DNA of 64,000 nucleotides from a virus (IMGVR_UViG_3300031088_000776), one strand, 5' to 3'. Positions 1 to 64,000 are shown, counted from the first letter of the stretch. The notes: generated from the letters alone by a model not told the origin. Made by a program: numbers and translations.

Positions 1-174
1 ATGGTAAGAAATCAATCAGATGAATCATTATATGTTGAAGGGATGCAGGCTGTAACACAGTCTCTTCCTATTGTTAATCAAGTTTTGACCCCTAAAGCAG
101 CTGAGGCATTCGCTGAGGGCGTTCAGGATGGTCGGCAGATTAAAGCGATCATTGATGCTGAAGTTTTAGATTAA
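1..174 (+). CDS. short ORF (57 aa) at the window edge, hypothetical
   Basis: ATG at 1, TAA at 172-174, followed by a hairpin terminator. It is below the ORF-track length cutoff and may be the tail of a longer upstream gene. Confidence 0.25.
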   Translation: MVRNQSDESLYVEGMQAVTQSLPIVNQVLTPKAAEAFAEGVQDGRQIKAIIDAEVLD

Positions 175-187
175 TCTTTAAATAAAA

Positions 188-229
188 AAGTAGGTGGTTG
201 GGGTAGTGACTCTTGACCACCTACTTTAG
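188..229 (+). terminator. intrinsic terminator-like hairpin
   Basis: aagtaggtggt ... accacctactt, an 11-bp stem followed by ttt. Confidence 0.55.
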
Positions 230-270
230 TAATTACTGAATGCTACATTGCTATTTTAAAAAAGATTGCA

Positions 271-438
271 GGTCGATTCTAAGCGTCTTGTAGCGTCAAA
301 TTTGGCTCTTAGGGTATAGTCATACAGTAGACGGCATTTACTGTAAAAACTGCAATTTTACTGCAAAAGACCACCTAGTTAGACCCGAGGCTATCACGGT
401 AAACTAGACGCGCTTAGTAGCGCAGTTTCTACTGCATC
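271..438 (+). repeat. family A composite repeat, copy A1 (degenerate 3' stem arm)
   Basis: Shares ggtcga..ctaagcgtc..tgtagc, ttagggtatagtcatacagtagac, the hairpin core gaccacctagtt and the ttagtagcgcagttt module with the copies at 15262, 29436, 52470 and 62826. Confidence 0.8.
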
Positions 439-467
439 AAGAAAATCGAAAAATATGCTGCTATAAT
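435..467 (+). promoter_or_regulatory. putative promoter with an extended -10 (TGcTATAAT at 459-467)
   Basis: The TGnTATAAT motif lies 31 bp upstream of the 498 start codon. The -35 element is weak. Confidence 0.3.
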
Positions 468-497
468 TCAAAAACTTAGTCATTTGATAAGATTGCT

Positions 498-1061
498 ATG
501 AGAATAAGAAAAGAATTGAAATTAGAGAATCTCAAAAAGGCGGTAGACCGAATGGCTGACAATAGTAAAAGAATCATGATTACTGGTCATCGAACAAGAG
601 ACTTCACTCTTGATCAGATCAAATACGCTCAAGAATCACTTCAAAAAGTCATCAAAGGGCTATTGAAGAGTAATCCCGATGCAATCTTCGTCTCAGGCGG
701 AGCAACTGGAACTGATACTTGGTGGAGTCTTCTGGCGCAAAAGTTTGAGCGGCCTTTAGAGTTGTATCTAGCCTTCCCAAATCAAGACTCACAGTGGAGC
801 AATAAAGAAAAGGCTCTTCATAGACATATTAAGAATTACGCCTCAGAAATCACATACGCCTCTGATGAATATAGTAAGTCAGCCTATCATATCCGGAATG
901 ACTCAATGCTAAAAGTTGCGGATATTGTAGTTGCCGTATATGATTCTAATAAGAATAAGTCTGGCACACATTCAGTAGTTCAAAAAGCTAGAAAAATGGG
1001 AAAGCCGCTAATTATCATAGATTTTATTAACGAAGAGATTATAAAGGAGAAAAATGGGTGA
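498..1061 (+). CDS. YpsA/DUF1273-like SLOG-family Rossmann protein
   Basis: The motifs IMITGHR, VSGGATGTDTWW and VVAVYD match the B. subtilis YpsA pattern (ITGYK, ISGQLG..W, LLLLYD). The gene overlaps the next gene by 8 bp. Confidence 0.55.
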   Translation: MRIRKELKLENLKKAVDRMADNSKRIMITGHRTRDFTLDQIKYAQESLQKVIKGLLKSNPDAIFVSGGATGTDTWWSLLAQKFERPLELYLAFPNQDSQWSNKEKALHRHIKNYASEITYASDEYSKSAYHIRNDSMLKVADIVVAVYDSNKNKSGTHSVVQKARKMGKPLIIIDFINEEIIKEKNG

Positions 1062-1581
1062 GATTAAGCTTGACGAGTCTATAAAAATGGCATACGTCTT
1101 GCGACATAACCCTAGTTCAGTAGGTCTAGAGTTAGATTCTAAGGGAACTGTAGAATTAAAGAAGTTTTGTGAAGCTCTTGGCTTTACTGAAGAGGTAGTT
1201 AGAGAAATCGTAGAGAATGACTCGAAAGGTCGTTTCGTTCTTCGTAGTGAGAGAATTTCAGCTGCTCAGGGCCACTCGATTAGCGTTGAAGCTGAATTAA
1301 GCTCTTTTACGCCTACTGATGTTGTCTACCATGGAACTAAGCGTAAATTTCTGAAGTCAATTATGAAGTCTGGCTTGAAGCCTATGAGCAGAACTTTAGT
1401 TCACCTTTCAACAACTGTTGACACTGCTCAGAAAGTTGCTGATCGACGTAAAGGTGAGTCAGTAATTCTTGTTATTGATGCAGTTAGCATGGTTTCTGAA
1501 GGTCATTTGCTAAAGATTTCTGAAAACGGAGTTGTTCTTGTTGAGCATGTTCCCTCAAAGTTCATAAGAATTATGGAGTAA
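1054..1581 (+). CDS. kptA: RNA 2'-phosphotransferase, Tpt1/KptA family
   Basis: YVLRHNPSSVGL, AAQGHS, VVYHGT and RTLVHLS align with the conserved motifs of E. coli KptA (VLRHKP, AVQGHS, LYHGT, VHLS). Confidence 0.9.
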   Translation: MGEIKLDESIKMAYVLRHNPSSVGLELDSKGTVELKKFCEALGFTEEVVREIVENDSKGRFVLRSERISAAQGHSISVEAELSSFTPTDVVYHGTKRKFLKSIMKSGLKPMSRTLVHLSTTVDTAQKVADRRKGESVILVIDAVSMVSEGHLLKISENGVVLVEHVPSKFIRIME

Positions 1582-1721
1582 TTTATTTTACTGTTCTGGC
1601 TTTACAACCCTTTAGGTTTGTTTATAGAAAGACAACGTTTAGTTATTGTAGGTTAGAAAATCGAGAATAATTCTGTACTTCAAGTTCGTTTTTTAAGAAT
1701 ATTCTAATAGTTAGGTATGGA

Positions 1722-1848
1722 TTAACGCTCAATACCATCTTAACAGTCAGTAGTTAAAGTCTAACAGCAGCTAAGTGAAAAGATGAACAAATACCCATCT
1801 GAATTTAGCTGCTGTTAGACTGTCTGGTGCCGCTGCTTAGAGCGTATT
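1722..1848 (+). repeat. family B repeat, copy B1 (candidate structured RNA)
   Basis: Core caacagtcag ... gactgtctggtgccgctg with an internal perfect 16-bp inverted repeat, gtctaacagcagctaa (1759-1774) and ttagctgctgttagac (1805-1820). Homologous to the copies at 16403 and 55636. Confidence 0.75.
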
Positions 1849-1871
1849 ATTTTTAAGTATTTAACAAAGCT

Positions 1872-2462
1872 TTAATCATTATTTATCTGCTCGCTACTTA
1901 TCCATTCTTCCGAATCAGCATCATCATATACTTCATCCTGCGAGTATGACTCAAAAGCTAACTCAAAGTCTTTAAGAGTTTTAGTAATATTCTTTAATAT
2001 TTCATGAGCGATCATGATTAAATGAGATAGTTGCTTGTCAAAGAAATCTTTAGAATCATTATCGAATGGTTCCTCCTTAGAAGAATTGATTCGATAAGTT
2101 ACCTGACCTGTTTGCGGATAGTATCTAGTTCCTCGAGCAAAGTCTTTAATATGGTAGTCTTCTTTATTTGCGTCTTCAAAAGTTGCTTCAATACTAAAGT
2201 TAGGCTCAAGATGCTCATCAATAGACTCTATTGCTTTCTTGAGTAAATCAGACTCATCACGCTCAAGTATTTGATTTTCGAAAATTATTGAACCATCGCC
2301 TCGATTGTCAGAAGTTTTACAAATTTTAATTGAGTATCCAGTTTCTTCCTCAGTTAAGACGATTGTTATAGTGCTGTCTCTTTGGTTTACTTCAAATCTT
2401 TTAGGAATTTTCATAATATTCCTCCTACAAAAAATAGTCGCTGATAACTTAGCTTGTAGCAT
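1872..2462 (-). CDS. hypothetical acidic protein
   Basis: 196-aa ORF with no recognised motif. Confidence 0.5.
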   Translation of the reverse strand: MLQAKLSATIFCRRNIMKIPKRFEVNQRDSTITIVLTEEETGYSIKICKTSDNRGDGSIIFENQILERDESDLLKKAIESIDEHLEPNFSIEATFEDANKEDYHIKDFARGTRYYPQTGQVTYRINSSKEEPFDNDSKDFFDKQLSHLIMIAHEILKNITKTLKDFELAFESYSQDEVYDDADSEEWISSEQINND

Positions 2463-2503
2463 TAATTATCAGCGACTTAGTCAATGAGATTATTGATTTT
2501 TAT

Positions 2504-2897
2504 TTAAAGGTCCATCTCAGAGTCAATAGTGTAGTAGACCTTCTTGATTCCAGCCTTACGTAGAGCGGCTTGGCAGTTTTCGCAGGGCTTGCTCATTGCT
2601 TGAGAATCATCCTTCAAGATTCGTGCTACATAAATGACAGCACCGCGAAGATCAGTCTTTCCGCAATTCCGGATAGCAGCTACTTCCGCGTGAACAGATA
2701 CTGCATGATCTGGATTTTCAACATAACCGTTTGAGAGTAGAGTACGGTTGACTCCTGACCCAACTTCTTTGCCGTTCTTAACTACGATTGCGGCGAGACG
2801 ATAAGTGCAGGTCGATGACTTTGCTAGCTCTGACGCCTTAGCTAGCTTCTCCTTTAGTGGAATGGGAAAGAGCCACCTTGAACTTCAAATCATTCAT
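2504..2897 (-). pseudogene. dCMP/cytidine deaminase paralog, frameshifted
   Basis: The reverse-strand translation MNDLKFKVALSHSTKGEAS* is followed, in another frame, by ...AIVVKNG...HAEVAAI...PCENC..., which is co-linear with the intact copy at 3000-3392. Confidence 0.7.
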
Positions 2898-2999
2898 GAT
2901 TCGTACTCCTAAAATTTAAGAATTTGTTTTAACAAGTATAACTATATCAAGTAGTTGTCTTTTGGCAAAACTTGCAAAAATATTTTAGACAGTATGTTC

Positions 3000-3392
3000 T
3001 TACAGATCCATTTCAGAATCAATAGTGTAGTAGACCTTCTTGATTCCTGCTTCTCGAAGTGAATTCTGGCATCGGTCGCAAGGCTTACTCATTACAGGGT
3101 CACCACACTTCGAAACGCGGGCCACATAGATAACAGCTCCATTAAGATCTGCGCCGCGGGACGCCTTGATAGCTGCTACTTCAGCATGGATTCCCGCTCC
3201 AGTCTTAGGATCAGTGATCTGACGAGGATTGTTAACTTTGTAATTAACTCCTTGAGAAATGACATTGCCATTCTTAACAATGATAGCGCCATGCTGATGG
3301 CGATACTTAGAAGTTTTTGCTAATTGTAAAGCACGGTCTAGTAGATCCTTAGTTCGCGCGGACTGCGGAGCTCGGAACTTCAAATTCGACAT
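3000..3392 (-). CDS. deoxycytidylate (dCMP) deaminase
   Basis: Carries the HAEVAAI and PCDRC zinc-binding motifs of the CMP/dCMP deaminase family. GAAAGG lies 11 nt upstream of the ATG that starts MSNLKF. The longer ORF reaching 3437 is possible. Confidence 0.85.
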   Translation of the reverse strand: MSNLKFRAPQSARTKDLLDRALQLAKTSKYRHQHGAIIVKNGNVISQGVNYKVNNPRQITDPKTGAGIHAEVAAIKASRGADLNGAVIYVARVSKCGDPVMSKPCDRCQNSLREAGIKKVYYTIDSEMDL

Positions 3393-3538
3393 GTGCTTTA
3401 AGCCTTTCAAAAAATCAATATGTAACTCATTAATCATACAAAAAATTCTTAAATATTCAAAATTGCGAAAAGCAGTATTGAAAATTTCATTAAAACTTTC
3501 AAAAAATAGTTATATTTGATATAGTTCTAACAAACAAT

Positions 3539-3610
3539 GCTTTTGTGGGCTATAGGTAGGCCAGTTGACTCTAAATCAACCGTATGCGAGTTCGATTCTC
3601 GTCAAAAGCA
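3539..3610 (+). tRNA. tRNA with anticodon CUA (amber suppressor, tRNA-Sup)
   Basis: Hand-folded cloverleaf. Acceptor stem GCTTTTG/CAAAAGC, U8, D-stem GGCT/GGCC with A14 and G18G19. Anticodon stem GTTGA/TCAAC around the loop C-T-CTA-A-A, with U33 and A37. 5-nt variable loop. T-stem GCGAG/CTCGT with a TTCGATT loop. Discriminator A. No encoded CCA. Confidence 0.85.
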
Positions 3611-3868
3611 CTTTAAAAACTTTTTAAATACACTCTAAAACGAAAGGTGATTCAAAAATGACCTAGGTACTTTTGACTCATAATTCACTTTATTTCAAGC
3701 GGGCTTGCTTACTGCATGCTCGCTTATTCAGCATGCTCTGTCGATTAAGAATATAAGATATGTGCGAATGCATAGTCAAAAAACATCGCGTAAAAAGACT
3801 TAAACATATAAACGCACATCTAACTATACCAGAAAACAATCTTAATCAATAGTACAGGAGTACTAATC

Positions 3869-4408
3869 ATGTCTAACATCAAAGACACTCTAGAAGAATT
3901 AAAAGCTGTAAGAGAATTTCGTGAAGTCAAGGCTAAGAGAGCTAGACTGGATCTTTATAAAGCAATAGAAAAAAGAAGAATCAAGGCGCGAGTGATTGTT
4001 CTAGCAGTCTTAAGAAAGAAATTTTCGAAAGATGATTTTTTGGCCCTTGAGTACCGAATTAAAACTCGTAAGAATCTTGACTACTCTAAAGAGTTGAACT
4101 GGGTTCTTCAAGAAAAAACTAATGATAGAGACTTCATTACTCAAGAGCAGATTATTTTGGCTTCTCTTTCTGTTCGAGAAGTTGCTAGAAGAACTCGAAT
4201 TGAGGTTGATGCTTTCAAGAAGTCTGAGAAACTTCGATTGAAAAAGAAAGAACTTCAAGAAAATATTGAGTTACACGATACTCTTAATAAAGAGAAGACT
4301 GAGAGATATATTAAGGACAGCATGATCCAAAAAGAGATTAATACTGCTCGTATAAGAAAGAATACTCTTATTAAAGAAATTCAAAAACTCGAAAGCGAAG
4401 TCAAGTAA
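3869..4408 (+). CDS. hypothetical coiled-coil protein
   Basis: ORF rich in Lys, Glu and Arg. Confidence 0.5.
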   Translation: MSNIKDTLEELKAVREFREVKAKRARLDLYKAIEKRRIKARVIVLAVLRKKFSKDDFLALEYRIKTRKNLDYSKELNWVLQEKTNDRDFITQEQIILASLSVREVARRTRIEVDAFKKSEKLRLKKKELQENIELHDTLNKEKTERYIKDSMIQKEINTARIRKNTLIKEIQKLESEVK

Positions 4409-4409
4409 A

Positions 4410-4922
4410 ATGAATCATCTGCAAAAAATTATTGTTAAATCAAATGAGTTAGACTCTAAGAGAGAAGAATTATCAGTAGCTCAGGAAGATTTTCTTAAAG
4501 AGGAACAAGTCTTCAATAAGAGTGTTTCGCGCGAGACTCTTAACTTGCTATTCGTTGGCCGCAATGTTCTTAAAAAGATCTTAAGCCCAATAGAGTTTAA
4601 GAAGTTTGAAAGAGGATACTATAAAACTCAGTTCTTCTCTGGGCTTAAATGGCTGAGAATCCATGACCCTAAAATTAGTTTTGAGGTATGGAGAACTGAC
4701 CCTAGTAAGGGAACAATTATTTTGAAGGGTTTTGATTGTAGTGGTAATTATCTAGCTTACTCTATTTCAGCAGATATTTTGAATTATAGTATTAGAGAAT
4801 TTGCGAAGATGGTTAGGGTTCAATCTAAAGAGGCTCTTATAAAGTCTTGGGAGGATGAAATTTTAAAGGCTGAAGAGACTATCGAGCGAAATAAAAAGAA
4901 TTTGAAGAAATTTACTCACTAA
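4410..4922 (+). CDS. hypothetical protein
   Basis: ORF whose start abuts the stop of the preceding gene. Confidence 0.5.
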   Translation: MNHLQKIIVKSNELDSKREELSVAQEDFLKEEQVFNKSVSRETLNLLFVGRNVLKKILSPIEFKKFERGYYKTQFFSGLKWLRIHDPKISFEVWRTDPSKGTIILKGFDCSGNYLAYSISADILNYSIREFAKMVRVQSKEALIKSWEDEILKAEETIERNKKNLKKFTH

Positions 4923-4991
4923 TGGTTTACTTTTTATTAGAAAATTGTTAGGATCACATTTACTAAAGGACTCACTTAAACTACGAAGAGG

Positions 4992-5402
4992 TTGATTGAA
5001 ATGACTGTTGAAGCTATCGCTAATATGCGTCTCGATAAAATCCGCTTGAAGAAAATTATTCAAAGACTTAATGAAGAGTTAGGCCCGGGGCTTGTTTCAA
5101 GGGCGGCTTCAGATAAGGGTTACTTCATGTCTATTGAGTGGTGCTCATATGGAGCTGGCCATGCTGAGCCTACTGCTACTGAAGAGGTTAAAATTTTAGC
5201 CTTAGCAACAACTTGGGAGGCACTTTCCCGATTCGGTTCCTCTAATGCTTTAGATTGGCTACAAAATAGCAATTCTCTTCTTGACAGTGAGAGTCCTATT
5301 GAAGTTTTGAGTAAAGGGCACTTCGAGGATTTTGATAATGCATTTGAAGCTCAACTCAATGAGATTCGAGATGTAAGATTAAAGCGAGGATTTGCCGCTT
5401 AG
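4992..5402 (+). CDS. hypothetical protein
   Basis: ORF ending in a tandem TAG TAG, followed by a terminator. Confidence 0.5.
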   Translation: MIEMTVEAIANMRLDKIRLKKIIQRLNEELGPGLVSRAASDKGYFMSIEWCSYGAGHAEPTATEEVKILALATTWEALSRFGSSNALDWLQNSNSLLDSESPIEVLSKGHFEDFDNAFEAQLNEIRDVRLKRGFAA

Positions 5403-5417
5403 TAGTATTTTTATTTC

Positions 5418-5457
5418 AAAGAGGGTTGAAGGTATCAATATGCTTTCAACCCTCTTT
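5418..5457 (+). terminator. intrinsic terminator
   Basis: aaagagggttgaa ... ttcaaccctcttt. Confidence 0.7.
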
Positions 5458-5587
5458 AAGCATAAACATCAACTATCGGCAACAATTAGAGTAAAGTTTG
5501 TTTAATCTATTAACTGATTCTTGTTGATTTTAAGAAATCTCAAAGACCTCCTTTTAGAAAAAGTTTAAACATTATGGGGGTTTAAAA

Positions 5588-6679
5588 GTGAAGTATCATG
5601 TTAACGATGAAGGTCGAGTTCTTGTTTGCAAGGCTGATGTTCGAAGCTGTAACTTCGGTGAAGAAGAAGGCGGTATTGGCCACTATCCTAACCCTAAAGA
5701 CGCTGAGAAAGCATATGAGCGTCATATGCAATCAAAAATTTTCGCGAATGTTTCACGTCATCCTGAAATTCGTTACGAAGCTCCTTTAGAGTCTGCTAGT
5801 TATCATGAAAAAGTCCTTAGAGACTGCTATGACCGAAACAAAGAAATGTCGCAAATACAGCTGGCTAAACATTATAACTATGTTAGCGATACTATTTCAG
5901 AGCTTTATAAAAAAGGGATGACTACTGAAAAGACTCACGCTAGAGAAACTAAAGCTGGCCTAGCATTTAATGATGAAAGAGTCAAGGCTCATACTGAAAT
6001 CATTAATGAATTTATCGAAAAATATAAAGAAGTTCCTGAAAATGGTGAGGCTTTGTTCGCTGGCGGTCTCGGCGGGGCAGGCAAGTCTACAGTTCTAGGG
6101 CAATACGCTGGAATTGATCAATCGAAGTACGTAACCTTAAACCCCGATGATATTAAAGAGATTATGGCTGAGAAAGGATTGATCCCTAAAGTTAAGGGTC
6201 TGACTCCAATGGAGGCATCTCCTTTAGTCCATGAAGAGGCATCGCATATTACTGCTATAATCTTTGAAAAGATTCGTCAAAAGAAAAAGAATATTATCTT
6301 CGATATAACAATGTCTAGTCTTGGTTCAGTACAAAATAGAATACTTCATCTTAAGAAAGCAGGATATACTAAAGTTAGTGGTGTTTTTGTGGATATTACT
6401 CCAGAGACTTCGCATGAGAGAGGCGAGTATCGCTACCGTCAAGGTCTTCAGGATTATCTGAAAAATAAAAACGGCCACGGTGGGAGATTCTTACCGGGTA
6501 ATATTACAAGTGGTTTAAAGACAGATGAAGATAGTCAATTTAAATCTAAGAATGCTGAAAACTTTGTGAATCTTGCTAAACTTGGCGGTTTCACGCATAT
6601 GCCTCGAGTTTTTAATAATAATGTTTTTGGTCGTGACCCACAAGAAATAAGCTTTAAGAAGTTCGTTAAAGGTGAGTAG
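5588..6679 (+). CDS. N-module family protein with a C-terminal P-loop kinase (zeta-toxin/AAA_33-like)
   Basis: N-terminus MKYHVNDEGRVLVCKADVRSCNFG..GHY..AEKAYE carries the shared module. The C-terminal domain has the Walker A motif GGLGGAGKST. Confidence 0.5.
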   Translation: MKYHVNDEGRVLVCKADVRSCNFGEEEGGIGHYPNPKDAEKAYERHMQSKIFANVSRHPEIRYEAPLESASYHEKVLRDCYDRNKEMSQIQLAKHYNYVSDTISELYKKGMTTEKTHARETKAGLAFNDERVKAHTEIINEFIEKYKEVPENGEALFAGGLGGAGKSTVLGQYAGIDQSKYVTLNPDDIKEIMAEKGLIPKVKGLTPMEASPLVHEEASHITAIIFEKIRQKKKNIIFDITMSSLGSVQNRILHLKKAGYTKVSGVFVDITPETSHERGEYRYRQGLQDYLKNKNGHGGRFLPGNITSGLKTDEDSQFKSKNAENFVNLAKLGGFTHMPRVFNNNVFGRDPQEISFKKFVKGE

Positions 6680-6761
6680 ATCTTAGTAGTTAGTTTAATG
6701 TCTTAAAATTTGATTATTAGAAGAATTGCGATATAGTAGTTAATGACGAAAGGATTTAATA

Positions 6762-6986
6762 ATGGAAACTACTCTTAAAGAACTCTTTGAAAAGTACTCG
6801 AACGGTGAATTGACTCTTGCGGAAATTAAGCCTCAACTTGCTAATGTTGCTTGGCCTGAAAAGAAGACTGAATCCGGAGAAACTTGGTATGAGGGCAATC
6901 AGGATAATACTGTTGCTGGAGTTCAGGCGACTCTTGAGACGCGCCGCGATCGGCGTAAGTTTGAAGAATTTCTCGCTATCATTTAA
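6762..6986 (+). CDS. hypothetical small protein
   Basis: 74-aa ORF. Confidence 0.4.
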   Translation: METTLKELFEKYSNGELTLAEIKPQLANVAWPEKKTESGETWYEGNQDNTVAGVQATLETRRDRRKFEEFLAII

Positions 6987-7006
6987 GCTATAAGTTTAGA
7001 ATTAAC

Positions 7007-7046
7007 TAAAGGGTTGAACCAACATTTTAATGGTTCAACCCTTTAG
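7007..7046. terminator. bidirectional terminator hairpin
   Basis: taaagggttgaacc ... ggttcaaccctttag, lying between convergent genes. Confidence 0.7.
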
Positions 7047-7068
7047 AGGCTTAAGATTATTGTATGTT

Positions 7069-7434
7069 CTATTCTTGCTTACCAACGAGATAGTCACCTG
7101 CAAATACACGAATAGTCTTGAAGTATCTTTTCATAGATTTCTCAATAGTATCCCCACCAACATTGTTAGAGGTATGCACAATGACTTCTTGAATATTTGG
7201 TGAGTTATCGAAAAAGCATAATTCTTCTATCTTGCTCAATACTGGAATAGTTGAATCTTTTTCTCCTTCAGGGGTTAATCCAAGATCATGATCAAACCAT
7301 AGTTGTTCAATGATAGTATTAGAATCAATAGAGTTGAGCCACTCTAGAGCTTCAGCGCTCGATCTCAGCACAATTGTGTCTTCCTTTTCGAATTTCTTCA
7401 GAAAACTTCTTTCATCGTCAATAAGAACAATCAT
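7069..7434 (-). CDS. CheY-like receiver (REC) domain protein, stand-alone
   Basis: MIVLIDDE (acidic pocket), WFDHDLG (candidate phospho-acceptor Asp), IVHTSN (Thr) and a later Lys follow the spacing of a REC domain. Confidence 0.4.
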   Translation of the reverse strand: MIVLIDDERSFLKKFEKEDTIVLRSSAEALEWLNSIDSNTIIEQLWFDHDLGLTPEGEKDSTIPVLSKIEELCFFDNSPNIQEVIVHTSNNVGGDTIEKSMKRYFKTIRVFAGDYLVGKQE

Positions 7435-7607
7435 TTTAATCCTTTTAAAATACTGAGATATTTTTCATCTTAAACTAACTATATCATACTGTTAATAAGA
7501 AGTCTTTATTTCTAGTCGATATGAACCTTTAACTTACTGTAATTGAATTTATTTTTCATTTTAGAAAATGTGCTATTTAGTTGAACTCAATACATTTGGA
7601 GCTATAA

Positions 7608-8381
7608 ATGACTAGATACCATATTAACGATGCGGGTAATCCTGGGCAGTGTGAAGCGAAGATCAAGTGCCGCTTTGGTGATTTAGAGACTGAGCATTAC
7701 GGATCGCGAGAAGAAGCTGCACAAGCCTATGAAGAGAAGCAAGAAAAGGAGATTCAAGAAGCGCGGAAAGCCTTAGACACTCTTAATAAACTTGAAGGTG
7801 TTAGCAGAAGTTTAACTAAAAACTCAGATAGACTTAGACAAAAGATTGAAGCTACAGAGAAGATCGTTAAAGTTGCGTCTAACGAGGGGAATTTAGATTC
7901 TTTCGAGAAGCATTATAATGAATTAAAAAAGCTTGAAGCAGAACGTAAAGAAGTTGAGACGAAACGAAAAGAAGTTGCTTCAATAATCTCTAAAAAAGAA
8001 GAGTTACAGAAATCAAGCTCACAAAAGACAACAGCTGCTCAACTACGAATTGCTGAAGATAAAACACTAGAGACTCGAGCTAAACTAATTAAAGATAAAT
8101 CAAAGTTGCAGGCTGCTGAAAAGAAGTTTAACTCAAAAATAGCCTCTAGGGCTGATATAAGCGAGCTGAAGCCACTTATGGAAGAACTTAAAATATTACA
8201 AGATCAAGTTGAACAATCTAACTCAGACTGGAAGAAGGCTACCTCTGAACTTTCAAAACTTAAGAAAGCGGAGCCAAAACGAAAGAAAAGCAATCCAGAA
8301 GTAAAGACGCTTAAGAAGTCTTCTCGAAGTGAAGATTACTACAATTATAATTGTGGTGGATACGGATCTGGTCGATGCTAA
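7608..8381 (+). CDS. N-module family protein with a Lys-rich coiled-coil C-terminus
   Basis: N-terminus MTRYHINDAGNPGQCEAKIKCRFG..EHY..AAQAYE. The remainder is a coiled coil that ends CGGYGSGRC. Confidence 0.5.
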   Translation: MTRYHINDAGNPGQCEAKIKCRFGDLETEHYGSREEAAQAYEEKQEKEIQEARKALDTLNKLEGVSRSLTKNSDRLRQKIEATEKIVKVASNEGNLDSFEKHYNELKKLEAERKEVETKRKEVASIISKKEELQKSSSQKTTAAQLRIAEDKTLETRAKLIKDKSKLQAAEKKFNSKIASRADISELKPLMEELKILQDQVEQSNSDWKKATSELSKLKKAEPKRKKSNPEVKTLKKSSRSEDYYNYNCGGYGSGRC

Positions 8382-9043
8382 AGTTAATAGGTATCTCAGG
8401 TAAACCAGGTAGTGAAAAGATGGTTTACGCTTTCAAAATCATTCAAGAATTAAGATTCCACGGTTATAAAACTCATCTAGTTTCTCTAGCTGAACCACTA
8501 TATAAAGAATTCAATGAGATTGCTGACCAAATAAAGATATATGGACAGGATGCTGATTATATAGTAAAGAACTATAGTCTAGAGGCTAAAGGGCTTGAAC
8601 TCTATAAGCTTCTTAAAGAGAATAATCTAGGTGAGAAAAGTCCAGTTTACGGATACTCTAGAAGGAATGAGTTTGTGCGTAAGGGATTAAGTATGCTTGG
8701 TAGTGAAATACGTAGAGAACAAGACCCTGATTACTTTATTAAGAAACTTACTAAAAACCTTCCGGAAGGCGATTTTGGAGTTCTGATTGATTTGAGATAT
8801 CCTAATGAAGCAGACTTCATTAATGACAATGATGGAATAGTGTTGAGAGCCTTAAGAGACTTTGAAAGTGAACACGGTGGATATAAGTATCAGCAAGGCA
8901 TGAATGACCCTACTGAAACTTCATTAGATGATTACGAAAATTTCTTAGATTATCTTGAATATGATAGTTTTGATAGAGTTAGCTTTGCAAAGAATCTTCT
9001 AAAAATGTATGATTTAGATACTAAGGAAGAAACTGTAAGATAG
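8375..9043 (+). CDS. dNMP kinase-like P-loop kinase (T4 gp1-like), paralog 1
   Basis: ISGKPGSEK P-loop, GSEIRREQDPDYFIKK and DLRYPNE, co-linear with the 10150 paralog. ATG at 8375 overlaps the upstream stop. Confidence 0.6.
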   Translation: MLKLIGISGKPGSEKMVYAFKIIQELRFHGYKTHLVSLAEPLYKEFNEIADQIKIYGQDADYIVKNYSLEAKGLELYKLLKENNLGEKSPVYGYSRRNEFVRKGLSMLGSEIRREQDPDYFIKKLTKNLPEGDFGVLIDLRYPNEADFINDNDGIVLRALRDFESEHGGYKYQQGMNDPTETSLDDYENFLDYLEYDSFDRVSFAKNLLKMYDLDTKEETVR

Positions 9044-9065
9044 TCTTTAATGCTTAATAAATAAT

Positions 9066-9105
9066 TTAAGGGTGGATAGCCTAGAATATTGCTATCCACC
9101 CTTAA
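9066..9105. terminator. bidirectional terminator hairpin
   Basis: ttaagggtggatagc ... gctatccacccttaa. Confidence 0.7.
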
Positions 9106-9164
9106 AGAGACCTTTTATTTAATTTTGAAAAAATCTTAGACTATATAGACTTTGGCTAAGGTAT

Positions 9165-9995
9165 TTAACTTGGGTTAGGGAAGTATGGAGATTTCTCTAT
9201 ATCAGTCAATTTAGGTCTTGTGACTGAATCATGGACATTACGCTCCACCATATCCCAAGAGTAATCAATAGCTGAATTATGGGTATTGCCAAGCCTATCA
9301 AATTCCTTAACATCATAAGTTAGTCTTATGAAAGTTCTCAGCCCTTTGAATTCTGCAAAACCTGATTCATGCACACTATAAGCATCCATGAAGTATACTG
9401 TGTCAGGTTCTGCAATTATGAAATCTTCAGCTTGAAGGTCGAACCCCATGAAAACATTGAAATATTTTGGATCGGCAACTACAAATCTCTGCGGATAGAA
9501 TCGAGTGCCACCGTTAGTTGTTGCAACATAATTTCTATTGACCTTAGTCTTCTTAAGTATTCGCTCACCTTGAAAACCGTCAACGTGAAGTCCGCCATGA
9601 CGCTGTTGTTCCTCTGGATCGACTTCTTTGCAGTCAATAGTTAAATAGGTATTGTACTCAATCCAGTTGGGATTATGATGGTGCTCTAGACTTATTATAG
9701 ATTCAATAAGTTCTTGAAGCCCCCACCATTCTTCAGGTAGTCTATACTCTTCAGATCCTGCTAATCGTAGAGGCATATCTAGGCAGCGATGGTATTCTTT
9801 ATTGAGGATTTCAGTACCTACTGATTCAATTTTGATTGGAGGGTGAATCTCTTCAGAGTATCTTTCGTATGTGAAAACTCTTTCATCTTCTTTAAGCCTT
9901 TCGTTAGATTCTAAAGTTTCTGTATTCTTGAGAATCCTATAGTTAGGGCTACTACTATATTTGTCAATAGTCTTGTCTTTATTTCTAGTAAGCAT
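9165..9995 (-). CDS. hypothetical protein, possible Fe(II)/2OG dioxygenase-like cupin
   Basis: LHVDGF (HxD), a downstream YSVHESG (His) and RTFIRLT (Arg) resemble the HxD...H...R triad. Confidence 0.3.
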   Translation of the reverse strand: MLTRNKDKTIDKYSSSPNYRILKNTETLESNERLKEDERVFTYERYSEEIHPPIKIESVGTEILNKEYHRCLDMPLRLAGSEEYRLPEEWWGLQELIESIISLEHHHNPNWIEYNTYLTIDCKEVDPEEQQRHGGLHVDGFQGERILKKTKVNRNYVATTNGGTRFYPQRFVVADPKYFNVFMGFDLQAEDFIIAEPDTVYFMDAYSVHESGFAEFKGLRTFIRLTYDVKEFDRLGNTHNSAIDYSWDMVERNVHDSVTRPKLTDIEKSPYFPNPS

Positions 9996-10149
9996 TGCAC
10001 TCCTTTAATTTTTTAGAAATATCGCTGGACTTTTTGTTTAAGTTGTTTTCTAAATTTTTTAAATATTTGCTTTCAAGTCTTCTGTCTATCTTTAGTAGTT
10101 CTTGGTAAAACAATCTTAACTATTGAAATAAGATTAAGGATAAACTACT

Positions 10150-10929
10150 GTGGGATTGAACGCAATTGAATTGTCAGAGAAATACGATTTAGACAGAACT
10201 TTAGTAGAGAGAGCATATTCTAATATTAAAGAAAAGAAAGTCGTATTCTTTGCTATTTCTGGAAAGATCGGTGCGGGGAAAGATTCAGTTGCGCCGCGTA
10301 TTCTAGAGGCTATGAATATTCGGTCAAATGATTGTGAGCATGAGTTTTTCGCTCGGCCTCTTAAGACTGAGGTTACACAATTAGTTAATATTTGCAGATA
10401 CTCTGGAGCTTTTGAAGAAGCTGTTGAAAGAACTATTAAAGAATTAAGTGTTAAGCCTGAAAGAGCAAAAGAAGCTGTCACACTTCTTTATCGTGATGTT
10501 AAGCAAGGTGAGGTCACTAGCGGTTATGATCGCACACCTTCAGTCCGTTTAGCCTTGCAGCATTGGGGTACTGAGGTTCGCCGTGAGCAAGACGATCTTT
10601 ACTGGGTGAAAAAAGCCTTGAAGAATACTATTGAAAAACTTGCTGAAGGAAAGAACGTATATATTACTGACACTCGATTCCCTAATGAGAATGATTCAAT
10701 TATCGATTCAACTGGGATTACTATTAGATTATTAGTCTCCCCAGAAGAGCAAATAAGACGAATCCAGTCCCGTGATGGAATCGAAGTTACTGAATCTTCA
10801 AGGAATCATATTTCTGAAACAGCGCTTGATGACTATACCGATTTTGACATTACTGTCGATACGGATGAGAATAGTATTGAAGAAGTTGTTGGAATTATTA
10901 AAGGAAGTGAAGTATGGCAGAGAAACTAA
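10150..10929 (+). CDS. deoxynucleoside monophosphate kinase (T4 gp1-like), paralog 2
   Basis: ISGKIGAGKDS P-loop. VRLALQHWGTEVRREQDDLYWVKK and YITDTRFPNEND match T4 gp1 (SGVKRSGKDT, VRRLMQALGTDL..MYWVK, YIVPDTRQDHE). Confidence 0.7.
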   Translation: MGLNAIELSEKYDLDRTLVERAYSNIKEKKVVFFAISGKIGAGKDSVAPRILEAMNIRSNDCEHEFFARPLKTEVTQLVNICRYSGAFEEAVERTIKELSVKPERAKEAVTLLYRDVKQGEVTSGYDRTPSVRLALQHWGTEVRREQDDLYWVKKALKNTIEKLAEGKNVYITDTRFPNENDSIIDSTGITIRLLVSPEEQIRRIQSRDGIEVTESSRNHISETALDDYTDFDITVDTDENSIEEVVGIIKGSEVWQRN

Positions 10930-11486
10930 TTCAACTTGCTATTGATCTAGACGAGGTAGTCTTTGATTATGTTGGCGGAGTTCGAGAGTATGGCAAGACT
11001 AAAGGTGTTATTTTGCCTGATAGCGAGCCTTCGCATTTCTCTATGACGGAATCTGGATGGTTTAAGACTATGAGTGACTTCCATGAATTTCATAGAGGGG
11101 CTGTAGTTGACAATATTTACCAGAATCTAAAGGTTATCGAGGGAGCTTCTGAAACTCTTCATGAACTTTCAGATTCAGGGTATGGGATTAATATCCTAAC
11201 TTCTCGCTTCGTTCTTCCGCGTCAGCATAATCTTGTTGTCACTCAGACTGTTAATGCTCTAGATATGTTTGACATCCCATATTCAAATATTACCTTTAGT
11301 AATGAGAAGTGGCGCCATAAGTATGATGCATATTTTGAGGATGCTCCGCATAATCTTATCCCTTTGCAAGAACATGGTCTTTATACTGTAACTTTTGATC
11401 GACTTTGGAATAGAGATGTTCCTGGTGATCGAGCAAGAGGTTGGAGCGAATTCCGTGAAGTTCTTAAGGGAAAGTTCGGGAAGTAA
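10914..11486 (+). CDS. HAD-family 5'(3')-deoxyribonucleotidase-like
   Basis: The N-terminal AIDLDEVVFDY is a DxDxV motif typical of the NT5C-type HAD nucleotidases. Confidence 0.5.
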   Translation: MAEKLIQLAIDLDEVVFDYVGGVREYGKTKGVILPDSEPSHFSMTESGWFKTMSDFHEFHRGAVVDNIYQNLKVIEGASETLHELSDSGYGINILTSRFVLPRQHNLVVTQTVNALDMFDIPYSNITFSNEKWRHKYDAYFEDAPHNLIPLQEHGLYTVTFDRLWNRDVPGDRARGWSEFREVLKGKFGK

Positions 11487-11666
11487 TTTTAGAATTGAAT
11501 AGGCTTTAGACTCTGTGAGGTTATTATACTTCGCAGGGTCTATTTCTTTACCTTTAGCCTGTATTTAATTTTTGCATTTTTAAAAAAATATGCGCTCAAT
11601 TTGAATTTTGGTATCTTACGATGTATTATTGTTTGTAGTTAATAATAAAACATCTAAGGAGTTATC

Positions 11667-12575
11667 TTGCTTTTTCTTACTGTAGTAATTGGCCTCTTGT
11701 TCATTGTAGGAATCGGAGCAATGTTTATCAAGGGTATTCGAGGGTATGGAGCCGGCGCTCTCATTCTATCTTTACTTATTGTTGGTTTTATGTCAGCAAC
11801 TCAAGTCGGCGCAAAAACGGTTGGTGTTATTACATCATTCGGTAAGATTTCTGAACGCACGCTTACTCCTGGTTTAAGTATGATTGCACCGTGGGAGAAG
11901 GTCATTAAGGTTGATGGAACTATTCAGTCGCTCAGTTTTGATGAGGGTAATCCAATTAAGGCTAAGATTGCTGATGGTTCTGAGGTAGGAGTCCGCGGTA
12001 AGGTTCGCTGGGAAATTGTTCCTGCAAAGGCTAATGAGCTTTATGGTTCCTTCCGAGATTCTGACCCTACTGCAAAGTTCAGTTCTGACGTTGTGATGCC
12101 TACTCTACAGGCTAAGGTTCAGGAGTCACTTGAGAATTATAACCCTATTGCTCAGGTAAAAGCTGGTGACGCTGATCAGTCATTCAACCCTGACTACGCT
12201 AAGATGTCTGAAGATATTAAAAATTCAGTAAATGAAGAGCTCGCTAAGAAGGGTCTTGGCCAGATCGAAAGCGTTGTTATCTCATATGTCTCTCTATCGG
12301 AACAGACTCAGTCTAAGCTAAACGATTTTGTTTCAGCAACTGGTGAGACTCGAATTGCTGAACAGCGTAAGGAAACAGCTCGGGCTCAGGCAGAGGCTAA
12401 CAAGATTCTATCCAACTCTGTAAGCAATAACCCTAACGTTCTTGTTTCCCGTTGCATGGATACTGTTGCTGATGCTGTTGAAAAGAATTATGCTCTACCT
12501 GCAGGCTTCTCATGCTGGTCAGGTGGCGGCTCTGTAGTCATCCCTGGTGCTAACTCTAATTCTAATTCTCAGTAA
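11667..12575 (+). CDS. SPFH/band-7-like membrane protein
   Basis: Two N-terminal TM helices. VGVITSFGKISERTLTPGLSMIAPWEKV resembles the start of an SPFH domain. AAGGAG RBS upstream. Confidence 0.4.
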   Translation: MLFLTVVIGLLFIVGIGAMFIKGIRGYGAGALILSLLIVGFMSATQVGAKTVGVITSFGKISERTLTPGLSMIAPWEKVIKVDGTIQSLSFDEGNPIKAKIADGSEVGVRGKVRWEIVPAKANELYGSFRDSDPTAKFSSDVVMPTLQAKVQESLENYNPIAQVKAGDADQSFNPDYAKMSEDIKNSVNEELAKKGLGQIESVVISYVSLSEQTQSKLNDFVSATGETRIAEQRKETARAQAEANKILSNSVSNNPNVLVSRCMDTVADAVEKNYALPAGFSCWSGGGSVVIPGANSNSNSQ

Positions 12576-12596
12576 AGCGTTAATTTAACTAAATAG

Positions 12597-12636
12597 AAAA
12601 CCGCCAAGCTTAAAATATCTAAGCTTGGCGGTTTTC
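12597..12636. terminator. bidirectional terminator
   Basis: aaaaccgccaagctta ... taagcttggcggtttt. Confidence 0.8.
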
Positions 12637-12678
12637 AGTATTAAGACTTAAGAATTATATTCAGAAACTTCAAAAAGA

Positions 12679-14052
12679 TTAATCTTCCTCTCCCTTCTCA
12701 ATTCTTGCGGCTTTCATCATTGCCATGAATTGATTTTTAACTCCTTGTTTTTCCCAAAAGTCCTTAATCTCGTTTCTTTGCTCTCCAGTAGTTGATTCGT
12801 CGCGGAAATCCTTAACACTAGCCCTTAAATCAGCAACTCTATCTTTTTTAGTTTGTTCCTTAGGCCATTGATATTCCCCAACTTCTTTGCGGTGAGTTTT
12901 GAAAATTGTTCGAAGATCTTTAAGGTCTTCATTCATAGCCTTACGATTATAGTCTTTACCAGTTTTAGCTCTAACGTTTTCCTCCATTCGGTCTCCAACA
13001 ACATCTAGAAGAGCTTTAGAGTTTAATTGGTAATTATCTTTTGTAGTATGGAAATTACGCCCTGGATTTTTAGGGTCAACAATTACCTTAGCGGTTGCCC
13101 AGTCTTTATACGGATTGTTGGCTGTATTCTCCCAATGCCCGTCAGAAATCTGCCCTTTAAGCTCATCTTCGAGCAACCATTTCTGCGCTTGAGTTCTAAC
13201 TCTAATAGTGTTGCCTTCGTCAGGAATCATGTGACCGAGACCGGCTTCTTCAAGCTCTGTCTGCTTATTCTCAACTTTTTTAATACTGTCTATCAATCGA
13301 CTACGAGCGCGTTCTTCACTTGCTTTATGCTTTTCAAGTCTCTCGACTAAATCAAATCCTTTACCTCTCGGATCAGAACCTGGAATCTTCTCTACTTTAT
13401 CAGTTTCTTTGTTGTAGCCGTAGTGATAGATACGACCTTCTTCTTCAGCATGTAGTTCATCATACTTCTTATGTCTCGAGATCATCTCGTTCAATTCGAG
13501 CCTTGCATAATTCTTATTTATAGCAGCAGTGTTCAATCCTTCAACCATAACCCTCTGCTTAGGTGTAGAGGTAATATTAGCTACGTAAGCGGGGATTTGT
13601 TGGATTGAATCTAGAGAGTCTTTCTCTTTTGCGTCAACATTACTCTCTACAGAGGCACCGTCTTCACGCTTCCAAGCCCCGTAACCTGCGCGAAGTTTTT
13701 CAGCAGTTGCAGATGTAGAAAGTTCCTTGCCTCCCTTGAAGGCTCGAACACTACCGTCTGGTTGAATCTCAATAACCTTACCCTGCGGATGCACATAACG
13801 CTCGACTTTAGAAGCGACTTCATATGCCCCACTAGTTAGAACACCGTTATTTGCTGAAGTAGGTTTATCATTAGTCTTTCTAGATTTCTTCATTGGTTTT
13901 TGAACTGTTTGTGAAGCCATTGAGAGTTCATATGCCTGCTGAGCTATCTCAGGTGACGAATAATGCTGTGCATCTCCACCAAATTTGCAATCACGAATTT
14001 CTGCAGTGCAGACTCCCGGGACTCCCTCATCGTTAACATGATATTTAGCCAT
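12679..14052 (-). CDS. N-module family protein (457 aa), C-terminal domain unknown
   Basis: N-terminus MAKYHVNDEGVPGVCTAEIRDCKFG..QHY..AQQAYE. Confidence 0.55.
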   Translation of the reverse strand: MAKYHVNDEGVPGVCTAEIRDCKFGGDAQHYSSPEIAQQAYELSMASQTVQKPMKKSRKTNDKPTSANNGVLTSGAYEVASKVERYVHPQGKVIEIQPDGSVRAFKGGKELSTSATAEKLRAGYGAWKREDGASVESNVDAKEKDSLDSIQQIPAYVANITSTPKQRVMVEGLNTAAINKNYARLELNEMISRHKKYDELHAEEEGRIYHYGYNKETDKVEKIPGSDPRGKGFDLVERLEKHKASEERARSRLIDSIKKVENKQTELEEAGLGHMIPDEGNTIRVRTQAQKWLLEDELKGQISDGHWENTANNPYKDWATAKVIVDPKNPGRNFHTTKDNYQLNSKALLDVVGDRMEENVRAKTGKDYNRKAMNEDLKDLRTIFKTHRKEVGEYQWPKEQTKKDRVADLRASVKDFRDESTTGEQRNEIKDFWEKQGVKNQFMAMMKAARIEKGEED

Positions 14053-14163
14053 TATATAGCCTCCGATTGAATTGAAATTGTAAAATGTTTTCTAAACTTA
14101 AATAAGCAGTTTAGTCTTAATTCTCGGTAAAATACTTAAAAGACAAACAGGAAGGGTAGCTTA

Positions 14164-14970
14164 ATGGAAAATCTAGCGCCGCCAGTGAATAGATATCTTA
14201 CGGGAAAGCTCCCGAGTCATTCTAGCAGCACAAAACTTTCAGAAAATTTTAAAGATCTTGACTCTAATGCTCTTAAGTTCATTCTTTTTAAAGGTGAGTA
14301 CATGACTCAAGAGGGTAAGCCTACGAAGAAAGCGGCTAATGACGGTTTGATTGATAGATGCGAAAAGTCAGTCTTATGGAATCTTGAGAAAGTACAGGAA
14401 AAGCTTGATGAATTAAACTTTCCAGTTGAGCGTCAATACGTTAATCAAGAATTAACTAATATAAACTCTGCAGATCCAGTATGGGTGAATCTTGGTACGT
14501 TAGGAACATATTTTAATGCGACTGCAAATCAAATTGGTAAGTGGCTCGATGAGTTAGGCTTGCGTGAAGCTAATGGTATGGCAACTAAAGAAGCGTTAGA
14601 TTTCGGTCTCGCTACAGAGATGGAAATGAATGCTGACTCGCGAGGCAAGAAAACCAGAAAGATTAATCAGTGGGACTTGCAATTGATGCAAGCGAGACTT
14701 GTTGAAGCTGGGCATCCTCTTGATTTTGATTATGAAGCGACGCTTAAGGGTAAGGGTAGAAATAGTGATGTTTCAGTTGATTCTCTTGACTCTAGAGCCC
14801 GCGATTTTGCTAAAGAATTCTTGAAGCTTTTTAAAGATCCAGAGACGAGAGGTCAGACGCCTGCATTAGTTAAAAAGCAACCTAAGATGATTTTAAAGAA
14901 GGCTGAGGACTTACTGAAAAAGCCTGGTTTTATTACTGATGGTATTTATTTGAAGCATTTGAAGAGGTGA
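14164..14970 (+). CDS. hypothetical protein
   Basis: 268-aa ORF. Confidence 0.5.
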   Translation: MENLAPPVNRYLTGKLPSHSSSTKLSENFKDLDSNALKFILFKGEYMTQEGKPTKKAANDGLIDRCEKSVLWNLEKVQEKLDELNFPVERQYVNQELTNINSADPVWVNLGTLGTYFNATANQIGKWLDELGLREANGMATKEALDFGLATEMEMNADSRGKKTRKINQWDLQLMQARLVEAGHPLDFDYEATLKGKGRNSDVSVDSLDSRARDFAKEFLKLFKDPETRGQTPALVKKQPKMILKKAEDLLKKPGFITDGIYLKHLKR

Positions 14971-14978
14971 TTGTTTAA

Positions 14979-15242
14979 ATGAATGAGTCCAATGACTATG
15001 AAGAACATGATGTTGAGTTAGAGTATAGGGAATCTAGTTTTAATATACTTTATCATTTGATGCTTTTTGGTGCTATATTTCTCATGGCTGTAGCTAACTG
15101 GGTGGGAGGAAATCCTATTTTCGCTGGTGCTCTTACTGTCTTTGCTATCATTTCAGGTTATATGCTTTTTAGATCTGCTGAAAATAATAGAAATGCTAAA
15201 GTAGCAGTCGAATTTGAGCGCCTCGATAAATTGTACTGGTAG
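14979..15242 (+). CDS. small membrane protein
   Basis: 87 aa with two hydrophobic helices. Confidence 0.45.
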   Translation: MNESNDYEEHDVELEYRESSFNILYHLMLFGAIFLMAVANWVGGNPIFAGALTVFAIISGYMLFRSAENNRNAKVAVEFERLDKLYW

Positions 15243-15261
15243 AACTGCTATTTTTTGATTT

Positions 15262-15433
15262 TCTTAGAGTAGCGAAAACTGCGCTACTAAGACCACCTAG
15301 TTTGCCGTGATAGGCTCGGGTCTAACTAGGTGGTCTTTTCATGTTTAGATGCAGTTTTAACGGAAAATACTGTTTACTGTATGACTATACCCTAGACAGT
15401 AAAACCGATGCTACAGGACGCTTAGGCTCGACC
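15262..15433 (-). repeat. family A composite repeat, copy A2 (reverse orientation; acts as a + strand terminator)
   Basis: ctgcgctactaa, then gaccacctagtt [21-nt loop] aactaggtggtc, then tttt, followed by the reverse complement of the ttagggtatagtcatacag module. Confidence 0.8.
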
Positions 15434-15590
15434 AGGTCTATAATAATAAAACAGAAGCTAAGATAGAATTCAGAAGTTAGAAGTTACGTTTTAGATTTTA
15501 TAGAAAACTTAAAAGGTAAAGACGATATTCTTTACTGAAAGTCTAAGTCTAGAGCTATAACCAGTCACGAGGCGCTCTAGACTTAGACAC

Positions 15591-16160
15591 TTAATCGTCT
15601 TTGTCAGGGTCGAATACCCGAGTGGTGACTTCAACATTATCTTCTTTTAGAACTCTTTTTAAGAATTGATCTATTTCTTCTATATGTTTAGTAATGTCTT
15701 CAAAAAATCCCTGTTCCCAGATAAACTCAACTTTATCTTTCGATGAAAATATTACGCTGGTTGAAATCCAAACATCGTCTGAAACGTTAATAGAACCTAT
15801 CTTACTCTCAAAGTAATCAATTGTTTCTTCTGTGACATCTTCCTTAAGAGTAATTTCAGTTGAAAGGCTCTTCAAGCTACCTGCAAAAGGTGAATAATCG
15901 TTAGAAACAAATACTTTTTCAGAACCTTCAAGAATATGGGAGACTAATCTATGTGTTCCATCAGCGACATGACCATCCTTTAAGATGATCGGCTCCCGAA
16001 AATAACCGACTCTTTTAAGTTCCCCTCGGAGTCTCTCAATAACTATAGAGTCATTCTTTAGCATGTACTCTATAACTCCGTTCCAATCATCGCATCCATA
16101 AAGATTTTCAAAATTGTTTAAAACATAGTCTATGCTCACTAAATCTTTATCTCTATCCAA
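15591..16160 (-). CDS. hypothetical protein, possible ParB/Srx-like domain
   Basis: ILKDGHVADGTHRLVS resembles the DGHHR motif of ParB-like nuclease domains. Confidence 0.3.
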   Translation of the reverse strand: MDRDKDLVSIDYVLNNFENLYGCDDWNGVIEYMLKNDSIVIERLRGELKRVGYFREPIILKDGHVADGTHRLVSHILEGSEKVFVSNDYSPFAGSLKSLSTEITLKEDVTEETIDYFESKIGSINVSDDVWISTSVIFSSKDKVEFIWEQGFFEDITKHIEEIDQFLKRVLKEDNVEVTTRVFDPDKDD

Positions 16161-16997
16161 AAAGACTCTCCTATCAAGCTATTTAACTCTAATATCCTAT
16201 CACATGAGCATCCATCTCCTCTAACACTTTAAGAGTTTTTGAATAGGGCTAAAAGTACAGTTTTCTGTTGCTAACTACCTTACCTACCATGGACATTAAC
16301 TTGAGGGGTATAGGGACCTGCTAAGTGAACAGTGCCACCATACCCTCACTTACTCAGACTCAACCCTCTCGACACATCGCCACTCTATCCCTAGTCACGG
16401 TGCTCGCTCAACATACACTCAACAGTCAGTAAACCCGGTTCTCTCAGCAGTATAGCGAAGAGGTGAACAAATACTCACGGAAAACTAGCTACTGCGAGAC
16501 TGTCTGGTGTCGCTGTTTAGCGTATATGACAAATCGACTATTGAGATTACTGATGTAGCTTGGTTTCTATAATTATATATTAGGCTGTTAGTCGAAGGAA
16601 CCTCTGAATAGTCATCTGACGTAATGTATTCTTCTCTAGTTTCAATGAGGCCTGACGAACTAGATATTTTTGTTTAATTGGGTTCTAGCTTCATTAGAAC
16701 TGACGCTAACTACCTTACCTACCATAGACTTTAGCTTGAGGTGTATACGCGTGCATAATCACCTGCTCCCACCGCTCACTCAAATTTACTAAAAAGTTAT
16801 AAAGATGGCCATAAGAAAGTTACTGGCAAAATTACAATCGCTGACAACACGTTATAGAAAAATAAAAAATTGCGTTAAAGCGAAGAGTTTGATAATGTTT
16901 GTGAGTGATGACCTATATCACGCAAATCTAGTTATCACTTGGTAAAAGTTTTTTGATAGGATAATCAAGTGTCACACTGCACCAACAAGGGGGAACA
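16161..16997. other. 837-bp ORF-free, C-rich structured region; candidate large ncRNA
   Basis: No ORF of 60 aa or more on either strand. It holds the B2 repeat (16403-16530), two copies of ctaactaccttacctaccat.gac (16271, 16706) and the hairpin gaggggtatagg/ccataccctc. Confidence 0.35.
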
Positions 16998-17285
16998 ATG
17001 ACTACTGCAACTATTAACAACGTTAAGTCCGGATCGACTCTATTCAATACTACGATTCCACAGGATCTAGTAATTGATGGCCCGCGACTTCTGAATAAAG
17101 ACCTATGCGAATACCGCTGCGGTCAAGCTTATGTTCGCTTTATCAGCCCTGATAGCTCACTAGAATTGCTTATGTGCGGAAGCCATGCTCGCCGTTCAAT
17201 TGCATCAATGATTGAAAAGAAATGGTTAATTGATGACCAGACACACTACCTTATGGAAGATAACCGCCATAAGGGAGAACTCTAA
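16998..17285 (+). CDS. hypothetical protein
   Basis: 95-aa ORF. Confidence 0.45.
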   Translation: MTTATINNVKSGSTLFNTTIPQDLVIDGPRLLNKDLCEYRCGQAYVRFISPDSSLELLMCGSHARRSIASMIEKKWLIDDQTHYLMEDNRHKGEL

Positions 17286-17761
17286 TATTTAAGTCTAATT
17301 AGAGGTGGTCATACAATTAACAGTATGACCACCTCTAAGAGTATTAATAATAAGATTTAAAAAAGATGATGATCTCTATTCTTAATAGAAATCAAATTCT
17401 ATATTGGATATCTGGTGATATTCTTAAAGAAGTCTTTGGTCAAATTGCTTTTAATATTTCCAACGTTTAGCGATAAAACTAACTTTTATATTAACCTAAA
17501 GAATACTTTGAAAGTTAAAATAATTTTTATTAGAATGAATTATGAGCTTTACATGATGCACTCCTATAGAGCTTTAAAAATATTAAACACTAACCTATTA
17601 CTAGTGAAAAAATAAAGAGATTAGACTTCAATTATGATAGAAAAATATTTGATTGTTCAAAAAATAGCAATCAAAGTAAAATGTTTCGCTTTTGAGGCGA
17701 CATGTGATAATGTTATTTTTGTCTGATGAAAAATTAGGCTTACACGAGAAGAGAAGGAACG

Positions 17762-18304
17762 ATGAGAACTATATGCCTTGACACTGAAATCGGAAAGCAC
17801 CAAGTGCTAGTTGTAGACTCCACAATGGAAATCAAGGGAACTATTGAATGGACTCGAGCAGTCACCTTGGTTGTCACTGATGAAGCCTACACACTGATTC
17901 CAAGAGCAGACGGTTCATTAGTTCGTAGCCCTAATTTTTCTATGAAGAAACCCCTTGTTGTTTGCTTAAAGCGTTTCGTGAATAGGCCAAATAAAACTTA
18001 CAGGAACGATGACATTGTTTCTAAGAAGACTATTCTTATTAGAGATAACTGGACTTGCCAATACTGCGGAAACTTCGGTGACACTATCGACCACATCCAC
18101 CCTAAGTCTAGAGGTGGCGGAAACACTTGGGGAAACCTTTGTGCTGCCTGCCATGACTGCAATGAGTCAAAGGCTAACAAAACACCTAAAGAAGCTGGAC
18201 TTAAGAGCCCTGTAATCCCTAAGAGTTTCGCACCTGCTCGAAAAAGCATGCTTCAATCTGCTGTGTATAAAGCTCTTGAGGATATGATGTTTGAGGAGTC
18301 GTAA
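17762..18304 (+). CDS. HNH endonuclease
   Basis: CQYCGNFGDTIDHIHPKSRGGGNTWGNLCAACHDCNESK contains the CxxC...H-N-H...CxxC signature. Confidence 0.8.
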   Translation: MRTICLDTEIGKHQVLVVDSTMEIKGTIEWTRAVTLVVTDEAYTLIPRADGSLVRSPNFSMKKPLVVCLKRFVNRPNKTYRNDDIVSKKTILIRDNWTCQYCGNFGDTIDHIHPKSRGGGNTWGNLCAACHDCNESKANKTPKEAGLKSPVIPKSFAPARKSMLQSAVYKALEDMMFEES

Positions 18305-18326
18305 GACTTTAACGAAAACTAGAATA

Positions 18327-18365
18327 AAATAGCCTACATTCTTATTTGTTATGTAGGCTATTTTA
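18327..18365 (+). terminator. intrinsic terminator
   Basis: aaaatagcctacat ... atgtaggctatttt. Confidence 0.6.
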
Positions 18366-18485
18366 AAGTCCTCTATTAATCCTGCTTTTTCTTAAAAACT
18401 CTAAAGAAAAGATATTGTATTTTGAATATTCTTAAAATTTCTTGGTAAAATACTAGACGAACAATAAAAAGACTAATGGAGTGTT

Positions 18486-19337
18486 ATGCCTAAAAAAGAA
18501 GAATTAACCGCAAGGGAACAAGTGCGGCTTGAAATGAAGAAAATGAATCAAGGTAATAAAAGAGGTGGCTTCTTTTCCAATAAGTTCGTAATCACGTTCG
18601 GAGTCATCTTTATTATCGCAGCATTTGTAGGCTCGCTTTTAATGTTTGGCGAAAAGCAGCAGGAAGAAGCTAAAAAAGCTATGGCCCCCGTTGTAGATTT
18701 AGTACCTGAAAAGGTTGACGAAAATGGTGCTTTCAGAGCTGTTCAAACAAAAAACAACGAACTTTCTAAGGATGCTGTTCGAGTAGATCTATTCTTCGAC
18801 CCACAATGCCCAGGCTGTGGAGCCATGGATAGAGCAATCGGTAGTGATCTTCGAGAACTTTCCGAAACTGGAGAAATTGATCTTTATTTGAGCCCAGTCG
18901 CGTTTTTAGATAATTCCGGTTATAACAGATACTCTACTAGAGCAACTAATGCTGTCGTCACTGTTGCTGAGGAATCACCTGAAAATCTTGTAAAATACAT
19001 AAACGCAATTTATTCTGAAGAATTCCAGCCTGCTGAAGGCGGCGCAGATCGCCGCACTGACGATGACCTCATTAACGAAGCTGTAGAGGTTGGAGTACCA
19101 CAGGATTCAGCTAATAAAATTAAGAATCACTCATACTTTAAATGGATTGAAGAGACTACAGAATTACAGACTAACCGTCAAGATCTGTTTGCAGGAGGAT
19201 TCTCCACTCCATCACTATTCTTAAATGTTGAGTACAGTGAAGATAATAAAGCTATTAACTTCAAGAAGCTTGATTTCTCTAACGGTTCAATTCAGGACGT
19301 ATTCAATAAAGAACTTAAAGAAGCTAAGAAAGGCTAG
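18486..19337 (+). CDS. membrane-anchored DsbA/thioredoxin-like thiol:disulfide oxidoreductase
   Basis: N-terminal TM helix followed by the CPGC active-site motif in FFDPQCPGCGAMD. The gene ends TAG TAA TAA. Confidence 0.55.
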   Translation: MPKKEELTAREQVRLEMKKMNQGNKRGGFFSNKFVITFGVIFIIAAFVGSLLMFGEKQQEEAKKAMAPVVDLVPEKVDENGAFRAVQTKNNELSKDAVRVDLFFDPQCPGCGAMDRAIGSDLRELSETGEIDLYLSPVAFLDNSGYNRYSTRATNAVVTVAEESPENLVKYINAIYSEEFQPAEGGADRRTDDDLINEAVEVGVPQDSANKIKNHSYFKWIEETTELQTNRQDLFAGGFSTPSLFLNVEYSEDNKAINFKKLDFSNGSIQDVFNKELKEAKKG

Positions 19338-19346
19338 TAATAAAAA

Positions 19347-19901
19347 ATGACTACAGTAAAAAATTTAGATAATCCACAGATTCTACCAATTAATAACCAC
19401 GGTGACTTACGTGGAGCGCATATTAAACTTTATGGATCTGTTCCTGAAAATCTTCTTATCGAAGGTTTTGAAATTAAAGAAGTTTTCATGACCGACTCTC
19501 ATAAAGATGTAGTACGAGGATTGCACTTCCAAGAAGGTGCCCCTCAGTCAAAGATTATTACGCCACTTACTGGTGCTATCCAAGTTAATGTAGTTTATCT
19601 TGATCCGAAGCACGAGAAGTTTGGAGAAGTTGAGCATTACACCTTAAACTCGACTGACAATAAAAGGCTATATGTTCCAGGAATGTGCGGACTTGGTTAT
19701 AGAGTTCTAACTAGTGAGACTAAAGTTCTATATATGGCTAACGAGCACTTCGTCCCAGGTGCTGATACTGGTATTGATCCATTCGATTCTGAATTGAATA
19801 CCTACTGGGGAGAAAACATCAATAAAGATTCTGCAATTCTTTCAGATCGAGATAAAGAACTAGGCTCATTTGCAGACTACGCTAAGAGAGTTGGTAGGTA
19901 G
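19347..19901 (+). CDS. RmlC-like cupin (dTDP/CDP-sugar 3,5-epimerase family)
   Basis: GDLRGAHIKLYGS and VVRGLHFQ resemble the RmlC substrate-binding motifs. Confidence 0.55.
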   Translation: MTTVKNLDNPQILPINNHGDLRGAHIKLYGSVPENLLIEGFEIKEVFMTDSHKDVVRGLHFQEGAPQSKIITPLTGAIQVNVVYLDPKHEKFGEVEHYTLNSTDNKRLYVPGMCGLGYRVLTSETKVLYMANEHFVPGADTGIDPFDSELNTYWGENINKDSAILSDRDKELGSFADYAKRVGR

Positions 19902-19902
19902 C

Positions 19903-20772
19903 ATGAAGTATACTGTAACCGGTGGAACTGGATTCCTTGGTGAGCATCTTGTCAAAAGACTTCTTAATGAGGGTCACGAAGTTAACTCAATTGTAAGGGC
20001 TGGAAATACAACTGCTCACAGAGACTTACTTGAAGCAAACGAAAAACTTTCAGTATTTGAGTATGACGGAACTAGGGATAGTCTAATTTCTTCTATTGAA
20101 GATGCTGATTATGTTATTCACTTAGCTGCTCTCTTCACTACGCGAAAAGAAGAAGCTTCTGTAAAAAGCTTAATGAAGTCGAATATTGATTACTCAGTAA
20201 ACTTATTGAGCGCTATTGATGAGTTTAATCCTAATGCTGGATTCGCATCAGCTTCTACATTTTCAGCATTCGACGAAACTGGGAGTTATAACCCACAGTC
20301 ATTCTACGCTGCTACTAAGCACGCTGTTGAAATTCTAGCAGCAGGTTTTAATGTTAAAGCGACATTCTTACGTTTTAGTGATACATACGGCACTAACGAT
20401 CCGCGAACTAAAATTATGAATCTTGTTCGGGATGCTGTTAAAGAAAACCGAGAGTTTAACTTCCAGTCTCCTGCAGATCAAAAAATCAATCTAACTCACT
20501 ATGATGATGTTGTAGATGCTTTAATTGAAGCCGCTAAGCAGTCTAAAGATCGCTCAGAATCTGGTGTTAAGGCTTACGATTTATTCTACCCTGAAAATGA
20601 AATCACTTTAGGGGAAATGGCAGATATTCTTAATGCAAAAACTAATACTCTGTTAAATTTCCCCATAGTTGGTAAAATAACTGAGTTACCTCCACAGATA
20701 GAGATTCTTCCGAATTTCACACCAAAGAGGACCCCACAAAAAGACTTAGCAAAAACAGTACTTGGAGAGTGA
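19903..20772 (+). CDS. NAD(P)-dependent sugar epimerase/dehydratase/reductase (extended SDR)
   Basis: MKYTVTGGTGFLG is a Rossmann GxxGxxG fold. YAATK supplies the catalytic YxxxK. Confidence 0.7.
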   Translation: MKYTVTGGTGFLGEHLVKRLLNEGHEVNSIVRAGNTTAHRDLLEANEKLSVFEYDGTRDSLISSIEDADYVIHLAALFTTRKEEASVKSLMKSNIDYSVNLLSAIDEFNPNAGFASASTFSAFDETGSYNPQSFYAATKHAVEILAAGFNVKATFLRFSDTYGTNDPRTKIMNLVRDAVKENREFNFQSPADQKINLTHYDDVVDALIEAAKQSKDRSESGVKAYDLFYPENEITLGEMADILNAKTNTLLNFPIVGKITELPPQIEILPNFTPKRTPQKDLAKTVLGE

Positions 20773-20780
20773 AGTAAAAA

Positions 20781-21920
20781 TTGACTGAAGAACTTAATGA
20801 AAAAATTCTTAAAGCGATAGAAGATGCTGACCCCTTAGCGTTTGGAGATATTATAGTCTCTACTGACAGCGCTGGCGTTACAGTTACTGGTAGACTACAT
20901 ACTGCTATTGACAAGGCTAAAGTTTTCAAAATAATGCAGAAAATTGTTGAAGATGTAGCACCCGGCACATCTTTTAACTTGGCATTAGAGGTACCACAAA
21001 AAGGCCTTAAAGTAAGAACTCGCCGAGGAAAAACTATTACTGAAGCAACTAATCGCCGCCGTGAAACGAAGCCTCTAGATGAAATTGAGACTATCTATTA
21101 CGGGATGATGAAAACTTCTGAATTAGAGTTGAACCCTAAGTACAAGCGAGTAAACCACGAGACCTATCAGCGTCTTATTGACATTGTAAGGGTTCTCAAC
21201 TTTATTGAACCGATTATTGTGGACAAGAACTATAAGATCATTGATGGCAATCTACGTCTTGAGGTAGCGCAAAAACTAAAAATTAAAGAAGTTCCAGTTG
21301 TAGTTATCGATGACGATGGGATCAAGTCTGACTTCATTCGATTAGCTAAAAACAGGATTACCGAATTCCAACGTTGGCGCTGGGATGAAGTTGATGAGTT
21401 TGTAGATTCAGTTCCTCAAGCTCAGCCGCTTCTAGAGCCACTAGGATTCTTCGGTGACAAGATTCTGCCAACCTCATACTTCGCTAACACAGTTCTAAAC
21501 TACGAACTTGATGAGTTTAACGATCAGCAGAAAAAGTACTCTCAAGATATTGGTCTTGCGCAATGGGCTGAAATGAGAAGAAAGCAACAGGCTCGACAGC
21601 TGAAAGCAAAAGAAAAGGCTAAAGAAGCTAAGAAAATTACTAGCGAGACTAAATCATTATTTGATTTAACCCCTAAGCCTAAAGACTTTCTAGAAACATA
21701 TAATGCTGAAGAAGAAATTGAGAAGAATACTGAATCTATGAAAGAACTAGCCGGTAAGATTACTGAAAACTTCGATAATGAAACTAAGGCAAAGAAAGAA
21801 GCTGAAGGTAAAGTCTGGCAGAATACTCGCCGCACTTCACAGCAACTCGCTGATGATAAGCGCGCTGCAGCAGCCGAGAAGAAAAAGGCTGAAAAGAAGT
21901 CTAAGAAGAAGAAAGATTAA
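20781..21920 (+). CDS. ParB-like nuclease domain protein with a Lys-rich tail
   Basis: IIDGNLRLEVAQKLKIKEVPVVVI resembles the ParB N-terminal GxRRxxA box. The C-terminus is KKAEKKSKKKKD. Confidence 0.5.
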   Translation: MTEELNEKILKAIEDADPLAFGDIIVSTDSAGVTVTGRLHTAIDKAKVFKIMQKIVEDVAPGTSFNLALEVPQKGLKVRTRRGKTITEATNRRRETKPLDEIETIYYGMMKTSELELNPKYKRVNHETYQRLIDIVRVLNFIEPIIVDKNYKIIDGNLRLEVAQKLKIKEVPVVVIDDDGIKSDFIRLAKNRITEFQRWRWDEVDEFVDSVPQAQPLLEPLGFFGDKILPTSYFANTVLNYELDEFNDQQKKYSQDIGLAQWAEMRRKQQARQLKAKEKAKEAKKITSETKSLFDLTPKPKDFLETYNAEEEIEKNTESMKELAGKITENFDNETKAKKEAEGKVWQNTRRTSQQLADDKRAAAAEKKKAEKKSKKKKD

Positions 21921-22080
21921 TCTAGAAAATAGATCTAACTGATCTTTCTATTGGCACAATACTTATATGAGTAAAGCCAATTAATCTTTTAATTTGAGGG
22001 TGGGTTCTCAACGCTAAGGGAACCCACCCTCAAAAAGAATTCTACAATATTACGCTTAAAGAACTGTAAGGAGAATATAA

Positions 22081-23373
22081 GTGTCCAAAAAAGATACTAA
22101 CGAGATTTTAGATGAGAATCAGCAGTCGCTTGAAGAAACTAGTAATGATTCAGTAAGTGAGCTACCAACAGAAGCTATAGAAAACTTCAAGTACTTCGAA
22201 AAAGGACCTAAACGCCCTAAACAGCTAAAAGAATCAAGTGATGAGCACATTTACTACCACTATGAGTTATTTACTGGATGGACTGATGAAGAAATTGAAG
22301 AAGCCAATCGCAAAGAGCGAGAAGAATCGGAAAAGGCTCTAGAGCAAATCAAGGCGGATGGTTTCATTGAATTTCCAATATGGTTCGAAAATGTAGATGG
22401 GGAGACTGTAGAGCGTTCAGCTTGGATACCACCTAATTTTGAACCTAGCTGTAGCGAAGGATTCCGTGAAAAATACGGAATGAACTATAATATCTATATT
22501 CCCTCATACGAGCGTTACGACAAAGCACTTACAATGAAGATGCTTGATCGCCTAGGCGTTAAGAATTACTACATTGCAGTTGACCCTACTCAATATGAGA
22601 AGTACAAAGCAGTCTTCGGTCCCGATAAAATTATTATTAGAGACATCTATTTTAAAGATACTGACATGCTTGACATGGCTACTTCAATTAAGTCTCCAAA
22701 TACTATGCACGGTACCGCAGGTATCTACAACTTCTTACTATCTTTCAGTAGATCTATCGGTGAAGAAAAATACTGGACTATGGACGATGACTTCTTAGGT
22801 ATGGCAATGAAAGCACATAAGGGTTCCGAAATTTGGAATCCCTCAGTTAAGCCTTATAATAAAGAAGATTTCTATCGTTGCTCTAACATTAAGTCAGAGT
22901 ATGGATTCAGTCAAGCGGAGTTCCTATGTTCTATGGAGGATCTTTCGAATAAGATGCGTAATCCAGGGTTCGTAGGTCTAGAGAAATTCGGAATCGTTTT
23001 TACACTTCCAGTAGTTTGGAAACTTGGAACAAGAGTCTACTCATTCTACCTTTCAGACAATAAGACTCAGATTAACCACTTTGGGGGAAACAACAATGAT
23101 GTAGTGACGAGTTTAGAGTTAAGCAAGCGCGGTCTAGTGAATATGCTCTTTGAAGGGATTTCTTATAATAGTGAACCAACCCAAGGGGGAGGCGGACTTA
23201 CAACATCATACAGAAGGTTCGGGACTTTACAAAAGGGTAAGATATTAGTTCGCGCAGTGCCTAACTTCTCAAAAATCTCCTACAATTATAGCAGAATCCA
23301 TCACTTCGTAGACTACAATGGCTACAACCGCCAGCGTATCGTTGGCGCTGTAAAACCTGAAGAAGAGAAGTAA
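22081..23373 (+). CDS. hypothetical protein, possible GT-A-like glycosyltransferase
   Basis: Acidic N-terminus. YWTMDDDF is a DxD-like motif. No strong motif evidence. Confidence 0.25.
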   Translation: MSKKDTNEILDENQQSLEETSNDSVSELPTEAIENFKYFEKGPKRPKQLKESSDEHIYYHYELFTGWTDEEIEEANRKEREESEKALEQIKADGFIEFPIWFENVDGETVERSAWIPPNFEPSCSEGFREKYGMNYNIYIPSYERYDKALTMKMLDRLGVKNYYIAVDPTQYEKYKAVFGPDKIIIRDIYFKDTDMLDMATSIKSPNTMHGTAGIYNFLLSFSRSIGEEKYWTMDDDFLGMAMKAHKGSEIWNPSVKPYNKEDFYRCSNIKSEYGFSQAEFLCSMEDLSNKMRNPGFVGLEKFGIVFTLPVVWKLGTRVYSFYLSDNKTQINHFGGNNNDVVTSLELSKRGLVNMLFEGISYNSEPTQGGGGLTTSYRRFGTLQKGKILVRAVPNFSKISYNYSRIHHFVDYNGYNRQRIVGAVKPEEEK

Positions 23374-23403
23374 TATAGATTAAAGAAAACTGAAAGGCTT
23401 TCT

Positions 23404-23886
23404 ATGGCTGGGCATAAAAGAGTACTATTCAAAGAAAAGTACCCTGAACTTCTAAAATTCTTTACTAAACCAATAGAACTTGAAAATATTACTATTGGTG
23501 ATCAAAGAAAATTTGAAGTAAAATGCTCTAAGGGCCATAGAAAGCCTATTCTTTTAAAGACTTTAATTAAAGAAAAGCGCGTACCATGTGGTTATTGTTC
23601 TGGATGATTAATTTACAAAGTTTCGGAAGAACAGAAGAAAGTCTCTTTAGGGTTAATCACAGGTGAGCTTGACAATCTAAGAAACGACTTTTGGTTTACG
23701 CACCCTCAATTAGCTGAGAATCTAGTTAATCCTGAAGAAGGACTCCTAATTGGACCTAATTCAACTAAAGCCTTAGACTTTATTTGCTCTAAGAAACATA
23801 TTTTAAAATTTAAAGCGAACACTAAAACCTCTTTGAATCCTGATTGTGGTTATTGCGTAAGAAAGAAACTATTTAGTTTTAAGTAA
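23404..23886 (+). pseudogene. remnant of a zinc-ribbon-repeat gene, with an in-frame TGA and no endonuclease domain
   Basis: The 67-aa ORF ends PCGYCSG-TGA. The same frame continues for 92 more codons to PDCGYCVRKK-TAA, and both halves carry the W/CxxC ribbon pattern of the 28576/30910/52725/54118 family. Confidence 0.45.
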
Positions 23887-24107
23887 GACAGCTCTTTTAG
23901 AAAAATACAAAATTAACAACGTAAGTTTTATGAAATTAGCAACCAGATTAGGTCTTGTTAGTAAAACGCATTACAAGAGTCTTAAGCATTAATAAAGAAG
24001 AAAATTGCGAATACTGCTAAATGTCTGTCAAATTCTCTTCGATTTGTGGTATAGTTTACTTTGAGATAATTTTGTAAGAATTTTTGTAGTGATTTGGAGG
24101 GTTCCTA

Positions 24108-24305
24108 ATGGTAAATATCACAGTTGAGATCAGAGACGCTTATACGGAAATCCCCAGTAATATTGAAGTTTTCTGGGCTGAGAATCATGAGAAAGTCGTT
24201 TTCTTCAAAGATGATGATTTTATTGACTTCGTTAACTTAACATCTTCTACAAATAACAAATCAGGGGCTGTGAAGGCTGCTTTAAAACACTTGAAGAAAG
24301 ATTAA
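24108..24305 (+). CDS. hypothetical small protein
   Basis: 65-aa ORF with GGAGGG upstream. Confidence 0.4.
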   Translation: MVNITVEIRDAYTEIPSNIEVFWAENHEKVVFFKDDDFIDFVNLTSSTNNKSGAVKAALKHLKKD

Positions 24306-24312
24306 TATAATA

Positions 24313-24981
24313 ATGTTACCACGCTTGTTTAATAGAAAGCCTAAGCCTACGAGAAGCGAATTAAGAGTTCAGAAAAATTTAGAAACTCTTAAAAGCGAGC
24401 AATCTATTTTAACTGTCAGTATTACACAGAAATCTCGCCGCGATGGTTCTGAAACTCGCCAAAGTATCTTTTATACTGATTCGTATGAGGTTAAAGGCCA
24501 GCCCGATCAATTATTAGATCATGCGAGTTTCCGTATTTTTGAATCCTACAATAAGATACTTAGATACGCTTCTAATTACAAAGGTACTAAGACTACTATG
24601 GAAAGGCCTTTTGACCCAAAGGAGTTTGAATGGCGTTATAATTTCAGTATTGATAGTTTGTACGGAATAGGTGGAAATGGTTCAAGCGGACCACTTAATT
24701 CAGCGAGATCTCTTTTAAATAGTTTCAATATTTTTAGAAATAATTTACCTAAGACTCTTGACTGTGAATTGATAAAAATGAATTATCTTATTGAAATGAC
24801 AGAAGACAAAAGACGTGAAGTTATGAATAGTTTGTCAAGTAGTGAAATGGGTTTCTTAGAGAAGGCCCCTAAAACGGCAGAAGAATATGTTAATAGTGCC
24901 CTTAATTCTAAAATGATGGAAGAATATTTTGATAAGAATGGTGAATACTTACTAAGATTGTCAAATTTAACTGAAGCTTAA
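24313..24981 (+). CDS. hypothetical protein
   Basis: 222-aa ORF. Confidence 0.5.
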   Translation: MLPRLFNRKPKPTRSELRVQKNLETLKSEQSILTVSITQKSRRDGSETRQSIFYTDSYEVKGQPDQLLDHASFRIFESYNKILRYASNYKGTKTTMERPFDPKEFEWRYNFSIDSLYGIGGNGSSGPLNSARSLLNSFNIFRNNLPKTLDCELIKMNYLIEMTEDKRREVMNSLSSSEMGFLEKAPKTAEEYVNSALNSKMMEEYFDKNGEYLLRLSNLTEA

Positions 24982-25072
24982 CTAGTTTTGATGACTTTAG
25001 ATTATTTTCAATATATAGTTAGTCTTTAATAAGTATAGTCTAGGTAAACATTAATTAAATTAGTAGGTTTTA

Positions 25073-25531
25073 ATGAGCGAATCAATAAATGATTTCAATA
25101 GATCCGACATTGTAAATAGGGCGATCATTCTAGCGAATAAAGCGCATTCCCAGGATATGTGGGGTGAGCACCCTTATTCAATTCATCTTGCGCTTACTGC
25201 AGTAAAGATTCGAGAAGTGATCCCTGGAGTTCCGATGGCGGAGGCAGCAGCTTGGCTTCATGATGTAGTTGAGGATCATCCAGAATATGCTTCACAGGTT
25301 CGCGAAGAGTTTCCTGAAGTCTATGAAGCTGTAGTGAACGTTTCTCGTAAGAGTGATGAGAGTTATGATGAGTTTATTGATAGAGTCATCGGAACTAAGG
25401 ATAGACTGACGATTTCTTTGAAATATGCGGATATGTCAGTAAATCTAGGTAATAATCCTCGCGAGAGTTTGCGTGAAAGATATGAGAAGAATATTGATAG
25501 GTTAGCAGAAGCCCTCAAAGAATTTGAATAA
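25073..25531 (+). CDS. HD-domain phosphohydrolase
   Basis: A His in HSQDMWGEHPYSIHLAL followed by LHDVVEDH gives the H...HD...D pattern. Confidence 0.55.
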   Translation: MSESINDFNRSDIVNRAIILANKAHSQDMWGEHPYSIHLALTAVKIREVIPGVPMAEAAAWLHDVVEDHPEYASQVREEFPEVYEAVVNVSRKSDESYDEFIDRVIGTKDRLTISLKYADMSVNLGNNPRESLRERYEKNIDRLAEALKEFE

Positions 25532-25671
25532 ACATATTAAAATCTTTGTTTTTGAAAGTCTATAATTTCTTGTTACAATTATTTTAGTGCGTTGCTTCTT
25601 ACTGCACTATAAAAACTAAGGAGCTGGTGGCGACCCTGATAATCAAAAAAATTTTGAAAGGTTGCAAAATA

Positions 25672-26724
25672 ATGAGAAAGCTAGTAACAGTAAAGACTAT
25701 CGACCAGATTACACCAATCCCAGATGCTGATCGCATCGAGGTAGCGAGAATTGATGGTTGGAATGTAGTCGTTGGTAAGGATCAGCATCATGTTGGAGAA
25801 AAGGTCGCTTTCTTCGAGATCGACTCTTTCCTTCGTGAAGATCTTCCAAGGTTCGAGCAGTTTCAGTCACGTGGTCAGAAGGCCATGGAGGTTGAAGGTG
25901 TAGAGCTTAGAGGCCATGTTCTTAAGACTATTAAGCTTCGAGGCGTATACTCTCAAGGGCTTATTATGAGCCTTGAAGCTGTTGGGTTCAATCCAAGCGA
26001 AGTGGCTGAACTTACTGAAGGTACGGACATTACTAATATTGCCGGCGCGTTAAAGTGGGAGCCTCCGCTTCCTACCTCTGTTGAAATCATTGGTGAGTTT
26101 GATACTCGTCACTCTCCGAAGACTGATGCAGTTCGATTACAAAACATTGTTGATCTGTGGGATGAGATTCGAGAAATTGACTGGACTCCTACAGTAAAGG
26201 TTGACGGAACATCCCAGACATTTGCTAACTTTGACGGTAAAATTCGTGTCTTTGGTAGAAATTGGGAACTCGATCCAGAAACTTCAGTAGGCCTTAAGCT
26301 CGCTCGTGAGAATGGTATTTTTGAAGATCTTGAAGAAATGGGTAATAGCTCTGTAATTCAGGCAGAGCTAGTCGGTCCAGGTATTCAGGCTAACTCTTTG
26401 AAGCTTCCAGGTAAGAGACTTATTGTTTTCTCTGTTTGGAGGAATGGAGTTAAGCTTGAGCGTAGCGAGTGGCCTGCTTCTGCATTGAAGCATTCGACTC
26501 CTATTCTAGGTGACGAATATCTTCCAAAGAACTTTGAAAGCGCTGAAGGTCTTATTGATTTTGTCAACGGTCTTAAGGGGAGCGTTAGCAAGAATGTTAA
26601 AGATGAGGGTGTGGTTTACCATCCAGTGAACCCATCTTCAGTACCTCTAGAGTTAGTGAATAGCCTTGATCGCAATCTTAACTTTAAGGTTATTTCAAAC
26701 GCTTGGCTTTTAAAGAATTCATAA
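25672..26724 (+). CDS. ATP-dependent RNA ligase (N-terminal OB-like domain plus nucleotidyltransferase)
   Basis: Motif I KVDGTS in TVKVDGTSQTF and motif IV EGVV in KDEGVVYHP, with a Lys-containing C-terminus. GAAAGG RBS lies before the ATG at 25672. Confidence 0.55.
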   Translation: MRKLVTVKTIDQITPIPDADRIEVARIDGWNVVVGKDQHHVGEKVAFFEIDSFLREDLPRFEQFQSRGQKAMEVEGVELRGHVLKTIKLRGVYSQGLIMSLEAVGFNPSEVAELTEGTDITNIAGALKWEPPLPTSVEIIGEFDTRHSPKTDAVRLQNIVDLWDEIREIDWTPTVKVDGTSQTFANFDGKIRVFGRNWELDPETSVGLKLARENGIFEDLEEMGNSSVIQAELVGPGIQANSLKLPGKRLIVFSVWRNGVKLERSEWPASALKHSTPILGDEYLPKNFESAEGLIDFVNGLKGSVSKNVKDEGVVYHPVNPSSVPLELVNSLDRNLNFKVISNAWLLKNS

Positions 26725-26901
26725 ATTTAATAAAGTGTAAAGCATGAGCAAGTTGTAAGGCTAAAAGAACTTAAAGACATGATACTTCGTGTTAATAGCT
26801 TCTTTTAGCCTTACGCAGTATTTCTTGAGCAATTTTATTTTGTGATAATAAAATCTTATGATAGGATAGATTCAAATAAACTTTTAATGGAGGGGTTAAC
26901 T

Positions 26902-28500
26902 TTGAGTAATAAAGAAATGGCCGGAGACGCAATTGTTCTTTCTAAGAAGAAAGCAATTGAAGAAATCCTAGAGAATATGCGAAAGCAAGACTACCCGGAA
27001 CACGCTATCAACCAGATGCGTGAAGATCTAGAGAATAATCAGACTACTCGAAAGCTTACTAAAACCGAAAGAGAGCTTTACGCTAGCGCTCTTGTTACAG
27101 CAGTTTCACAAATGAGCGCTTTCCGTGACGCTGTAAACATTCTCAACCCCTATATGGACGCATTAGCCCCTACTGCTTATGTTGACCAGTACGCACGAGT
27201 TGCTGTAAGCCCTTGGTTCCTTCATAAGATTGGAGCTTACGAGCGAGGCGCTGTTCTTCTACATGAGTCGATGCACGTTTTAAATAATCAGTTTGAACGC
27301 CGTGAGCGTGAAGGCATCAGCATGAAGTACTTCAACCTTGCTGGCGATATGGAAATCAATACTACCCTCAAAAAGGCTACTGGTGTCCCACTTCCTGAAG
27401 GTTGTATCTTCCCAGACGAAAAGCCATACCAATTCAATTCTGGCTTAACTATGGAGAAGTATGCTTCTCTACTAAAAGATTCTGACGCTGATGAAAAGAA
27501 ATTCGAAAATCAGCCAAATCCTAATGAGCAACAGCAGCAAGACCAGTCTGGCTCCCCGCAGTCAGGAGGCTCTAGTTCACAGGACCAGGAAGAGTCTGAA
27601 GGTGAATCAGATGGTAACTCTCAAGGTCAGCAAGATTCTGGTAATGGAGAGGAAGATAAGAATTCTAAAGGTAAGGGTTCTGGAAAATCTGAAAAAGACA
27701 GCAACTCTAAGGAATGGGGTTGTGGCGAGGTAACTGAAGAAAAGGTTCAGAATGCCGATGATATTGGTATTGAACGCGCTTCAGAAGCTGAACAAAACTC
27801 AGTAATTAAGAATACTGCGGCAAAGGTTGCTGAAGAGGCGGCTAAGGCTCGTCAAGCTGGCAGAAGCCATATGGATGAATTCTACAATCTAGTGTTAGAG
27901 CGTATGTACCGTCCTAAGGTGAACTGGCGAGATGTTTTCAGAAGTGCTGTAGGAAAGGCTAACAGCTCTGCTGCTCGAGGCCGTGCGCATTATTCATACC
28001 GTCGAACTAACCGCCGACTTAACAGTGGTAAGTTTATCTTCCCAGGCATGGTTACTTACAAGCCGACCATGATGCTAGGGCTTGATATTTCAGGGTCTAT
28101 GACTTCGCAGGATTACGAAATCTTTATGACTGAGCTTGAAAGCATTATGAAGAACTGCGCTCGCTCTAATGACTCACTAAAAATCTTCCCAGTGGATACG
28201 ACTGTAGGAAATACGCAGGTAGTTAAGTCAGTTAAAGATCTGAAACTCCGTGGAGGTGGAGGAACCATGATGGAGGTTGGATTGATGTACGTGAAGAGTC
28301 TTCCTAAAAAGACTGCGCCAGACATCTTCGTTCTTACAACCGACGGTGGTACTGACTGGAAGGCCTTCGAGCGCGAAGCTATTGATCTAATCAAGTACTG
28401 TAAAGTTATCGTTCTTGTGACTAGCAAATATGGCTGGGGAACTGTTCCTGATTCATTAAAGAATCTTCTCACAGTAATTGACGTTACTGAAGATAAGTAA
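26902..28500 (+). CDS. VWA-domain protein with an N-terminal metallopeptidase-like region (DUF2201-type MoxR partner)
   Basis: HESMHV (HExxH-like) and the MIDAS motif GLDISGSMTS. The centre is a Gln/Ser/Asp-rich low-complexity stretch. GGAGGGG RBS plus TTG start at 26902. Confidence 0.65.
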   Translation: MSNKEMAGDAIVLSKKKAIEEILENMRKQDYPEHAINQMREDLENNQTTRKLTKTERELYASALVTAVSQMSAFRDAVNILNPYMDALAPTAYVDQYARVAVSPWFLHKIGAYERGAVLLHESMHVLNNQFERREREGISMKYFNLAGDMEINTTLKKATGVPLPEGCIFPDEKPYQFNSGLTMEKYASLLKDSDADEKKFENQPNPNEQQQQDQSGSPQSGGSSSQDQEESEGESDGNSQGQQDSGNGEEDKNSKGKGSGKSEKDSNSKEWGCGEVTEEKVQNADDIGIERASEAEQNSVIKNTAAKVAEEAAKARQAGRSHMDEFYNLVLERMYRPKVNWRDVFRSAVGKANSSAARGRAHYSYRRTNRRLNSGKFIFPGMVTYKPTMMLGLDISGSMTSQDYEIFMTELESIMKNCARSNDSLKIFPVDTTVGNTQVVKSVKDLKLRGGGGTMMEVGLMYVKSLPKKTAPDIFVLTTDGGTDWKAFEREAIDLIKYCKVIVLVTSKYGWGTVPDSLKNLLTVIDVTEDK

Positions 28501-28575
28501 AAATAAATAACTCTTAGGCTAGAATTGGTAAAGTAATAGAAACAATTCTAGCCTAAGAAAGTATCTAAAGATAGA

Positions 28576-29409
28576 ATGAATAGAATTTATAGGAATCTTG
28601 AAGAAATTGCACCTCATTTAGTTTCAGAGTGGGATATAGAACGCAATGGGAATAATCTTTACACTCATTTTTGGAATACTCGAGAAGACCCACCCCACTG
28701 GAAATGCAAAAAAGACCACCGGTGGACTATGCGATGGGATGCTAGAGTTGATCAAGGGCAAAATTGCCCCTATTGCTCTGGTAGAAGAATTATAGTCGGG
28801 GAGAACGATCTTCAGACTCGATTTCCAGAGATTTCTAAAGATTGGTCATTCGAATTAAACGAGCGAACGCCTATTGATTATCACCCCTATTCCCATAACA
28901 GAGTTTGGTGGAATTGTTCTGAAAATATTCACAAACCCTATTCACAGTTAATCTCTAAAAGAACTGGTCGTGGTACAGGTTGCCCTGAATGCTCTAAAGG
29001 TAGGGGCTCATCTAAAGGTGAATTTGAAGTTGGCCAACTTCTTGAAAGCATGGGGCTAAATTTTATACAGAATTCTAGAAAGATTATTCCACCTATGGAA
29101 TTAGACTTTTATATTTCTTCTCTTAATATTGGGATTGAATACAATGGAGAGTGGATGCATTCTAATCAAGCCTTGAAGCCTGATTCAAAGGATTCAAGTT
29201 TTCGTGATTATCACCTTAGGAAAAAGCGGCTTGCTAATTCTGAGAGTATTGATTTAGTTTTTGTGTGGGAGCATGATTGGACTGTACATAGAGATATAGT
29301 AAAAGAAGCTTTAATAGTGTTTTTCAAAACTGGGAAAATTTCAAAAATTCTTTCTCGTTTAGAGTCTTTTAAAGATGTTGATAAGGATTGCTGTTTATCG
29401 CGAGTCTAG
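28576..29409 (+). CDS. zinc-ribbon repeats plus a Vsr/DUF559-like endonuclease domain (homing-endonuclease-like), paralog 1
   Basis: WKCKKDHRW..CPYCSG, WNCSENIH..CPECSKG, then ELDFYISSLNIGIEYNGEWMHS..DLVFVWEHDW, which resembles the Vsr FVDGCFWH core. Confidence 0.6.
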   Translation: MNRIYRNLEEIAPHLVSEWDIERNGNNLYTHFWNTREDPPHWKCKKDHRWTMRWDARVDQGQNCPYCSGRRIIVGENDLQTRFPEISKDWSFELNERTPIDYHPYSHNRVWWNCSENIHKPYSQLISKRTGRGTGCPECSKGRGSSKGEFEVGQLLESMGLNFIQNSRKIIPPMELDFYISSLNIGIEYNGEWMHSNQALKPDSKDSSFRDYHLRKKRLANSESIDLVFVWEHDWTVHRDIVKEALIVFFKTGKISKILSRLESFKDVDKDCCLSRV

Positions 29410-29435
29410 ACTGTTTTTGTGTATGAATTTAGATC

Positions 29436-29582
29436 AAGTAAAAACTGCGCTACTAAGACCACCTAGTTTGCCGTGATAGGCTCGGGTCTAACTAGGTGGT
29501 CTTTTGCAGTATTTTCGCAGTTTTACAGTGAAATGCTGTCTACTGTATGACTATACCCTAAGCAGCATTTTTGATGCTATAG
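29436..29582 (-). repeat. family A composite repeat, copy A3 (reverse orientation; terminator-like on the + strand)
   Basis: aaaactgcgctactaa, hairpin core, tttt, then the reverse complement of the ttagggtatagtcatacagtagac module. Confidence 0.8.
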
Positions 29583-29705
29583 ACTGCTGGTAGTCGCTTT
29601 GAGAATGGCTCAAAAAATTTCTTTCAAGCGATCTTTTTCGGTTCGCAGTTGGTAAGATATCTTTGACAAAATAATAGATAAGTAAGAAAGCAAGGAGTAA
29701 TCCAA

Positions 29706-30815
29706 TTGTCAAAAAATATTTCTACTAACTCAGAGCGCCAAGAACAATTCAATCAGCTTATTAAGAGTATTAACAAGCATAAGACTTTCACGACTGAGTC
29801 TGGCGATAATGTAATCTCTAAATTAGGCGATAATCCTCGAGAGATTGAAGTTATCTCTTCAGGAAGTTTGGTGCTTGATAGTATCCTCGGTGGAGGTCTC
29901 CCTAAGGGGCGTATTGTTGAAATTTACGGCCCTGAGTCTTCAGGTAAGACTTCAGTTGCTCTTACTGTTGCTGGTAATGTCCAGGCAAATGGTGGTAACG
30001 CTGCCCTTATCGACCTTGAGAACGCACTTGACCCATCTTACGCTAAAAAACTTGGTGTAGATATTGAGAATCTTGCTGTTTCACAGCCGGATGACGCTGA
30101 GCAAGCCCTTGATCTTCTTGTTGCTTTATGCTCATCACAATTAGTTGATCTTGTGATTGTTGACTCTCTAGCAGCATTAACTCCAAGAGCTGTACTTGAT
30201 GGAACTGCAGAACAGCAGACTATTGGTCTTGTTGCTCGCCTTCTTTCAACAAACTTGAAGAAAATCATTTCTCTAGCCAATAAGAATGGTGTTACTGTCA
30301 TTCTTATTAACCAGATTCGTGATAAGATTGGCGGCTTCTCTCCAGTCGGTACTCCAGAAACGACAACTGGTGGTCGCGCAACCAAATTCTATGCTTCACA
30401 GCGCATCGACATTCGTCGCCGCGAGATTGTTAAAGAGGGCAAGAAAGAAATTGGTACCCTCGTCCGAATGAAAGTAGTAAAGAACAAGGTTGCTCCACCT
30501 TTCCGTGAAGGCTTCACTGTTCTAACTTTCAATCATGGAATTAACCGTCAGGCAGAGATGATTGAGGTCGGGCCAGAAGCTGGAGTCGTTGGTCGCCCTA
30601 ATAACCGAACTTATGTTGAAGTTGAGACTGGCGAGATTATTGCTAAGTCTAAGGCTGACGCTATTGCTCGACTTGAGAGTGACCCTGAAATGTTCGAAAG
30701 ACTCTCTAAGGCTCTCGCTGACGCATTAAAGAATAAAGACGCTAAGGTTGATGAAACTGAGGCGCCGAAAGAAAATGATGATGCTGAAGAAGTCGAATCT
30801 AAAGATGATGAGTAA
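29706..30815 (+). CDS. recA: RecA recombinase (bacterial type)
   Basis: GGGLPKGRIVEIYGPESSGKTS, IDLENALDP, VDLVIVDSLAALTP and INQIRDKIG...PETTTGG match the E. coli RecA core almost residue for residue. Acidic C-terminal tail. AAGGAG RBS plus TTG start. Confidence 0.9.
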   Translation: MSKNISTNSERQEQFNQLIKSINKHKTFTTESGDNVISKLGDNPREIEVISSGSLVLDSILGGGLPKGRIVEIYGPESSGKTSVALTVAGNVQANGGNAALIDLENALDPSYAKKLGVDIENLAVSQPDDAEQALDLLVALCSSQLVDLVIVDSLAALTPRAVLDGTAEQQTIGLVARLLSTNLKKIISLANKNGVTVILINQIRDKIGGFSPVGTPETTTGGRATKFYASQRIDIRRREIVKEGKKEIGTLVRMKVVKNKVAPPFREGFTVLTFNHGINRQAEMIEVGPEAGVVGRPNNRTYVEVETGEIIAKSKADAIARLESDPEMFERLSKALADALKNKDAKVDETEAPKENDDAEEVESKDDE

Positions 30816-30839
30816 TCATTAAGTTTTAGAAACTGATTA

Positions 30840-30882
30840 AGAGCTCGCTACAAAGATTTTAGATTTTCTTTGTAGCGAGCTC
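30840..30882 (+). terminator. intrinsic terminator hairpin
   Basis: agagctcgctacaaag ... ctttgtagcgagctct. Confidence 0.65.
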
Positions 30883-30909
30883 TATCTATATTAAGATAAT
30901 GAATATTTT

Positions 30910-32049
30910 ATGAATACAGTGAACTTTAAAGGTAATAATTATGATACAGATAAAATCGCTCGACTTTATATTGAAGAAAATCTAACTCTTCAGGAAACCT
31001 TTGAAAAACTCAAAGATGAGATAGACTTAAATATTAAAGAGTTCAAAAGCTTAGTAAACAAGACTGGGCTTAAAAAGAGTGACTCTAATAGACGCGAGTC
31101 GCAGGGGATAAAGAATCATAGGATTACTCAAAGAATTCTTAAAATTATAGAATCTTCAGAAAAGAAACTTAACTCTTTTTCTAGTAAGACTGCTTATGCG
31201 AGATATCTCCACTCAGAGAATCCCGAGTATTCAGTTAGACAATTCGAGAAGAGGATTGTTATAGAAGATAAGAAAGATTTTGTAAGATTTTTTGAAGTTT
31301 ATCCAGAGTTGAAAGATTATTTATATGATAAAGACTCTTTAGATATAAACTCAATAAGTATCTCTAGTCATTTAATTGTTGATTGGATCTGCGATTTGTC
31401 TCATATCTATCAGAGGTCATTTCAGGAAATGAATAGAGTAAAGAAATATTGTTACTACTGTAGTAATCAAAAAGTTCTTAAAGGTTTTAATGATCTTAAA
31501 TCTCAGTATCCTTTGATTGCCCTTGATTATTCATTTAGCAATGATTTAAAAGCTGATGAGATTTATTGTAAGTCTAGCAGAATAGTTGAGTGGGTTTGCC
31601 ATAAATGTAGCCTTAAATGGTCTCAAGCTCTTTGCAATAGAACTTCTTATAGCGAATCAGAATGTTCTAATTGCACTGATCGTATTTCGAAGCATGAGTC
31701 GAGAGTTTTAGAATTTGTTAAGACTTTCTATACTGGAGAGATACTGAGAAATAAAATGCCTTTACGTGAGGGGTCATCAAGATTTCAGATAGACATTCTT
31801 TTACCCGAACTTAAACTTGGTTTTGAGGTTCAGGACTTCGCTACACACTCTAAGACTTCAGAAGATGAGGTTTCTAGATTTAAGGGTGTTACTGGGCTAA
31901 AGAAAGGTCCTAATTATCATGAGAATAAGCGGAGGCTTGCTAAAGAGCAATTAGATGTGACTTTGATAGATCTTTGGCAGGATGAGATTGAATCTGGAGA
32001 TTTTGAAGAAGTTATTTTAGAAGCTATTCGTGAAGTCAAGGGCGCTTAA
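30910..32049 (+). CDS. zinc-ribbon repeats plus a Vsr-like endonuclease-like domain, paralog 2 (divergent C-terminus)
   Basis: WICDLSH..CYYCSNQKVLKGFNDL and WVCHKCSLKW..CSNCTD, then QIDILLPELKLGFEVQD. Confidence 0.5.
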   Translation: MNTVNFKGNNYDTDKIARLYIEENLTLQETFEKLKDEIDLNIKEFKSLVNKTGLKKSDSNRRESQGIKNHRITQRILKIIESSEKKLNSFSSKTAYARYLHSENPEYSVRQFEKRIVIEDKKDFVRFFEVYPELKDYLYDKDSLDINSISISSHLIVDWICDLSHIYQRSFQEMNRVKKYCYYCSNQKVLKGFNDLKSQYPLIALDYSFSNDLKADEIYCKSSRIVEWVCHKCSLKWSQALCNRTSYSESECSNCTDRISKHESRVLEFVKTFYTGEILRNKMPLREGSSRFQIDILLPELKLGFEVQDFATHSKTSEDEVSRFKGVTGLKKGPNYHENKRRLAKEQLDVTLIDLWQDEIESGDFEEVILEAIREVKGA

Positions 32050-32217
32050 AATATTTTTACTATAAGTTTTGCATTGGTTTTATTTTCGTGTTAAGGTAGT
32101 TAGTGATACAGGAAAAGCTTGATGGAGAATAAAATTGCATGCAGTTTTGTTTTTCTTAAAGCTTATGATAAGATTTAAAAGTACAAGTAAGTTTCAAAAA
32201 ATTCTATGGAGGAATTA

Positions 32218-33450
32218 ATGACTGACAAAGTAAAGACTTCAAAGGTAGAATCTCTACACGATATTGACCTAGTTACCCTTCAGGCGGTAATGCAGGCTCG
32301 CGTTCCAGCCATGCTCGTGGGCCCTCCAGGTACTGGTAAAACTGCGACTATCAAGTCTATCGCTAAGAAGATTGGTTACCGCCTAGAAACAGTCATTGGT
32401 TCTCGTATGGACCCTACTGACGTTACTGGACTTCCTCGGTCTGAAGAGTTCGGTGAGACTAGTGATGGAACTAAGCTTTACGCTACATCGTATTCGATGC
32501 CGGTATGGCAGGCTAACATTCTTCGCCATCCTAAGACGATTCTGTTCTTGGATGAGTTCTCTAACACTCCAAGTGAGGTTCGAGCATCTTTCCTGAATAT
32601 TATTGAAGACCGTGAGTTCCCGTCTGGCGCTAAGATGCCTGCAGATACTATCATTGTTGGCGCGATGAACCCTACTGAACAGGCTGCAGACGGTTTTGAG
32701 CTTGACCTTCCAACTACTAACCGTATGTTCTTCATGGAGTGGCGACCAACCCTAGCTTCTTGGCTTGCAGGAATGAAAGACGATTGGGGTCGACCTGATA
32801 TTTCTGAACAGGAGCTTAAGTACCGCGAGAAGATTATTCGTTATATTGCTGATAATCCTGGTGACCTTGAAGCTTTCCCTGATGAAAATCAGGGTGCGAT
32901 TAGTCGATCAAATCCTTCTGCAACTGAGGTTGCTAAGTACGCTTGGGCCTCACGTCGTACTTGGAATAAGGTAGCAGTAGCTCTTGGCGTTGCTGAGGAG
33001 CGACCTATTATTCAGGATACTATCACTAAGGGACTTATTGGTTTTAGTAATTCTGCTAAATTCCGCGACTTCTTGACTCGAGACACTACTTTCGACCCTC
33101 ACGCTATTCTTGAAGACCCTAAGTCAATTGAGTGGGCTGAGCTCGAAGTCAATGACATGCGTCTTATTCTACAGAGTACTGTAGATATTACTGCTGAGGC
33201 GTTGTCTTCTGAAAATCTAAAGGATAACCCTAATGCACATATTCCGCTACTACAGATGATGAATATTCTTGCTTTAGTTGCTCACCACGAGCGCGGCTCT
33301 GAGGGTGTTGCATTCATGCAGGGTGTTCTTTCTATGTTCGGTTCTCATAAGCGTTCATTCTCTAAGGAGGGCGCTACGAAGCTGAAGGAAACTGTACAGA
33401 AGCTTATGCCGATGTACCGTGACTTCACTAAAGATGTGACTAAGAAGTAA
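32218..33450 (+). CDS. MoxR-family AAA+ ATPase
   Basis: Walker A MLVGPPGTGKTAT and Walker B ILFLDEF. GGAGG RBS lies before the ATG at 32218. Confidence 0.7.
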   Translation: MTDKVKTSKVESLHDIDLVTLQAVMQARVPAMLVGPPGTGKTATIKSIAKKIGYRLETVIGSRMDPTDVTGLPRSEEFGETSDGTKLYATSYSMPVWQANILRHPKTILFLDEFSNTPSEVRASFLNIIEDREFPSGAKMPADTIIVGAMNPTEQAADGFELDLPTTNRMFFMEWRPTLASWLAGMKDDWGRPDISEQELKYREKIIRYIADNPGDLEAFPDENQGAISRSNPSATEVAKYAWASRRTWNKVAVALGVAEERPIIQDTITKGLIGFSNSAKFRDFLTRDTTFDPHAILEDPKSIEWAELEVNDMRLILQSTVDITAEALSSENLKDNPNAHIPLLQMMNILALVAHHERGSEGVAFMQGVLSMFGSHKRSFSKEGATKLKETVQKLMPMYRDFTKDVTKK

Positions 33451-33470
33451 AATAATTTTCCTCCAAAAAT

Positions 33471-33514
33471 AAAAACACCTGGTTGCTTGGTAAAATGTAA
33501 CCAGGTGTTTTTTA
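33471..33514 (+). terminator. intrinsic terminator
   Basis: aaaaacacctggtt ... aaccaggtgtttttt. Confidence 0.85.
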
Positions 33515-33540
33515 GTCTTTTGTAAGGAGTTTTATAATCA

Positions 33541-35007
33541 ATGTCAAATAATGAAAGCGATCTATATAAGAAATCGCAAAGAATGCTTATTGCATCCTTG
33601 ATTTATAACGGAAGTGACGCAACAAGAGTATTCGAATTAATTACTCCTGAGGATTTTCAAGAGCCGTCATTCCAGCTAATCGCTGACGCTATAGTGGAGT
33701 TAATTCGTACAGACATAAAGATTACTGCAATCTCAATTGCGACTGAGCTTGAGAATCGTGGCCAGCTAGCTGCTGTAGGAGGAACTAGTGAGCTTTATGT
33801 TCTTAATAATGAAGGGCGCAAGTATCTTCGTGAGAACTCTATTACTCTCTACGCTTCAGTAGTCAAAGAGACCTCAGCAAAAGCGAAAATTCTTAACGAA
33901 ATTAAAGAATCAGCAAAAAGTCTTAAACCAGATTCAGGTATTTCAGCAGCTGAAACGCTAGCCTCATTGCAGTCTAATCTTAATGAGCAATTATATAGGT
34001 TGTCTGATGATTCTACAGTGACACAAATCGCTGAAATTATTCCAGAATATTTTGATCTTCTAGAAAAGCGCAAAATTACTGCTGAAGAAAACGCTAAGAA
34101 TGGTGGAGGTCTTCAAGGTATACCCTCTCTTATCCCAACTATTAATAAGATTACTACAGGATGGTTGCCAGCTCAGTTAATTACTATTGGCGCGCGTACT
34201 GGTATCGGTAAGTCTGTTTTTGCTGTAAACTCAGCTGTAGCTGCTGCAGAAGCTAACAAGTCAGTGTTATTCTTCTCGTTGGAAATGAAGAATGAAGAGA
34301 TTCATGACCGAATTCTTTCTTCAATGTCTGGAGTTGAGTTGTCTAAAATTAAAGAAGGCGACATTAGCGCAGAAGATAAGAAAAAATTAGAAGAGGCATC
34401 TGAAAGAGCCTCTAAAATGAAAATCATGATTGAGACTGAGCCTGAATTAACTGCGGAGGGTATTCGCGCTAAGGCTCTTCGCAGAGCTCAATCACCTGAA
34501 GGCTTAGATATTATTATTCTCGATTATCTACAGCTTCTCAAAGTTTCTAAGAAGTCTAATAACCGCCAGGAAGAGGTTGCTAATTTTTCAAGAACTATGA
34601 AGCTTTTAGCAAAGAGCCTTGACGTTCCTATTATGGTACTCGTACAGCTTCAGCGTGAAAAAGATGATGAAGAAAACTCACTACCTCAGATTCACCAAAT
34701 TCGTGAATCTGGTGCTATTGCTATGGACTCAGATATTGTTATTTTGATTCACAGAGACAAGACTATTGACGGAGAGATTCCTGATACGTTACTTATTGTT
34801 GCTAAGCATAGAAACGGTAGACAGGGTGATATTATTAGATGTAGTTCGAATCTTGAATACTCTCTCTTTAGAGAGATTAAGAGAGCTAAAGATGCTGAGA
34901 CTATAACTGATGATGACCTAGAGTCACTTATGGACGATGATTTAGAAATTGACGAATCAGATTTAAATGATCTTGATTTGGACGACGAGCTGGATTTTGG
35001 TGATTAA
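33541..35007 (+). CDS. dnaB: replicative DNA helicase, DnaB family
   Basis: The C-terminal RecA-like domain carries Walker A GARTGIGKS and FFSLEMKNEEI, with a DnaB-type N-terminal domain. Acidic C-terminal tail. Confidence 0.85.
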   Translation: MSNNESDLYKKSQRMLIASLIYNGSDATRVFELITPEDFQEPSFQLIADAIVELIRTDIKITAISIATELENRGQLAAVGGTSELYVLNNEGRKYLRENSITLYASVVKETSAKAKILNEIKESAKSLKPDSGISAAETLASLQSNLNEQLYRLSDDSTVTQIAEIIPEYFDLLEKRKITAEENAKNGGGLQGIPSLIPTINKITTGWLPAQLITIGARTGIGKSVFAVNSAVAAAEANKSVLFFSLEMKNEEIHDRILSSMSGVELSKIKEGDISAEDKKKLEEASERASKMKIMIETEPELTAEGIRAKALRRAQSPEGLDIIILDYLQLLKVSKKSNNRQEEVANFSRTMKLLAKSLDVPIMVLVQLQREKDDEENSLPQIHQIRESGAIAMDSDIVILIHRDKTIDGEIPDTLLIVAKHRNGRQGDIIRCSSNLEYSLFREIKRAKDAETITDDDLESLMDDDLEIDESDLNDLDLDDELDFGD

Positions 35008-35009
35008 TA

Positions 35010-35441
35010 ATGACAAAGAAAAAAAGCAAGCAAACTCCAATTCCTCACCGAAGGAATGCTCTACATCAGGGTTTACCAGGACTTGAATTTCCGAATATTA
35101 AGCCTGAAGACTTAATAGCATTAACGCCTGAGCAGAAGTCTGAGAAGTTTCTTACTAAATATATGCAGATTGTCGATCCTATTATTAGATACTCTGAATA
35201 CTTCGATTCTACAGCAAAAGAAATTTCAGTTATCTACAAGCAAATTAAAGTAGGGTATATCAATTTAGTTGTTACTGAAAAATGGACTGAGAAGAAATAT
35301 GTTGCTGTGATTAATAGGATTTTTGAGCAGAAGAGCGAAATCAATACCTTTATTCTTGATAGAATAGGTTTCATGTATGATAATGGAGTTCTTGATCAGC
35401 AGGAAAATAATAGAAATTCTGTAAGGAGAGTTAATAGATGA
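35010..35441 (+). CDS. hypothetical protein
   Basis: 143-aa ORF overlapping the next gene (ATGA). Confidence 0.45.
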   Translation: MTKKKSKQTPIPHRRNALHQGLPGLEFPNIKPEDLIALTPEQKSEKFLTKYMQIVDPIIRYSEYFDSTAKEISVIYKQIKVGYINLVVTEKWTEKKYVAVINRIFEQKSEINTFILDRIGFMYDNGVLDQQENNRNSVRRVNR

Positions 35442-36208
35442 GTATAGACGAGAATGATGATCTCACTAGATATGTGGGAGAAAACTTCAAGTTCATTAAT
35501 AAGAATGAAACTGACTTTGAGTCTTTTAATGCCCTTACTGACCGCATCAACTCAACTTTCGAGTCACTTGAAAAAGAAAGATCTCTTGAGGTAAGAAAGA
35601 AAAGATTAGTCATTTGGGATGACAAGACCCCACCTCGCTGGAAGGGCGCCTCACTTTCGCAAATTGAGAAAAATACTGCTAAAAGAATTCTAGGATTACT
35701 TAAAGAAGACTCCAGTGGTTCATTTTTCTTAACTGGCAGAGCCGCTAAAGACAAGAATTTCCATGCTTACGCTATTATGAGAAAGCTTATTGGCGCTGGA
35801 AAGATCGCACCTTCTAAAATTAAGATTATTTCAGAAGACACTTTACTTAGCTACTCTCAGACTGGTTTTGAGGGAAGAGCTAGAATTGATGAACTCTTAA
35901 GTGAAGAATATGATGGTTTCATTATTGATAACATTGGTTCCAAGGAATTTTATGACGCTAAGCGAGAAATCCCTGTTTTAGAGCAACTCCTATTGAATAT
36001 TTACAATAGATCTTTACCTACAGTTTTCATTAGTAATATCTCAGTTGAAGATTTCTATGGAATTCTAGGTAAGGGCCCTGCAGATAAGATGAGAGACATC
36101 TTAGATAATCGTATTATTGATTTAGGGTCTAGTGAGAAAAGACAGTCACGAGAAAGCTCGCCAGCAAAAACTTCACGTAAAAAAATTGAAGATAATTTTG
36201 ACGGTTAA
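35438..36208 (+). CDS. hypothetical protein, possible helicase-loader-like
   Basis: Sits directly downstream of dnaB. FFLTGRAAKDK is a degenerate P-loop-like segment. No canonical GKT. Confidence 0.3.
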   Translation: MSIDENDDLTRYVGENFKFINKNETDFESFNALTDRINSTFESLEKERSLEVRKKRLVIWDDKTPPRWKGASLSQIEKNTAKRILGLLKEDSSGSFFLTGRAAKDKNFHAYAIMRKLIGAGKIAPSKIKIISEDTLLSYSQTGFEGRARIDELLSEEYDGFIIDNIGSKEFYDAKREIPVLEQLLLNIYNRSLPTVFISNISVEDFYGILGKGPADKMRDILDNRIIDLGSSEKRQSRESSPAKTSRKKIEDNFDG

Positions 36209-36309
36209 AAATTTGACTTGGTTCATATTTTAAAATTCTTGATTTTTGGGAAGACTTTCGGTATAATAGATTAATAAGTGTTTACTATACAGAAAGAGGG
36301 TCAAAACTC

Positions 36310-37095
36310 ATGACTGAAAATAAAATTAAGAAGGTAGTAATCTTCGCGGGTGGAGAAGGAACTCGACTCGCGGAGCTTACTGAAAAAACTCCGAAGCCTT
36401 TAGTTAATATTGGCCCAGACCCAGTAATTGTCCATATCATGCGACACTTCTATCGTGCGGGTTACAGAGAATTTGTTATTGCTGTAGGTTATAAGTCTAT
36501 TGAGTTTAAGCGTTACTTTAGAGATTATGTTCTTGCAAAGCGTGATGTTACTTTTACTAAGAATGACATTCAAGTGAAAGACTCTAATGATGTTGAAGAC
36601 TGGATTGTCCATGTTGTAGAGACTGGCGAAAAATCCACTACAGCGCAACGATTAAATGCTGTAGCGCCATATATTGATGGCGAACCATTCTTCCTCACTT
36701 ATGGTGATACTGTATCAGATGTAGACTTAAAGAAGCTTGAAGAAGTTCATTTCTCACGCCCTGAAGGAAATCTAGCAACGCTAACTGCAGTCAATATTGA
36801 AGAGCGTTTCGGTATTCTTAAGTTGAATAAAGAAACTGGTGCAGTTGATAAATTCAGCGAGAAGTCTTCTGATAAAGAAAATATGATCAATGGCGGCTTT
36901 ATTGTATGTAATCCTGAATTGCTCAATGAGGTGAATGAAAACTCAGGTGACTTTAGCCATGAGACGCTTAATCGCTTAGGTGACGAAAACAAGTTGAGTT
37001 TCTATCGTCATGATGGATTCTGGAGCGCTATGGACACTAAGCGCGATAATGACAAGCTTAATAAGCTATACGTCACGAATCCAGAATTATTCTAG
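36310..37095 (+). CDS. glucose-1-phosphate cytidylyl/thymidylyltransferase (RfbF/RmlA-like)
   Basis: VVIFAGGEGTRLAELTEKTPKPLVNIG matches the N-terminal GGxGTRL nucleotidyltransferase signature. Confidence 0.8.
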   Translation: MTENKIKKVVIFAGGEGTRLAELTEKTPKPLVNIGPDPVIVHIMRHFYRAGYREFVIAVGYKSIEFKRYFRDYVLAKRDVTFTKNDIQVKDSNDVEDWIVHVVETGEKSTTAQRLNAVAPYIDGEPFFLTYGDTVSDVDLKKLEEVHFSRPEGNLATLTAVNIEERFGILKLNKETGAVDKFSEKSSDKENMINGGFIVCNPELLNEVNENSGDFSHETLNRLGDENKLSFYRHDGFWSAMDTKRDNDKLNKLYVTNPELF

Positions 37096-37159
37096 ATTTT
37101 TTGATAAAAAGAAATAGTGGAAAGAAAGTTAGAAACACAGTAAGGAAAGAGAGAACATA

Positions 37160-39499
37160 TTGTCTAAAAGAAGTAGAAGAAAAGAAGCAGAAGAAGAGTC
37201 ATTCATTGACTTCTTCTCAGATAAAGCTCTCGTAGTTGAAGAATATAAAGAAAAGAAAACTTTCAGCAAAAACCTTAAAGCAGTTGCTGGCTTTCTTTCA
37301 CTATCAGTAATTCTCGGTTTAATCGTGACTATATACCCTATCATGGGGTTAAGTGCAGCGGCTAAGGTTGCTGAACCAATTGCTAAATATTGGAAAGACC
37401 TACCTTCAGAACTTGGCGAGACTTCAATCGCTGAAAGAAACGTTCTTTATGATAAGAATGGTAATATATTTGCGGAGGTTTGGGCTGAAGACCGCGTTCA
37501 GCTAAACTCCTTAGATGAAATTAGCGATTATGCTAAAAATGGTCTTATTGCGACTGAAGATAAGAGGTTCTATGAGCATGCTGGAATTGACTTCATAGGT
37601 ACGGCTCGATCAGCAATTTCGGGCTCAGGTGGCGGTTCAGGCATCACTCAGCAGCTTATCAAAAACTTGCAATTCTATGATCAAGCAGGTAAGGAAAAGA
37701 AAGCTGATGCGATTGAGCATTCATTATCAAGAAAGCTACAAGAATTAAAATACTCTATGGAGTACGAGAAGAGTCATTCTAAAGATGAAATACTTCTTGA
37801 ATATTTCAATACAGTAGCTTTTGGTGGCCCTAATACATATTCTATTGAAGCCGCTTCCCAATACTTCTTCGGAAAATCTGCTAAAAAGTTAGACCTTGCT
37901 GAGGCTTCAGCTCTCATTGGCACGGCAAACAATCCAGTTCTATTTAACCTTAAGCATACTGACGATGATGCACGGTGGAAAGACAGGCAGAAAGCTGTTC
38001 TAGATCGGATGGTAGCTGAAGGGCACATTACATCTGAAGAAGCTAAAAAGGCTGCAAAACAAAAACTTAAAATAGTCTTAAAAAAGTCACGTGGTAATTG
38101 TACTTCAAGCGAATATCCTTTTTACTGTGAGTATGTTATTGATTATTTAACCGACTCTGAAAAACTTGGTGAAGCTGCTGAGGAACGCGCTGCAGTTATC
38201 GCTAAGGGCGGTCTTCACATTAAGACTCATATGGACCCCGCTGCAATGGATCAAATTGATAAGAAACTTGAAGCAGAATTTGGGAACAACAATAGAGTTG
38301 TAGCACCTGTCGCCTTAGTCGAAGCTGGAACAGGCGGAGTCACTGCATTTGGTGTTAATAGAGATTACGGTGAAGGAAAAGGTAAGACTGTAATCAATGT
38401 TGCTAATAATCCCGCAGCAACGGGTTCAGCATATAAGGTATTCACTCTAGCAGCTGCTTTAAATTCTGGAAGAACAGAGTCTAGCTTAACTTTTGATGCA
38501 CCGTGTGTTTTTGCTCCTCAGGGTTATGATTATCCTAATAGCGGTTTTAAGAACTCTCAAGGTTGCGGTAAGCAGGCCGGTGTTCTAAACTATCAGCAAG
38601 CAACGGCTTACTCTTCTAACACTTGGTATACTAAATTAGCCACACAAATTGGATTAGATAAAGTTTACGACATTAGTCGGCAGTTGAATCTTAATGTCCC
38701 TGAAAACCTAACTAATAGAAGTCTTTCATTTGTTCTAGGTCCTGTTGAGAACTCTCCTATTGACATGGCAGCGGCATATGCTACATTTACTAATAAGGGA
38801 GTCTTCTGTCCAGCAACGCCCATTGAAGAATACCATTATTCTGATGGATCAGTTCCTGCGGTACCAGATACATACAGACCTGAAGATGATTCTTGTAAGC
38901 GTGTAACTTCACCAGCTACAGCTAGTACTGTATTAAAGGCTATGCGAGCAAATACTTATGGCGATGGAATTCCTGGTGCTTTTGGTACTCAAGGTCGAAT
39001 TAGTGGTTATGACTCTGTAGGTAAGTCTGGTACTAACCAGAGATATAATTACACTCAGGGTCAAGTCTCCGCTGATTATGGATTCTTTATTGACATTTAC
39101 GATATGGATAAAGTAAATAGAGGGGTTTATCAGAATAGTTATTATAGAGGTCAATTATGGCCTTACAACTACTCCGCTAAAGCGACTTCTTCAATCTTTG
39201 GGTCAGTTTTGAAAATGGGTAAGAATAAGAGTCTAGATTTCAACAATAAAGACACTTCATTCACTCCAGTGGAAATTGAAAAGAGAGATTATTTTACGAT
39301 TCCTTCAGTTCTTGGTATGACTGCTGAACAAGCAATGGATGCTATGTCTTCTATTGGCATACCCGTCTACGTCAGTAAGGAAACTGTAAAGGCTGATGGA
39401 CAATTCCCTGTCGGGGTCATTGGTGAGCAATCAATTTCCCCAGGCGAGGAGTTACCAGTTGGCACTAAGAAAGAAATTGTTCTTTACATAACTGAATAG
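37160..39499 (+). CDS. class A penicillin-binding protein (GT51 transglycosylase plus transpeptidase) with a C-terminal PASTA domain
   Basis: N-terminal TM helix. GT51 motif IATEDKRFYEHAGIDF. Transpeptidase motifs GSAYK (SxxK), SSN (SxN) and KSG. The C-terminal segment IPSVLGMTAEQAMDAMSSIGIPVYV is PASTA-like. Confidence 0.8.
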   Translation: MSKRSRRKEAEEESFIDFFSDKALVVEEYKEKKTFSKNLKAVAGFLSLSVILGLIVTIYPIMGLSAAAKVAEPIAKYWKDLPSELGETSIAERNVLYDKNGNIFAEVWAEDRVQLNSLDEISDYAKNGLIATEDKRFYEHAGIDFIGTARSAISGSGGGSGITQQLIKNLQFYDQAGKEKKADAIEHSLSRKLQELKYSMEYEKSHSKDEILLEYFNTVAFGGPNTYSIEAASQYFFGKSAKKLDLAEASALIGTANNPVLFNLKHTDDDARWKDRQKAVLDRMVAEGHITSEEAKKAAKQKLKIVLKKSRGNCTSSEYPFYCEYVIDYLTDSEKLGEAAEERAAVIAKGGLHIKTHMDPAAMDQIDKKLEAEFGNNNRVVAPVALVEAGTGGVTAFGVNRDYGEGKGKTVINVANNPAATGSAYKVFTLAAALNSGRTESSLTFDAPCVFAPQGYDYPNSGFKNSQGCGKQAGVLNYQQATAYSSNTWYTKLATQIGLDKVYDISRQLNLNVPENLTNRSLSFVLGPVENSPIDMAAAYATFTNKGVFCPATPIEEYHYSDGSVPAVPDTYRPEDDSCKRVTSPATASTVLKAMRANTYGDGIPGAFGTQGRISGYDSVGKSGTNQRYNYTQGQVSADYGFFIDIYDMDKVNRGVYQNSYYRGQLWPYNYSAKATSSIFGSVLKMGKNKSLDFNNKDTSFTPVEIEKRDYFTIPSVLGMTAEQAMDAMSSIGIPVYVSKETVKADGQFPVGVIGEQSISPGEELPVGTKKEIVLYITE

Positions 39500-39511
39500 T
39501 CTTAAATATAG

Positions 39512-39590
39512 ACAGCGAGATACTGCAGTCAAACAAGCGTAGCCTTTAAAGAGGTTAGTTTATTGTTTGACTGCAGTATCGCTGTTTAAA
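39512..39590 (+). terminator. long hairpin terminator
   Basis: acagcgagatactgcagtcaaacaa ... ttgtttgactgcagtatcgctgt (stem of about 23 bp), then ttaaa. Confidence 0.65.
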
Positions 39591-39651
39591 CTGTAAAAAG
39601 TTGGTAAAATAAATAAAAGTAAAATAAACAATCTATGGAGGGATAAAGACT

Positions 39652-40215
39652 ATGTCTGAATTTCAAGATTTTATGAAAGATGTTGACTCTAAAGTAGAGG
39701 GATATCTCAAAGCAAAGAAAGAACTGGAAGAGGCTAAAAGAAATCTTGACAGTTTTCTAGATAGCGCGAAGATTCTATCTACTAAAATTTCAGGAATGCT
39801 TTCTGAAGATTCGACTGAAAGCGAAGCAGAGCCTAAAGAGGTTAAACCCTCAAAGCCTGTTAAGGCTAAAGAAGAAAAGCCCTCTAAGGAAGAACCTGAG
39901 GTAGTTTCTGAACCTGAGGTTTCAATTGAAGATGAAGCTATTGAAGAGAAGCCATCTAAAGAAAAAGTTGCCCCCAAAAAACCTGCGAAAAAAGTAGAGC
40001 CTGAAAAAGTTGTTGAAACTAAGTCTGAAGAATCAAACAAATCTGAAGAAAGTTCGGTAAAACATACTAAGGACGAAAAGATCGCTGATTTAGACGATTC
40101 TCTTGATGTTGAGTTCGATAACATGTTCAGCGATGACGAGCTCTCAGGATTAGGCTTAGACTTTAGCCTTGATGCCGAATTAGGCGATTCTGACGTAGAT
40201 AATATTGAACTTTAA
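39652..40215 (+). CDS. acidic low-complexity protein (KPSK/EE repeats)
   Basis: 187 aa rich in Glu, Lys, Pro and Ser. Confidence 0.5.
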   Translation: MSEFQDFMKDVDSKVEGYLKAKKELEEAKRNLDSFLDSAKILSTKISGMLSEDSTESEAEPKEVKPSKPVKAKEEKPSKEEPEVVSEPEVSIEDEAIEEKPSKEKVAPKKPAKKVEPEKVVETKSEESNKSEESSVKHTKDEKIADLDDSLDVEFDNMFSDDELSGLGLDFSLDAELGDSDVDNIEL

Positions 40216-40241
40216 GAAAGAATGATAGGAATATAAGAAAT

Positions 40242-41486
40242 ATGAAACTAACACTTGATTCAAAGGCTTTTGTTGAAGCAGTAGCCTGGGTTACTAAAAA
40301 TTACGACGCTAAAGACACTAAAGCATATGTGTCACTTTCTGTAGCGGAAGACGGAAAAGCTATCGTCTCACATGAAAGCCGTAGCTCATACATTCAAACT
40401 GAACTAGCCTTGATTAACACTGATTTCACAGGTGATTCTGTAAATAAAGCTGATCTCGCACTTGATGGTCGATTCCTTCAGCGTCTTTCAGGGGCCTTGA
40501 GTGGCACTTCAGGCGAGATCGTTCTTTCAAAGAAGCTTGATGATAATAAGACCGTAGATGATATGGATGACTTTGAAGACGAAGATTCACATGAGGAGAT
40601 TGTAGGCAAGAGTACTCCGCTACAAGTCAAGACTAGCTCAGGTACATTCACTGTGCCAGTATTCCACGCTGCACCTTCAAAGCAGCCGAAAATTGTCGAA
40701 TTTGGTGAAGTTCTAGAAGTTGAGCTATTCGATTCACTTCAGCGCGTAGCAAAACTGACTGACGTAGCTAATGCTAGCGTTCTTCCGGCTCTGGGATGTG
40801 TAGACATTAGACTGTCTGCTGAGGATGAAACTCTCTCAATGATGACTACAGACCGATTTGCTATGAGTGAGATTACTCTTGATTTTGCGCCGACTGATAA
40901 TGGAGAGCTAGAAAACCATAACATTGATATTCTGCTTCCTTATGATAGTGCTATCACTGTTCCAGCATCTAAAAATACTGGTGATTCAGTAAAGGTCGTT
41001 TACGCGCCTAAGACAAAGAAATTCGGCTTCTCTTTCACCGATGGTCGAATTGCACTATTCTCTCTTGAAAGCGCAGATCCGCTAGAATACAAGCCACTCA
41101 TCGAACACGCTAACGAAACTGTTGAGCATTCAATGATTGTCTCAACTAACGATCTTAAGAAAGCAGTTGCTAACGTATCTAATCTTTCTTGGGAAGAAAA
41201 TATGATTTGGATGAATATTTCTGAATCAGGTGATCTTACGGTTACAGATCAGCATCAGACTAACGTTCAGAAAGTTGAAGGTACTGACGCTGAAATTGAG
41301 GGTGACTTCAGAGTTTCTTTCAACCGTGCAGTACTAAACAAGGCATTTAGCCCAATTAGCACTTCACGAGTTCAGCTCCGCTGGTTGAATGAATCAAAGC
41401 AATTCTGCTTTAGCTTAGTTCTTGATGATGACACAATTGCTGATAATGTATTTATTCTAGTACAGCCTTCAGTAGAAAACGACTAA
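40242..41486 (+). CDS. DNA polymerase sliding clamp (beta-clamp-like)
   Basis: The N-terminus MKLTLDSKAFVEAVAWVTK...LSVAEDGKAIVSHESRSSYIQTEL follows the DnaN pattern of MKFtveR..L...vs, ....L.L..dg.l.l.gtD.e. Confidence 0.45.
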   Translation: MKLTLDSKAFVEAVAWVTKNYDAKDTKAYVSLSVAEDGKAIVSHESRSSYIQTELALINTDFTGDSVNKADLALDGRFLQRLSGALSGTSGEIVLSKKLDDNKTVDDMDDFEDEDSHEEIVGKSTPLQVKTSSGTFTVPVFHAAPSKQPKIVEFGEVLEVELFDSLQRVAKLTDVANASVLPALGCVDIRLSAEDETLSMMTTDRFAMSEITLDFAPTDNGELENHNIDILLPYDSAITVPASKNTGDSVKVVYAPKTKKFGFSFTDGRIALFSLESADPLEYKPLIEHANETVEHSMIVSTNDLKKAVANVSNLSWEENMIWMNISESGDLTVTDQHQTNVQKVEGTDAEIEGDFRVSFNRAVLNKAFSPISTSRVQLRWLNESKQFCFSLVLDDDTIADNVFILVQPSVEND

Positions 41487-41508
41487 TAACTCTTAGGAGC
41501 TTAAAATA

Positions 41509-42195
41509 ATGGAGCCAATGGTTCTTGAATCTTTACTAATTTTTGCCGCATCTCTTTTAATTCCGGCAGGCTTACTTATACTCTCACTTAAAAGAAAGCC
41601 AGTATGGGTTCCTGAAGGACCATTGGCTCCATTCTGGTCTAAATTAAACTATTTTAGTTTCGGCCTTTCAGCTTTAGTTTCAGCTTTGGTAGTTATCTTT
41701 TATAAAGATTATGCATTCACTTTTAAAGGATTAGTGGCTTTAACTGTAGCGCCTTATGCCTACATATTTCTTCAAACTCTTTTTACAGACTTTAAGCAAA
41801 GGCTAGCTGACAGAAGAATCTTAAATATTAGCATTGTATTTTCAGCGATATTAGGGATAATTTTCTTAAATCATTATAATTATCCTGATCTAGTCAACTT
41901 TGTTCTATTCTTTATTTTTACTGCAATACTATTCTTTATCCCGTCAATTGGTGAGTCCGATACTCGAGCCTTAGCCTTGACATTGTCTGTAGCTTATCCT
42001 ATTATTGGTCTAACTGGAATTAAGCTTGCATTAATATTATTCTTCCCGCTTCTTATTAGTTATTTTATTTATTTAGCAATAAAGAATAAGAACTTTAAAG
42101 CTGCTTTTGCTGCTCGAGTCTCTATTCCTATGGTCCCTTTTATAATTCTACCCGCACTTCTTCTTGTAGTTTCATATCCGTTTATGAGCTTTTAA
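41509..42195 (+). CDS. polytopic membrane protein
   Basis: At least six predicted TM helices. Confidence 0.5.
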   Translation: MEPMVLESLLIFAASLLIPAGLLILSLKRKPVWVPEGPLAPFWSKLNYFSFGLSALVSALVVIFYKDYAFTFKGLVALTVAPYAYIFLQTLFTDFKQRLADRRILNISIVFSAILGIIFLNHYNYPDLVNFVLFFIFTAILFFIPSIGESDTRALALTLSVAYPIIGLTGIKLALILFFPLLISYFIYLAIKNKNFKAAFAARVSIPMVPFIILPALLLVVSYPFMSF

Positions 42196-42266
42196 GAAGA
42201 AATAATCTCGCTTTAACGAAAGTAGCGATATTCTCTAAATAACACGCTCCAACGTAAGGAAAACAA

Positions 42267-43157
42267 ATGTCTGACATTCTTGATAGCATTGACGATATTC
42301 TAGATGGCGAGACTGATGAAGATTTAGTCTCAGGCGAAATTCTAGATGACAGCGAAGATTTTTCTGAAGACTTCGATCTAGACAATATTGAAGCACCAGC
42401 AATGGATTCAGATGAAGCCCAGGAGATTACTGAGGCGATTAGAGCTTCAGCAACGGCAACATACATTCTTTTAGCCCAAGCCCATGCTGGTAAAGCATAT
42501 AAAGCTCTAGGTTATAGTACTTGGGCTGACTATGTAAACGAAGAATTCTCTATATCTTCATCCCGTAGCTATCAGCTTTTAGATCTTTCTAAAGCTGTTA
42601 AAATGATTGAAGAAGCTTCACCTGAGGGTACTGAAGTCAAATTGACTGAAGCGCAGGCCCGTGGAATTAAGAAAGAACTTCCAAGAATTACAGAACAAAT
42701 CAAGGAAGCCACTAAGGATAAGAGCCCTACTGAGGCTGCTGAAATGATTGACGAAATCATTGACGAAGCTAGAGAGCAGAGAAAAGCTGACGAGAAGGTA
42801 ACTAAAGAAAAGCAAGCTAAAATTGATGAAGCTGCTGAAGATGGTTACCGAGCAGGACTTGAAGCTGCTGCAGACGCATTCCTTGAAGAGAATGGCGGTA
42901 AGTATGACAAAGACGATGATGACGATGATTCTAGCGAAGACTATGGTTCGTCTGAAGGCGGCGCAACTATAACTGCTCAAGACTCTATGGATATTTACAA
43001 TTTCTTAAGTGTTCTTACTGGGATTACATCACTGCCTGAACCTGAGAGACTACTCCGAATCATTCCAGACGAAAGAATGACTGAGGTCGGTAATCAGTTG
43101 GATGAAGCAGTAAAATGGTTCACAAATTTCAAAACTGTTTGGGATGAACAAGAATAA
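42267..43157 (+). CDS. highly acidic protein
   Basis: 296 aa, rich in Asp and Glu. Confidence 0.5.
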   Translation: MSDILDSIDDILDGETDEDLVSGEILDDSEDFSEDFDLDNIEAPAMDSDEAQEITEAIRASATATYILLAQAHAGKAYKALGYSTWADYVNEEFSISSSRSYQLLDLSKAVKMIEEASPEGTEVKLTEAQARGIKKELPRITEQIKEATKDKSPTEAAEMIDEIIDEAREQRKADEKVTKEKQAKIDEAAEDGYRAGLEAAADAFLEENGGKYDKDDDDDDSSEDYGSSEGGATITAQDSMDIYNFLSVLTGITSLPEPERLLRIIPDERMTEVGNQLDEAVKWFTNFKTVWDEQE

Positions 43158-43226
43158 TCTAGAATTATTTGGTAAGATTGTAGTGAACAAAAAAATGTAA
43201 GCTTTTTGAAAGACGGGGTTTTATTT

Positions 43227-45248
43227 ATGACTAACAATCTTACCAACCTAGATAGCACTAATTTTGACCTAGATGAGGTTGATTCAATCGCCCCGCATAA
43301 GATCAGAATTCTTGAAGAAATTGCGAAATCAAAAAAGATCGCATATAAAGAATTTCCTGAAGCTGTGAGGGAGTCGCTCGATGAGATGGCTATGAGTTTG
43401 CTAGATAACCATGCTGGCAGACTTATGATCATTGGTTATGAGCGCGTAGGTAAGTCATTTCTTATTGAGCAGCTAGCCTTCAATAAGTCTGTATTTATTG
43501 AAAAAACCGGTCGAGATAATCTAACTTTTATTGTAATCAATGAATCAGAACTACGTTCTATTGATAAGACTTTTGAAAGCTGGGCAGACTATCTAGGATA
43601 TGTTGAAAGCATTACCGGCGCAACTGAAGAGACAATTTGTTTCGTAACCAGCGATGCATATGTTGCTAAAGAACTTTCAGAAATTTCTATCAACAGTAAA
43701 ATTATTCTTGAGACTAGCATTAATACAATCAGTAATCTTCTTGCCTCAGAATTTGAGGGCGAGACTAACATGTGGACATCTTGGGATGCACATGACGCTA
43801 ACTTTGTCTACATGAAGAAGCCTGAACTAATTAAAATGCTAAATGCGAGCATTCTACCTCTAGTGATTGAATCATACGGTAACATTCTTAACGAAAAGAA
43901 AATTGAAAACTTCGTTAATATTATTCTTCAAGAGGTTCCAATCACAGTTCAGGATAAGGTTATTTATGCACCAGCAGGTCTATTTGCTTTCATGATTAGA
44001 AGACTTGCAGGATACTTAGCTCTAGGTAGCGCATCGGATCTAGTTTCTTCTAAAGGTTCTCCTACATTTGCTAAAACTTCTAAAAAAGTAATTATGGAGT
44101 TCATGAATGTTTTTGACTCTTTCTTGGGTAACTCTAATGGAATGGGTTTCGCAAACTCTATTAGCGAAGCAGATGCTCCAATTGAGGGTGGCCGCCAAAC
44201 TCTTCATATTACTCAAGATGACATTGAAAAACTTATTGAGATTAAAAAAGAACGTGAGCGTATCGAACGTGGAGAACCAAGCCAAGATGACAACTTTGCA
44301 TTCTCTGATATGAGCACACTTGCAGATCGGTTAAAGAAAGAAGTAATCGGCCAAGATGACGCTATTAATAAAGTCGTAGGAAATATGATTATTCCTGCTG
44401 CAGGATTAAATGACCCCGAGAAACCAATTACTAGCTTGCTCCTCTTAGGCCCAACCGGCGTTGGTAAAACTAAAATTGCTCAAACTCTTGCTAAAGAATT
44501 AATGAATAAAGAGCTCAACTTTGTTCGTCTAGATATGTCAGAATATGCTGAAAAGCATACAGCTAACAGACTCTTCGGTTCACCTTCAGGATACATCGGA
44601 CACGATAAAGGTGGAGAGCTCACAAACGCTATCATGGATAAGCCTCATTCAGTCATTCTACTTGATGAAGTAGAGAAAGCTCACCCTCTGATCTGGGACA
44701 GCTTCTTGCAGGTATTCGATGCTGGTCGAATGACAAGTGGTAAAGGCGAAACGGTAGATTTCTCGAAGTCTATTATCATCATGACTAGTAACCTTGGAGC
44801 CCGTGAAGTTTCTAAAAAGAATATGGGATTTGCTGGCGGAACTCTAATGAATAAAGCTTCGAACTACATTGATTCTAAATCAACTGTAATGCAGGCTGTT
44901 GAAGATTATTTCAAGCCTGAAATGCTTAATAGAATTGATGAAATTGTTCTCCTTAATTCACTAGACATGGATACTGCTAAACTGATTGTTCAGAAAGAAT
45001 TGAATATTGTATTTAGTAGAGCTAATTCTGCAGGCTACACTATCAATGAACCTAATAGCGATATTATTGATGTTCTGCTCGAAAAGGCTGACATTAATAA
45101 ATATGGTGCTCGCGAGATTCAGCGTATTATTAAGAACAATCTTTCCGCAGTCTTAGCATCAGCAATGCTTGACGAAAACCGAAAGTCAGACATGATCGAT
45201 TTTGCTATTAGCGAGGAGAACAAGATCATAGTGACTTACGAAAATTAA
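43227..45248 (+). CDS. ClpA/ClpB-family two-domain AAA+ ATPase
   Basis: D1 Walker A GYERVGKS. D2 has VIGQDDAI, LLLGPTGVGKT, ILLDEVEKAH and SNLGA, all Clp/Hsp100 D2 signatures. Confidence 0.75.
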   Translation: MTNNLTNLDSTNFDLDEVDSIAPHKIRILEEIAKSKKIAYKEFPEAVRESLDEMAMSLLDNHAGRLMIIGYERVGKSFLIEQLAFNKSVFIEKTGRDNLTFIVINESELRSIDKTFESWADYLGYVESITGATEETICFVTSDAYVAKELSEISINSKIILETSINTISNLLASEFEGETNMWTSWDAHDANFVYMKKPELIKMLNASILPLVIESYGNILNEKKIENFVNIILQEVPITVQDKVIYAPAGLFAFMIRRLAGYLALGSASDLVSSKGSPTFAKTSKKVIMEFMNVFDSFLGNSNGMGFANSISEADAPIEGGRQTLHITQDDIEKLIEIKKERERIERGEPSQDDNFAFSDMSTLADRLKKEVIGQDDAINKVVGNMIIPAAGLNDPEKPITSLLLLGPTGVGKTKIAQTLAKELMNKELNFVRLDMSEYAEKHTANRLFGSPSGYIGHDKGGELTNAIMDKPHSVILLDEVEKAHPLIWDSFLQVFDAGRMTSGKGETVDFSKSIIIMTSNLGAREVSKKNMGFAGGTLMNKASNYIDSKSTVMQAVEDYFKPEMLNRIDEIVLLNSLDMDTAKLIVQKELNIVFSRANSAGYTINEPNSDIIDVLLEKADINKYGAREIQRIIKNNLSAVLASAMLDENRKSDMIDFAISEENKIIVTYEN

Positions 45249-45267
45249 GATCGGAGACCCTTATAAA

Positions 45268-46368
45268 ATGGCTAAAAAGCATTTTGTAGAAGACAATAAA
45301 GGATCAGGCTTCGCTGTTGAAGGTGGCGGGGATATTGACTCCCTGCTAAGCTTCGCTACAAGTAGCGTTGAAGATGAAGAAGGTGACACTTCGCATTTCT
45401 TCATGGGAATGGAAGGAGCAAGCGAGGAGTCAAAACCTACTGTTACGCCAACCCCTAAAGATGTTGCAGAAAATTCTAAAATTGAAAAAGAAGAATACGA
45501 GCAGCAACCAATCACACTTGAATTAAGTGAAGATGAAGAAGATGAAGCGGATGTTAACTTCGAGCTTGAAGATGAAGAATATTCAGAGGGCGCTTCAAAT
45601 GAAACATTGTCGACTAGCGATCACGAAGAAAGCTACGTTGAACCTGAAGATAATGATCTAAAGGTTGATAGTAAATCTAACGAACGCTGGGATGCTTCAG
45701 ATGAATCCCATAATGAAGGCTTCAATACCACTTCAAGCGAAGAAATCAATAACACTGAATACTATGATGAAGATGAATATTATTCAAGCCCCGTTTCAAA
45801 TAAGCCTCCAAAGAGAGATTCAATGAGAACTATCCAGGAGGAAGATTTCCAGCAAACTTCATCAGTAAAAGAAGTGTCAAATGTAAATGAGGCACCGCAG
45901 CAACACCGAAGATTCAATATCCCAAGTGAGTCTGATCAGATTGACTTCGCACTTAAGGTGATTAATGTTATTGATACATATAGAAGCCTAAAGTCCGATG
46001 AAAAGGCTGTAGTCGAGCAAATTATAACTAATGAGGACGAAACTACAGGGGATGAATCAAGAATTGCTATTAAAGCAATAAATGCGGACCCTATGCTTTC
46101 AATAACTATGAAAAACTTCAGAGAAGCTAAAGAATCTGAAGCAGTTGATAGAGCCTTCTATGTTATCAGTCTACCAGATAATCATTTATTTAGCTTAGGT
46201 AATATGGCTTCAGCATTCACTAATGAATATATTGATGAAAGTCTTGGTAAAATTGAATATGCACGAAAACTAGTTGATGCTATTGCTAAACTTGACAATA
46301 ATGCAGTTAAGTACATTACCTCCACAGAATCTGTACTTGCTGCAGCTTCTGAGGAGAAAAATAAGTAA
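45268..46368 (+). CDS. highly acidic protein
   Basis: 366 aa with an acidic N-terminal half. Confidence 0.5.
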   Translation: MAKKHFVEDNKGSGFAVEGGGDIDSLLSFATSSVEDEEGDTSHFFMGMEGASEESKPTVTPTPKDVAENSKIEKEEYEQQPITLELSEDEEDEADVNFELEDEEYSEGASNETLSTSDHEESYVEPEDNDLKVDSKSNERWDASDESHNEGFNTTSSEEINNTEYYDEDEYYSSPVSNKPPKRDSMRTIQEEDFQQTSSVKEVSNVNEAPQQHRRFNIPSESDQIDFALKVINVIDTYRSLKSDEKAVVEQIITNEDETTGDESRIAIKAINADPMLSITMKNFREAKESEAVDRAFYVISLPDNHLFSLGNMASAFTNEYIDESLGKIEYARKLVDAIAKLDNNAVKYITSTESVLAAASEEKNK

Positions 46369-49145
46369 TGAAAGAAATTGATCTATGGGCTGGGGAGCCG
46401 TTACTCCCTACAATGGAAGAACCAAAAAGAGAAGAAATAGACTTAAACTCTATCATGGGAAACTCTGATGATTTTGATCTTGACTTTGATGATGTTCTTG
46501 ATAACAGCTCCCCAGACTTTGGGTCAAATGATTACATTCTAGAAATAAAAGATCGTGATATTTACCTTCACAGTAAAACACAAATCACATCTCGAGATAT
46601 TCTAGGTATTCGAGGCACTAAAGAAGTTGAATTAAAGGATTCTTACCGTTACGACATTTATAACAATCAATTCTCCTCTTATGCCTTAAAACACTATCTT
46701 GCCGGAGAGAAACTATCTATCTCAAATGAAGATCTCAAAAAGATTGAAGAAGCTGCAGAAAAAGTACCTACGCCAAGAGTAAGCATTACTGAAGATCGTA
46801 AGCACGCTCATATCAATATCTTCAATCATGAAGTCTACGTAAATCTTTTAAATAAGGTTAATGGTTACCCTTTAAGGAACACTCCAGCATACCGCTTTAA
46901 CATATCTAGACTTCTAGATTTTGAGGCTATGGCAGCTAATCTTGAAACTAAGATGCCGCCAATTTTCTTCGAGAAAGAGGCGTTAGAGGTAAATAGAGAA
47001 CCAATCGTAGGGTTCGATGGAACTATTGAGTCGCTTAAAGATATTTCTGTTGGTGCTCTTAATGTTGTAGCGGCAAATACTCAGTCAAACCGAAATGCTC
47101 AAAAATCTTCTAAAACACTTGAAGAAAAAATGGCAGCATTCGGGATAACGACACTACATGATCTAATGTTCTGGCTACCTAAACGGTATATTGACAAGTC
47201 AAAACCTCAAGACATTAGCGATCTAATTGAAGGTGAATCTTCAACAATTATCGGTAAAGTAAAGTCTGCTAACGATATGCCTAAAAATATGGGTGTAGCG
47301 TTTGTTATTGAGACTGCTTCAGGCCAAAAAATCGAATCAATCTTCTGGCGTCAAACTTGGTTAAAGAATAAGTTCAAAGAAGGTTCAGAGGTAATGCTTA
47401 CTGGTAAACTTTCTTTCTATCGCCGTCCAGGACAAAAGCCTAAGCCTCAATTTGGCGGATCGTCTATCGAGTTCTCTGAAGAAGCTTCAATTCTTCCAAT
47501 TGTCCCTATTTATCGTCAGTCTGAAGCAAAAGGAATTACTACAGCCTTCCTAATGGCTGCTAGCCGCGAGCTTCTTTCACGAATTAAAGGCTTAAAACTT
47601 CCAGTATATCTTCGCCAAGAGGATCGAGTAGACTATCATACTGCACTTACTGAGTTGCATTTCCCTAGTTCTATCGAGAACCATAAGGAAGCTGTAGCCT
47701 CTCTAGCTTACTACGAGTTAGTTCACATGCAATTAATCATGCAAGAAGCTAAAGAAAAGTCTACTGACAGAACTGGGATAGAGCAAGAAGCTACGCCAAG
47801 AAAGCTTCAGGCTCGAGCAATAAAGACTCTACCATTTGAATTGACTAAATCTCAAAAGAGAGCTGTAGTTCAAATGAATAAGAATATTTCCGGAAGTACT
47901 CCAAGCTCAACCCTACTGAGTGCGGATGTTGGATCGGGGAAAACGCTCGTTGCACAACTTTCTGCTCTTAAGTCAGTTGATGCTGGCTATCAAGCTATAT
48001 TACTAGGCCCTACAGACATCCTCGCTCGTCAGCTTTACGCAACCTTAGAGAAGCTTGTTGAAAACATTAAGAAAACTGGTGTTGAAGTAAACATATGCTA
48101 TCTTTCAGGCGGTATGAAAGTCCGAGAAAAGAAACCTTTATTGAAGTCTATTGCTGAAGGTGAAATAGATATCATCGTTGGAACTCACTCGGTTATCAGC
48201 GATTCAATGAAGTATAAGAATCTAGGTTTTGTCGCTATTGACGAACAGCAAAAGTTTGGTGCAAGCCAAAGAACTAACATTCTTAATAGTAGAGAAGACG
48301 GTAGAATTCCAGACTTACTAATGATGTCCGCGACTCCGATCCCTAGAACTACAGCACAGGCTTACTACGGCGATATGGATATTATTGAGCTTAAAGAGAA
48401 GCCACCAGGAAGACTACCAATCATCACTGAATGGATTGAAGAGGATCCAGTTGAGTTCACAGAACAATTAGTGAATAAAGTATGGTCAGACGTAAGAGCT
48501 GAGGCTGCAGCGGGGAATCAGACTTTCGTTATTACACCTATGGTTAACGAATCGGATAAGATTGATGCAGCGTCTGTTGAAAGAACATTCAAGAATCTTA
48601 CTGAAACAAGTCTGCCAGACTTGCGGATCGGCTTCGCTCACGGGCAAATGAAGCCTGATGAGCAACGTCAAGCAATGCAAGACTTCAGGGATAAAAAATT
48701 TGATGTACTTGTAGCTTCGACAGTAGTAGAAGTCGGTGTAGATATCCCAGATGCTACAGTTGTAGTTGTCTTGTCTGCTGAAAGACTTGGCGCCTCAAGT
48801 AGCCACCAAATTAGAGGGCGTGTAGGACGTAACTCTAAACAATCTAAATGCTATTTAGTATCTTTAGGTAAGACTGAGAATAGTCGCACTAGACTTCAAG
48901 CTCTAGTTGATAATACTGATGGGTTTGAAATCGCTAAAGTTGACTTGAAAGTACGCGGTGAAGGTCAAATGTTCGGAACGGAGCAATCAGGAAGATCAGA
49001 AATGATTTTCGCAAGTCTTCTTGAACATGGGAACAGAATTGCTGAAGCAAGAGACGAGGCAAAGAGAATCTTAAGATCAGGATTCAAGGATAAAGCACTT
49101 GAAGATAGTAGAAGAAAATTTGAAGCAGATGAGAGGTTATTCTAA
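46368..49145 (+). CDS. RecG-like SF2 DNA helicase with a long N-terminal extension
   Basis: VGSGKT, DEQQKFG, MSATPIPRT and QIRGRVGR are the RecG/Mfd helicase motifs. Confidence 0.8.
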   Translation: MKEIDLWAGEPLLPTMEEPKREEIDLNSIMGNSDDFDLDFDDVLDNSSPDFGSNDYILEIKDRDIYLHSKTQITSRDILGIRGTKEVELKDSYRYDIYNNQFSSYALKHYLAGEKLSISNEDLKKIEEAAEKVPTPRVSITEDRKHAHINIFNHEVYVNLLNKVNGYPLRNTPAYRFNISRLLDFEAMAANLETKMPPIFFEKEALEVNREPIVGFDGTIESLKDISVGALNVVAANTQSNRNAQKSSKTLEEKMAAFGITTLHDLMFWLPKRYIDKSKPQDISDLIEGESSTIIGKVKSANDMPKNMGVAFVIETASGQKIESIFWRQTWLKNKFKEGSEVMLTGKLSFYRRPGQKPKPQFGGSSIEFSEEASILPIVPIYRQSEAKGITTAFLMAASRELLSRIKGLKLPVYLRQEDRVDYHTALTELHFPSSIENHKEAVASLAYYELVHMQLIMQEAKEKSTDRTGIEQEATPRKLQARAIKTLPFELTKSQKRAVVQMNKNISGSTPSSTLLSADVGSGKTLVAQLSALKSVDAGYQAILLGPTDILARQLYATLEKLVENIKKTGVEVNICYLSGGMKVREKKPLLKSIAEGEIDIIVGTHSVISDSMKYKNLGFVAIDEQQKFGASQRTNILNSREDGRIPDLLMMSATPIPRTTAQAYYGDMDIIELKEKPPGRLPIITEWIEEDPVEFTEQLVNKVWSDVRAEAAAGNQTFVITPMVNESDKIDAASVERTFKNLTETSLPDLRIGFAHGQMKPDEQRQAMQDFRDKKFDVLVASTVVEVGVDIPDATVVVVLSAERLGASSSHQIRGRVGRNSKQSKCYLVSLGKTENSRTRLQALVDNTDGFEIAKVDLKVRGEGQMFGTEQSGRSEMIFASLLEHGNRIAEARDEAKRILRSGFKDKALEDSRRKFEADERLF

Positions 49146-49705
49146 TGCTTTTTCGTAAAAGTTTAGTAAGAATTCGAAAAGAGTATAACACTAATAAGAA
49201 GAACCTCTTCATATACTCTTCCGTTATATCAGCGTTTTTTATTGCAGTAAGTTTTCTTGTTGACGCATTTGTGCCTTTCGATAATCTATGGAATATCTTA
49301 AGAACTGTAATACTAATCCCTACTTCTGCTTCATTATTTGTACTATTCTATAGCGTCGGACTCATTAGACATTATAGTTTACTACAAAATGATCCCGAGT
49401 GGAAGCCTTTTAGAATGAGGGTCTCACCTTCTTGGAGAAGAAGAATTTCAGCAATTGTAGCGGCTATTGGATTTATTGCTGTATATGCTAACGGTTACCG
49501 AATTGGATACACCCTTGTTTCTTCTCTCTTCGTCGTTCTCATTATAGCTTTATTTGCTTACATGCGAACAACTAGGGATGAAGCACAAAGAGAAGAGTTC
49601 AATATTCCAGATCCGCGCGATACGCAATACGATTCTTTCAAAAAGCAAATGGAAGACAAGCGTTATCAGAAGTCTCTACAAAAGAAGAGAGACAAGAAGG
49701 AATAA
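49145..49705 (+). CDS. membrane protein
   Basis: Four TM helices. The start overlaps the recG-like stop. Confidence 0.5.
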   Translation: MLFRKSLVRIRKEYNTNKKNLFIYSSVISAFFIAVSFLVDAFVPFDNLWNILRTVILIPTSASLFVLFYSVGLIRHYSLLQNDPEWKPFRMRVSPSWRRRISAIVAAIGFIAVYANGYRIGYTLVSSLFVVLIIALFAYMRTTRDEAQREEFNIPDPRDTQYDSFKKQMEDKRYQKSLQKKRDKKE

Positions 49706-50216
49706 TATTCTAAGGATTCTTATTTTTAGGTGTAGACGGTTATTGTAGTGCTTTTAATTTCTGTCTACATCTAAAATATTCCTCAAAAAATAAACATAAC
49801 ATTTACTCTATAGGCTGATAGAAAGAGTCAAGCAGTTTAGATAAATACACATGAAAACCTATTGAAATGATAAGGCAAAAATATTCTAAAAATTTTAATA
49901 GATGACCCAAAAACTACAGAATAAGAACATGAATGAATGTCTCTTGCACGATTAGCAGGGGGCTGATTTTAGTCTCAACTGATAAAAAGTCTATTAGAAT
50001 AATAAAATTTTAGAATACCCAAAAACAACCTACTTCACCTTCTAATTAAGGTCTACGTTGGTACAATACAAATCAATAGCAAAAGATAGCTCTAAAAATA
50101 GAATTAGCAAAATTCTTTAATAGAACAAAGGTGTAGCGTTAGTCAAAAGATTAAAGCAGCTATCAAAGCATAAACAAAAACTTGAATAAATCATAAAAGA
50201 TACAGGAGAAAAATCC

Positions 50217-52388
50217 ATGCAGGAAACACAGTACAAATGGTACGAGGCTCCACAGGGAGTCAAGCAAAGCGACTACACCAGCCTAAATGCTCAATTGAAT
50301 CTTGTTGGCGAAAATAAGATCAACTTCGAAGCAGACAAAGAGGCTGCACGTCAATACATCATCAACGAGATCAACCACAACATGGTCTACTTCCTAAATC
50401 TTCGTGAAAAGCTAGAGCACCTAGTTGACAACGGATACTATGAAGAAGAAACCATCGAGCAGTACACTTTCGACTTCGTTAAAAGCTTGTTCAAGAGAGC
50501 CTACAATAAAGAATACCGCTTCCAATCATTCATGGGAGCATACAAATTCTATACTTCATACGCTATGAAGACCTTCGACGGTAAGCGCTACCTAGAACGC
50601 TACGAAGATCGCGTCACTATGACTGCTCTTTATCTAGCGTGCGGTGACGAAGCCCTTGCTGAAAGTATTCTTGATGAAATTATGAGCGGTCGCTTCCAGC
50701 CAGCTACACCTACCTTCTTAAACGCAGGTAAAGCACAGCGTGGAGAGCTAGTTTCATGCTTCCTACTTCGAGTTGAAGACAACATGGAGTCAATCTCTCG
50801 AGCAGTTAACTCTTCACTACAGCTATCAAAGCGCGGCGGCGGTGTAGCATTAAACCTTACTAACCTCCGCGGAAAAGGTGCTCCAATCAAAATGATTGAG
50901 AACCAATCTTCAGGTGTTGTCCCAGTAATGAAAATGCTTGAAGATGCTTTCAGCTACGCAAACCAGCTAGGAGCTCGACAGGGCGCAGGAGCTGCTTACT
51001 TAAATGTCCACCACCCAGACATTAATCAATTCCTAGATACTAAGCGCGAGAATGCTGACGAGAAAATCCGAATTAAGACTCTATCTCTAGGTGTTGTTAT
51101 CCCAGATATCACCTTCGAGCTCTCAAAGCGTAATGAAGATATGTACCTATTCTCTCCATACGATGTTGAGAAAGTCTACGGCGTTCCAATGTCAGACATT
51201 TCCATCACTGAAAAGTACTACGAAATGGTTGATGATCCACGAATCACTAAGACTAAGACTAACGCTCGCGAACTATTCAAGACTCTTGCTGAAATTCAGT
51301 TCGAATCAGGTTACCCATACCTAATGTTCGAAGATACTGTAAACCGTGAAAACCCAATTCAAGGTCGAATCTCTATGAGCAACCTATGCTCAGAAATTCT
51401 GCAAGTTTCAGAGCCGTCAACTTACAAGGAAAATCTAGACTACGACACAATCGGCAAAGATATTTCTTGCAACCTCGGATCAATGAACATTGCTATGGCT
51501 TTCGACGGCCCAGACTTCGAAAAGACTATTGACGTTGCTGTTAATGCCCTATCAACAGTTTCTGATCTATCCAACATTGCATCAGTACCATCAATTGAAT
51601 CAGGCAACAACCGCTCACACGCTATCGGTCTTGGACAAATGAATCTCCACGGATTCCTTGCTCGTGAAGAAATCATGTACGACTCTAAAGAGGCTGTAGA
51701 CTTTACCAACATCTACTTCTACTCAGTTCTTTACCACGCTCTAAAAGCATCAAACAAAATCGCTATCAAACGCGGTGAAACTTTCGACAACTTCGAAAAT
51801 TCTAAATATGCTAACGGTGAAGCACTACGTAAGTACATTGAAAAAGACTGGTCCACTCCGGAAACAGAAAAGGTTAAAGAACTATTCACTAGAACTTCAA
51901 TCTACATTCCGACTCCAGAGGACTGGGTGAAGCTTTCCGAAAGTATTCAAAAACACGGTATCTACAACCAGAACTTGCTTGCAGTACCGCCTACCGGTTC
52001 GATCAGCTACATCAACAACTCTACTTCGAGTATCCACCCTGTAGCAGCACCGATTGAAATTAGAAAGGAAGGCAAGCTAGGCAGAGTTTACTATCCAGCT
52101 CCATTCATGAACAACGATAACATCAAGTACTACAAAGATGCTTACATGATTGGTTATGAAGCGATCATCGACGTCTATGCTGCTGCAACGCAACATACGG
52201 ATCAAGGACTAAGCTTGACCTTATTCTTCATGAGTGACGTTAGCACTCGAGATATTAATAAGGCTCAGATTCTAGCTTGGCGTAAAGGGATAAAGACACT
52301 GTATTACATTCGACTACGCCAGAAAGCCTTGGAGGGTACAGAGTCTGAAGGAAACGCTGCAGAGTTCTGCGAATCTTGCATGCTTTAA
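50217..52388 (+). CDS. nrdE: ribonucleoside-diphosphate reductase alpha subunit, class Ib (NrdE-like)
   Basis: N-terminal YTSLNAQLN, the catalytic region SNLCSEI, and C-terminal cysteines CESC. Confidence 0.9.
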
Positions 52389-52404
52389 TAATTAAATAAT
52401 AGTT

Positions 52405-52457
52405 AATAGGGACACGATTGAAATATTACAAATTCATCGTGTCCCTATTGCTCTTTT
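52405..52457 (+). terminator. intrinsic terminator
   Basis: aatagggacacgat ... atcgtgtccctatt, then gctctttt. Confidence 0.8.
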
Positions 52458-52491
52458 AGTAAGTATTTTTAGTCTTAGTAGCGCTGTTTTT
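52451..52491. repeat. left 41-bp terminal inverted repeat of the 52451-54067 cassette
   Basis: ctcttttagtaagtatttttagtcttagtagcgctgttttt. Its reverse complement occurs at 54027-54067 with 41 of 41 identities. Confidence 0.85.
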
Positions 52492-52640
52492 AGACAGTAT
52501 TTTCTTCCTTAGGGTATAGTCATACAGTAGACAGTATTTCACTGCAAAACTGCATAGAAACAGTAAAAGACCACCTAGTTTGCCGTGATATTCTCGGGTC
52601 TAACTAGGTGGTCTTAGTAGCGCAGTTTCTACTCGATCTA
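52470..52640 (+). repeat. family A composite repeat, copy A4 (loop inverted relative to A1-A3)
   Basis: ttagggtatagtcatacagtagacag ... gaccacctagtt tgccgtgatattctcgggtct aactaggtggtc ttagtagcgcagttt. Confidence 0.8.
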
Positions 52641-52724
52641 GAAAACAGCAAAATTATCAATCTAAAATAACTTTCAGTACAATCTTGATAAATACTATAT
52701 GATTACGAAAGAAAGTTTCAAATA

Positions 52725-53786
52725 ATGTCTAAGAAAGTCCTAAGGGGAGTCACAGATCTATCCTCACAAAAACCAGACGTAGCAAAAGATTGGGATTATT
52801 CTAAAAATTCTAAAACTCCAGGTGAAGTGTCTCAATACTCTAATAAGACAGCATGGTGGGTTTGCAATGAGCTTCACTCATGGGAGTCTGTTATTGCGAA
52901 TAGATCTAAAGGTTCGGGATGCCCCGAATGCGCTAAAACTACTCGCGGTGAAAATATTAGTAAAGCTAAAAATATTAGTAATAAGCCATTATATGGTCAT
53001 AAAGAGCTTAAGAAAGAATTCTGCATAGTTAATTCTTACAATCCATACATTAAAGGAAATTCATATCAATCAAAAGTTCTATGGATATGCTCGGAATGTT
53101 CAAAAAGTTGGGTTGCTAAGATTAGCAAAAGAATTAAAGGTAGTGGTTGCCCAAATTGCTGGAAGTTAAACAAAGGTAAAGAATATGTTAAATCAATAGT
53201 TAGATCTAAAGGTTCACTATTCTACACTAATCCAGAAGTTCAAGAATATTGGGACTACGAGAAGAATAAGTTACATAAAATTTATCCAGAAAAGTTTTCA
53301 GCAGGGTCTCACTCTTACGCCTATTGGTTTTGCCCAAAATGCAAGCATTCATGGAGGGCAATAATAAAAAGTGTCGCAATCAAGGGTTCAAGATGTTCTA
53401 AGTGCATGAGTAAAACATCTAAAGGGGAAGAAGAATTATTTAATTTCGTTAGAAGTCTTTATAAAGACGCAATCAAGAATGATAGGAAAATTGTCAATCC
53501 TAAAGAATTAGATATTTATATTCCTAGCAAGAAAGTAGCAATAGAGTACAACGGTGAATATTGGCACTCTAATGAAGTTATGTCTGTTAGAATAAACAGA
53601 ATTTCTGAAGAATATCACAGAGAGAAGATACAGATTTGTGAGGCATATGGAATTGATTTACTTTTTGTCTGGGAGGATGATTGGCTTAGGAATAAAGACA
53701 CAGTTAAAGAATTAATTATAAGATACTTTGATAATAGACAAAAGAACAGCATATTTAAAAGACTTATTTCTAATAGAGATCTATAG
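52725..53786 (+). CDS. zinc-ribbon repeats (at least five) plus a Vsr/DUF559-like endonuclease domain, paralog 3
   Basis: WWVCNELHSW..GSGCPECAK, WICSECSKSW..GSGCPNCWK and WFCPKCKHSW..GSRCSKCMSK. The C-terminus is ELDIYIPSKKVAIEYNGEYWHS..LLFVWEDDW. Confidence 0.6.
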   Translation: MSKKVLRGVTDLSSQKPDVAKDWDYSKNSKTPGEVSQYSNKTAWWVCNELHSWESVIANRSKGSGCPECAKTTRGENISKAKNISNKPLYGHKELKKEFCIVNSYNPYIKGNSYQSKVLWICSECSKSWVAKISKRIKGSGCPNCWKLNKGKEYVKSIVRSKGSLFYTNPEVQEYWDYEKNKLHKIYPEKFSAGSHSYAYWFCPKCKHSWRAIIKSVAIKGSRCSKCMSKTSKGEEELFNFVRSLYKDAIKNDRKIVNPKELDIYIPSKKVAIEYNGEYWHSNEVMSVRINRISEEYHREKIQICEAYGIDLLFVWEDDWLRNKDTVKELIIRYFDNRQKNSIFKRLISNRDL

Positions 53787-53790
53787 AGGT

Positions 53791-54000
53791 ATGATGGAGT
53801 CAGCGAGAATTGGTTTTATATATACTATAAGACATTTTGAGAAAATTCTTTATGTAAGTCAAACTGTCAATCCTGATAAAAGAATTGATTCTCATAAGAG
53901 AAAGCTTTATCGTGGAGACCATAAGCTTGAGTCTCTTCAACATCTTTTTATCGTATTAAGAATTCATAAAGAGTATATTCTGCTAAAAATCCTAGATTGA
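53791..54000 (+). CDS. small GIY-YIG nuclease-like protein (UPF0213/YhbQ-like)
   Basis: MMESARIGFIYTIRHFEKILYVSQTVNPDKRIDSHKRKLYRG parallels E. coli YhbQ ([39 protein letters not shown]). It lies inside the inverted-repeat-bounded cassette. Confidence 0.45.
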   Translation: MMESARIGFIYTIRHFEKILYVSQTVNPDKRIDSHKRKLYRGDHKLESLQHLFIVLRIHKEYILLKILD

Positions 54001-54026
54001 TAATTTTGCTTTTTTAGAATTCGAGT

Positions 54027-54067
54027 AAAAACAGCGCTACTAAGACTAAAAATACTTACTAAAAGAG
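54027..54067. repeat. right 41-bp terminal inverted repeat
   Basis: aaaaacagcgctactaagactaaaaatacttactaaaagag, the exact reverse complement of 52451-52491. Confidence 0.85.
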
Positions 54068-54117
54068 TAATAGTAAACTTGGTAAAATTACAAAAACTGA
54101 AGTTGTAAGGAGCCATT

Positions 54118-55608
54118 TTGCCAAGCAAAACAATAGAAAGAATCTGTTCTTTAGGTCATAAATATCCAAGTTATAAAAATATGAGATTAAGATGTCCCTA
54201 TTGTAACAATAAGAAACTTCTTAAAGGTTTTAATGACCTAAAGACTAAAAGACCAGACTTGGTTTTAGATTGGGGCAACAATAACAAAAAGAGTGTTAAG
54301 GATATAACTATAACATCAGATTATGAGGCCGAGTGGATTTGTCATAAATGCAAACATTGTTGGGTAACTGCTGTTCGCAATAGATCAAACAATAACAATT
54401 GCGTCTCCTGTGAAGACAAAAATTCAGGTAAAGAAAATAGTTTTCATTCTAATAGAGAAAATTTTAAGAAGCTATGGAGCGAGAAGTTAAATGGAGAGCT
54501 ACCTGTATATTTACCTAAATCCTCTTTAAGCATTTACTGGTTCACATGCGGTCAATTTGATCATGAATACCAAGCAACTGTGAAGTCTACTTTTAAAACA
54601 AAATTCAATTGCCAAGTCTGTTCTGGGAATGTTTTTAAAGTGGGGGTTAACGACGCTGAGAGTCTCTATCCTGAGTTAATTAGCAAATGGAGTTCAAGAA
54701 ATGACTTGAAACTTTCTGAAGTAAACCCAAAGTCAACTAAAGAGTATCTTTGGGTTTGTCAAGAGAACCATGAGTCTTTTAAAACTGTTCCAAGAGTGCT
54801 TTCTAAGCCTAATTGCAAGTATTGTCTAAAGAAGGATATAGAACTAGAGGATTCGATCTTATCTACGCATCCAGAATTAGCAAAGAATTGGTCTTCATTA
54901 AATTCTAAAAAATCTTCAGAAATTTCTTCAGGCTCAGGGTATACTGCAGTTTGGAATTGCACTGAGGAGGATCATTCGTTTAAGAGGATTGTCCATAGGT
55001 ATATCAGCAGTAACAACTCTTGCCCTATCTGTAAAGGACATAAACTTCTTAAAGGGTTTAACGATGTTTCTACTGTCTGGCCACAACTGAATGATTTACT
55101 TTCAGAAAGAAATGAGAATCAAAATATTCTTTCTGAAATAACTTTTAAGTTCTCTACCAAGCTTTACTGGACTTGTAAAAGGGGTCATGAAACTTATTGT
55201 TCAGCATATCAAAGAGCTAACTTTTCATGTGGTAAATGCACTAGCAGTAAGGGTGAAGACGAGTTAAATGACTTCGTTAACAGCCTTAAGTTAGATTCTA
55301 TTCAAGGCTGCAAAACCTTAATTAATCCTTTTGAAATAGATATCTATATTCCAAAATTGAATATTGCTTTAGAGTTTAATGGAGACTATTGGCATTCAGA
55401 TGAGATTGTTGCTGGTAAGAGTCGTTTTAAGACTGCTGAAGAATACCACTCATATAAAAAGCTTCTTTGTCGGGAAAAGAATATTGACCTGTACTTCATC
55501 TGGGAGAGCGATTGGATAGATAATCAAAGTGAAGTCAAAAGCTCTTTGAAAAGACTTCTCGAAGGAAATAAATCGGACCCTATTCTAGAAAAGTTATCGA
55601 ACTCTTAA
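54118..55608 (+). CDS. zinc-ribbon repeats (at least seven) plus a Vsr/DUF559-like endonuclease domain, paralog 4
   Basis: Multiple W.C..H/CxxC ribbons. The C-terminus is EIDIYIPKLNIALEFNGDYWHS..DLYFIWESDW. AAGGAG RBS plus TTG start. Confidence 0.6.
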   Translation: MPSKTIERICSLGHKYPSYKNMRLRCPYCNNKKLLKGFNDLKTKRPDLVLDWGNNNKKSVKDITITSDYEAEWICHKCKHCWVTAVRNRSNNNNCVSCEDKNSGKENSFHSNRENFKKLWSEKLNGELPVYLPKSSLSIYWFTCGQFDHEYQATVKSTFKTKFNCQVCSGNVFKVGVNDAESLYPELISKWSSRNDLKLSEVNPKSTKEYLWVCQENHESFKTVPRVLSKPNCKYCLKKDIELEDSILSTHPELAKNWSSLNSKKSSEISSGSGYTAVWNCTEEDHSFKRIVHRYISSNNSCPICKGHKLLKGFNDVSTVWPQLNDLLSERNENQNILSEITFKFSTKLYWTCKRGHETYCSAYQRANFSCGKCTSSKGEDELNDFVNSLKLDSIQGCKTLINPFEIDIYIPKLNIALEFNGDYWHSDEIVAGKSRFKTAEEYHSYKKLLCREKNIDLYFIWESDWIDNQSEVKSSLKRLLEGNKSDPILEKLSNS

Positions 55609-55635
55609 ATAGCGTTTAATATTGACTGAGAAATC

Positions 55636-55750
55636 ATGCTCAACAGTCAGTAAACCGGGTTCTCTCAGTAGCATAGCGAAGAGACGAACAAATACCAACC
55701 TAAAACTAGCTACTGCGAGACTGTCTGGTGCCGCTGTTTAGATCATATTA
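55636..55750 (+). repeat. family B repeat, copy B3
   Basis: caacagtcagtaaaccgggttctctcagtagcatagcgaag ... aaaactagctactgcgagactgtctggtgccgctgtttag. Confidence 0.75.
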
Positions 55751-55782
55751 AAAATTTCACTAAAGTCAACCTAAAAGATAAT

Positions 55783-55828
55783 AACCCGCGAAGCGCATTC
55801 TATGGAGGAGTATAGCGCTTCGCGGGTT
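55783..55828. terminator. bidirectional GC-rich terminator
   Basis: aacccgcgaagcgc ... gcgcttcgcgggtt, with an A/T run on both sides. Confidence 0.8.
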
Positions 55829-55856
55829 AAAGTTTATTTAATTTTATTTAAGAATT

Positions 55857-57062
55857 TTACTGTTCATTAAGATGAGCAATAATTCTATCAGCTTCAGAAT
55901 AAGTTAGATTCTTGCGGCTGTCAACTTCACGACCAAGGAAGTCAGAGAGCCATTTTAGTGCTCTTGATTTCTCCCAATTGTAAATTCCAATAAATTCAAG
56001 CCCTGCGAAGATTTCTCCACGCTGGTAGTTAGTCATATTGTAAACAGTTGAACCGCTATTAGCTTTAGAGGTCATTGAGTCTGATGATTCAGTAGTTTTA
56101 GTATCATTGTCAACACTTGTTGAAACACTTTCAGAATCTTTCGTAGAATCCTTAACTGAATCTTCACTCTTAGTGGAGTAGATACCTGACTTCAACGGCG
56201 CATTAAGAACATCAATGATTTCATATTTGTCTGTGCGGCCCTTCTGAGCATCACAGTCTGTAGGAATACTGACTACGTTCGCAGGATGAATCTTTAGCAA
56301 GAATACGTTTCCATCGCGAGAGTGACCCTGAGCAAAGTTGAGAGTCGAGAAGTGCAAGCCTGGTCCACACCCTTGAGCGGGATCTGCAGTAACGTCAGAA
56401 CGCTTCATGAAGACTGTAGTCCCTACCTCATTTGGAATTTGCGAATTAACGTAATCAGTAACTTCACCGTTCTTTAGGACTGAAGAGTTACCTGACCAAC
56501 CTGAGTAGTGAACACCATCTTTAATGACTGGGCATCCCTTGTAAGCTAGGAAGTAACCATCATCAGTAATCGTGAATCCACCGTGAGCGGCCTGCATAGA
56601 AGCTAACCATGAGTACAGTTGATCACGGACGAATGGGTCAGTGTTCTGCTGTAAGTTTTCAACAAACTTAGCGAATGATGACCAAATCTTCTCGTCTCGA
56701 GGTGAAGAGTCGCTCTTGAACATTCTCGTAATGTGTGCGGAAAGGTGCTCGTTTAACTTCTCTCCATTGTAATATACTGAAGCGTCTTTAGTAGTAAAGA
56801 TACCGTTAGTAGGAGACTTCAATGCTTTGCGAACTCGAGCCTTAGTGTCGATTAGCTCAATAATCTCAGTCGCAATTCTGCTTTCTTCCTCGGGGGATTC
56901 GGCCTTATTGTATTCAGAGAATAATTCGCGAGCGCTACTGAATCTTTCTGAACCTTCTGAAACAGAGGCCCAACGCTGAACATTGTCTTCATCTTTAAAG
57001 AGTAGCTTAAGGGTTTTCTTCCCTGAAGTGTCTTTAGTAAAATTTGCTGTAACGATTTCCAT
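55857..57062 (-). CDS. hypothetical protein (401 aa)
   Basis: ORF with a Ser/Thr/Asp-rich middle segment and no confident motif. Confidence 0.5.
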   Translation of the reverse strand: MEIVTANFTKDTSGKKTLKLLFKDEDNVQRWASVSEGSERFSSARELFSEYNKAESPEEESRIATEIIELIDTKARVRKALKSPTNGIFTTKDASVYYNGEKLNEHLSAHITRMFKSDSSPRDEKIWSSFAKFVENLQQNTDPFVRDQLYSWLASMQAAHGGFTITDDGYFLAYKGCPVIKDGVHYSGWSGNSSVLKNGEVTDYVNSQIPNEVGTTVFMKRSDVTADPAQGCGPGLHFSTLNFAQGHSRDGNVFLLKIHPANVVSIPTDCDAQKGRTDKYEIIDVLNAPLKSGIYSTKSEDSVKDSTKDSESVSTSVDNDTKTTESSDSMTSKANSGSTVYNMTNYQRGEIFAGLEFIGIYNWEKSRALKWLSDFLGREVDSRKNLTYSEADRIIAHLNEQ

Positions 57063-57111
57063 TATTTCACTACTTTCTTGTTTGTAAGCTTACTTTTCTA
57101 TTTTACCAAAT

Positions 57112-59511
57112 TTATGCGCTGATTGATTTGACTCGATCAATGTAAACTGCCCTCATGCTACGCTTCAGTTCTTCATCTTGAACGTTAAGAGACTCAATAG
57201 AAAAATTGTTGTGGACTAAGAACATAGCTTTATTGAGAAGATCTTTTGTCTTCTTTGGGGCCTTCGATGACTTCAGAGTGTCCTTAAGTCCTCTAAAATT
57301 GTCATTGGTTAGCATATGGTACAAAGTATAATCAATTTCTCCGCTGTAATAGAGTTTTCTAAAGTTAAGATCAGGTGTTGAAGCCTTCATTTTACCCATC
57401 TCTGTTGGGAATAATGCTTCTAATTCATTTAGCTCTAGGCTTCTCTTGTAGCTTGAGAAGTAGTAAGTCATGATTAACTTGAATAGATTCTCAGGGTCAT
57501 TTTCGATCAACTTTGAAATTGCTCGACGCATATTAGCTTCGGGCTTCACAAGGTTTTTCTTAGCATATTCAGTAAGATAAACTCCACGAGGTGGCATTGT
57601 AGTGAATACGCACTTTTTACCTTTTGACTCTAATTCTTGAAGGTGGCTAGTCTTAAAATCATTGTAGTCAACGAATAGAACACAATCGCTCTCGACATCA
57701 ATTTTCTCTGAATTGTCAGCTCCGTTTGCAGCGTGCTCAATCTTGCAATCGCTACTCCGATAAACAATAACAGAATCAATCTCATTTAGACTATAAGTTT
57801 TCTTGAAAGCTTTAATGCCAATACTGTCTTTAGGGGATAACCAGCCTTTAATCAATCCACTATCTGCGCTTACAGAATTAGAACCTCTTGACTTCTTATT
57901 TTCGCGCTTATACTTTCGAGCCTCAGCAAGAAGATCTAGCATCGAAATAAACTCAATCTCACAGTCAAAGAGAACTCCCTTTGTAGAAATCAACTTAGGC
58001 ACTTCAAAACCTTCTTCAAGAATAATGAAAATGCTCTTACGCTTATCACCGCGAGAAGCTAGGAAACCGCGGCGGTGCTCATGCCAACCCTTAATAGTTT
58101 CGCTGCTAGCACCTGTTACGAAGAAGACATTATCAAAATCAGAACTTTCACCGCTTCTCGTAATGTTTTCATGGACGACAGAGCTATAAAAATCTTTTGG
58201 CTCGTGAGCATCGAAATTCTTTTCGAATTCCTTTGGTGAGCACTTCTCGATGTTGCATGTGTCTGAATATTCATAATTAACTTTATCTGAATTATTATTA
58301 GGAGAATTATGGCGTCTTCTAGCCACAATTGCTTCACGAACCCCTTTAGAATCAACAAGATTTCTAATAGTGTTGTAAATGCTTAGAGACTCGATTTTTT
58401 CTTTGTATGACTCATCAAATTTCAATACTGAATGAACAGTTCCAGATTGCGCAACTCTTCCGAAGTAAGATACACACATGTTCATAGCCTTAAGAGCTCT
58501 CTTCTCAAGAGATGTATTCATAGAGTCTACCGCCTTCAAGCAGTCAAACTTAAACTCAGGACCATTAATATAATCGTGAATCTTTCTATTTAGCTCTTCA
58601 CTGCGATTATCATGAGTAACTTCATCACGCGACGAGCTAAAGTTTACTACACCAGGCTTCAACTCAAATAGGATATTAGGCTCATCATTGTAGTAGTAGT
58701 TCCGATACTGTGAACCCTGTGAATAAACCCAGCCTCCAAGCCATAAAGCGGGGTTCAAGCGACTAATGTTCAATTCTGAGTTCATAAAGACTCGACCGTA
58801 AGTCTTTTCACCAGTCTTCTCGTCTTCATCAAGTAGTATCTCACCGATAGTGATCCAGTCCTTGGAGGCCTCGAAGCTATCTTCACCGTTGATGACAATT
58901 TCAAGGTCAAGTGAGTACTTCTGATACTTTTTAACAAGCTTCAGGAATTCTGAAGTGTCATCCTCTTTTACGGGGATAGAGACTTCAGTACCAGTAGAGT
59001 CATTCGTGGGACGATTCTTATAGACTACTTTAAGTTTGTAGCCAGCACTAGTATTGCTAAGAATGACAAGATTGGCTAGGCCGTCTTTAATAGATCGAAT
59101 ACTGAATTCAGTAGTGTAAGAGAGAGGCGCCTTGATACCTAGACCGTGCGAACCGATCTGAGTCATATCATCACCCTTATCGCTAGCACCGTAGTATCGG
59201 CAGTACTTAGTGAGAGAATCATAGTCCATACCAACACCGAAGTCACGAGTGATAAAAGTTCCCTGAATAGAGTCAAACTCTACCTGAATAGGCTTAGCAT
59301 TAGGTACTCTTACTGATGCGTCAATAGCATTAGAGATAGTTTCTCGAACTGTAGCTTCTTTAGGGTTCTTGTAAAGAAGAGTTAATCGGTCGATAATGTG
59401 ATTACGAGATTCCGAAAGTACATCCATATCAAATTCTTCAACAGGTTCAATAAGAGACTCTACAGTCTCCTTAGAAATTGTTGAATTATTTGATGATTTA
59501 GACAAAGCCAT
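57112..59511 (-). CDS. GHKL-superfamily (Hsp90/MORC-like) ATPase domain protein, about 800 aa
   Basis: N-box TISNAIDAS, G1 ITRDFGVGMD and G2 GSHGLGIKAPLS. GGAGGAG RBS lies before the ATG at 59511, which starts MALSKSS. Confidence 0.55.
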   Translation of the reverse strand: MALSKSSNNSTISKETVESLIEPVEEFDMDVLSESRNHIIDRLTLLYKNPKEATVRETISNAIDASVRVPNAKPIQVEFDSIQGTFITRDFGVGMDYDSLTKYCRYYGASDKGDDMTQIGSHGLGIKAPLSYTTEFSIRSIKDGLANLVILSNTSAGYKLKVVYKNRPTNDSTGTEVSIPVKEDDTSEFLKLVKKYQKYSLDLEIVINGEDSFEASKDWITIGEILLDEDEKTGEKTYGRVFMNSELNISRLNPALWLGGWVYSQGSQYRNYYYNDEPNILFELKPGVVNFSSSRDEVTHDNRSEELNRKIHDYINGPEFKFDCLKAVDSMNTSLEKRALKAMNMCVSYFGRVAQSGTVHSVLKFDESYKEKIESLSIYNTIRNLVDSKGVREAIVARRRHNSPNNNSDKVNYEYSDTCNIEKCSPKEFEKNFDAHEPKDFYSSVVHENITRSGESSDFDNVFFVTGASSETIKGWHEHRRGFLASRGDKRKSIFIILEEGFEVPKLISTKGVLFDCEIEFISMLDLLAEARKYKRENKKSRGSNSVSADSGLIKGWLSPKDSIGIKAFKKTYSLNEIDSVIVYRSSDCKIEHAANGADNSEKIDVESDCVLFVDYNDFKTSHLQELESKGKKCVFTTMPPRGVYLTEYAKKNLVKPEANMRRAISKLIENDPENLFKLIMTYYFSSYKRSLELNELEALFPTEMGKMKASTPDLNFRKLYYSGEIDYTLYHMLTNDNFRGLKDTLKSSKAPKKTKDLLNKAMFLVHNNFSIESLNVQDEELKRSMRAVYIDRVKSISA

Positions 59512-59885
59512 TTGTTCTCCTCCAAGATAGTAAATGTTCTTAAACATCCTATATGAAGAATTTAAAAGTTGCAAATCATTAATCAGAACTCTGTAAAGAA
59601 GACATTCTTAATAGTTTTATCTTCTACGTATTGCCTTAAAGAGTAAAACGCGAGGTAAAGATCATCTAAACAGCAAAAACGCTATCAATTAAAATTCAGT
59701 ATTCAGTTGCTATAGAAACGAAGAACTGATTTTAGAAAACTTTTTAAAAATTTTTAGAATTTTCATATTCAGGCTGTATCTCAGATGGTATATTGATTTT
59801 GCTCAATTCGATATTATTCCAAATTTTTAGTGCGGTGGCTCGCAAGGTCGCTAAACAAAGACTGTTTTAGCATAAGGAGTTTGTC

Positions 59886-60479
59886 ATGAACACCTCTATC
59901 TTTTCCGAATACAGCGACCTATACATGCGCCCATTCGAGCGTAATAATGACGCTATAAGTATTGCCCATATTTTACTTGACGAGAGAACCTGGTCGGGTG
60001 GTTTCGCAGACTCTTCTCGAACTCCAACTTCAATTGAAGACGCACTCGAGTTAGTTGATACTAGAAATGAAAACTCCACTATTTTTACTATTCTAAAAGC
60101 TTCAAGTAACACTATTGTTGGAAGTACTGGAGTAACAATGTGGGATCTTGAACGTGAGACAGCAAAAATTGGAAGAACTCTCATCAACCCTGACTTCTGG
60201 GGTCAAGGTGTCAATCATGAAATGAAGCTAATGTTCTTAGATCAGTTATTCATAAATAGCATTGGAAGAGTTGAATGCGATGTAGCGCCAACAAATGTCA
60301 ATAGTATGAGATCTCTTGAAAGATTTGGATTCACTTTTGAGGGTGTAAAGCGCCGGGCAGTGCAAAGACTCGACGGCACTTGGCGCGACACTGCAATTTT
60401 CTCTATGACAATAGAAGAATGGCCCTACAAGCGTGAACCGATTGTTGAAAGCTTAAAGTCAAAAATGAAGTCTTCGTAA
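59886..60479 (+). CDS. GNAT family N-acetyltransferase
   Basis: FWGQGVNHE (motif A-like) and SMRSLERFGFTFEGV (motif B-like). Confidence 0.65.
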   Translation: MNTSIFSEYSDLYMRPFERNNDAISIAHILLDERTWSGGFADSSRTPTSIEDALELVDTRNENSTIFTILKASSNTIVGSTGVTMWDLERETAKIGRTLINPDFWGQGVNHEMKLMFLDQLFINSIGRVECDVAPTNVNSMRSLERFGFTFEGVKRRAVQRLDGTWRDTAIFSMTIEEWPYKREPIVESLKSKMKSS

Positions 60480-60502
60480 AATTTAAGAATAAAAATAAAA
60501 TA

Positions 60503-60550
60503 AGAGGCGGTAGGAAAATACTCATTTTATTTCCTACCGCCTCTGCTTTT
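60503..60550 (+). terminator. intrinsic terminator
   Basis: agaggcggtaggaaa ... tttcctaccgcctct, then gctttt. Confidence 0.8.
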
Positions 60551-60612
60551 AAAGCATTTAGCTTAGCATAATTGAATTAGAAAACAATTAAAGTTTCTCT
60601 AAAGGAGTAAAT

Positions 60613-61695
60613 ATGGCGAAGTACCACATTAGCGAAGACGATCAAGTGCGAGCTTGCAAGGCAAAAATAAAATGCCCTCTAGGTGGAGAGGAAGAGCATT
60701 ATTCTGACAAGAAAGAGGCTTTAGAAAGTCTTGAAAAAATTATTGAAATGGAAATGTCTATTGCTGAAAAGAAACCACAGAAAAGAGCGCCACAGTTAAC
60801 TCAAGCTTTAAAGTCTAAAATGAAATATACAGGTGAAGAGCCAGAGTGGTTTAAAAGTATCAAAGAAGAGTCTTCAGAATTATTTGGAAAACCTTCAGAA
60901 ATTATTGACGAAATTGAGATTGAAGGTCGCCCTACTCTAGTCGTATGGAATAACGAGTCACTCCGCAAACAAGATCGCGGACCTCAGCGGTCAGGATACA
61001 GTGTAAGCAGACTTGAATATAGAGACAAAGAAACTGGAGAAGAGCAGGCCTATCTTAATACTATTTACTCTACAGACGAGTCTTCCGAAAGAGTTTTCAA
61101 AAATGACGAATTGACTCCAATACGCTATCTAGCTAATGAGAACTCCTACTTCTATAGCTATAAAGATGAAGATAAACTACGAAAACTTAAAAAACTTGAA
61201 GAAAACGATAAAGGGTCTGAAGAAACTTATAACGAAAAAATAAAACTATGGAAGTTAGGTACTTTTCATCTTCGAGCAGACTTAGGTAGACGCCCCATTG
61301 AAGGGTACAGCTTTGACGAAAAAGACATACCAAAAGACGAAAAAGATCTTGATAAAGACATTGAGAAAATTATCGAAGCAGGTAAAGTCAAATACGACGA
61401 GTATAGGTTAAGATCTAAGACTCCGGGCATTGATTACTCTAGAGTCTCAGATAAGTTAAGAGGCAAAGGATTAGGTGCTTCACTCTATATCTATACCGCA
61501 AAAAAGCTTGCTGAAAAAGATCTAGTTTTATCCTCTTCAACAAACCAAACTGAAGAAGCTTTAAAGGCTTGGCAGAGAATGGGAAAGGACACTAAAATCC
61601 CAATGAAAGTTGTAGTCACTAAATATGTTAACGATGGTTACTCGTCTAATCAAGAAAGGTTTGCTATAGATTTTAGGAAAGATAAGACTAAGTGA
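60613..61695 (+). CDS. N-module family protein, C-terminus possibly GNAT-like
   Basis: N-terminus MAKYHISEDDQVRACKAKIKCPLGGEEEHYS..EALESLE. In the C-terminus, LRGKGLGASLYIY resembles GNAT motif A (R/Q-x-x-G-x-G/A). Confidence 0.5.
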   Translation: MAKYHISEDDQVRACKAKIKCPLGGEEEHYSDKKEALESLEKIIEMEMSIAEKKPQKRAPQLTQALKSKMKYTGEEPEWFKSIKEESSELFGKPSEIIDEIEIEGRPTLVVWNNESLRKQDRGPQRSGYSVSRLEYRDKETGEEQAYLNTIYSTDESSERVFKNDELTPIRYLANENSYFYSYKDEDKLRKLKKLEENDKGSEETYNEKIKLWKLGTFHLRADLGRRPIEGYSFDEKDIPKDEKDLDKDIEKIIEAGKVKYDEYRLRSKTPGIDYSRVSDKLRGKGLGASLYIYTAKKLAEKDLVLSSSTNQTEEALKAWQRMGKDTKIPMKVVVTKYVNDGYSSNQERFAIDFRKDKTK

Positions 61696-61742
61696 TAGCG
61701 AACAAAAGTAACTCTCAAATAATTTAGGAAAATACTAGAAAA

Positions 61743-62813
61743 ATGGCAAAATACCACATCTCCAAAAATGGCGAAGCTAAAATTTGCACAGCTAAGAAAA
61801 GAGCCTGTCGATACGAGAGTGAAGAACACTTTGAATCTTATGAAGCAGCGCAATCAAAGTCTGAAGAAATACTTTCTAAAAGATTTGGGAATATTGAAAC
61901 TATTAAAAGAGATACATCAGTAAGAAATAATAAGGCTTCAAAGTCTCGAAGCAATGACAAAGCCTTTACTGTAAGTCAATTAACAAAAGATATTCAAAGT
62001 TTTGCAAAAAATACTCCTCCAAGAAGATTAAATAAGTCTTTTAAGCTTCCTGAGGTTGCGCAAATCAAGGCTGAACTATTAAAATTCAACAATTCTGGAG
62101 ACCACTATCTTGACGAGAAGACTTTGCGATTCTACGAAAATAAGATAAGTATTATGGCGACCTTCAAAGATTTCGATGACGCTCCAACCTTACTTTACAT
62201 TGACAAGAGAAGCGGGACACTTTCGATCCGAGACAATCTAGATGAGATTGATGAAAAAGAAGATGATGATCTTGTAGTAAGATATATAGAAACCAAACTC
62301 AGTGATGAAGAGCTAGAAGACCCTTATAAAATTTCTGAAAAGGTTGCTGATCTCATGGATGATGCTGATAGGATTAAAGACTGGGGCTCACAAGAAAGGG
62401 CTGTTGCTGCTGCATATCTATCTTATGAGCATTATAGAATTAACGAAGCTTTGAGGAACAATACAGCAAGCGATAGCTTAAAGAAATCTATAGAAAAACT
62501 TGAGAGACAGCACACTTTAAAAGAGGAGAAAGTTGTCTACAGAGGGTTGAGAAACTTAAGTGCAGATATTGCAGAAAGCTTATCAAATGGTTCATTTAAA
62601 GATGGTGGGTTATTATCGACCTCTACTAACCCAAAGACAGCATTAGGCTTCTCAGGCAATAAAAAAGACTCAATAATACTCAAAATAATACTCCCTAAAG
62701 GTACTGAATGCTGGAACATGAGTGATGATTCAGAGAATGAGATAATTCTGCCTCGAAACTTCGATCTTTCAAAAGCTCAAATTCTGAAACTTAACGAAAG
62801 ACTAGACGTGTAA
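61743..62813 (+). CDS. N-module family protein with a C-terminal ADP-ribosyltransferase domain (R-S-E class, C3/VIP2/Alt-like)
   Basis: N-terminus MAKYHISKNGEAKICTAKKRACRY..EHF..AAQ. The C-terminus has YLSYEHYRINEALRN, VVYRGL (Arg), LLSTSTN (STS) and ENEIILP (ExE). Confidence 0.65.
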   Translation: MAKYHISKNGEAKICTAKKRACRYESEEHFESYEAAQSKSEEILSKRFGNIETIKRDTSVRNNKASKSRSNDKAFTVSQLTKDIQSFAKNTPPRRLNKSFKLPEVAQIKAELLKFNNSGDHYLDEKTLRFYENKISIMATFKDFDDAPTLLYIDKRSGTLSIRDNLDEIDEKEDDDLVVRYIETKLSDEELEDPYKISEKVADLMDDADRIKDWGSQERAVAAAYLSYEHYRINEALRNNTASDSLKKSIEKLERQHTLKEEKVVYRGLRNLSADIAESLSNGSFKDGGLLSTSTNPKTALGFSGNKKDSIILKIILPKGTECWNMSDDSENEIILPRNFDLSKAQILKLNERLDV

Positions 62814-62825
62814 TTTGCTTGTTCT

Positions 62826-62990
62826 AAGGTTGAGCCTAAGCGGTCTATAGAGTCGAAAATACTGCTTAGGGTATAGTCATACAGTAGACAGCATTTTCCG
62901 TTAAAACTGTCATTTTACAGCAAAAGACCACCTAGTTTGCCGTGATAGGCTCGGGTCTAACTAGGTGGTCTTAGTAGCGCAGTTTTCGCT
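62826..62990 (+). repeat. family A composite repeat, copy A5 (loop inverted; terminator-like on the - strand)
   Basis: gagcctaagcggtctatagagtc ... ttagggtatagtcatacagtagacag ... gaccacctagtt tgccgtgataggctcgggtct aactaggtggtc ttagtagcgcagttttcgctac. Confidence 0.8.
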
Positions 62991-63028
62991 ACATTATAGA
63001 ATCAGTATTTTCAACTTCTATTCAGTCT

Positions 63029-63439
63029 TTAAAATAATTCAAGCGTAAAGAAAATATAACCTAATTTACCCCATACAATCAGATATGCTATAGTAAGAGG
63101 CAATTCAATTGCTAAAAAATTTTTAAAATTATTACTATAAACATCACCTTTTATTAAAGTCTTTTTGTTTTTTGATGAAACCCAAAAATTCAGAAATAAG
63201 AAGAAGATTATAATAGCTAAAATATTCCATAAATCAAAACCATAAAAAGGAGACAATAATGTCACATATATAAATCCTATAAAAGTTAGAATAAGGGATC
63301 TATTCTGATTCTTAGATTCCCAACTCAATCTTCTTTCTTCGCCAAGTTGGCTAAAAATAGAAACATTATGAAAGTTCCTCCAAAAAATTGTAAAAGTGAA
63401 GGATAGAATCAGTAAACTTGCAGATATTATGTTTAACAC
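63029..63439 (-). CDS. small polytopic membrane protein (immunity- or holin-like)
   Basis: 136 aa with four TM helices. It overlaps the upstream Gly-rich gene by 7 bp. Confidence 0.4.
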   Translation of the reverse strand: MLNIISASLLILSFTFTIFWRNFHNVSIFSQLGEERRLSWESKNQNRSLILTFIGFIYVTLLSPFYGFDLWNILAIIIFFLFLNFWVSSKNKKTLIKGDVYSNNFKNFLAIELPLTIAYLIVWGKLGYIFFTLELF

Positions 63440-63915
63440 TCGTCTTTGCCTTTCGTTGATAGATAACCTACTCTATCTAAAGCGAAGCCTGATGATTGAG
63501 TAGAGCTATAAGCTATTTTTTGATTTAAATTTTTAGCTCTTAATACTGCATCTTCGATTGAATTTGATCTTGTCTTAGAGTAATTAATTGTTGAGTTATA
63601 CATACCATCAAAATATTTCCTGCCAGGACCTACAAAAGGTATTGCTGATACAGTTGTAGAGGCTATTCCCCATCCACATGTTGCGTCTAAATTGTTAAGA
63701 CAGTTACCGATTGTAGCGCCAGCGCCTGAGGCTAAACTAGCGAATCCCATTACTCCTGCTACTGCTCCAGTAAAAGGGGCTGTTATTGGTACAAATACAG
63801 CGACTGTAGCACTTGCTGCTGCTATACCTCCAGTAATAGTACTTAACTTACCAAGAACTTCAATTGTATTTTCATCTGTTATAAAGTTTTTCACTCTATT
63901 TCCTAGCTCTCCCAT
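63433..63915 (-). CDS. Gly/Ala-rich membrane-active protein with a possible double-glycine leader (bacteriocin-like)
   Basis: N-terminus ...NTIEVLGKLSTITGG is followed by a GxxxG-rich hydrophobic segment (IAAASATVAVFVPITAPFTGAVAGVMGFASLASGAGATIG) and a C.....C pair. Confidence 0.3.
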   Translation of the reverse strand: MGELGNRVKNFITDENTIEVLGKLSTITGGIAAASATVAVFVPITAPFTGAVAGVMGFASLASGAGATIGNCLNNLDATCGWGIASTTVSAIPFVGPGRKYFDGMYNSTINYSKTRSNSIEDAVLRAKNLNQKIAYSSTQSSGFALDRVGYLSTKGKDEC

Positions 63916-64000
63916 GAGAATAATCCTAGTGGAAGTATTAAGTCAAGAATAGTTTAATAATAAAATAAGTTACTATGTATATTTTTGACAAACTTCACAT

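Follow-up and report, generated by a model that had tools for sequence, protein, structure and literature searches.

A predicted R-S-E ADP-ribosyltransferase with a shared N-terminal Cys/His module, a candidate address module of very large phages

The question raised by the locus at 61743..62813 (+ strand) of the window, the whole 64,000-nucleotide stretch of viral DNA analysed here, is whether its product is an ADP-ribosyltransferase (ART) that a phage turns on its host, and why such an enzyme should begin with a short module that it shares with otherwise different proteins. The open reading frame on which an earlier note had based both ideas is real and complete, running from ATG to TAA and encoding 356 amino acids that fall into four parts, all on the + strand. 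The first is the shared N-module (aa 1-47; 61743..61883), recognised by alignments, by an HMM, and by an AlphaFold prediction with a pLDDT of 80 for the module alone. A linker rich in Lys, Ser and Arg follows (aa 48-76; 61884..61970), residues 48-71 of which are predicted to be disordered (pLDDT <50), and after it a middle alpha/beta domain (aa 77-209; 61971..62369) that is kept across the ART family and confidently modelled. The last part is the catalytic domain (aa 214-349; 62382..62789), assigned to the R-S-E clade by Pfam, by PHROG, by profile matches to the PDB and by the structure model. That model, built with AlphaFold2 on a 17-sequence alignment, has a mean pLDDT of 81, with the ART domain at 82-95 (10-residue block means). 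The fold of the middle domain bears a weak resemblance to type III secretion chaperones and to an ART-toxin immunity protein.

Four motifs had been claimed as the ordered hallmarks of the enzyme, and all four are present in that order: YLSYEHYRINEALRN at aa 225-239, VVYRG at 264-268, LLSTSTN at 290-296, and ENEII at 331-335. The candidate catalytic residues are accordingly placed at Arg267 (codon 62541..62543), at Ser292-Thr293-Ser294 of the STS motif (62616..62624), and at Glu331-Asn332-Glu333 of the ExE motif (62733..62741). The Pfam family PF03496 (ADPrib_exo_Tox) matches aa 214-342 with 40 bits against a gathering score of 23.4 (E 3.6e-10), and because this score lies above a curated threshold the motif match is judged to go beyond chance. 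A second family, PHROG 802 ('Alt-like RNA polymerase ADP-ribosyltransferase'), matches with an E value of 6.9e-7. The precomputed Pfam annotation of the record already marks the ART domain. When the whole protein was compared with 1.84 billion representative proteins, 143 matches at E 1e-3 or better were obtained; every one looked up comes from a metagenome and has either no name or no label beyond 'hypothetical protein'. Good alignment across the C-terminal 250 residues was obtained for 17 homologues of full or nearly full length, which retain the residues expected of an active enzyme, with R267 kept in 16/17, S292 in 15/17, T293 in 16/17, E331 in 15/17 and E333 in 16/17; the departures are confined to two divergent homologues that are probably inactive.

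A search of the PDB with the single protein (phmmer) found no match, and a family profile was required to reach proteins of solved structure. With that profile the best matches are ExoT (E 2.1e-7), HopU1 (3.6e-7), ExoS (7.5e-7) and Vip2 (2.2e-5), followed by Vis, SpvB, Tre1, C3larvin, C3stau2 and Certhrax. The Arg and STS residues fall in register with those of ExoT and ExoS, and in the alignment to HopU1 the Arg, STS and ExE residues all do so; Arg267 also pairs with the corresponding Arg of Alt, and the ExE motif with EEE of HopU1 and EME of Alt. A comparison of the predicted structure against the PDB with Foldseek ranks ExoS, CDTa and Certhrax first, which argues for an ART fold in the model. 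The earlier note had named two findings that would count against its reading, a model that lacks the ART fold and R/STS/ExE residues that do not align. The model has the fold and the residues align, so the C-terminal 140 residues make up a complete R-S-E mono-ADP-ribosyltransferase domain of the Alt/VIP2/C3/ExoS clade, with R267, S-T-S and E-x-E intact. Taken alone, this domain is a further new and divergent addition to a family of enzymes already well known from phages and toxins.

Within the ART clade, E-x-E enzymes modify arginine, and Q-x-E enzymes such as C3 modify asparagine. By the E-x-E rule, and by it only, the acceptor residue would be an arginine. The enzyme would be expected to bind NAD+, release nicotinamide and transfer the ADP-ribose, and, to judge from other E-x-E enzymes, the acceptor may be an arginine of a host protein that is modified during takeover of the cell.

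The DNA was taken in the earlier note to come from a phage, and the surroundings of the gene bear this out. A protein identical to the product of the ART reading frame is recorded on a 697,643-bp metagenomic contig (ENA ERZ27247443 k141_1324127), position 221651 of which corresponds to position 61743 of the window. The G+C content of the sequence is 37.9%. In and around the window are genes for rIIA, rIIB, class I ribonucleotide reductase, DnaB, RecG and RecA, together with a T4-type dNMP kinase, a protein of the T4 alpha-glucosyltransferase (TAGT) family, an RNA ligase, several HNH/DUF4379 homing endonucleases, and many open reading frames without a known domain; the rIIA/rIIB, kinase, glucosyltransferase, ligase and homing endonuclease genes are the T4-type neighbours that speak for phage origin. 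From this gene content and the contig size we read the genome as that of a very large phage of about 700 kb. A small cellular genome, such as that of a CPR bacterium, was considered for this 697-kb contig and for the 880-kb contigs of an ART homologue, and was rejected on the T4-type gene content; runs of small ORFs of unknown function, the many HNH endonucleases, rIIA/rIIB and Rnl also counter it. No capsid, portal, terminase or other structural gene was seen in the approximately 84 kb inspected. Because PASTA-, G5- and NlpC/P60-bearing genes are present in or around the window, the host is likely to be a Gram-positive bacterium. The ART gene has no megablast or tblastn match in 50,697 deposited phage records, and its product no BLAST-level similarity to any cultured phage among them.

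More unusual than the ART domain is the N-module of the same protein. The earlier note had named a shared N-module without marking it as the more unusual part. Four ORFs of the window begin with M-x-K/R-Y-H-[IV]. An HMM made from the first ~43 columns of the paralogue alignment establishes it as real, recovering five ORFs in the window and one outside; these six copies in ~74 kb score between E 1e-12 and 1e-26, with nothing else below E 1. Each copy is joined to something different. At 5588..6679 (+) the module precedes a Zeta-toxin-like P-loop kinase (Pfam Zeta_toxin, E 6.6e-17), at 7608..8381 (+) a Lys/Glu-rich tail that is probably a coiled coil, and at 12679..14052 (-) a 400-residue region without a known domain. 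At 60613..61695 (+), immediately before the ART gene, a 360-residue protein has a weakly GNAT-like C-terminus with an RGKGLG motif (E 0.07-0.15, below threshold). The fifth copy is that of the ART protein itself, and the sixth, 7 kb past the window (L001 17573-18880, -), precedes a region with a HEYCH (HExxH) motif.

In 29 module sequences His5, Cys15, Ala17, Cys22 and His29 are invariant. The pattern recurs in 67 non-redundant sequences, where three positions left free by the search pattern (Ala37 and the second Cys and His) are invariant or nearly so. The four invariant residues His5, Cys15, Cys22 and His29 suggest that the module is probably a small HCCH fold with a putative zinc site. A weak match to DUF2188, which we take to have a similar YH..F..EA pattern but no cysteines, was obtained for one of 28 modules; if this kinship holds, His5 might have a structural role and not be a ligand. 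The module belongs to no Pfam, NCBIfam or PHROG family and has no structural match to a solved fold, and a tblastn search of the 50,697 phage records with its consensus gave nothing at E 0.1. In the model of the ART protein it forms a beta-hairpin (residues 4-6 and 12-14) and a helix (33-48). We would thus picture the N-module, of ~47 residues, as a non-catalytic unit of beta-hairpin and helix that is probably stabilised by zinc and is followed by a basic, disordered linker.

How widely the module is used was followed with a degenerate DNA pattern for K-Y-H-I-N-x2-G-x4-C-x-A. In IMG/VR 13 stretches matched, mostly on contigs of 250-440 kb, and several of them carry two or three adjoining module ORFs. 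Among 185,579 species-representative genomes there were six matches; four are chance, and the two genuine ones are in a Clostridiales MAG and in Gracilibacillus halotolerans DSM 11805, where two module ORFs lie next to each other. In a metagenome collection at least 119 stretches matched, and the matches listed include contigs of 727,571, 727,102, 673,773 and 436,870 bp and many of ~300 kb, some single contigs being matched at several distant places. With the HMM, at least 173 module ORFs were found in the at least 119 stretches; at least 153 are complete, and they form at least 75 clusters at 50% identity. The module is essentially always N-terminal, because it starts no more than 38 codons after the preceding stop in all but six of the at least 173 ORFs.

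Most C-termini of the module proteins have no known domain. Where domains could be matched, the partners comprise ADP-ribosyltransferases, recurrent Zeta toxin / AAA_33 kinases, a GNAT, a T4 Rnl1-type RNA ligase, a complete CCA-adding tRNA nucleotidyltransferase (L111 8344-9855), an MvaI/BcnI-type nuclease, a RecE-like exonuclease, and HEAT repeats. Within the ART family seven homologues have the same module (P0004, P0005, P0006, P0009, P0010, P0013 and P0016), and others begin with a different short Cys motif, MCR...RC. A module ORF followed by an ART gene, as at 60613-62813, is also found in the relatives L003 and L005, and since the gene for P0010, on ~880-kb contigs from several samples, likewise lies directly after another module ORF, the tandem arrangement is conserved. 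An apparent fusion of the module to a 'virion structural protein' family (L007) was set aside; the 4,690-bp contig is palindromic and probably chimeric, and the fusion point coincides with the end of homology to a normal 396-residue protein. Neither the combination of HCCH N-module, middle domain and ART nor the use of the module across at least 75 clusters of huge-phage proteins is described in three surveys (PMC7824862, PMC9503650, PMC5512222).

The list of partners bears on what the ART might modify. Three partners are of the tRNA/RNA repair type, the CCA-adding enzyme, the T4 Rnl1-type ligase, and the Zeta/AAA_33 P-loop kinases, which could be polynucleotide kinases; some R-S-E ARTs act on nucleic acids. 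One might accordingly suppose that the target is not a host protein at all but RNA, tRNA or DNA, that the enzyme serves mainly as an NADase or modifies a phage protein, and that the N-module is an RNA-binding zinc knuckle common to RNA-directed enzymes. We consider this improbable, as the closest relatives (ExoS/T, HopU1, VIP2, C3, Vis and Alt) are all protein-modifying, the E-x-E loop usual in arginine-specific enzymes is kept, and the module is about charge-neutral, not basic overall.

The region around the ART gene also speaks to how it is expressed. A copy of the motif TTAG[AG]AAA, TTAGGAAA, lies upstream of the gene at 61724..61731 (+), and further copies stand before module genes at 5554, 7561, 14088 (-) and 60577. 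Each of the five module genes of the window, and the sixth in L001, has the motif 19-47 nt ahead of its start codon, as has one module gene of the relative L003. The placement of the motif is non-random, because the window holds only 13 copies, fewer than in shuffled sequences. It is either a shared promoter or operator, or part of a 5' region that was duplicated together with the module. The ART gene begins 47 nt after the paralogue at 60613..61695 with no hairpin between them, and the two are probably co-transcribed, perhaps from the shared motif upstream. A strong hairpin at 60503-60544 parts this pair of module genes from the preceding gene, a stand-alone GNAT acetyltransferase of the RimJ/RimL type (59886..60479, +; Acetyltransf_3, E 1.2e-15) that lacks the N-module and is the first of a three-gene cluster of protein-modifying enzymes. 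Downstream, a perfect hairpin with a 13-bp stem (62925..62971, no strand assigned) lies between the ART gene and the genes convergent with it; it is probably a terminator, and is part of a ~100-nt element that recurs five times in the window. The spacer between the convergent genes holds three hairpins in all (z = -3.0), and Rfam finds nothing in 59400-64000.

The same neighbourhood has consequences for the view that the protein is the toxin of a toxin-immunity, abortive-infection or interbacterial-competition system carried on a mobile element. ART and Zeta-toxin domains are classic toxin modules, and the N-module does occur in two bacterial assemblies, those of the Clostridiales MAG and of G. 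halotolerans. Against this view, there is no co-oriented downstream gene that might confer immunity at this locus, where the downstream genes are convergent; no conserved downstream neighbour was seen among relatives of the ART locus, where these genes differ; the ART protein has no known secretion or trafficking domain; and the context is a huge, lytic-type phage genome. In addition, no macrodomain or ADP-ribosylhydrolase appears in the precomputed Pfam annotation of ~20 kb around the gene. Such a system is therefore very unlikely here, and the absence of an immunity gene is what would be expected of an enzyme aimed at a host destined for lysis.

We thus regard the protein, with somewhat better than even confidence, as a modular huge-phage enzyme, an R-S-E ART joined to an N-terminal address module that would bring different enzymes to one common place. 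As to where that place lies, the favoured answer, still a tentative one, is docking within the infected cell to a common partner, which could be a complex of host or phage origin or a nucleic acid. Partners such as the CCA-adding enzyme, the RNA ligase and the RecE-like exonuclease, which are normally cytoplasmic, favour intracellular docking, as does the position of the module genes among genes for replication and nucleotide metabolism and not among head genes. The near-neutral charge of the module is atypical of a nucleic-acid binder and argues against a nucleic acid as the docking partner.

Ranked second to docking, and rather doubtful, is loading into the virion followed by injection with the DNA. 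Here the ART would be an Alt-like injected effector whose N-module and basic linker form a virion-loading signal that works like the capsid-targeting sequence common to Alt and the internal proteins of T4, and all N-module proteins would be packed in the head, ejected with the DNA, and act before phage genes are expressed. Consistent with this, the module is strictly N-terminal in about 170 ORFs (at least 173 listed), a disordered basic linker follows it in the paralogues of the window, and huge-phage genomes carry several copies. The partners (ART, Zeta, HExxH, GNAT, nucleotidyltransferase and nuclease) overlap the head-packaged repertoire of polyvalent and MuF-fused proteins (PMC5512222, PMC9503650). 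Furthermore, Zeta-like paralogues match PHROG 16619 ('minor head protein') and one member matches PHROG 595 ('head maturation protease'). The latter match, however, could not be traced to a member, and there is no resemblance to T4 gp21 and no ClpP-like or HExxH motif. The genes lie among early-type genes for replication and nucleotide metabolism rather than beside head genes, the CCA-adding enzyme, RNA ligase and RecE-like exonuclease would be unexpected cargo, and a folded Cys/His domain is unlike the ~10-residue targeting peptide of T4. An alignment of 29 sequences contains no consistent prohead-protease cleavage motif after the module; of the sites considered (T4-type L/I-x-E and phiKZ-type S/A/G-x-E), a conserved A....E fits only some sequences and was discounted. 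Lastly, a 'virion structural protein' is fused to the module only on the palindromic contig.

A broader proposal, to which we give no more than modest weight, is that the HCCH module is a tag, stabilised by zinc and not previously described, with which huge phages of Gram-positive hosts sort or load proteins. Each genome would use it to send several enzymes with nothing else in common, perhaps many of them (ART, kinase, acetyltransferase, RNA ligase, CCA-adding enzyme, nucleases), to a single destination, which might be the capsid interior, for co-injection, or a specific compartment or complex in the infected cell. If true, such phages would possess a viral 'polymorphic effector' system and a targeting code particular to it. 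The value of the locus is in its architecture: a compact N-terminal Cys/His module, simple to recognise, labels a whole set of proteins in the largest known phages and may be usable as a marker of their effector or cargo set. Should it prove to be an address tag, a single HMM would pick the effector and cargo repertoire of huge phages from metagenomes, protein sorting or delivery by these phages would gain an experimental handle, and many C-terminal domains of unknown function would become candidate host-manipulating or counter-defence enzymes.

Compared to known systems, the catalytic domain of the protein may be set beside T4 Alt (and ModA/ModB), among the phage ADP-ribosyltransferases of the Alt/VIP2 family; Alt is likewise a phage-encoded R-S-E ART. 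Alt is packaged in the capsid by way of an N-terminal targeting region, is processed by the prohead protease and injected together with the DNA, and modifies Arg265 of the alpha subunit of RNA polymerase. The Y..IN..L, YR, STS and ExE..LPR motifs align with residues 422-585 of Alt, where hhalign pairs YVGSGYVDINNAL, LYR, STS and EMEVILPRG with the corresponding motifs of the ART protein, in an alignment of the profile to the single Alt sequence that is statistically weak (E 0.002, probability 14%). The ART protein is half the length of Alt, does not have its long insert between STS and ExE, and begins with the Cys/His module where Alt has an N-terminal region of its own. Related systems among PF03496 and its relatives are the C3 exoenzymes, VIP2/iota/C2-I/CDTa, ExoS/ExoT, HopU1, Vis, Certhrax and SpvB.

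The arrangement of a constant N-terminal part with variable enzymatic cargo is shared with effectors that carry the T4 capsid-targeting sequence and with MuF-fused and polyvalent effectors (PMC5512222, PMC9503650). In polyvalent proteins a single polypeptide combines two to fifteen effector domains, and usually includes a zincin-like metallopeptidase, MuF or other head-associated domain (PMC5512222). The ART reading frame does not belong with them, because each polypeptide has one effector domain; it has a single catalytic domain and no MuF or peptidase domain, and only the repertoire across the paralogues overlaps theirs. Moreover, the module is a folded Cys/His domain of ~47 residues, unlike the short T4 peptide or the MuF domain, and the module proteins carry one cargo each where MuF-fused and polyvalent effectors carry many. 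Polymorphic toxin systems also combine a constant N-terminal module with swapped C-terminal enzymes and have several paralogues per genome. The ART protein is not assigned to them, because no immunity gene lies downstream and the N-terminus matches no trafficking family in Pfam, NCBIfam or PHROG; a secretion domain is likewise absent, some partners are non-toxic (the CCA-adding enzyme and the RNA ligase), and the setting is viral.

A likeness of another kind is offered by Bacillus phage G, in which a small Cys/His module has also multiplied in a very large phage of a Gram-positive host. The module consensus showed no detectable similarity to the zinc ribbons of that phage by tblastn at E 0.1 against the 50,697 records, which we take to include phage G. 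The phage G zinc ribbons, a lineage-specific expansion of ~35 copies, are stand-alone candidate DNA binders and not N-terminal tags of enzymes (PMC7824862). Among the systems treated in the three surveys (PMC7824862, PMC9503650, PMC5512222), this expansion is the nearest analogy to the module.

Every gene for an N-module protein in this genome, the module being the N-terminal stretch of about 47 residues with a predicted Cys/His zinc site, is preceded by the sequence TTAG[AG]AAA, which lies 19-47 nt 5' of the start codon. The motif occurs only 13 times in the window, where the copies at N-module genes are found at 5554-5561, 7561-7568, 60577-60584 and 61724-61731, and on the minus strand at 14088-14095. 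Outside the window, it is present upstream of position 18880 (minus strand) in L001, the record that extends beyond the window end, and upstream of position 4938 in L003, a relative with tandem N-module ORFs. TTAG[AG]AAA is a candidate for a shared promoter or operator of the N-module genes. Directly 3' of the ADP-ribosyltransferase (ART) gene lies one copy (62925-62971) of a repeated intergenic element, roughly 100 nt long, whose other four copies are at 368-380, 15290-15336, 29456-29502 and 52568-52614, with both orientations represented. The core of the element is a hairpin with a perfect 13-bp stem, AGACCACCTAGTT-N21-AACTAGGTGGTCT, of which the loop and flanks are also conserved, the loop being inverted in one copy. 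Candidate identities for the element are a terminator module, a small RNA and a miniature mobile element.

An 880,409-bp metagenomic contig (ENA ERZ27247389 k141_483817) encodes, at positions 9401-11017 and directly 3' of another N-module ORF, a homologue with 31% identity to the ART protein over the best-aligned stretch, in surroundings that include dozens of small ORFs without known identity, a TyrRS gene and two RNase H genes. This homologue was recovered from several samples on contigs of about 880 kb, which, if viral, would represent an exceptionally large phage genome. In four of the aligned ART-family homologues (P0007, P0008, P0011 and P0015), the HCCH module is replaced by a different short N-terminus that starts with MC and has another Cys 7-10 residues later (P0007, P0011 and P0015 have MCR...RC, and P0008 has MCY...RC); it may represent a Cys/His tag in truncated form, or an alternative one. 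A pattern scan of 185,579 species-representative genomes found the N-module in only one isolate, the cultured Firmicute Gracilibacillus halotolerans DSM 11805, where two adjacent N-module ORFs (NZ_JACHON010000025.1, 2716-4611) offer a possible experimental entry point to the module.

Three paralogous proteins with DUF4379, a treble-clef zinc finger, are encoded on the plus strand of the window (28576-29409, 52725-53786 and 54118-55608), flanking the ribonucleotide reductase and RecA genes. The product of 54118-55608, the one paralogue of the three scanned against PHROGs, matches HNH/homing-endonuclease families, and the three are probably homing endonucleases. The window also encodes a tRNA with a CUA anticodon (3539-3611, plus strand), an amber suppressor labeled tRNA-Pyl by ARAGORN. 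Because TAG still terminates 10 of the 55 long ORFs in the window, any recoding would be partial, or limited to other (late?) genes. A class A penicillin-binding-protein-like gene with transglycosylase, transpeptidase and PASTA domains (37160-39499, plus strand) sits in this phage-type genome, and just outside the window, in L001, are genes for a polysaccharide deacetylase, an NlpC/P60-G5 protein and a second PASTA protein.

In a 4,690-bp contig (IMG/VR UViG_3300006524_000155), a 772-aa ORF combines the N-module and a homologous stretch of about 66 residues with a PHROG 3181 'virion structural protein' region; this contig is perfectly palindromic, and the fusion was set aside as a probable assembly chimera. 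Among 67 non-redundant metagenomic N-module proteins, one matched PHROG 595 'head maturation protease' (E 3.4e-11), and none resembled T4 gp21 or contained ClpP-like or HExxH motifs.

The N-module protein encoded at 5588-6679 (plus strand) has a P-loop kinase domain of the Zeta-toxin/AAA_33 kind (Pfam E 6.6e-17), a combination also found on the unrelated huge-phage contigs L008 and L018 and in two metagenomic clusters, and might act as a toxin of the UNAG-kinase type or as a polynucleotide kinase. A sixth paralogue, about 7 kb past the window end (L001 17573-18880, minus strand), contains a HEYCH (HExxH) motif that suggests a metallopeptidase, its sole Pfam matches being sub-threshold ones to SprT-like and Peptidase_M78. 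Fusions found elsewhere join the module to a complete CCA-adding tRNA nucleotidyltransferase with PolyA_pol, RNA-binding, tRNA_NucTran2_2 and HD domains (metagenomic locus L111, 8344-9855, minus strand), and to an RNA ligase of the T4 Rnl1 type (L018 6754-5231), showing that the tag is not confined to toxin-like domains.
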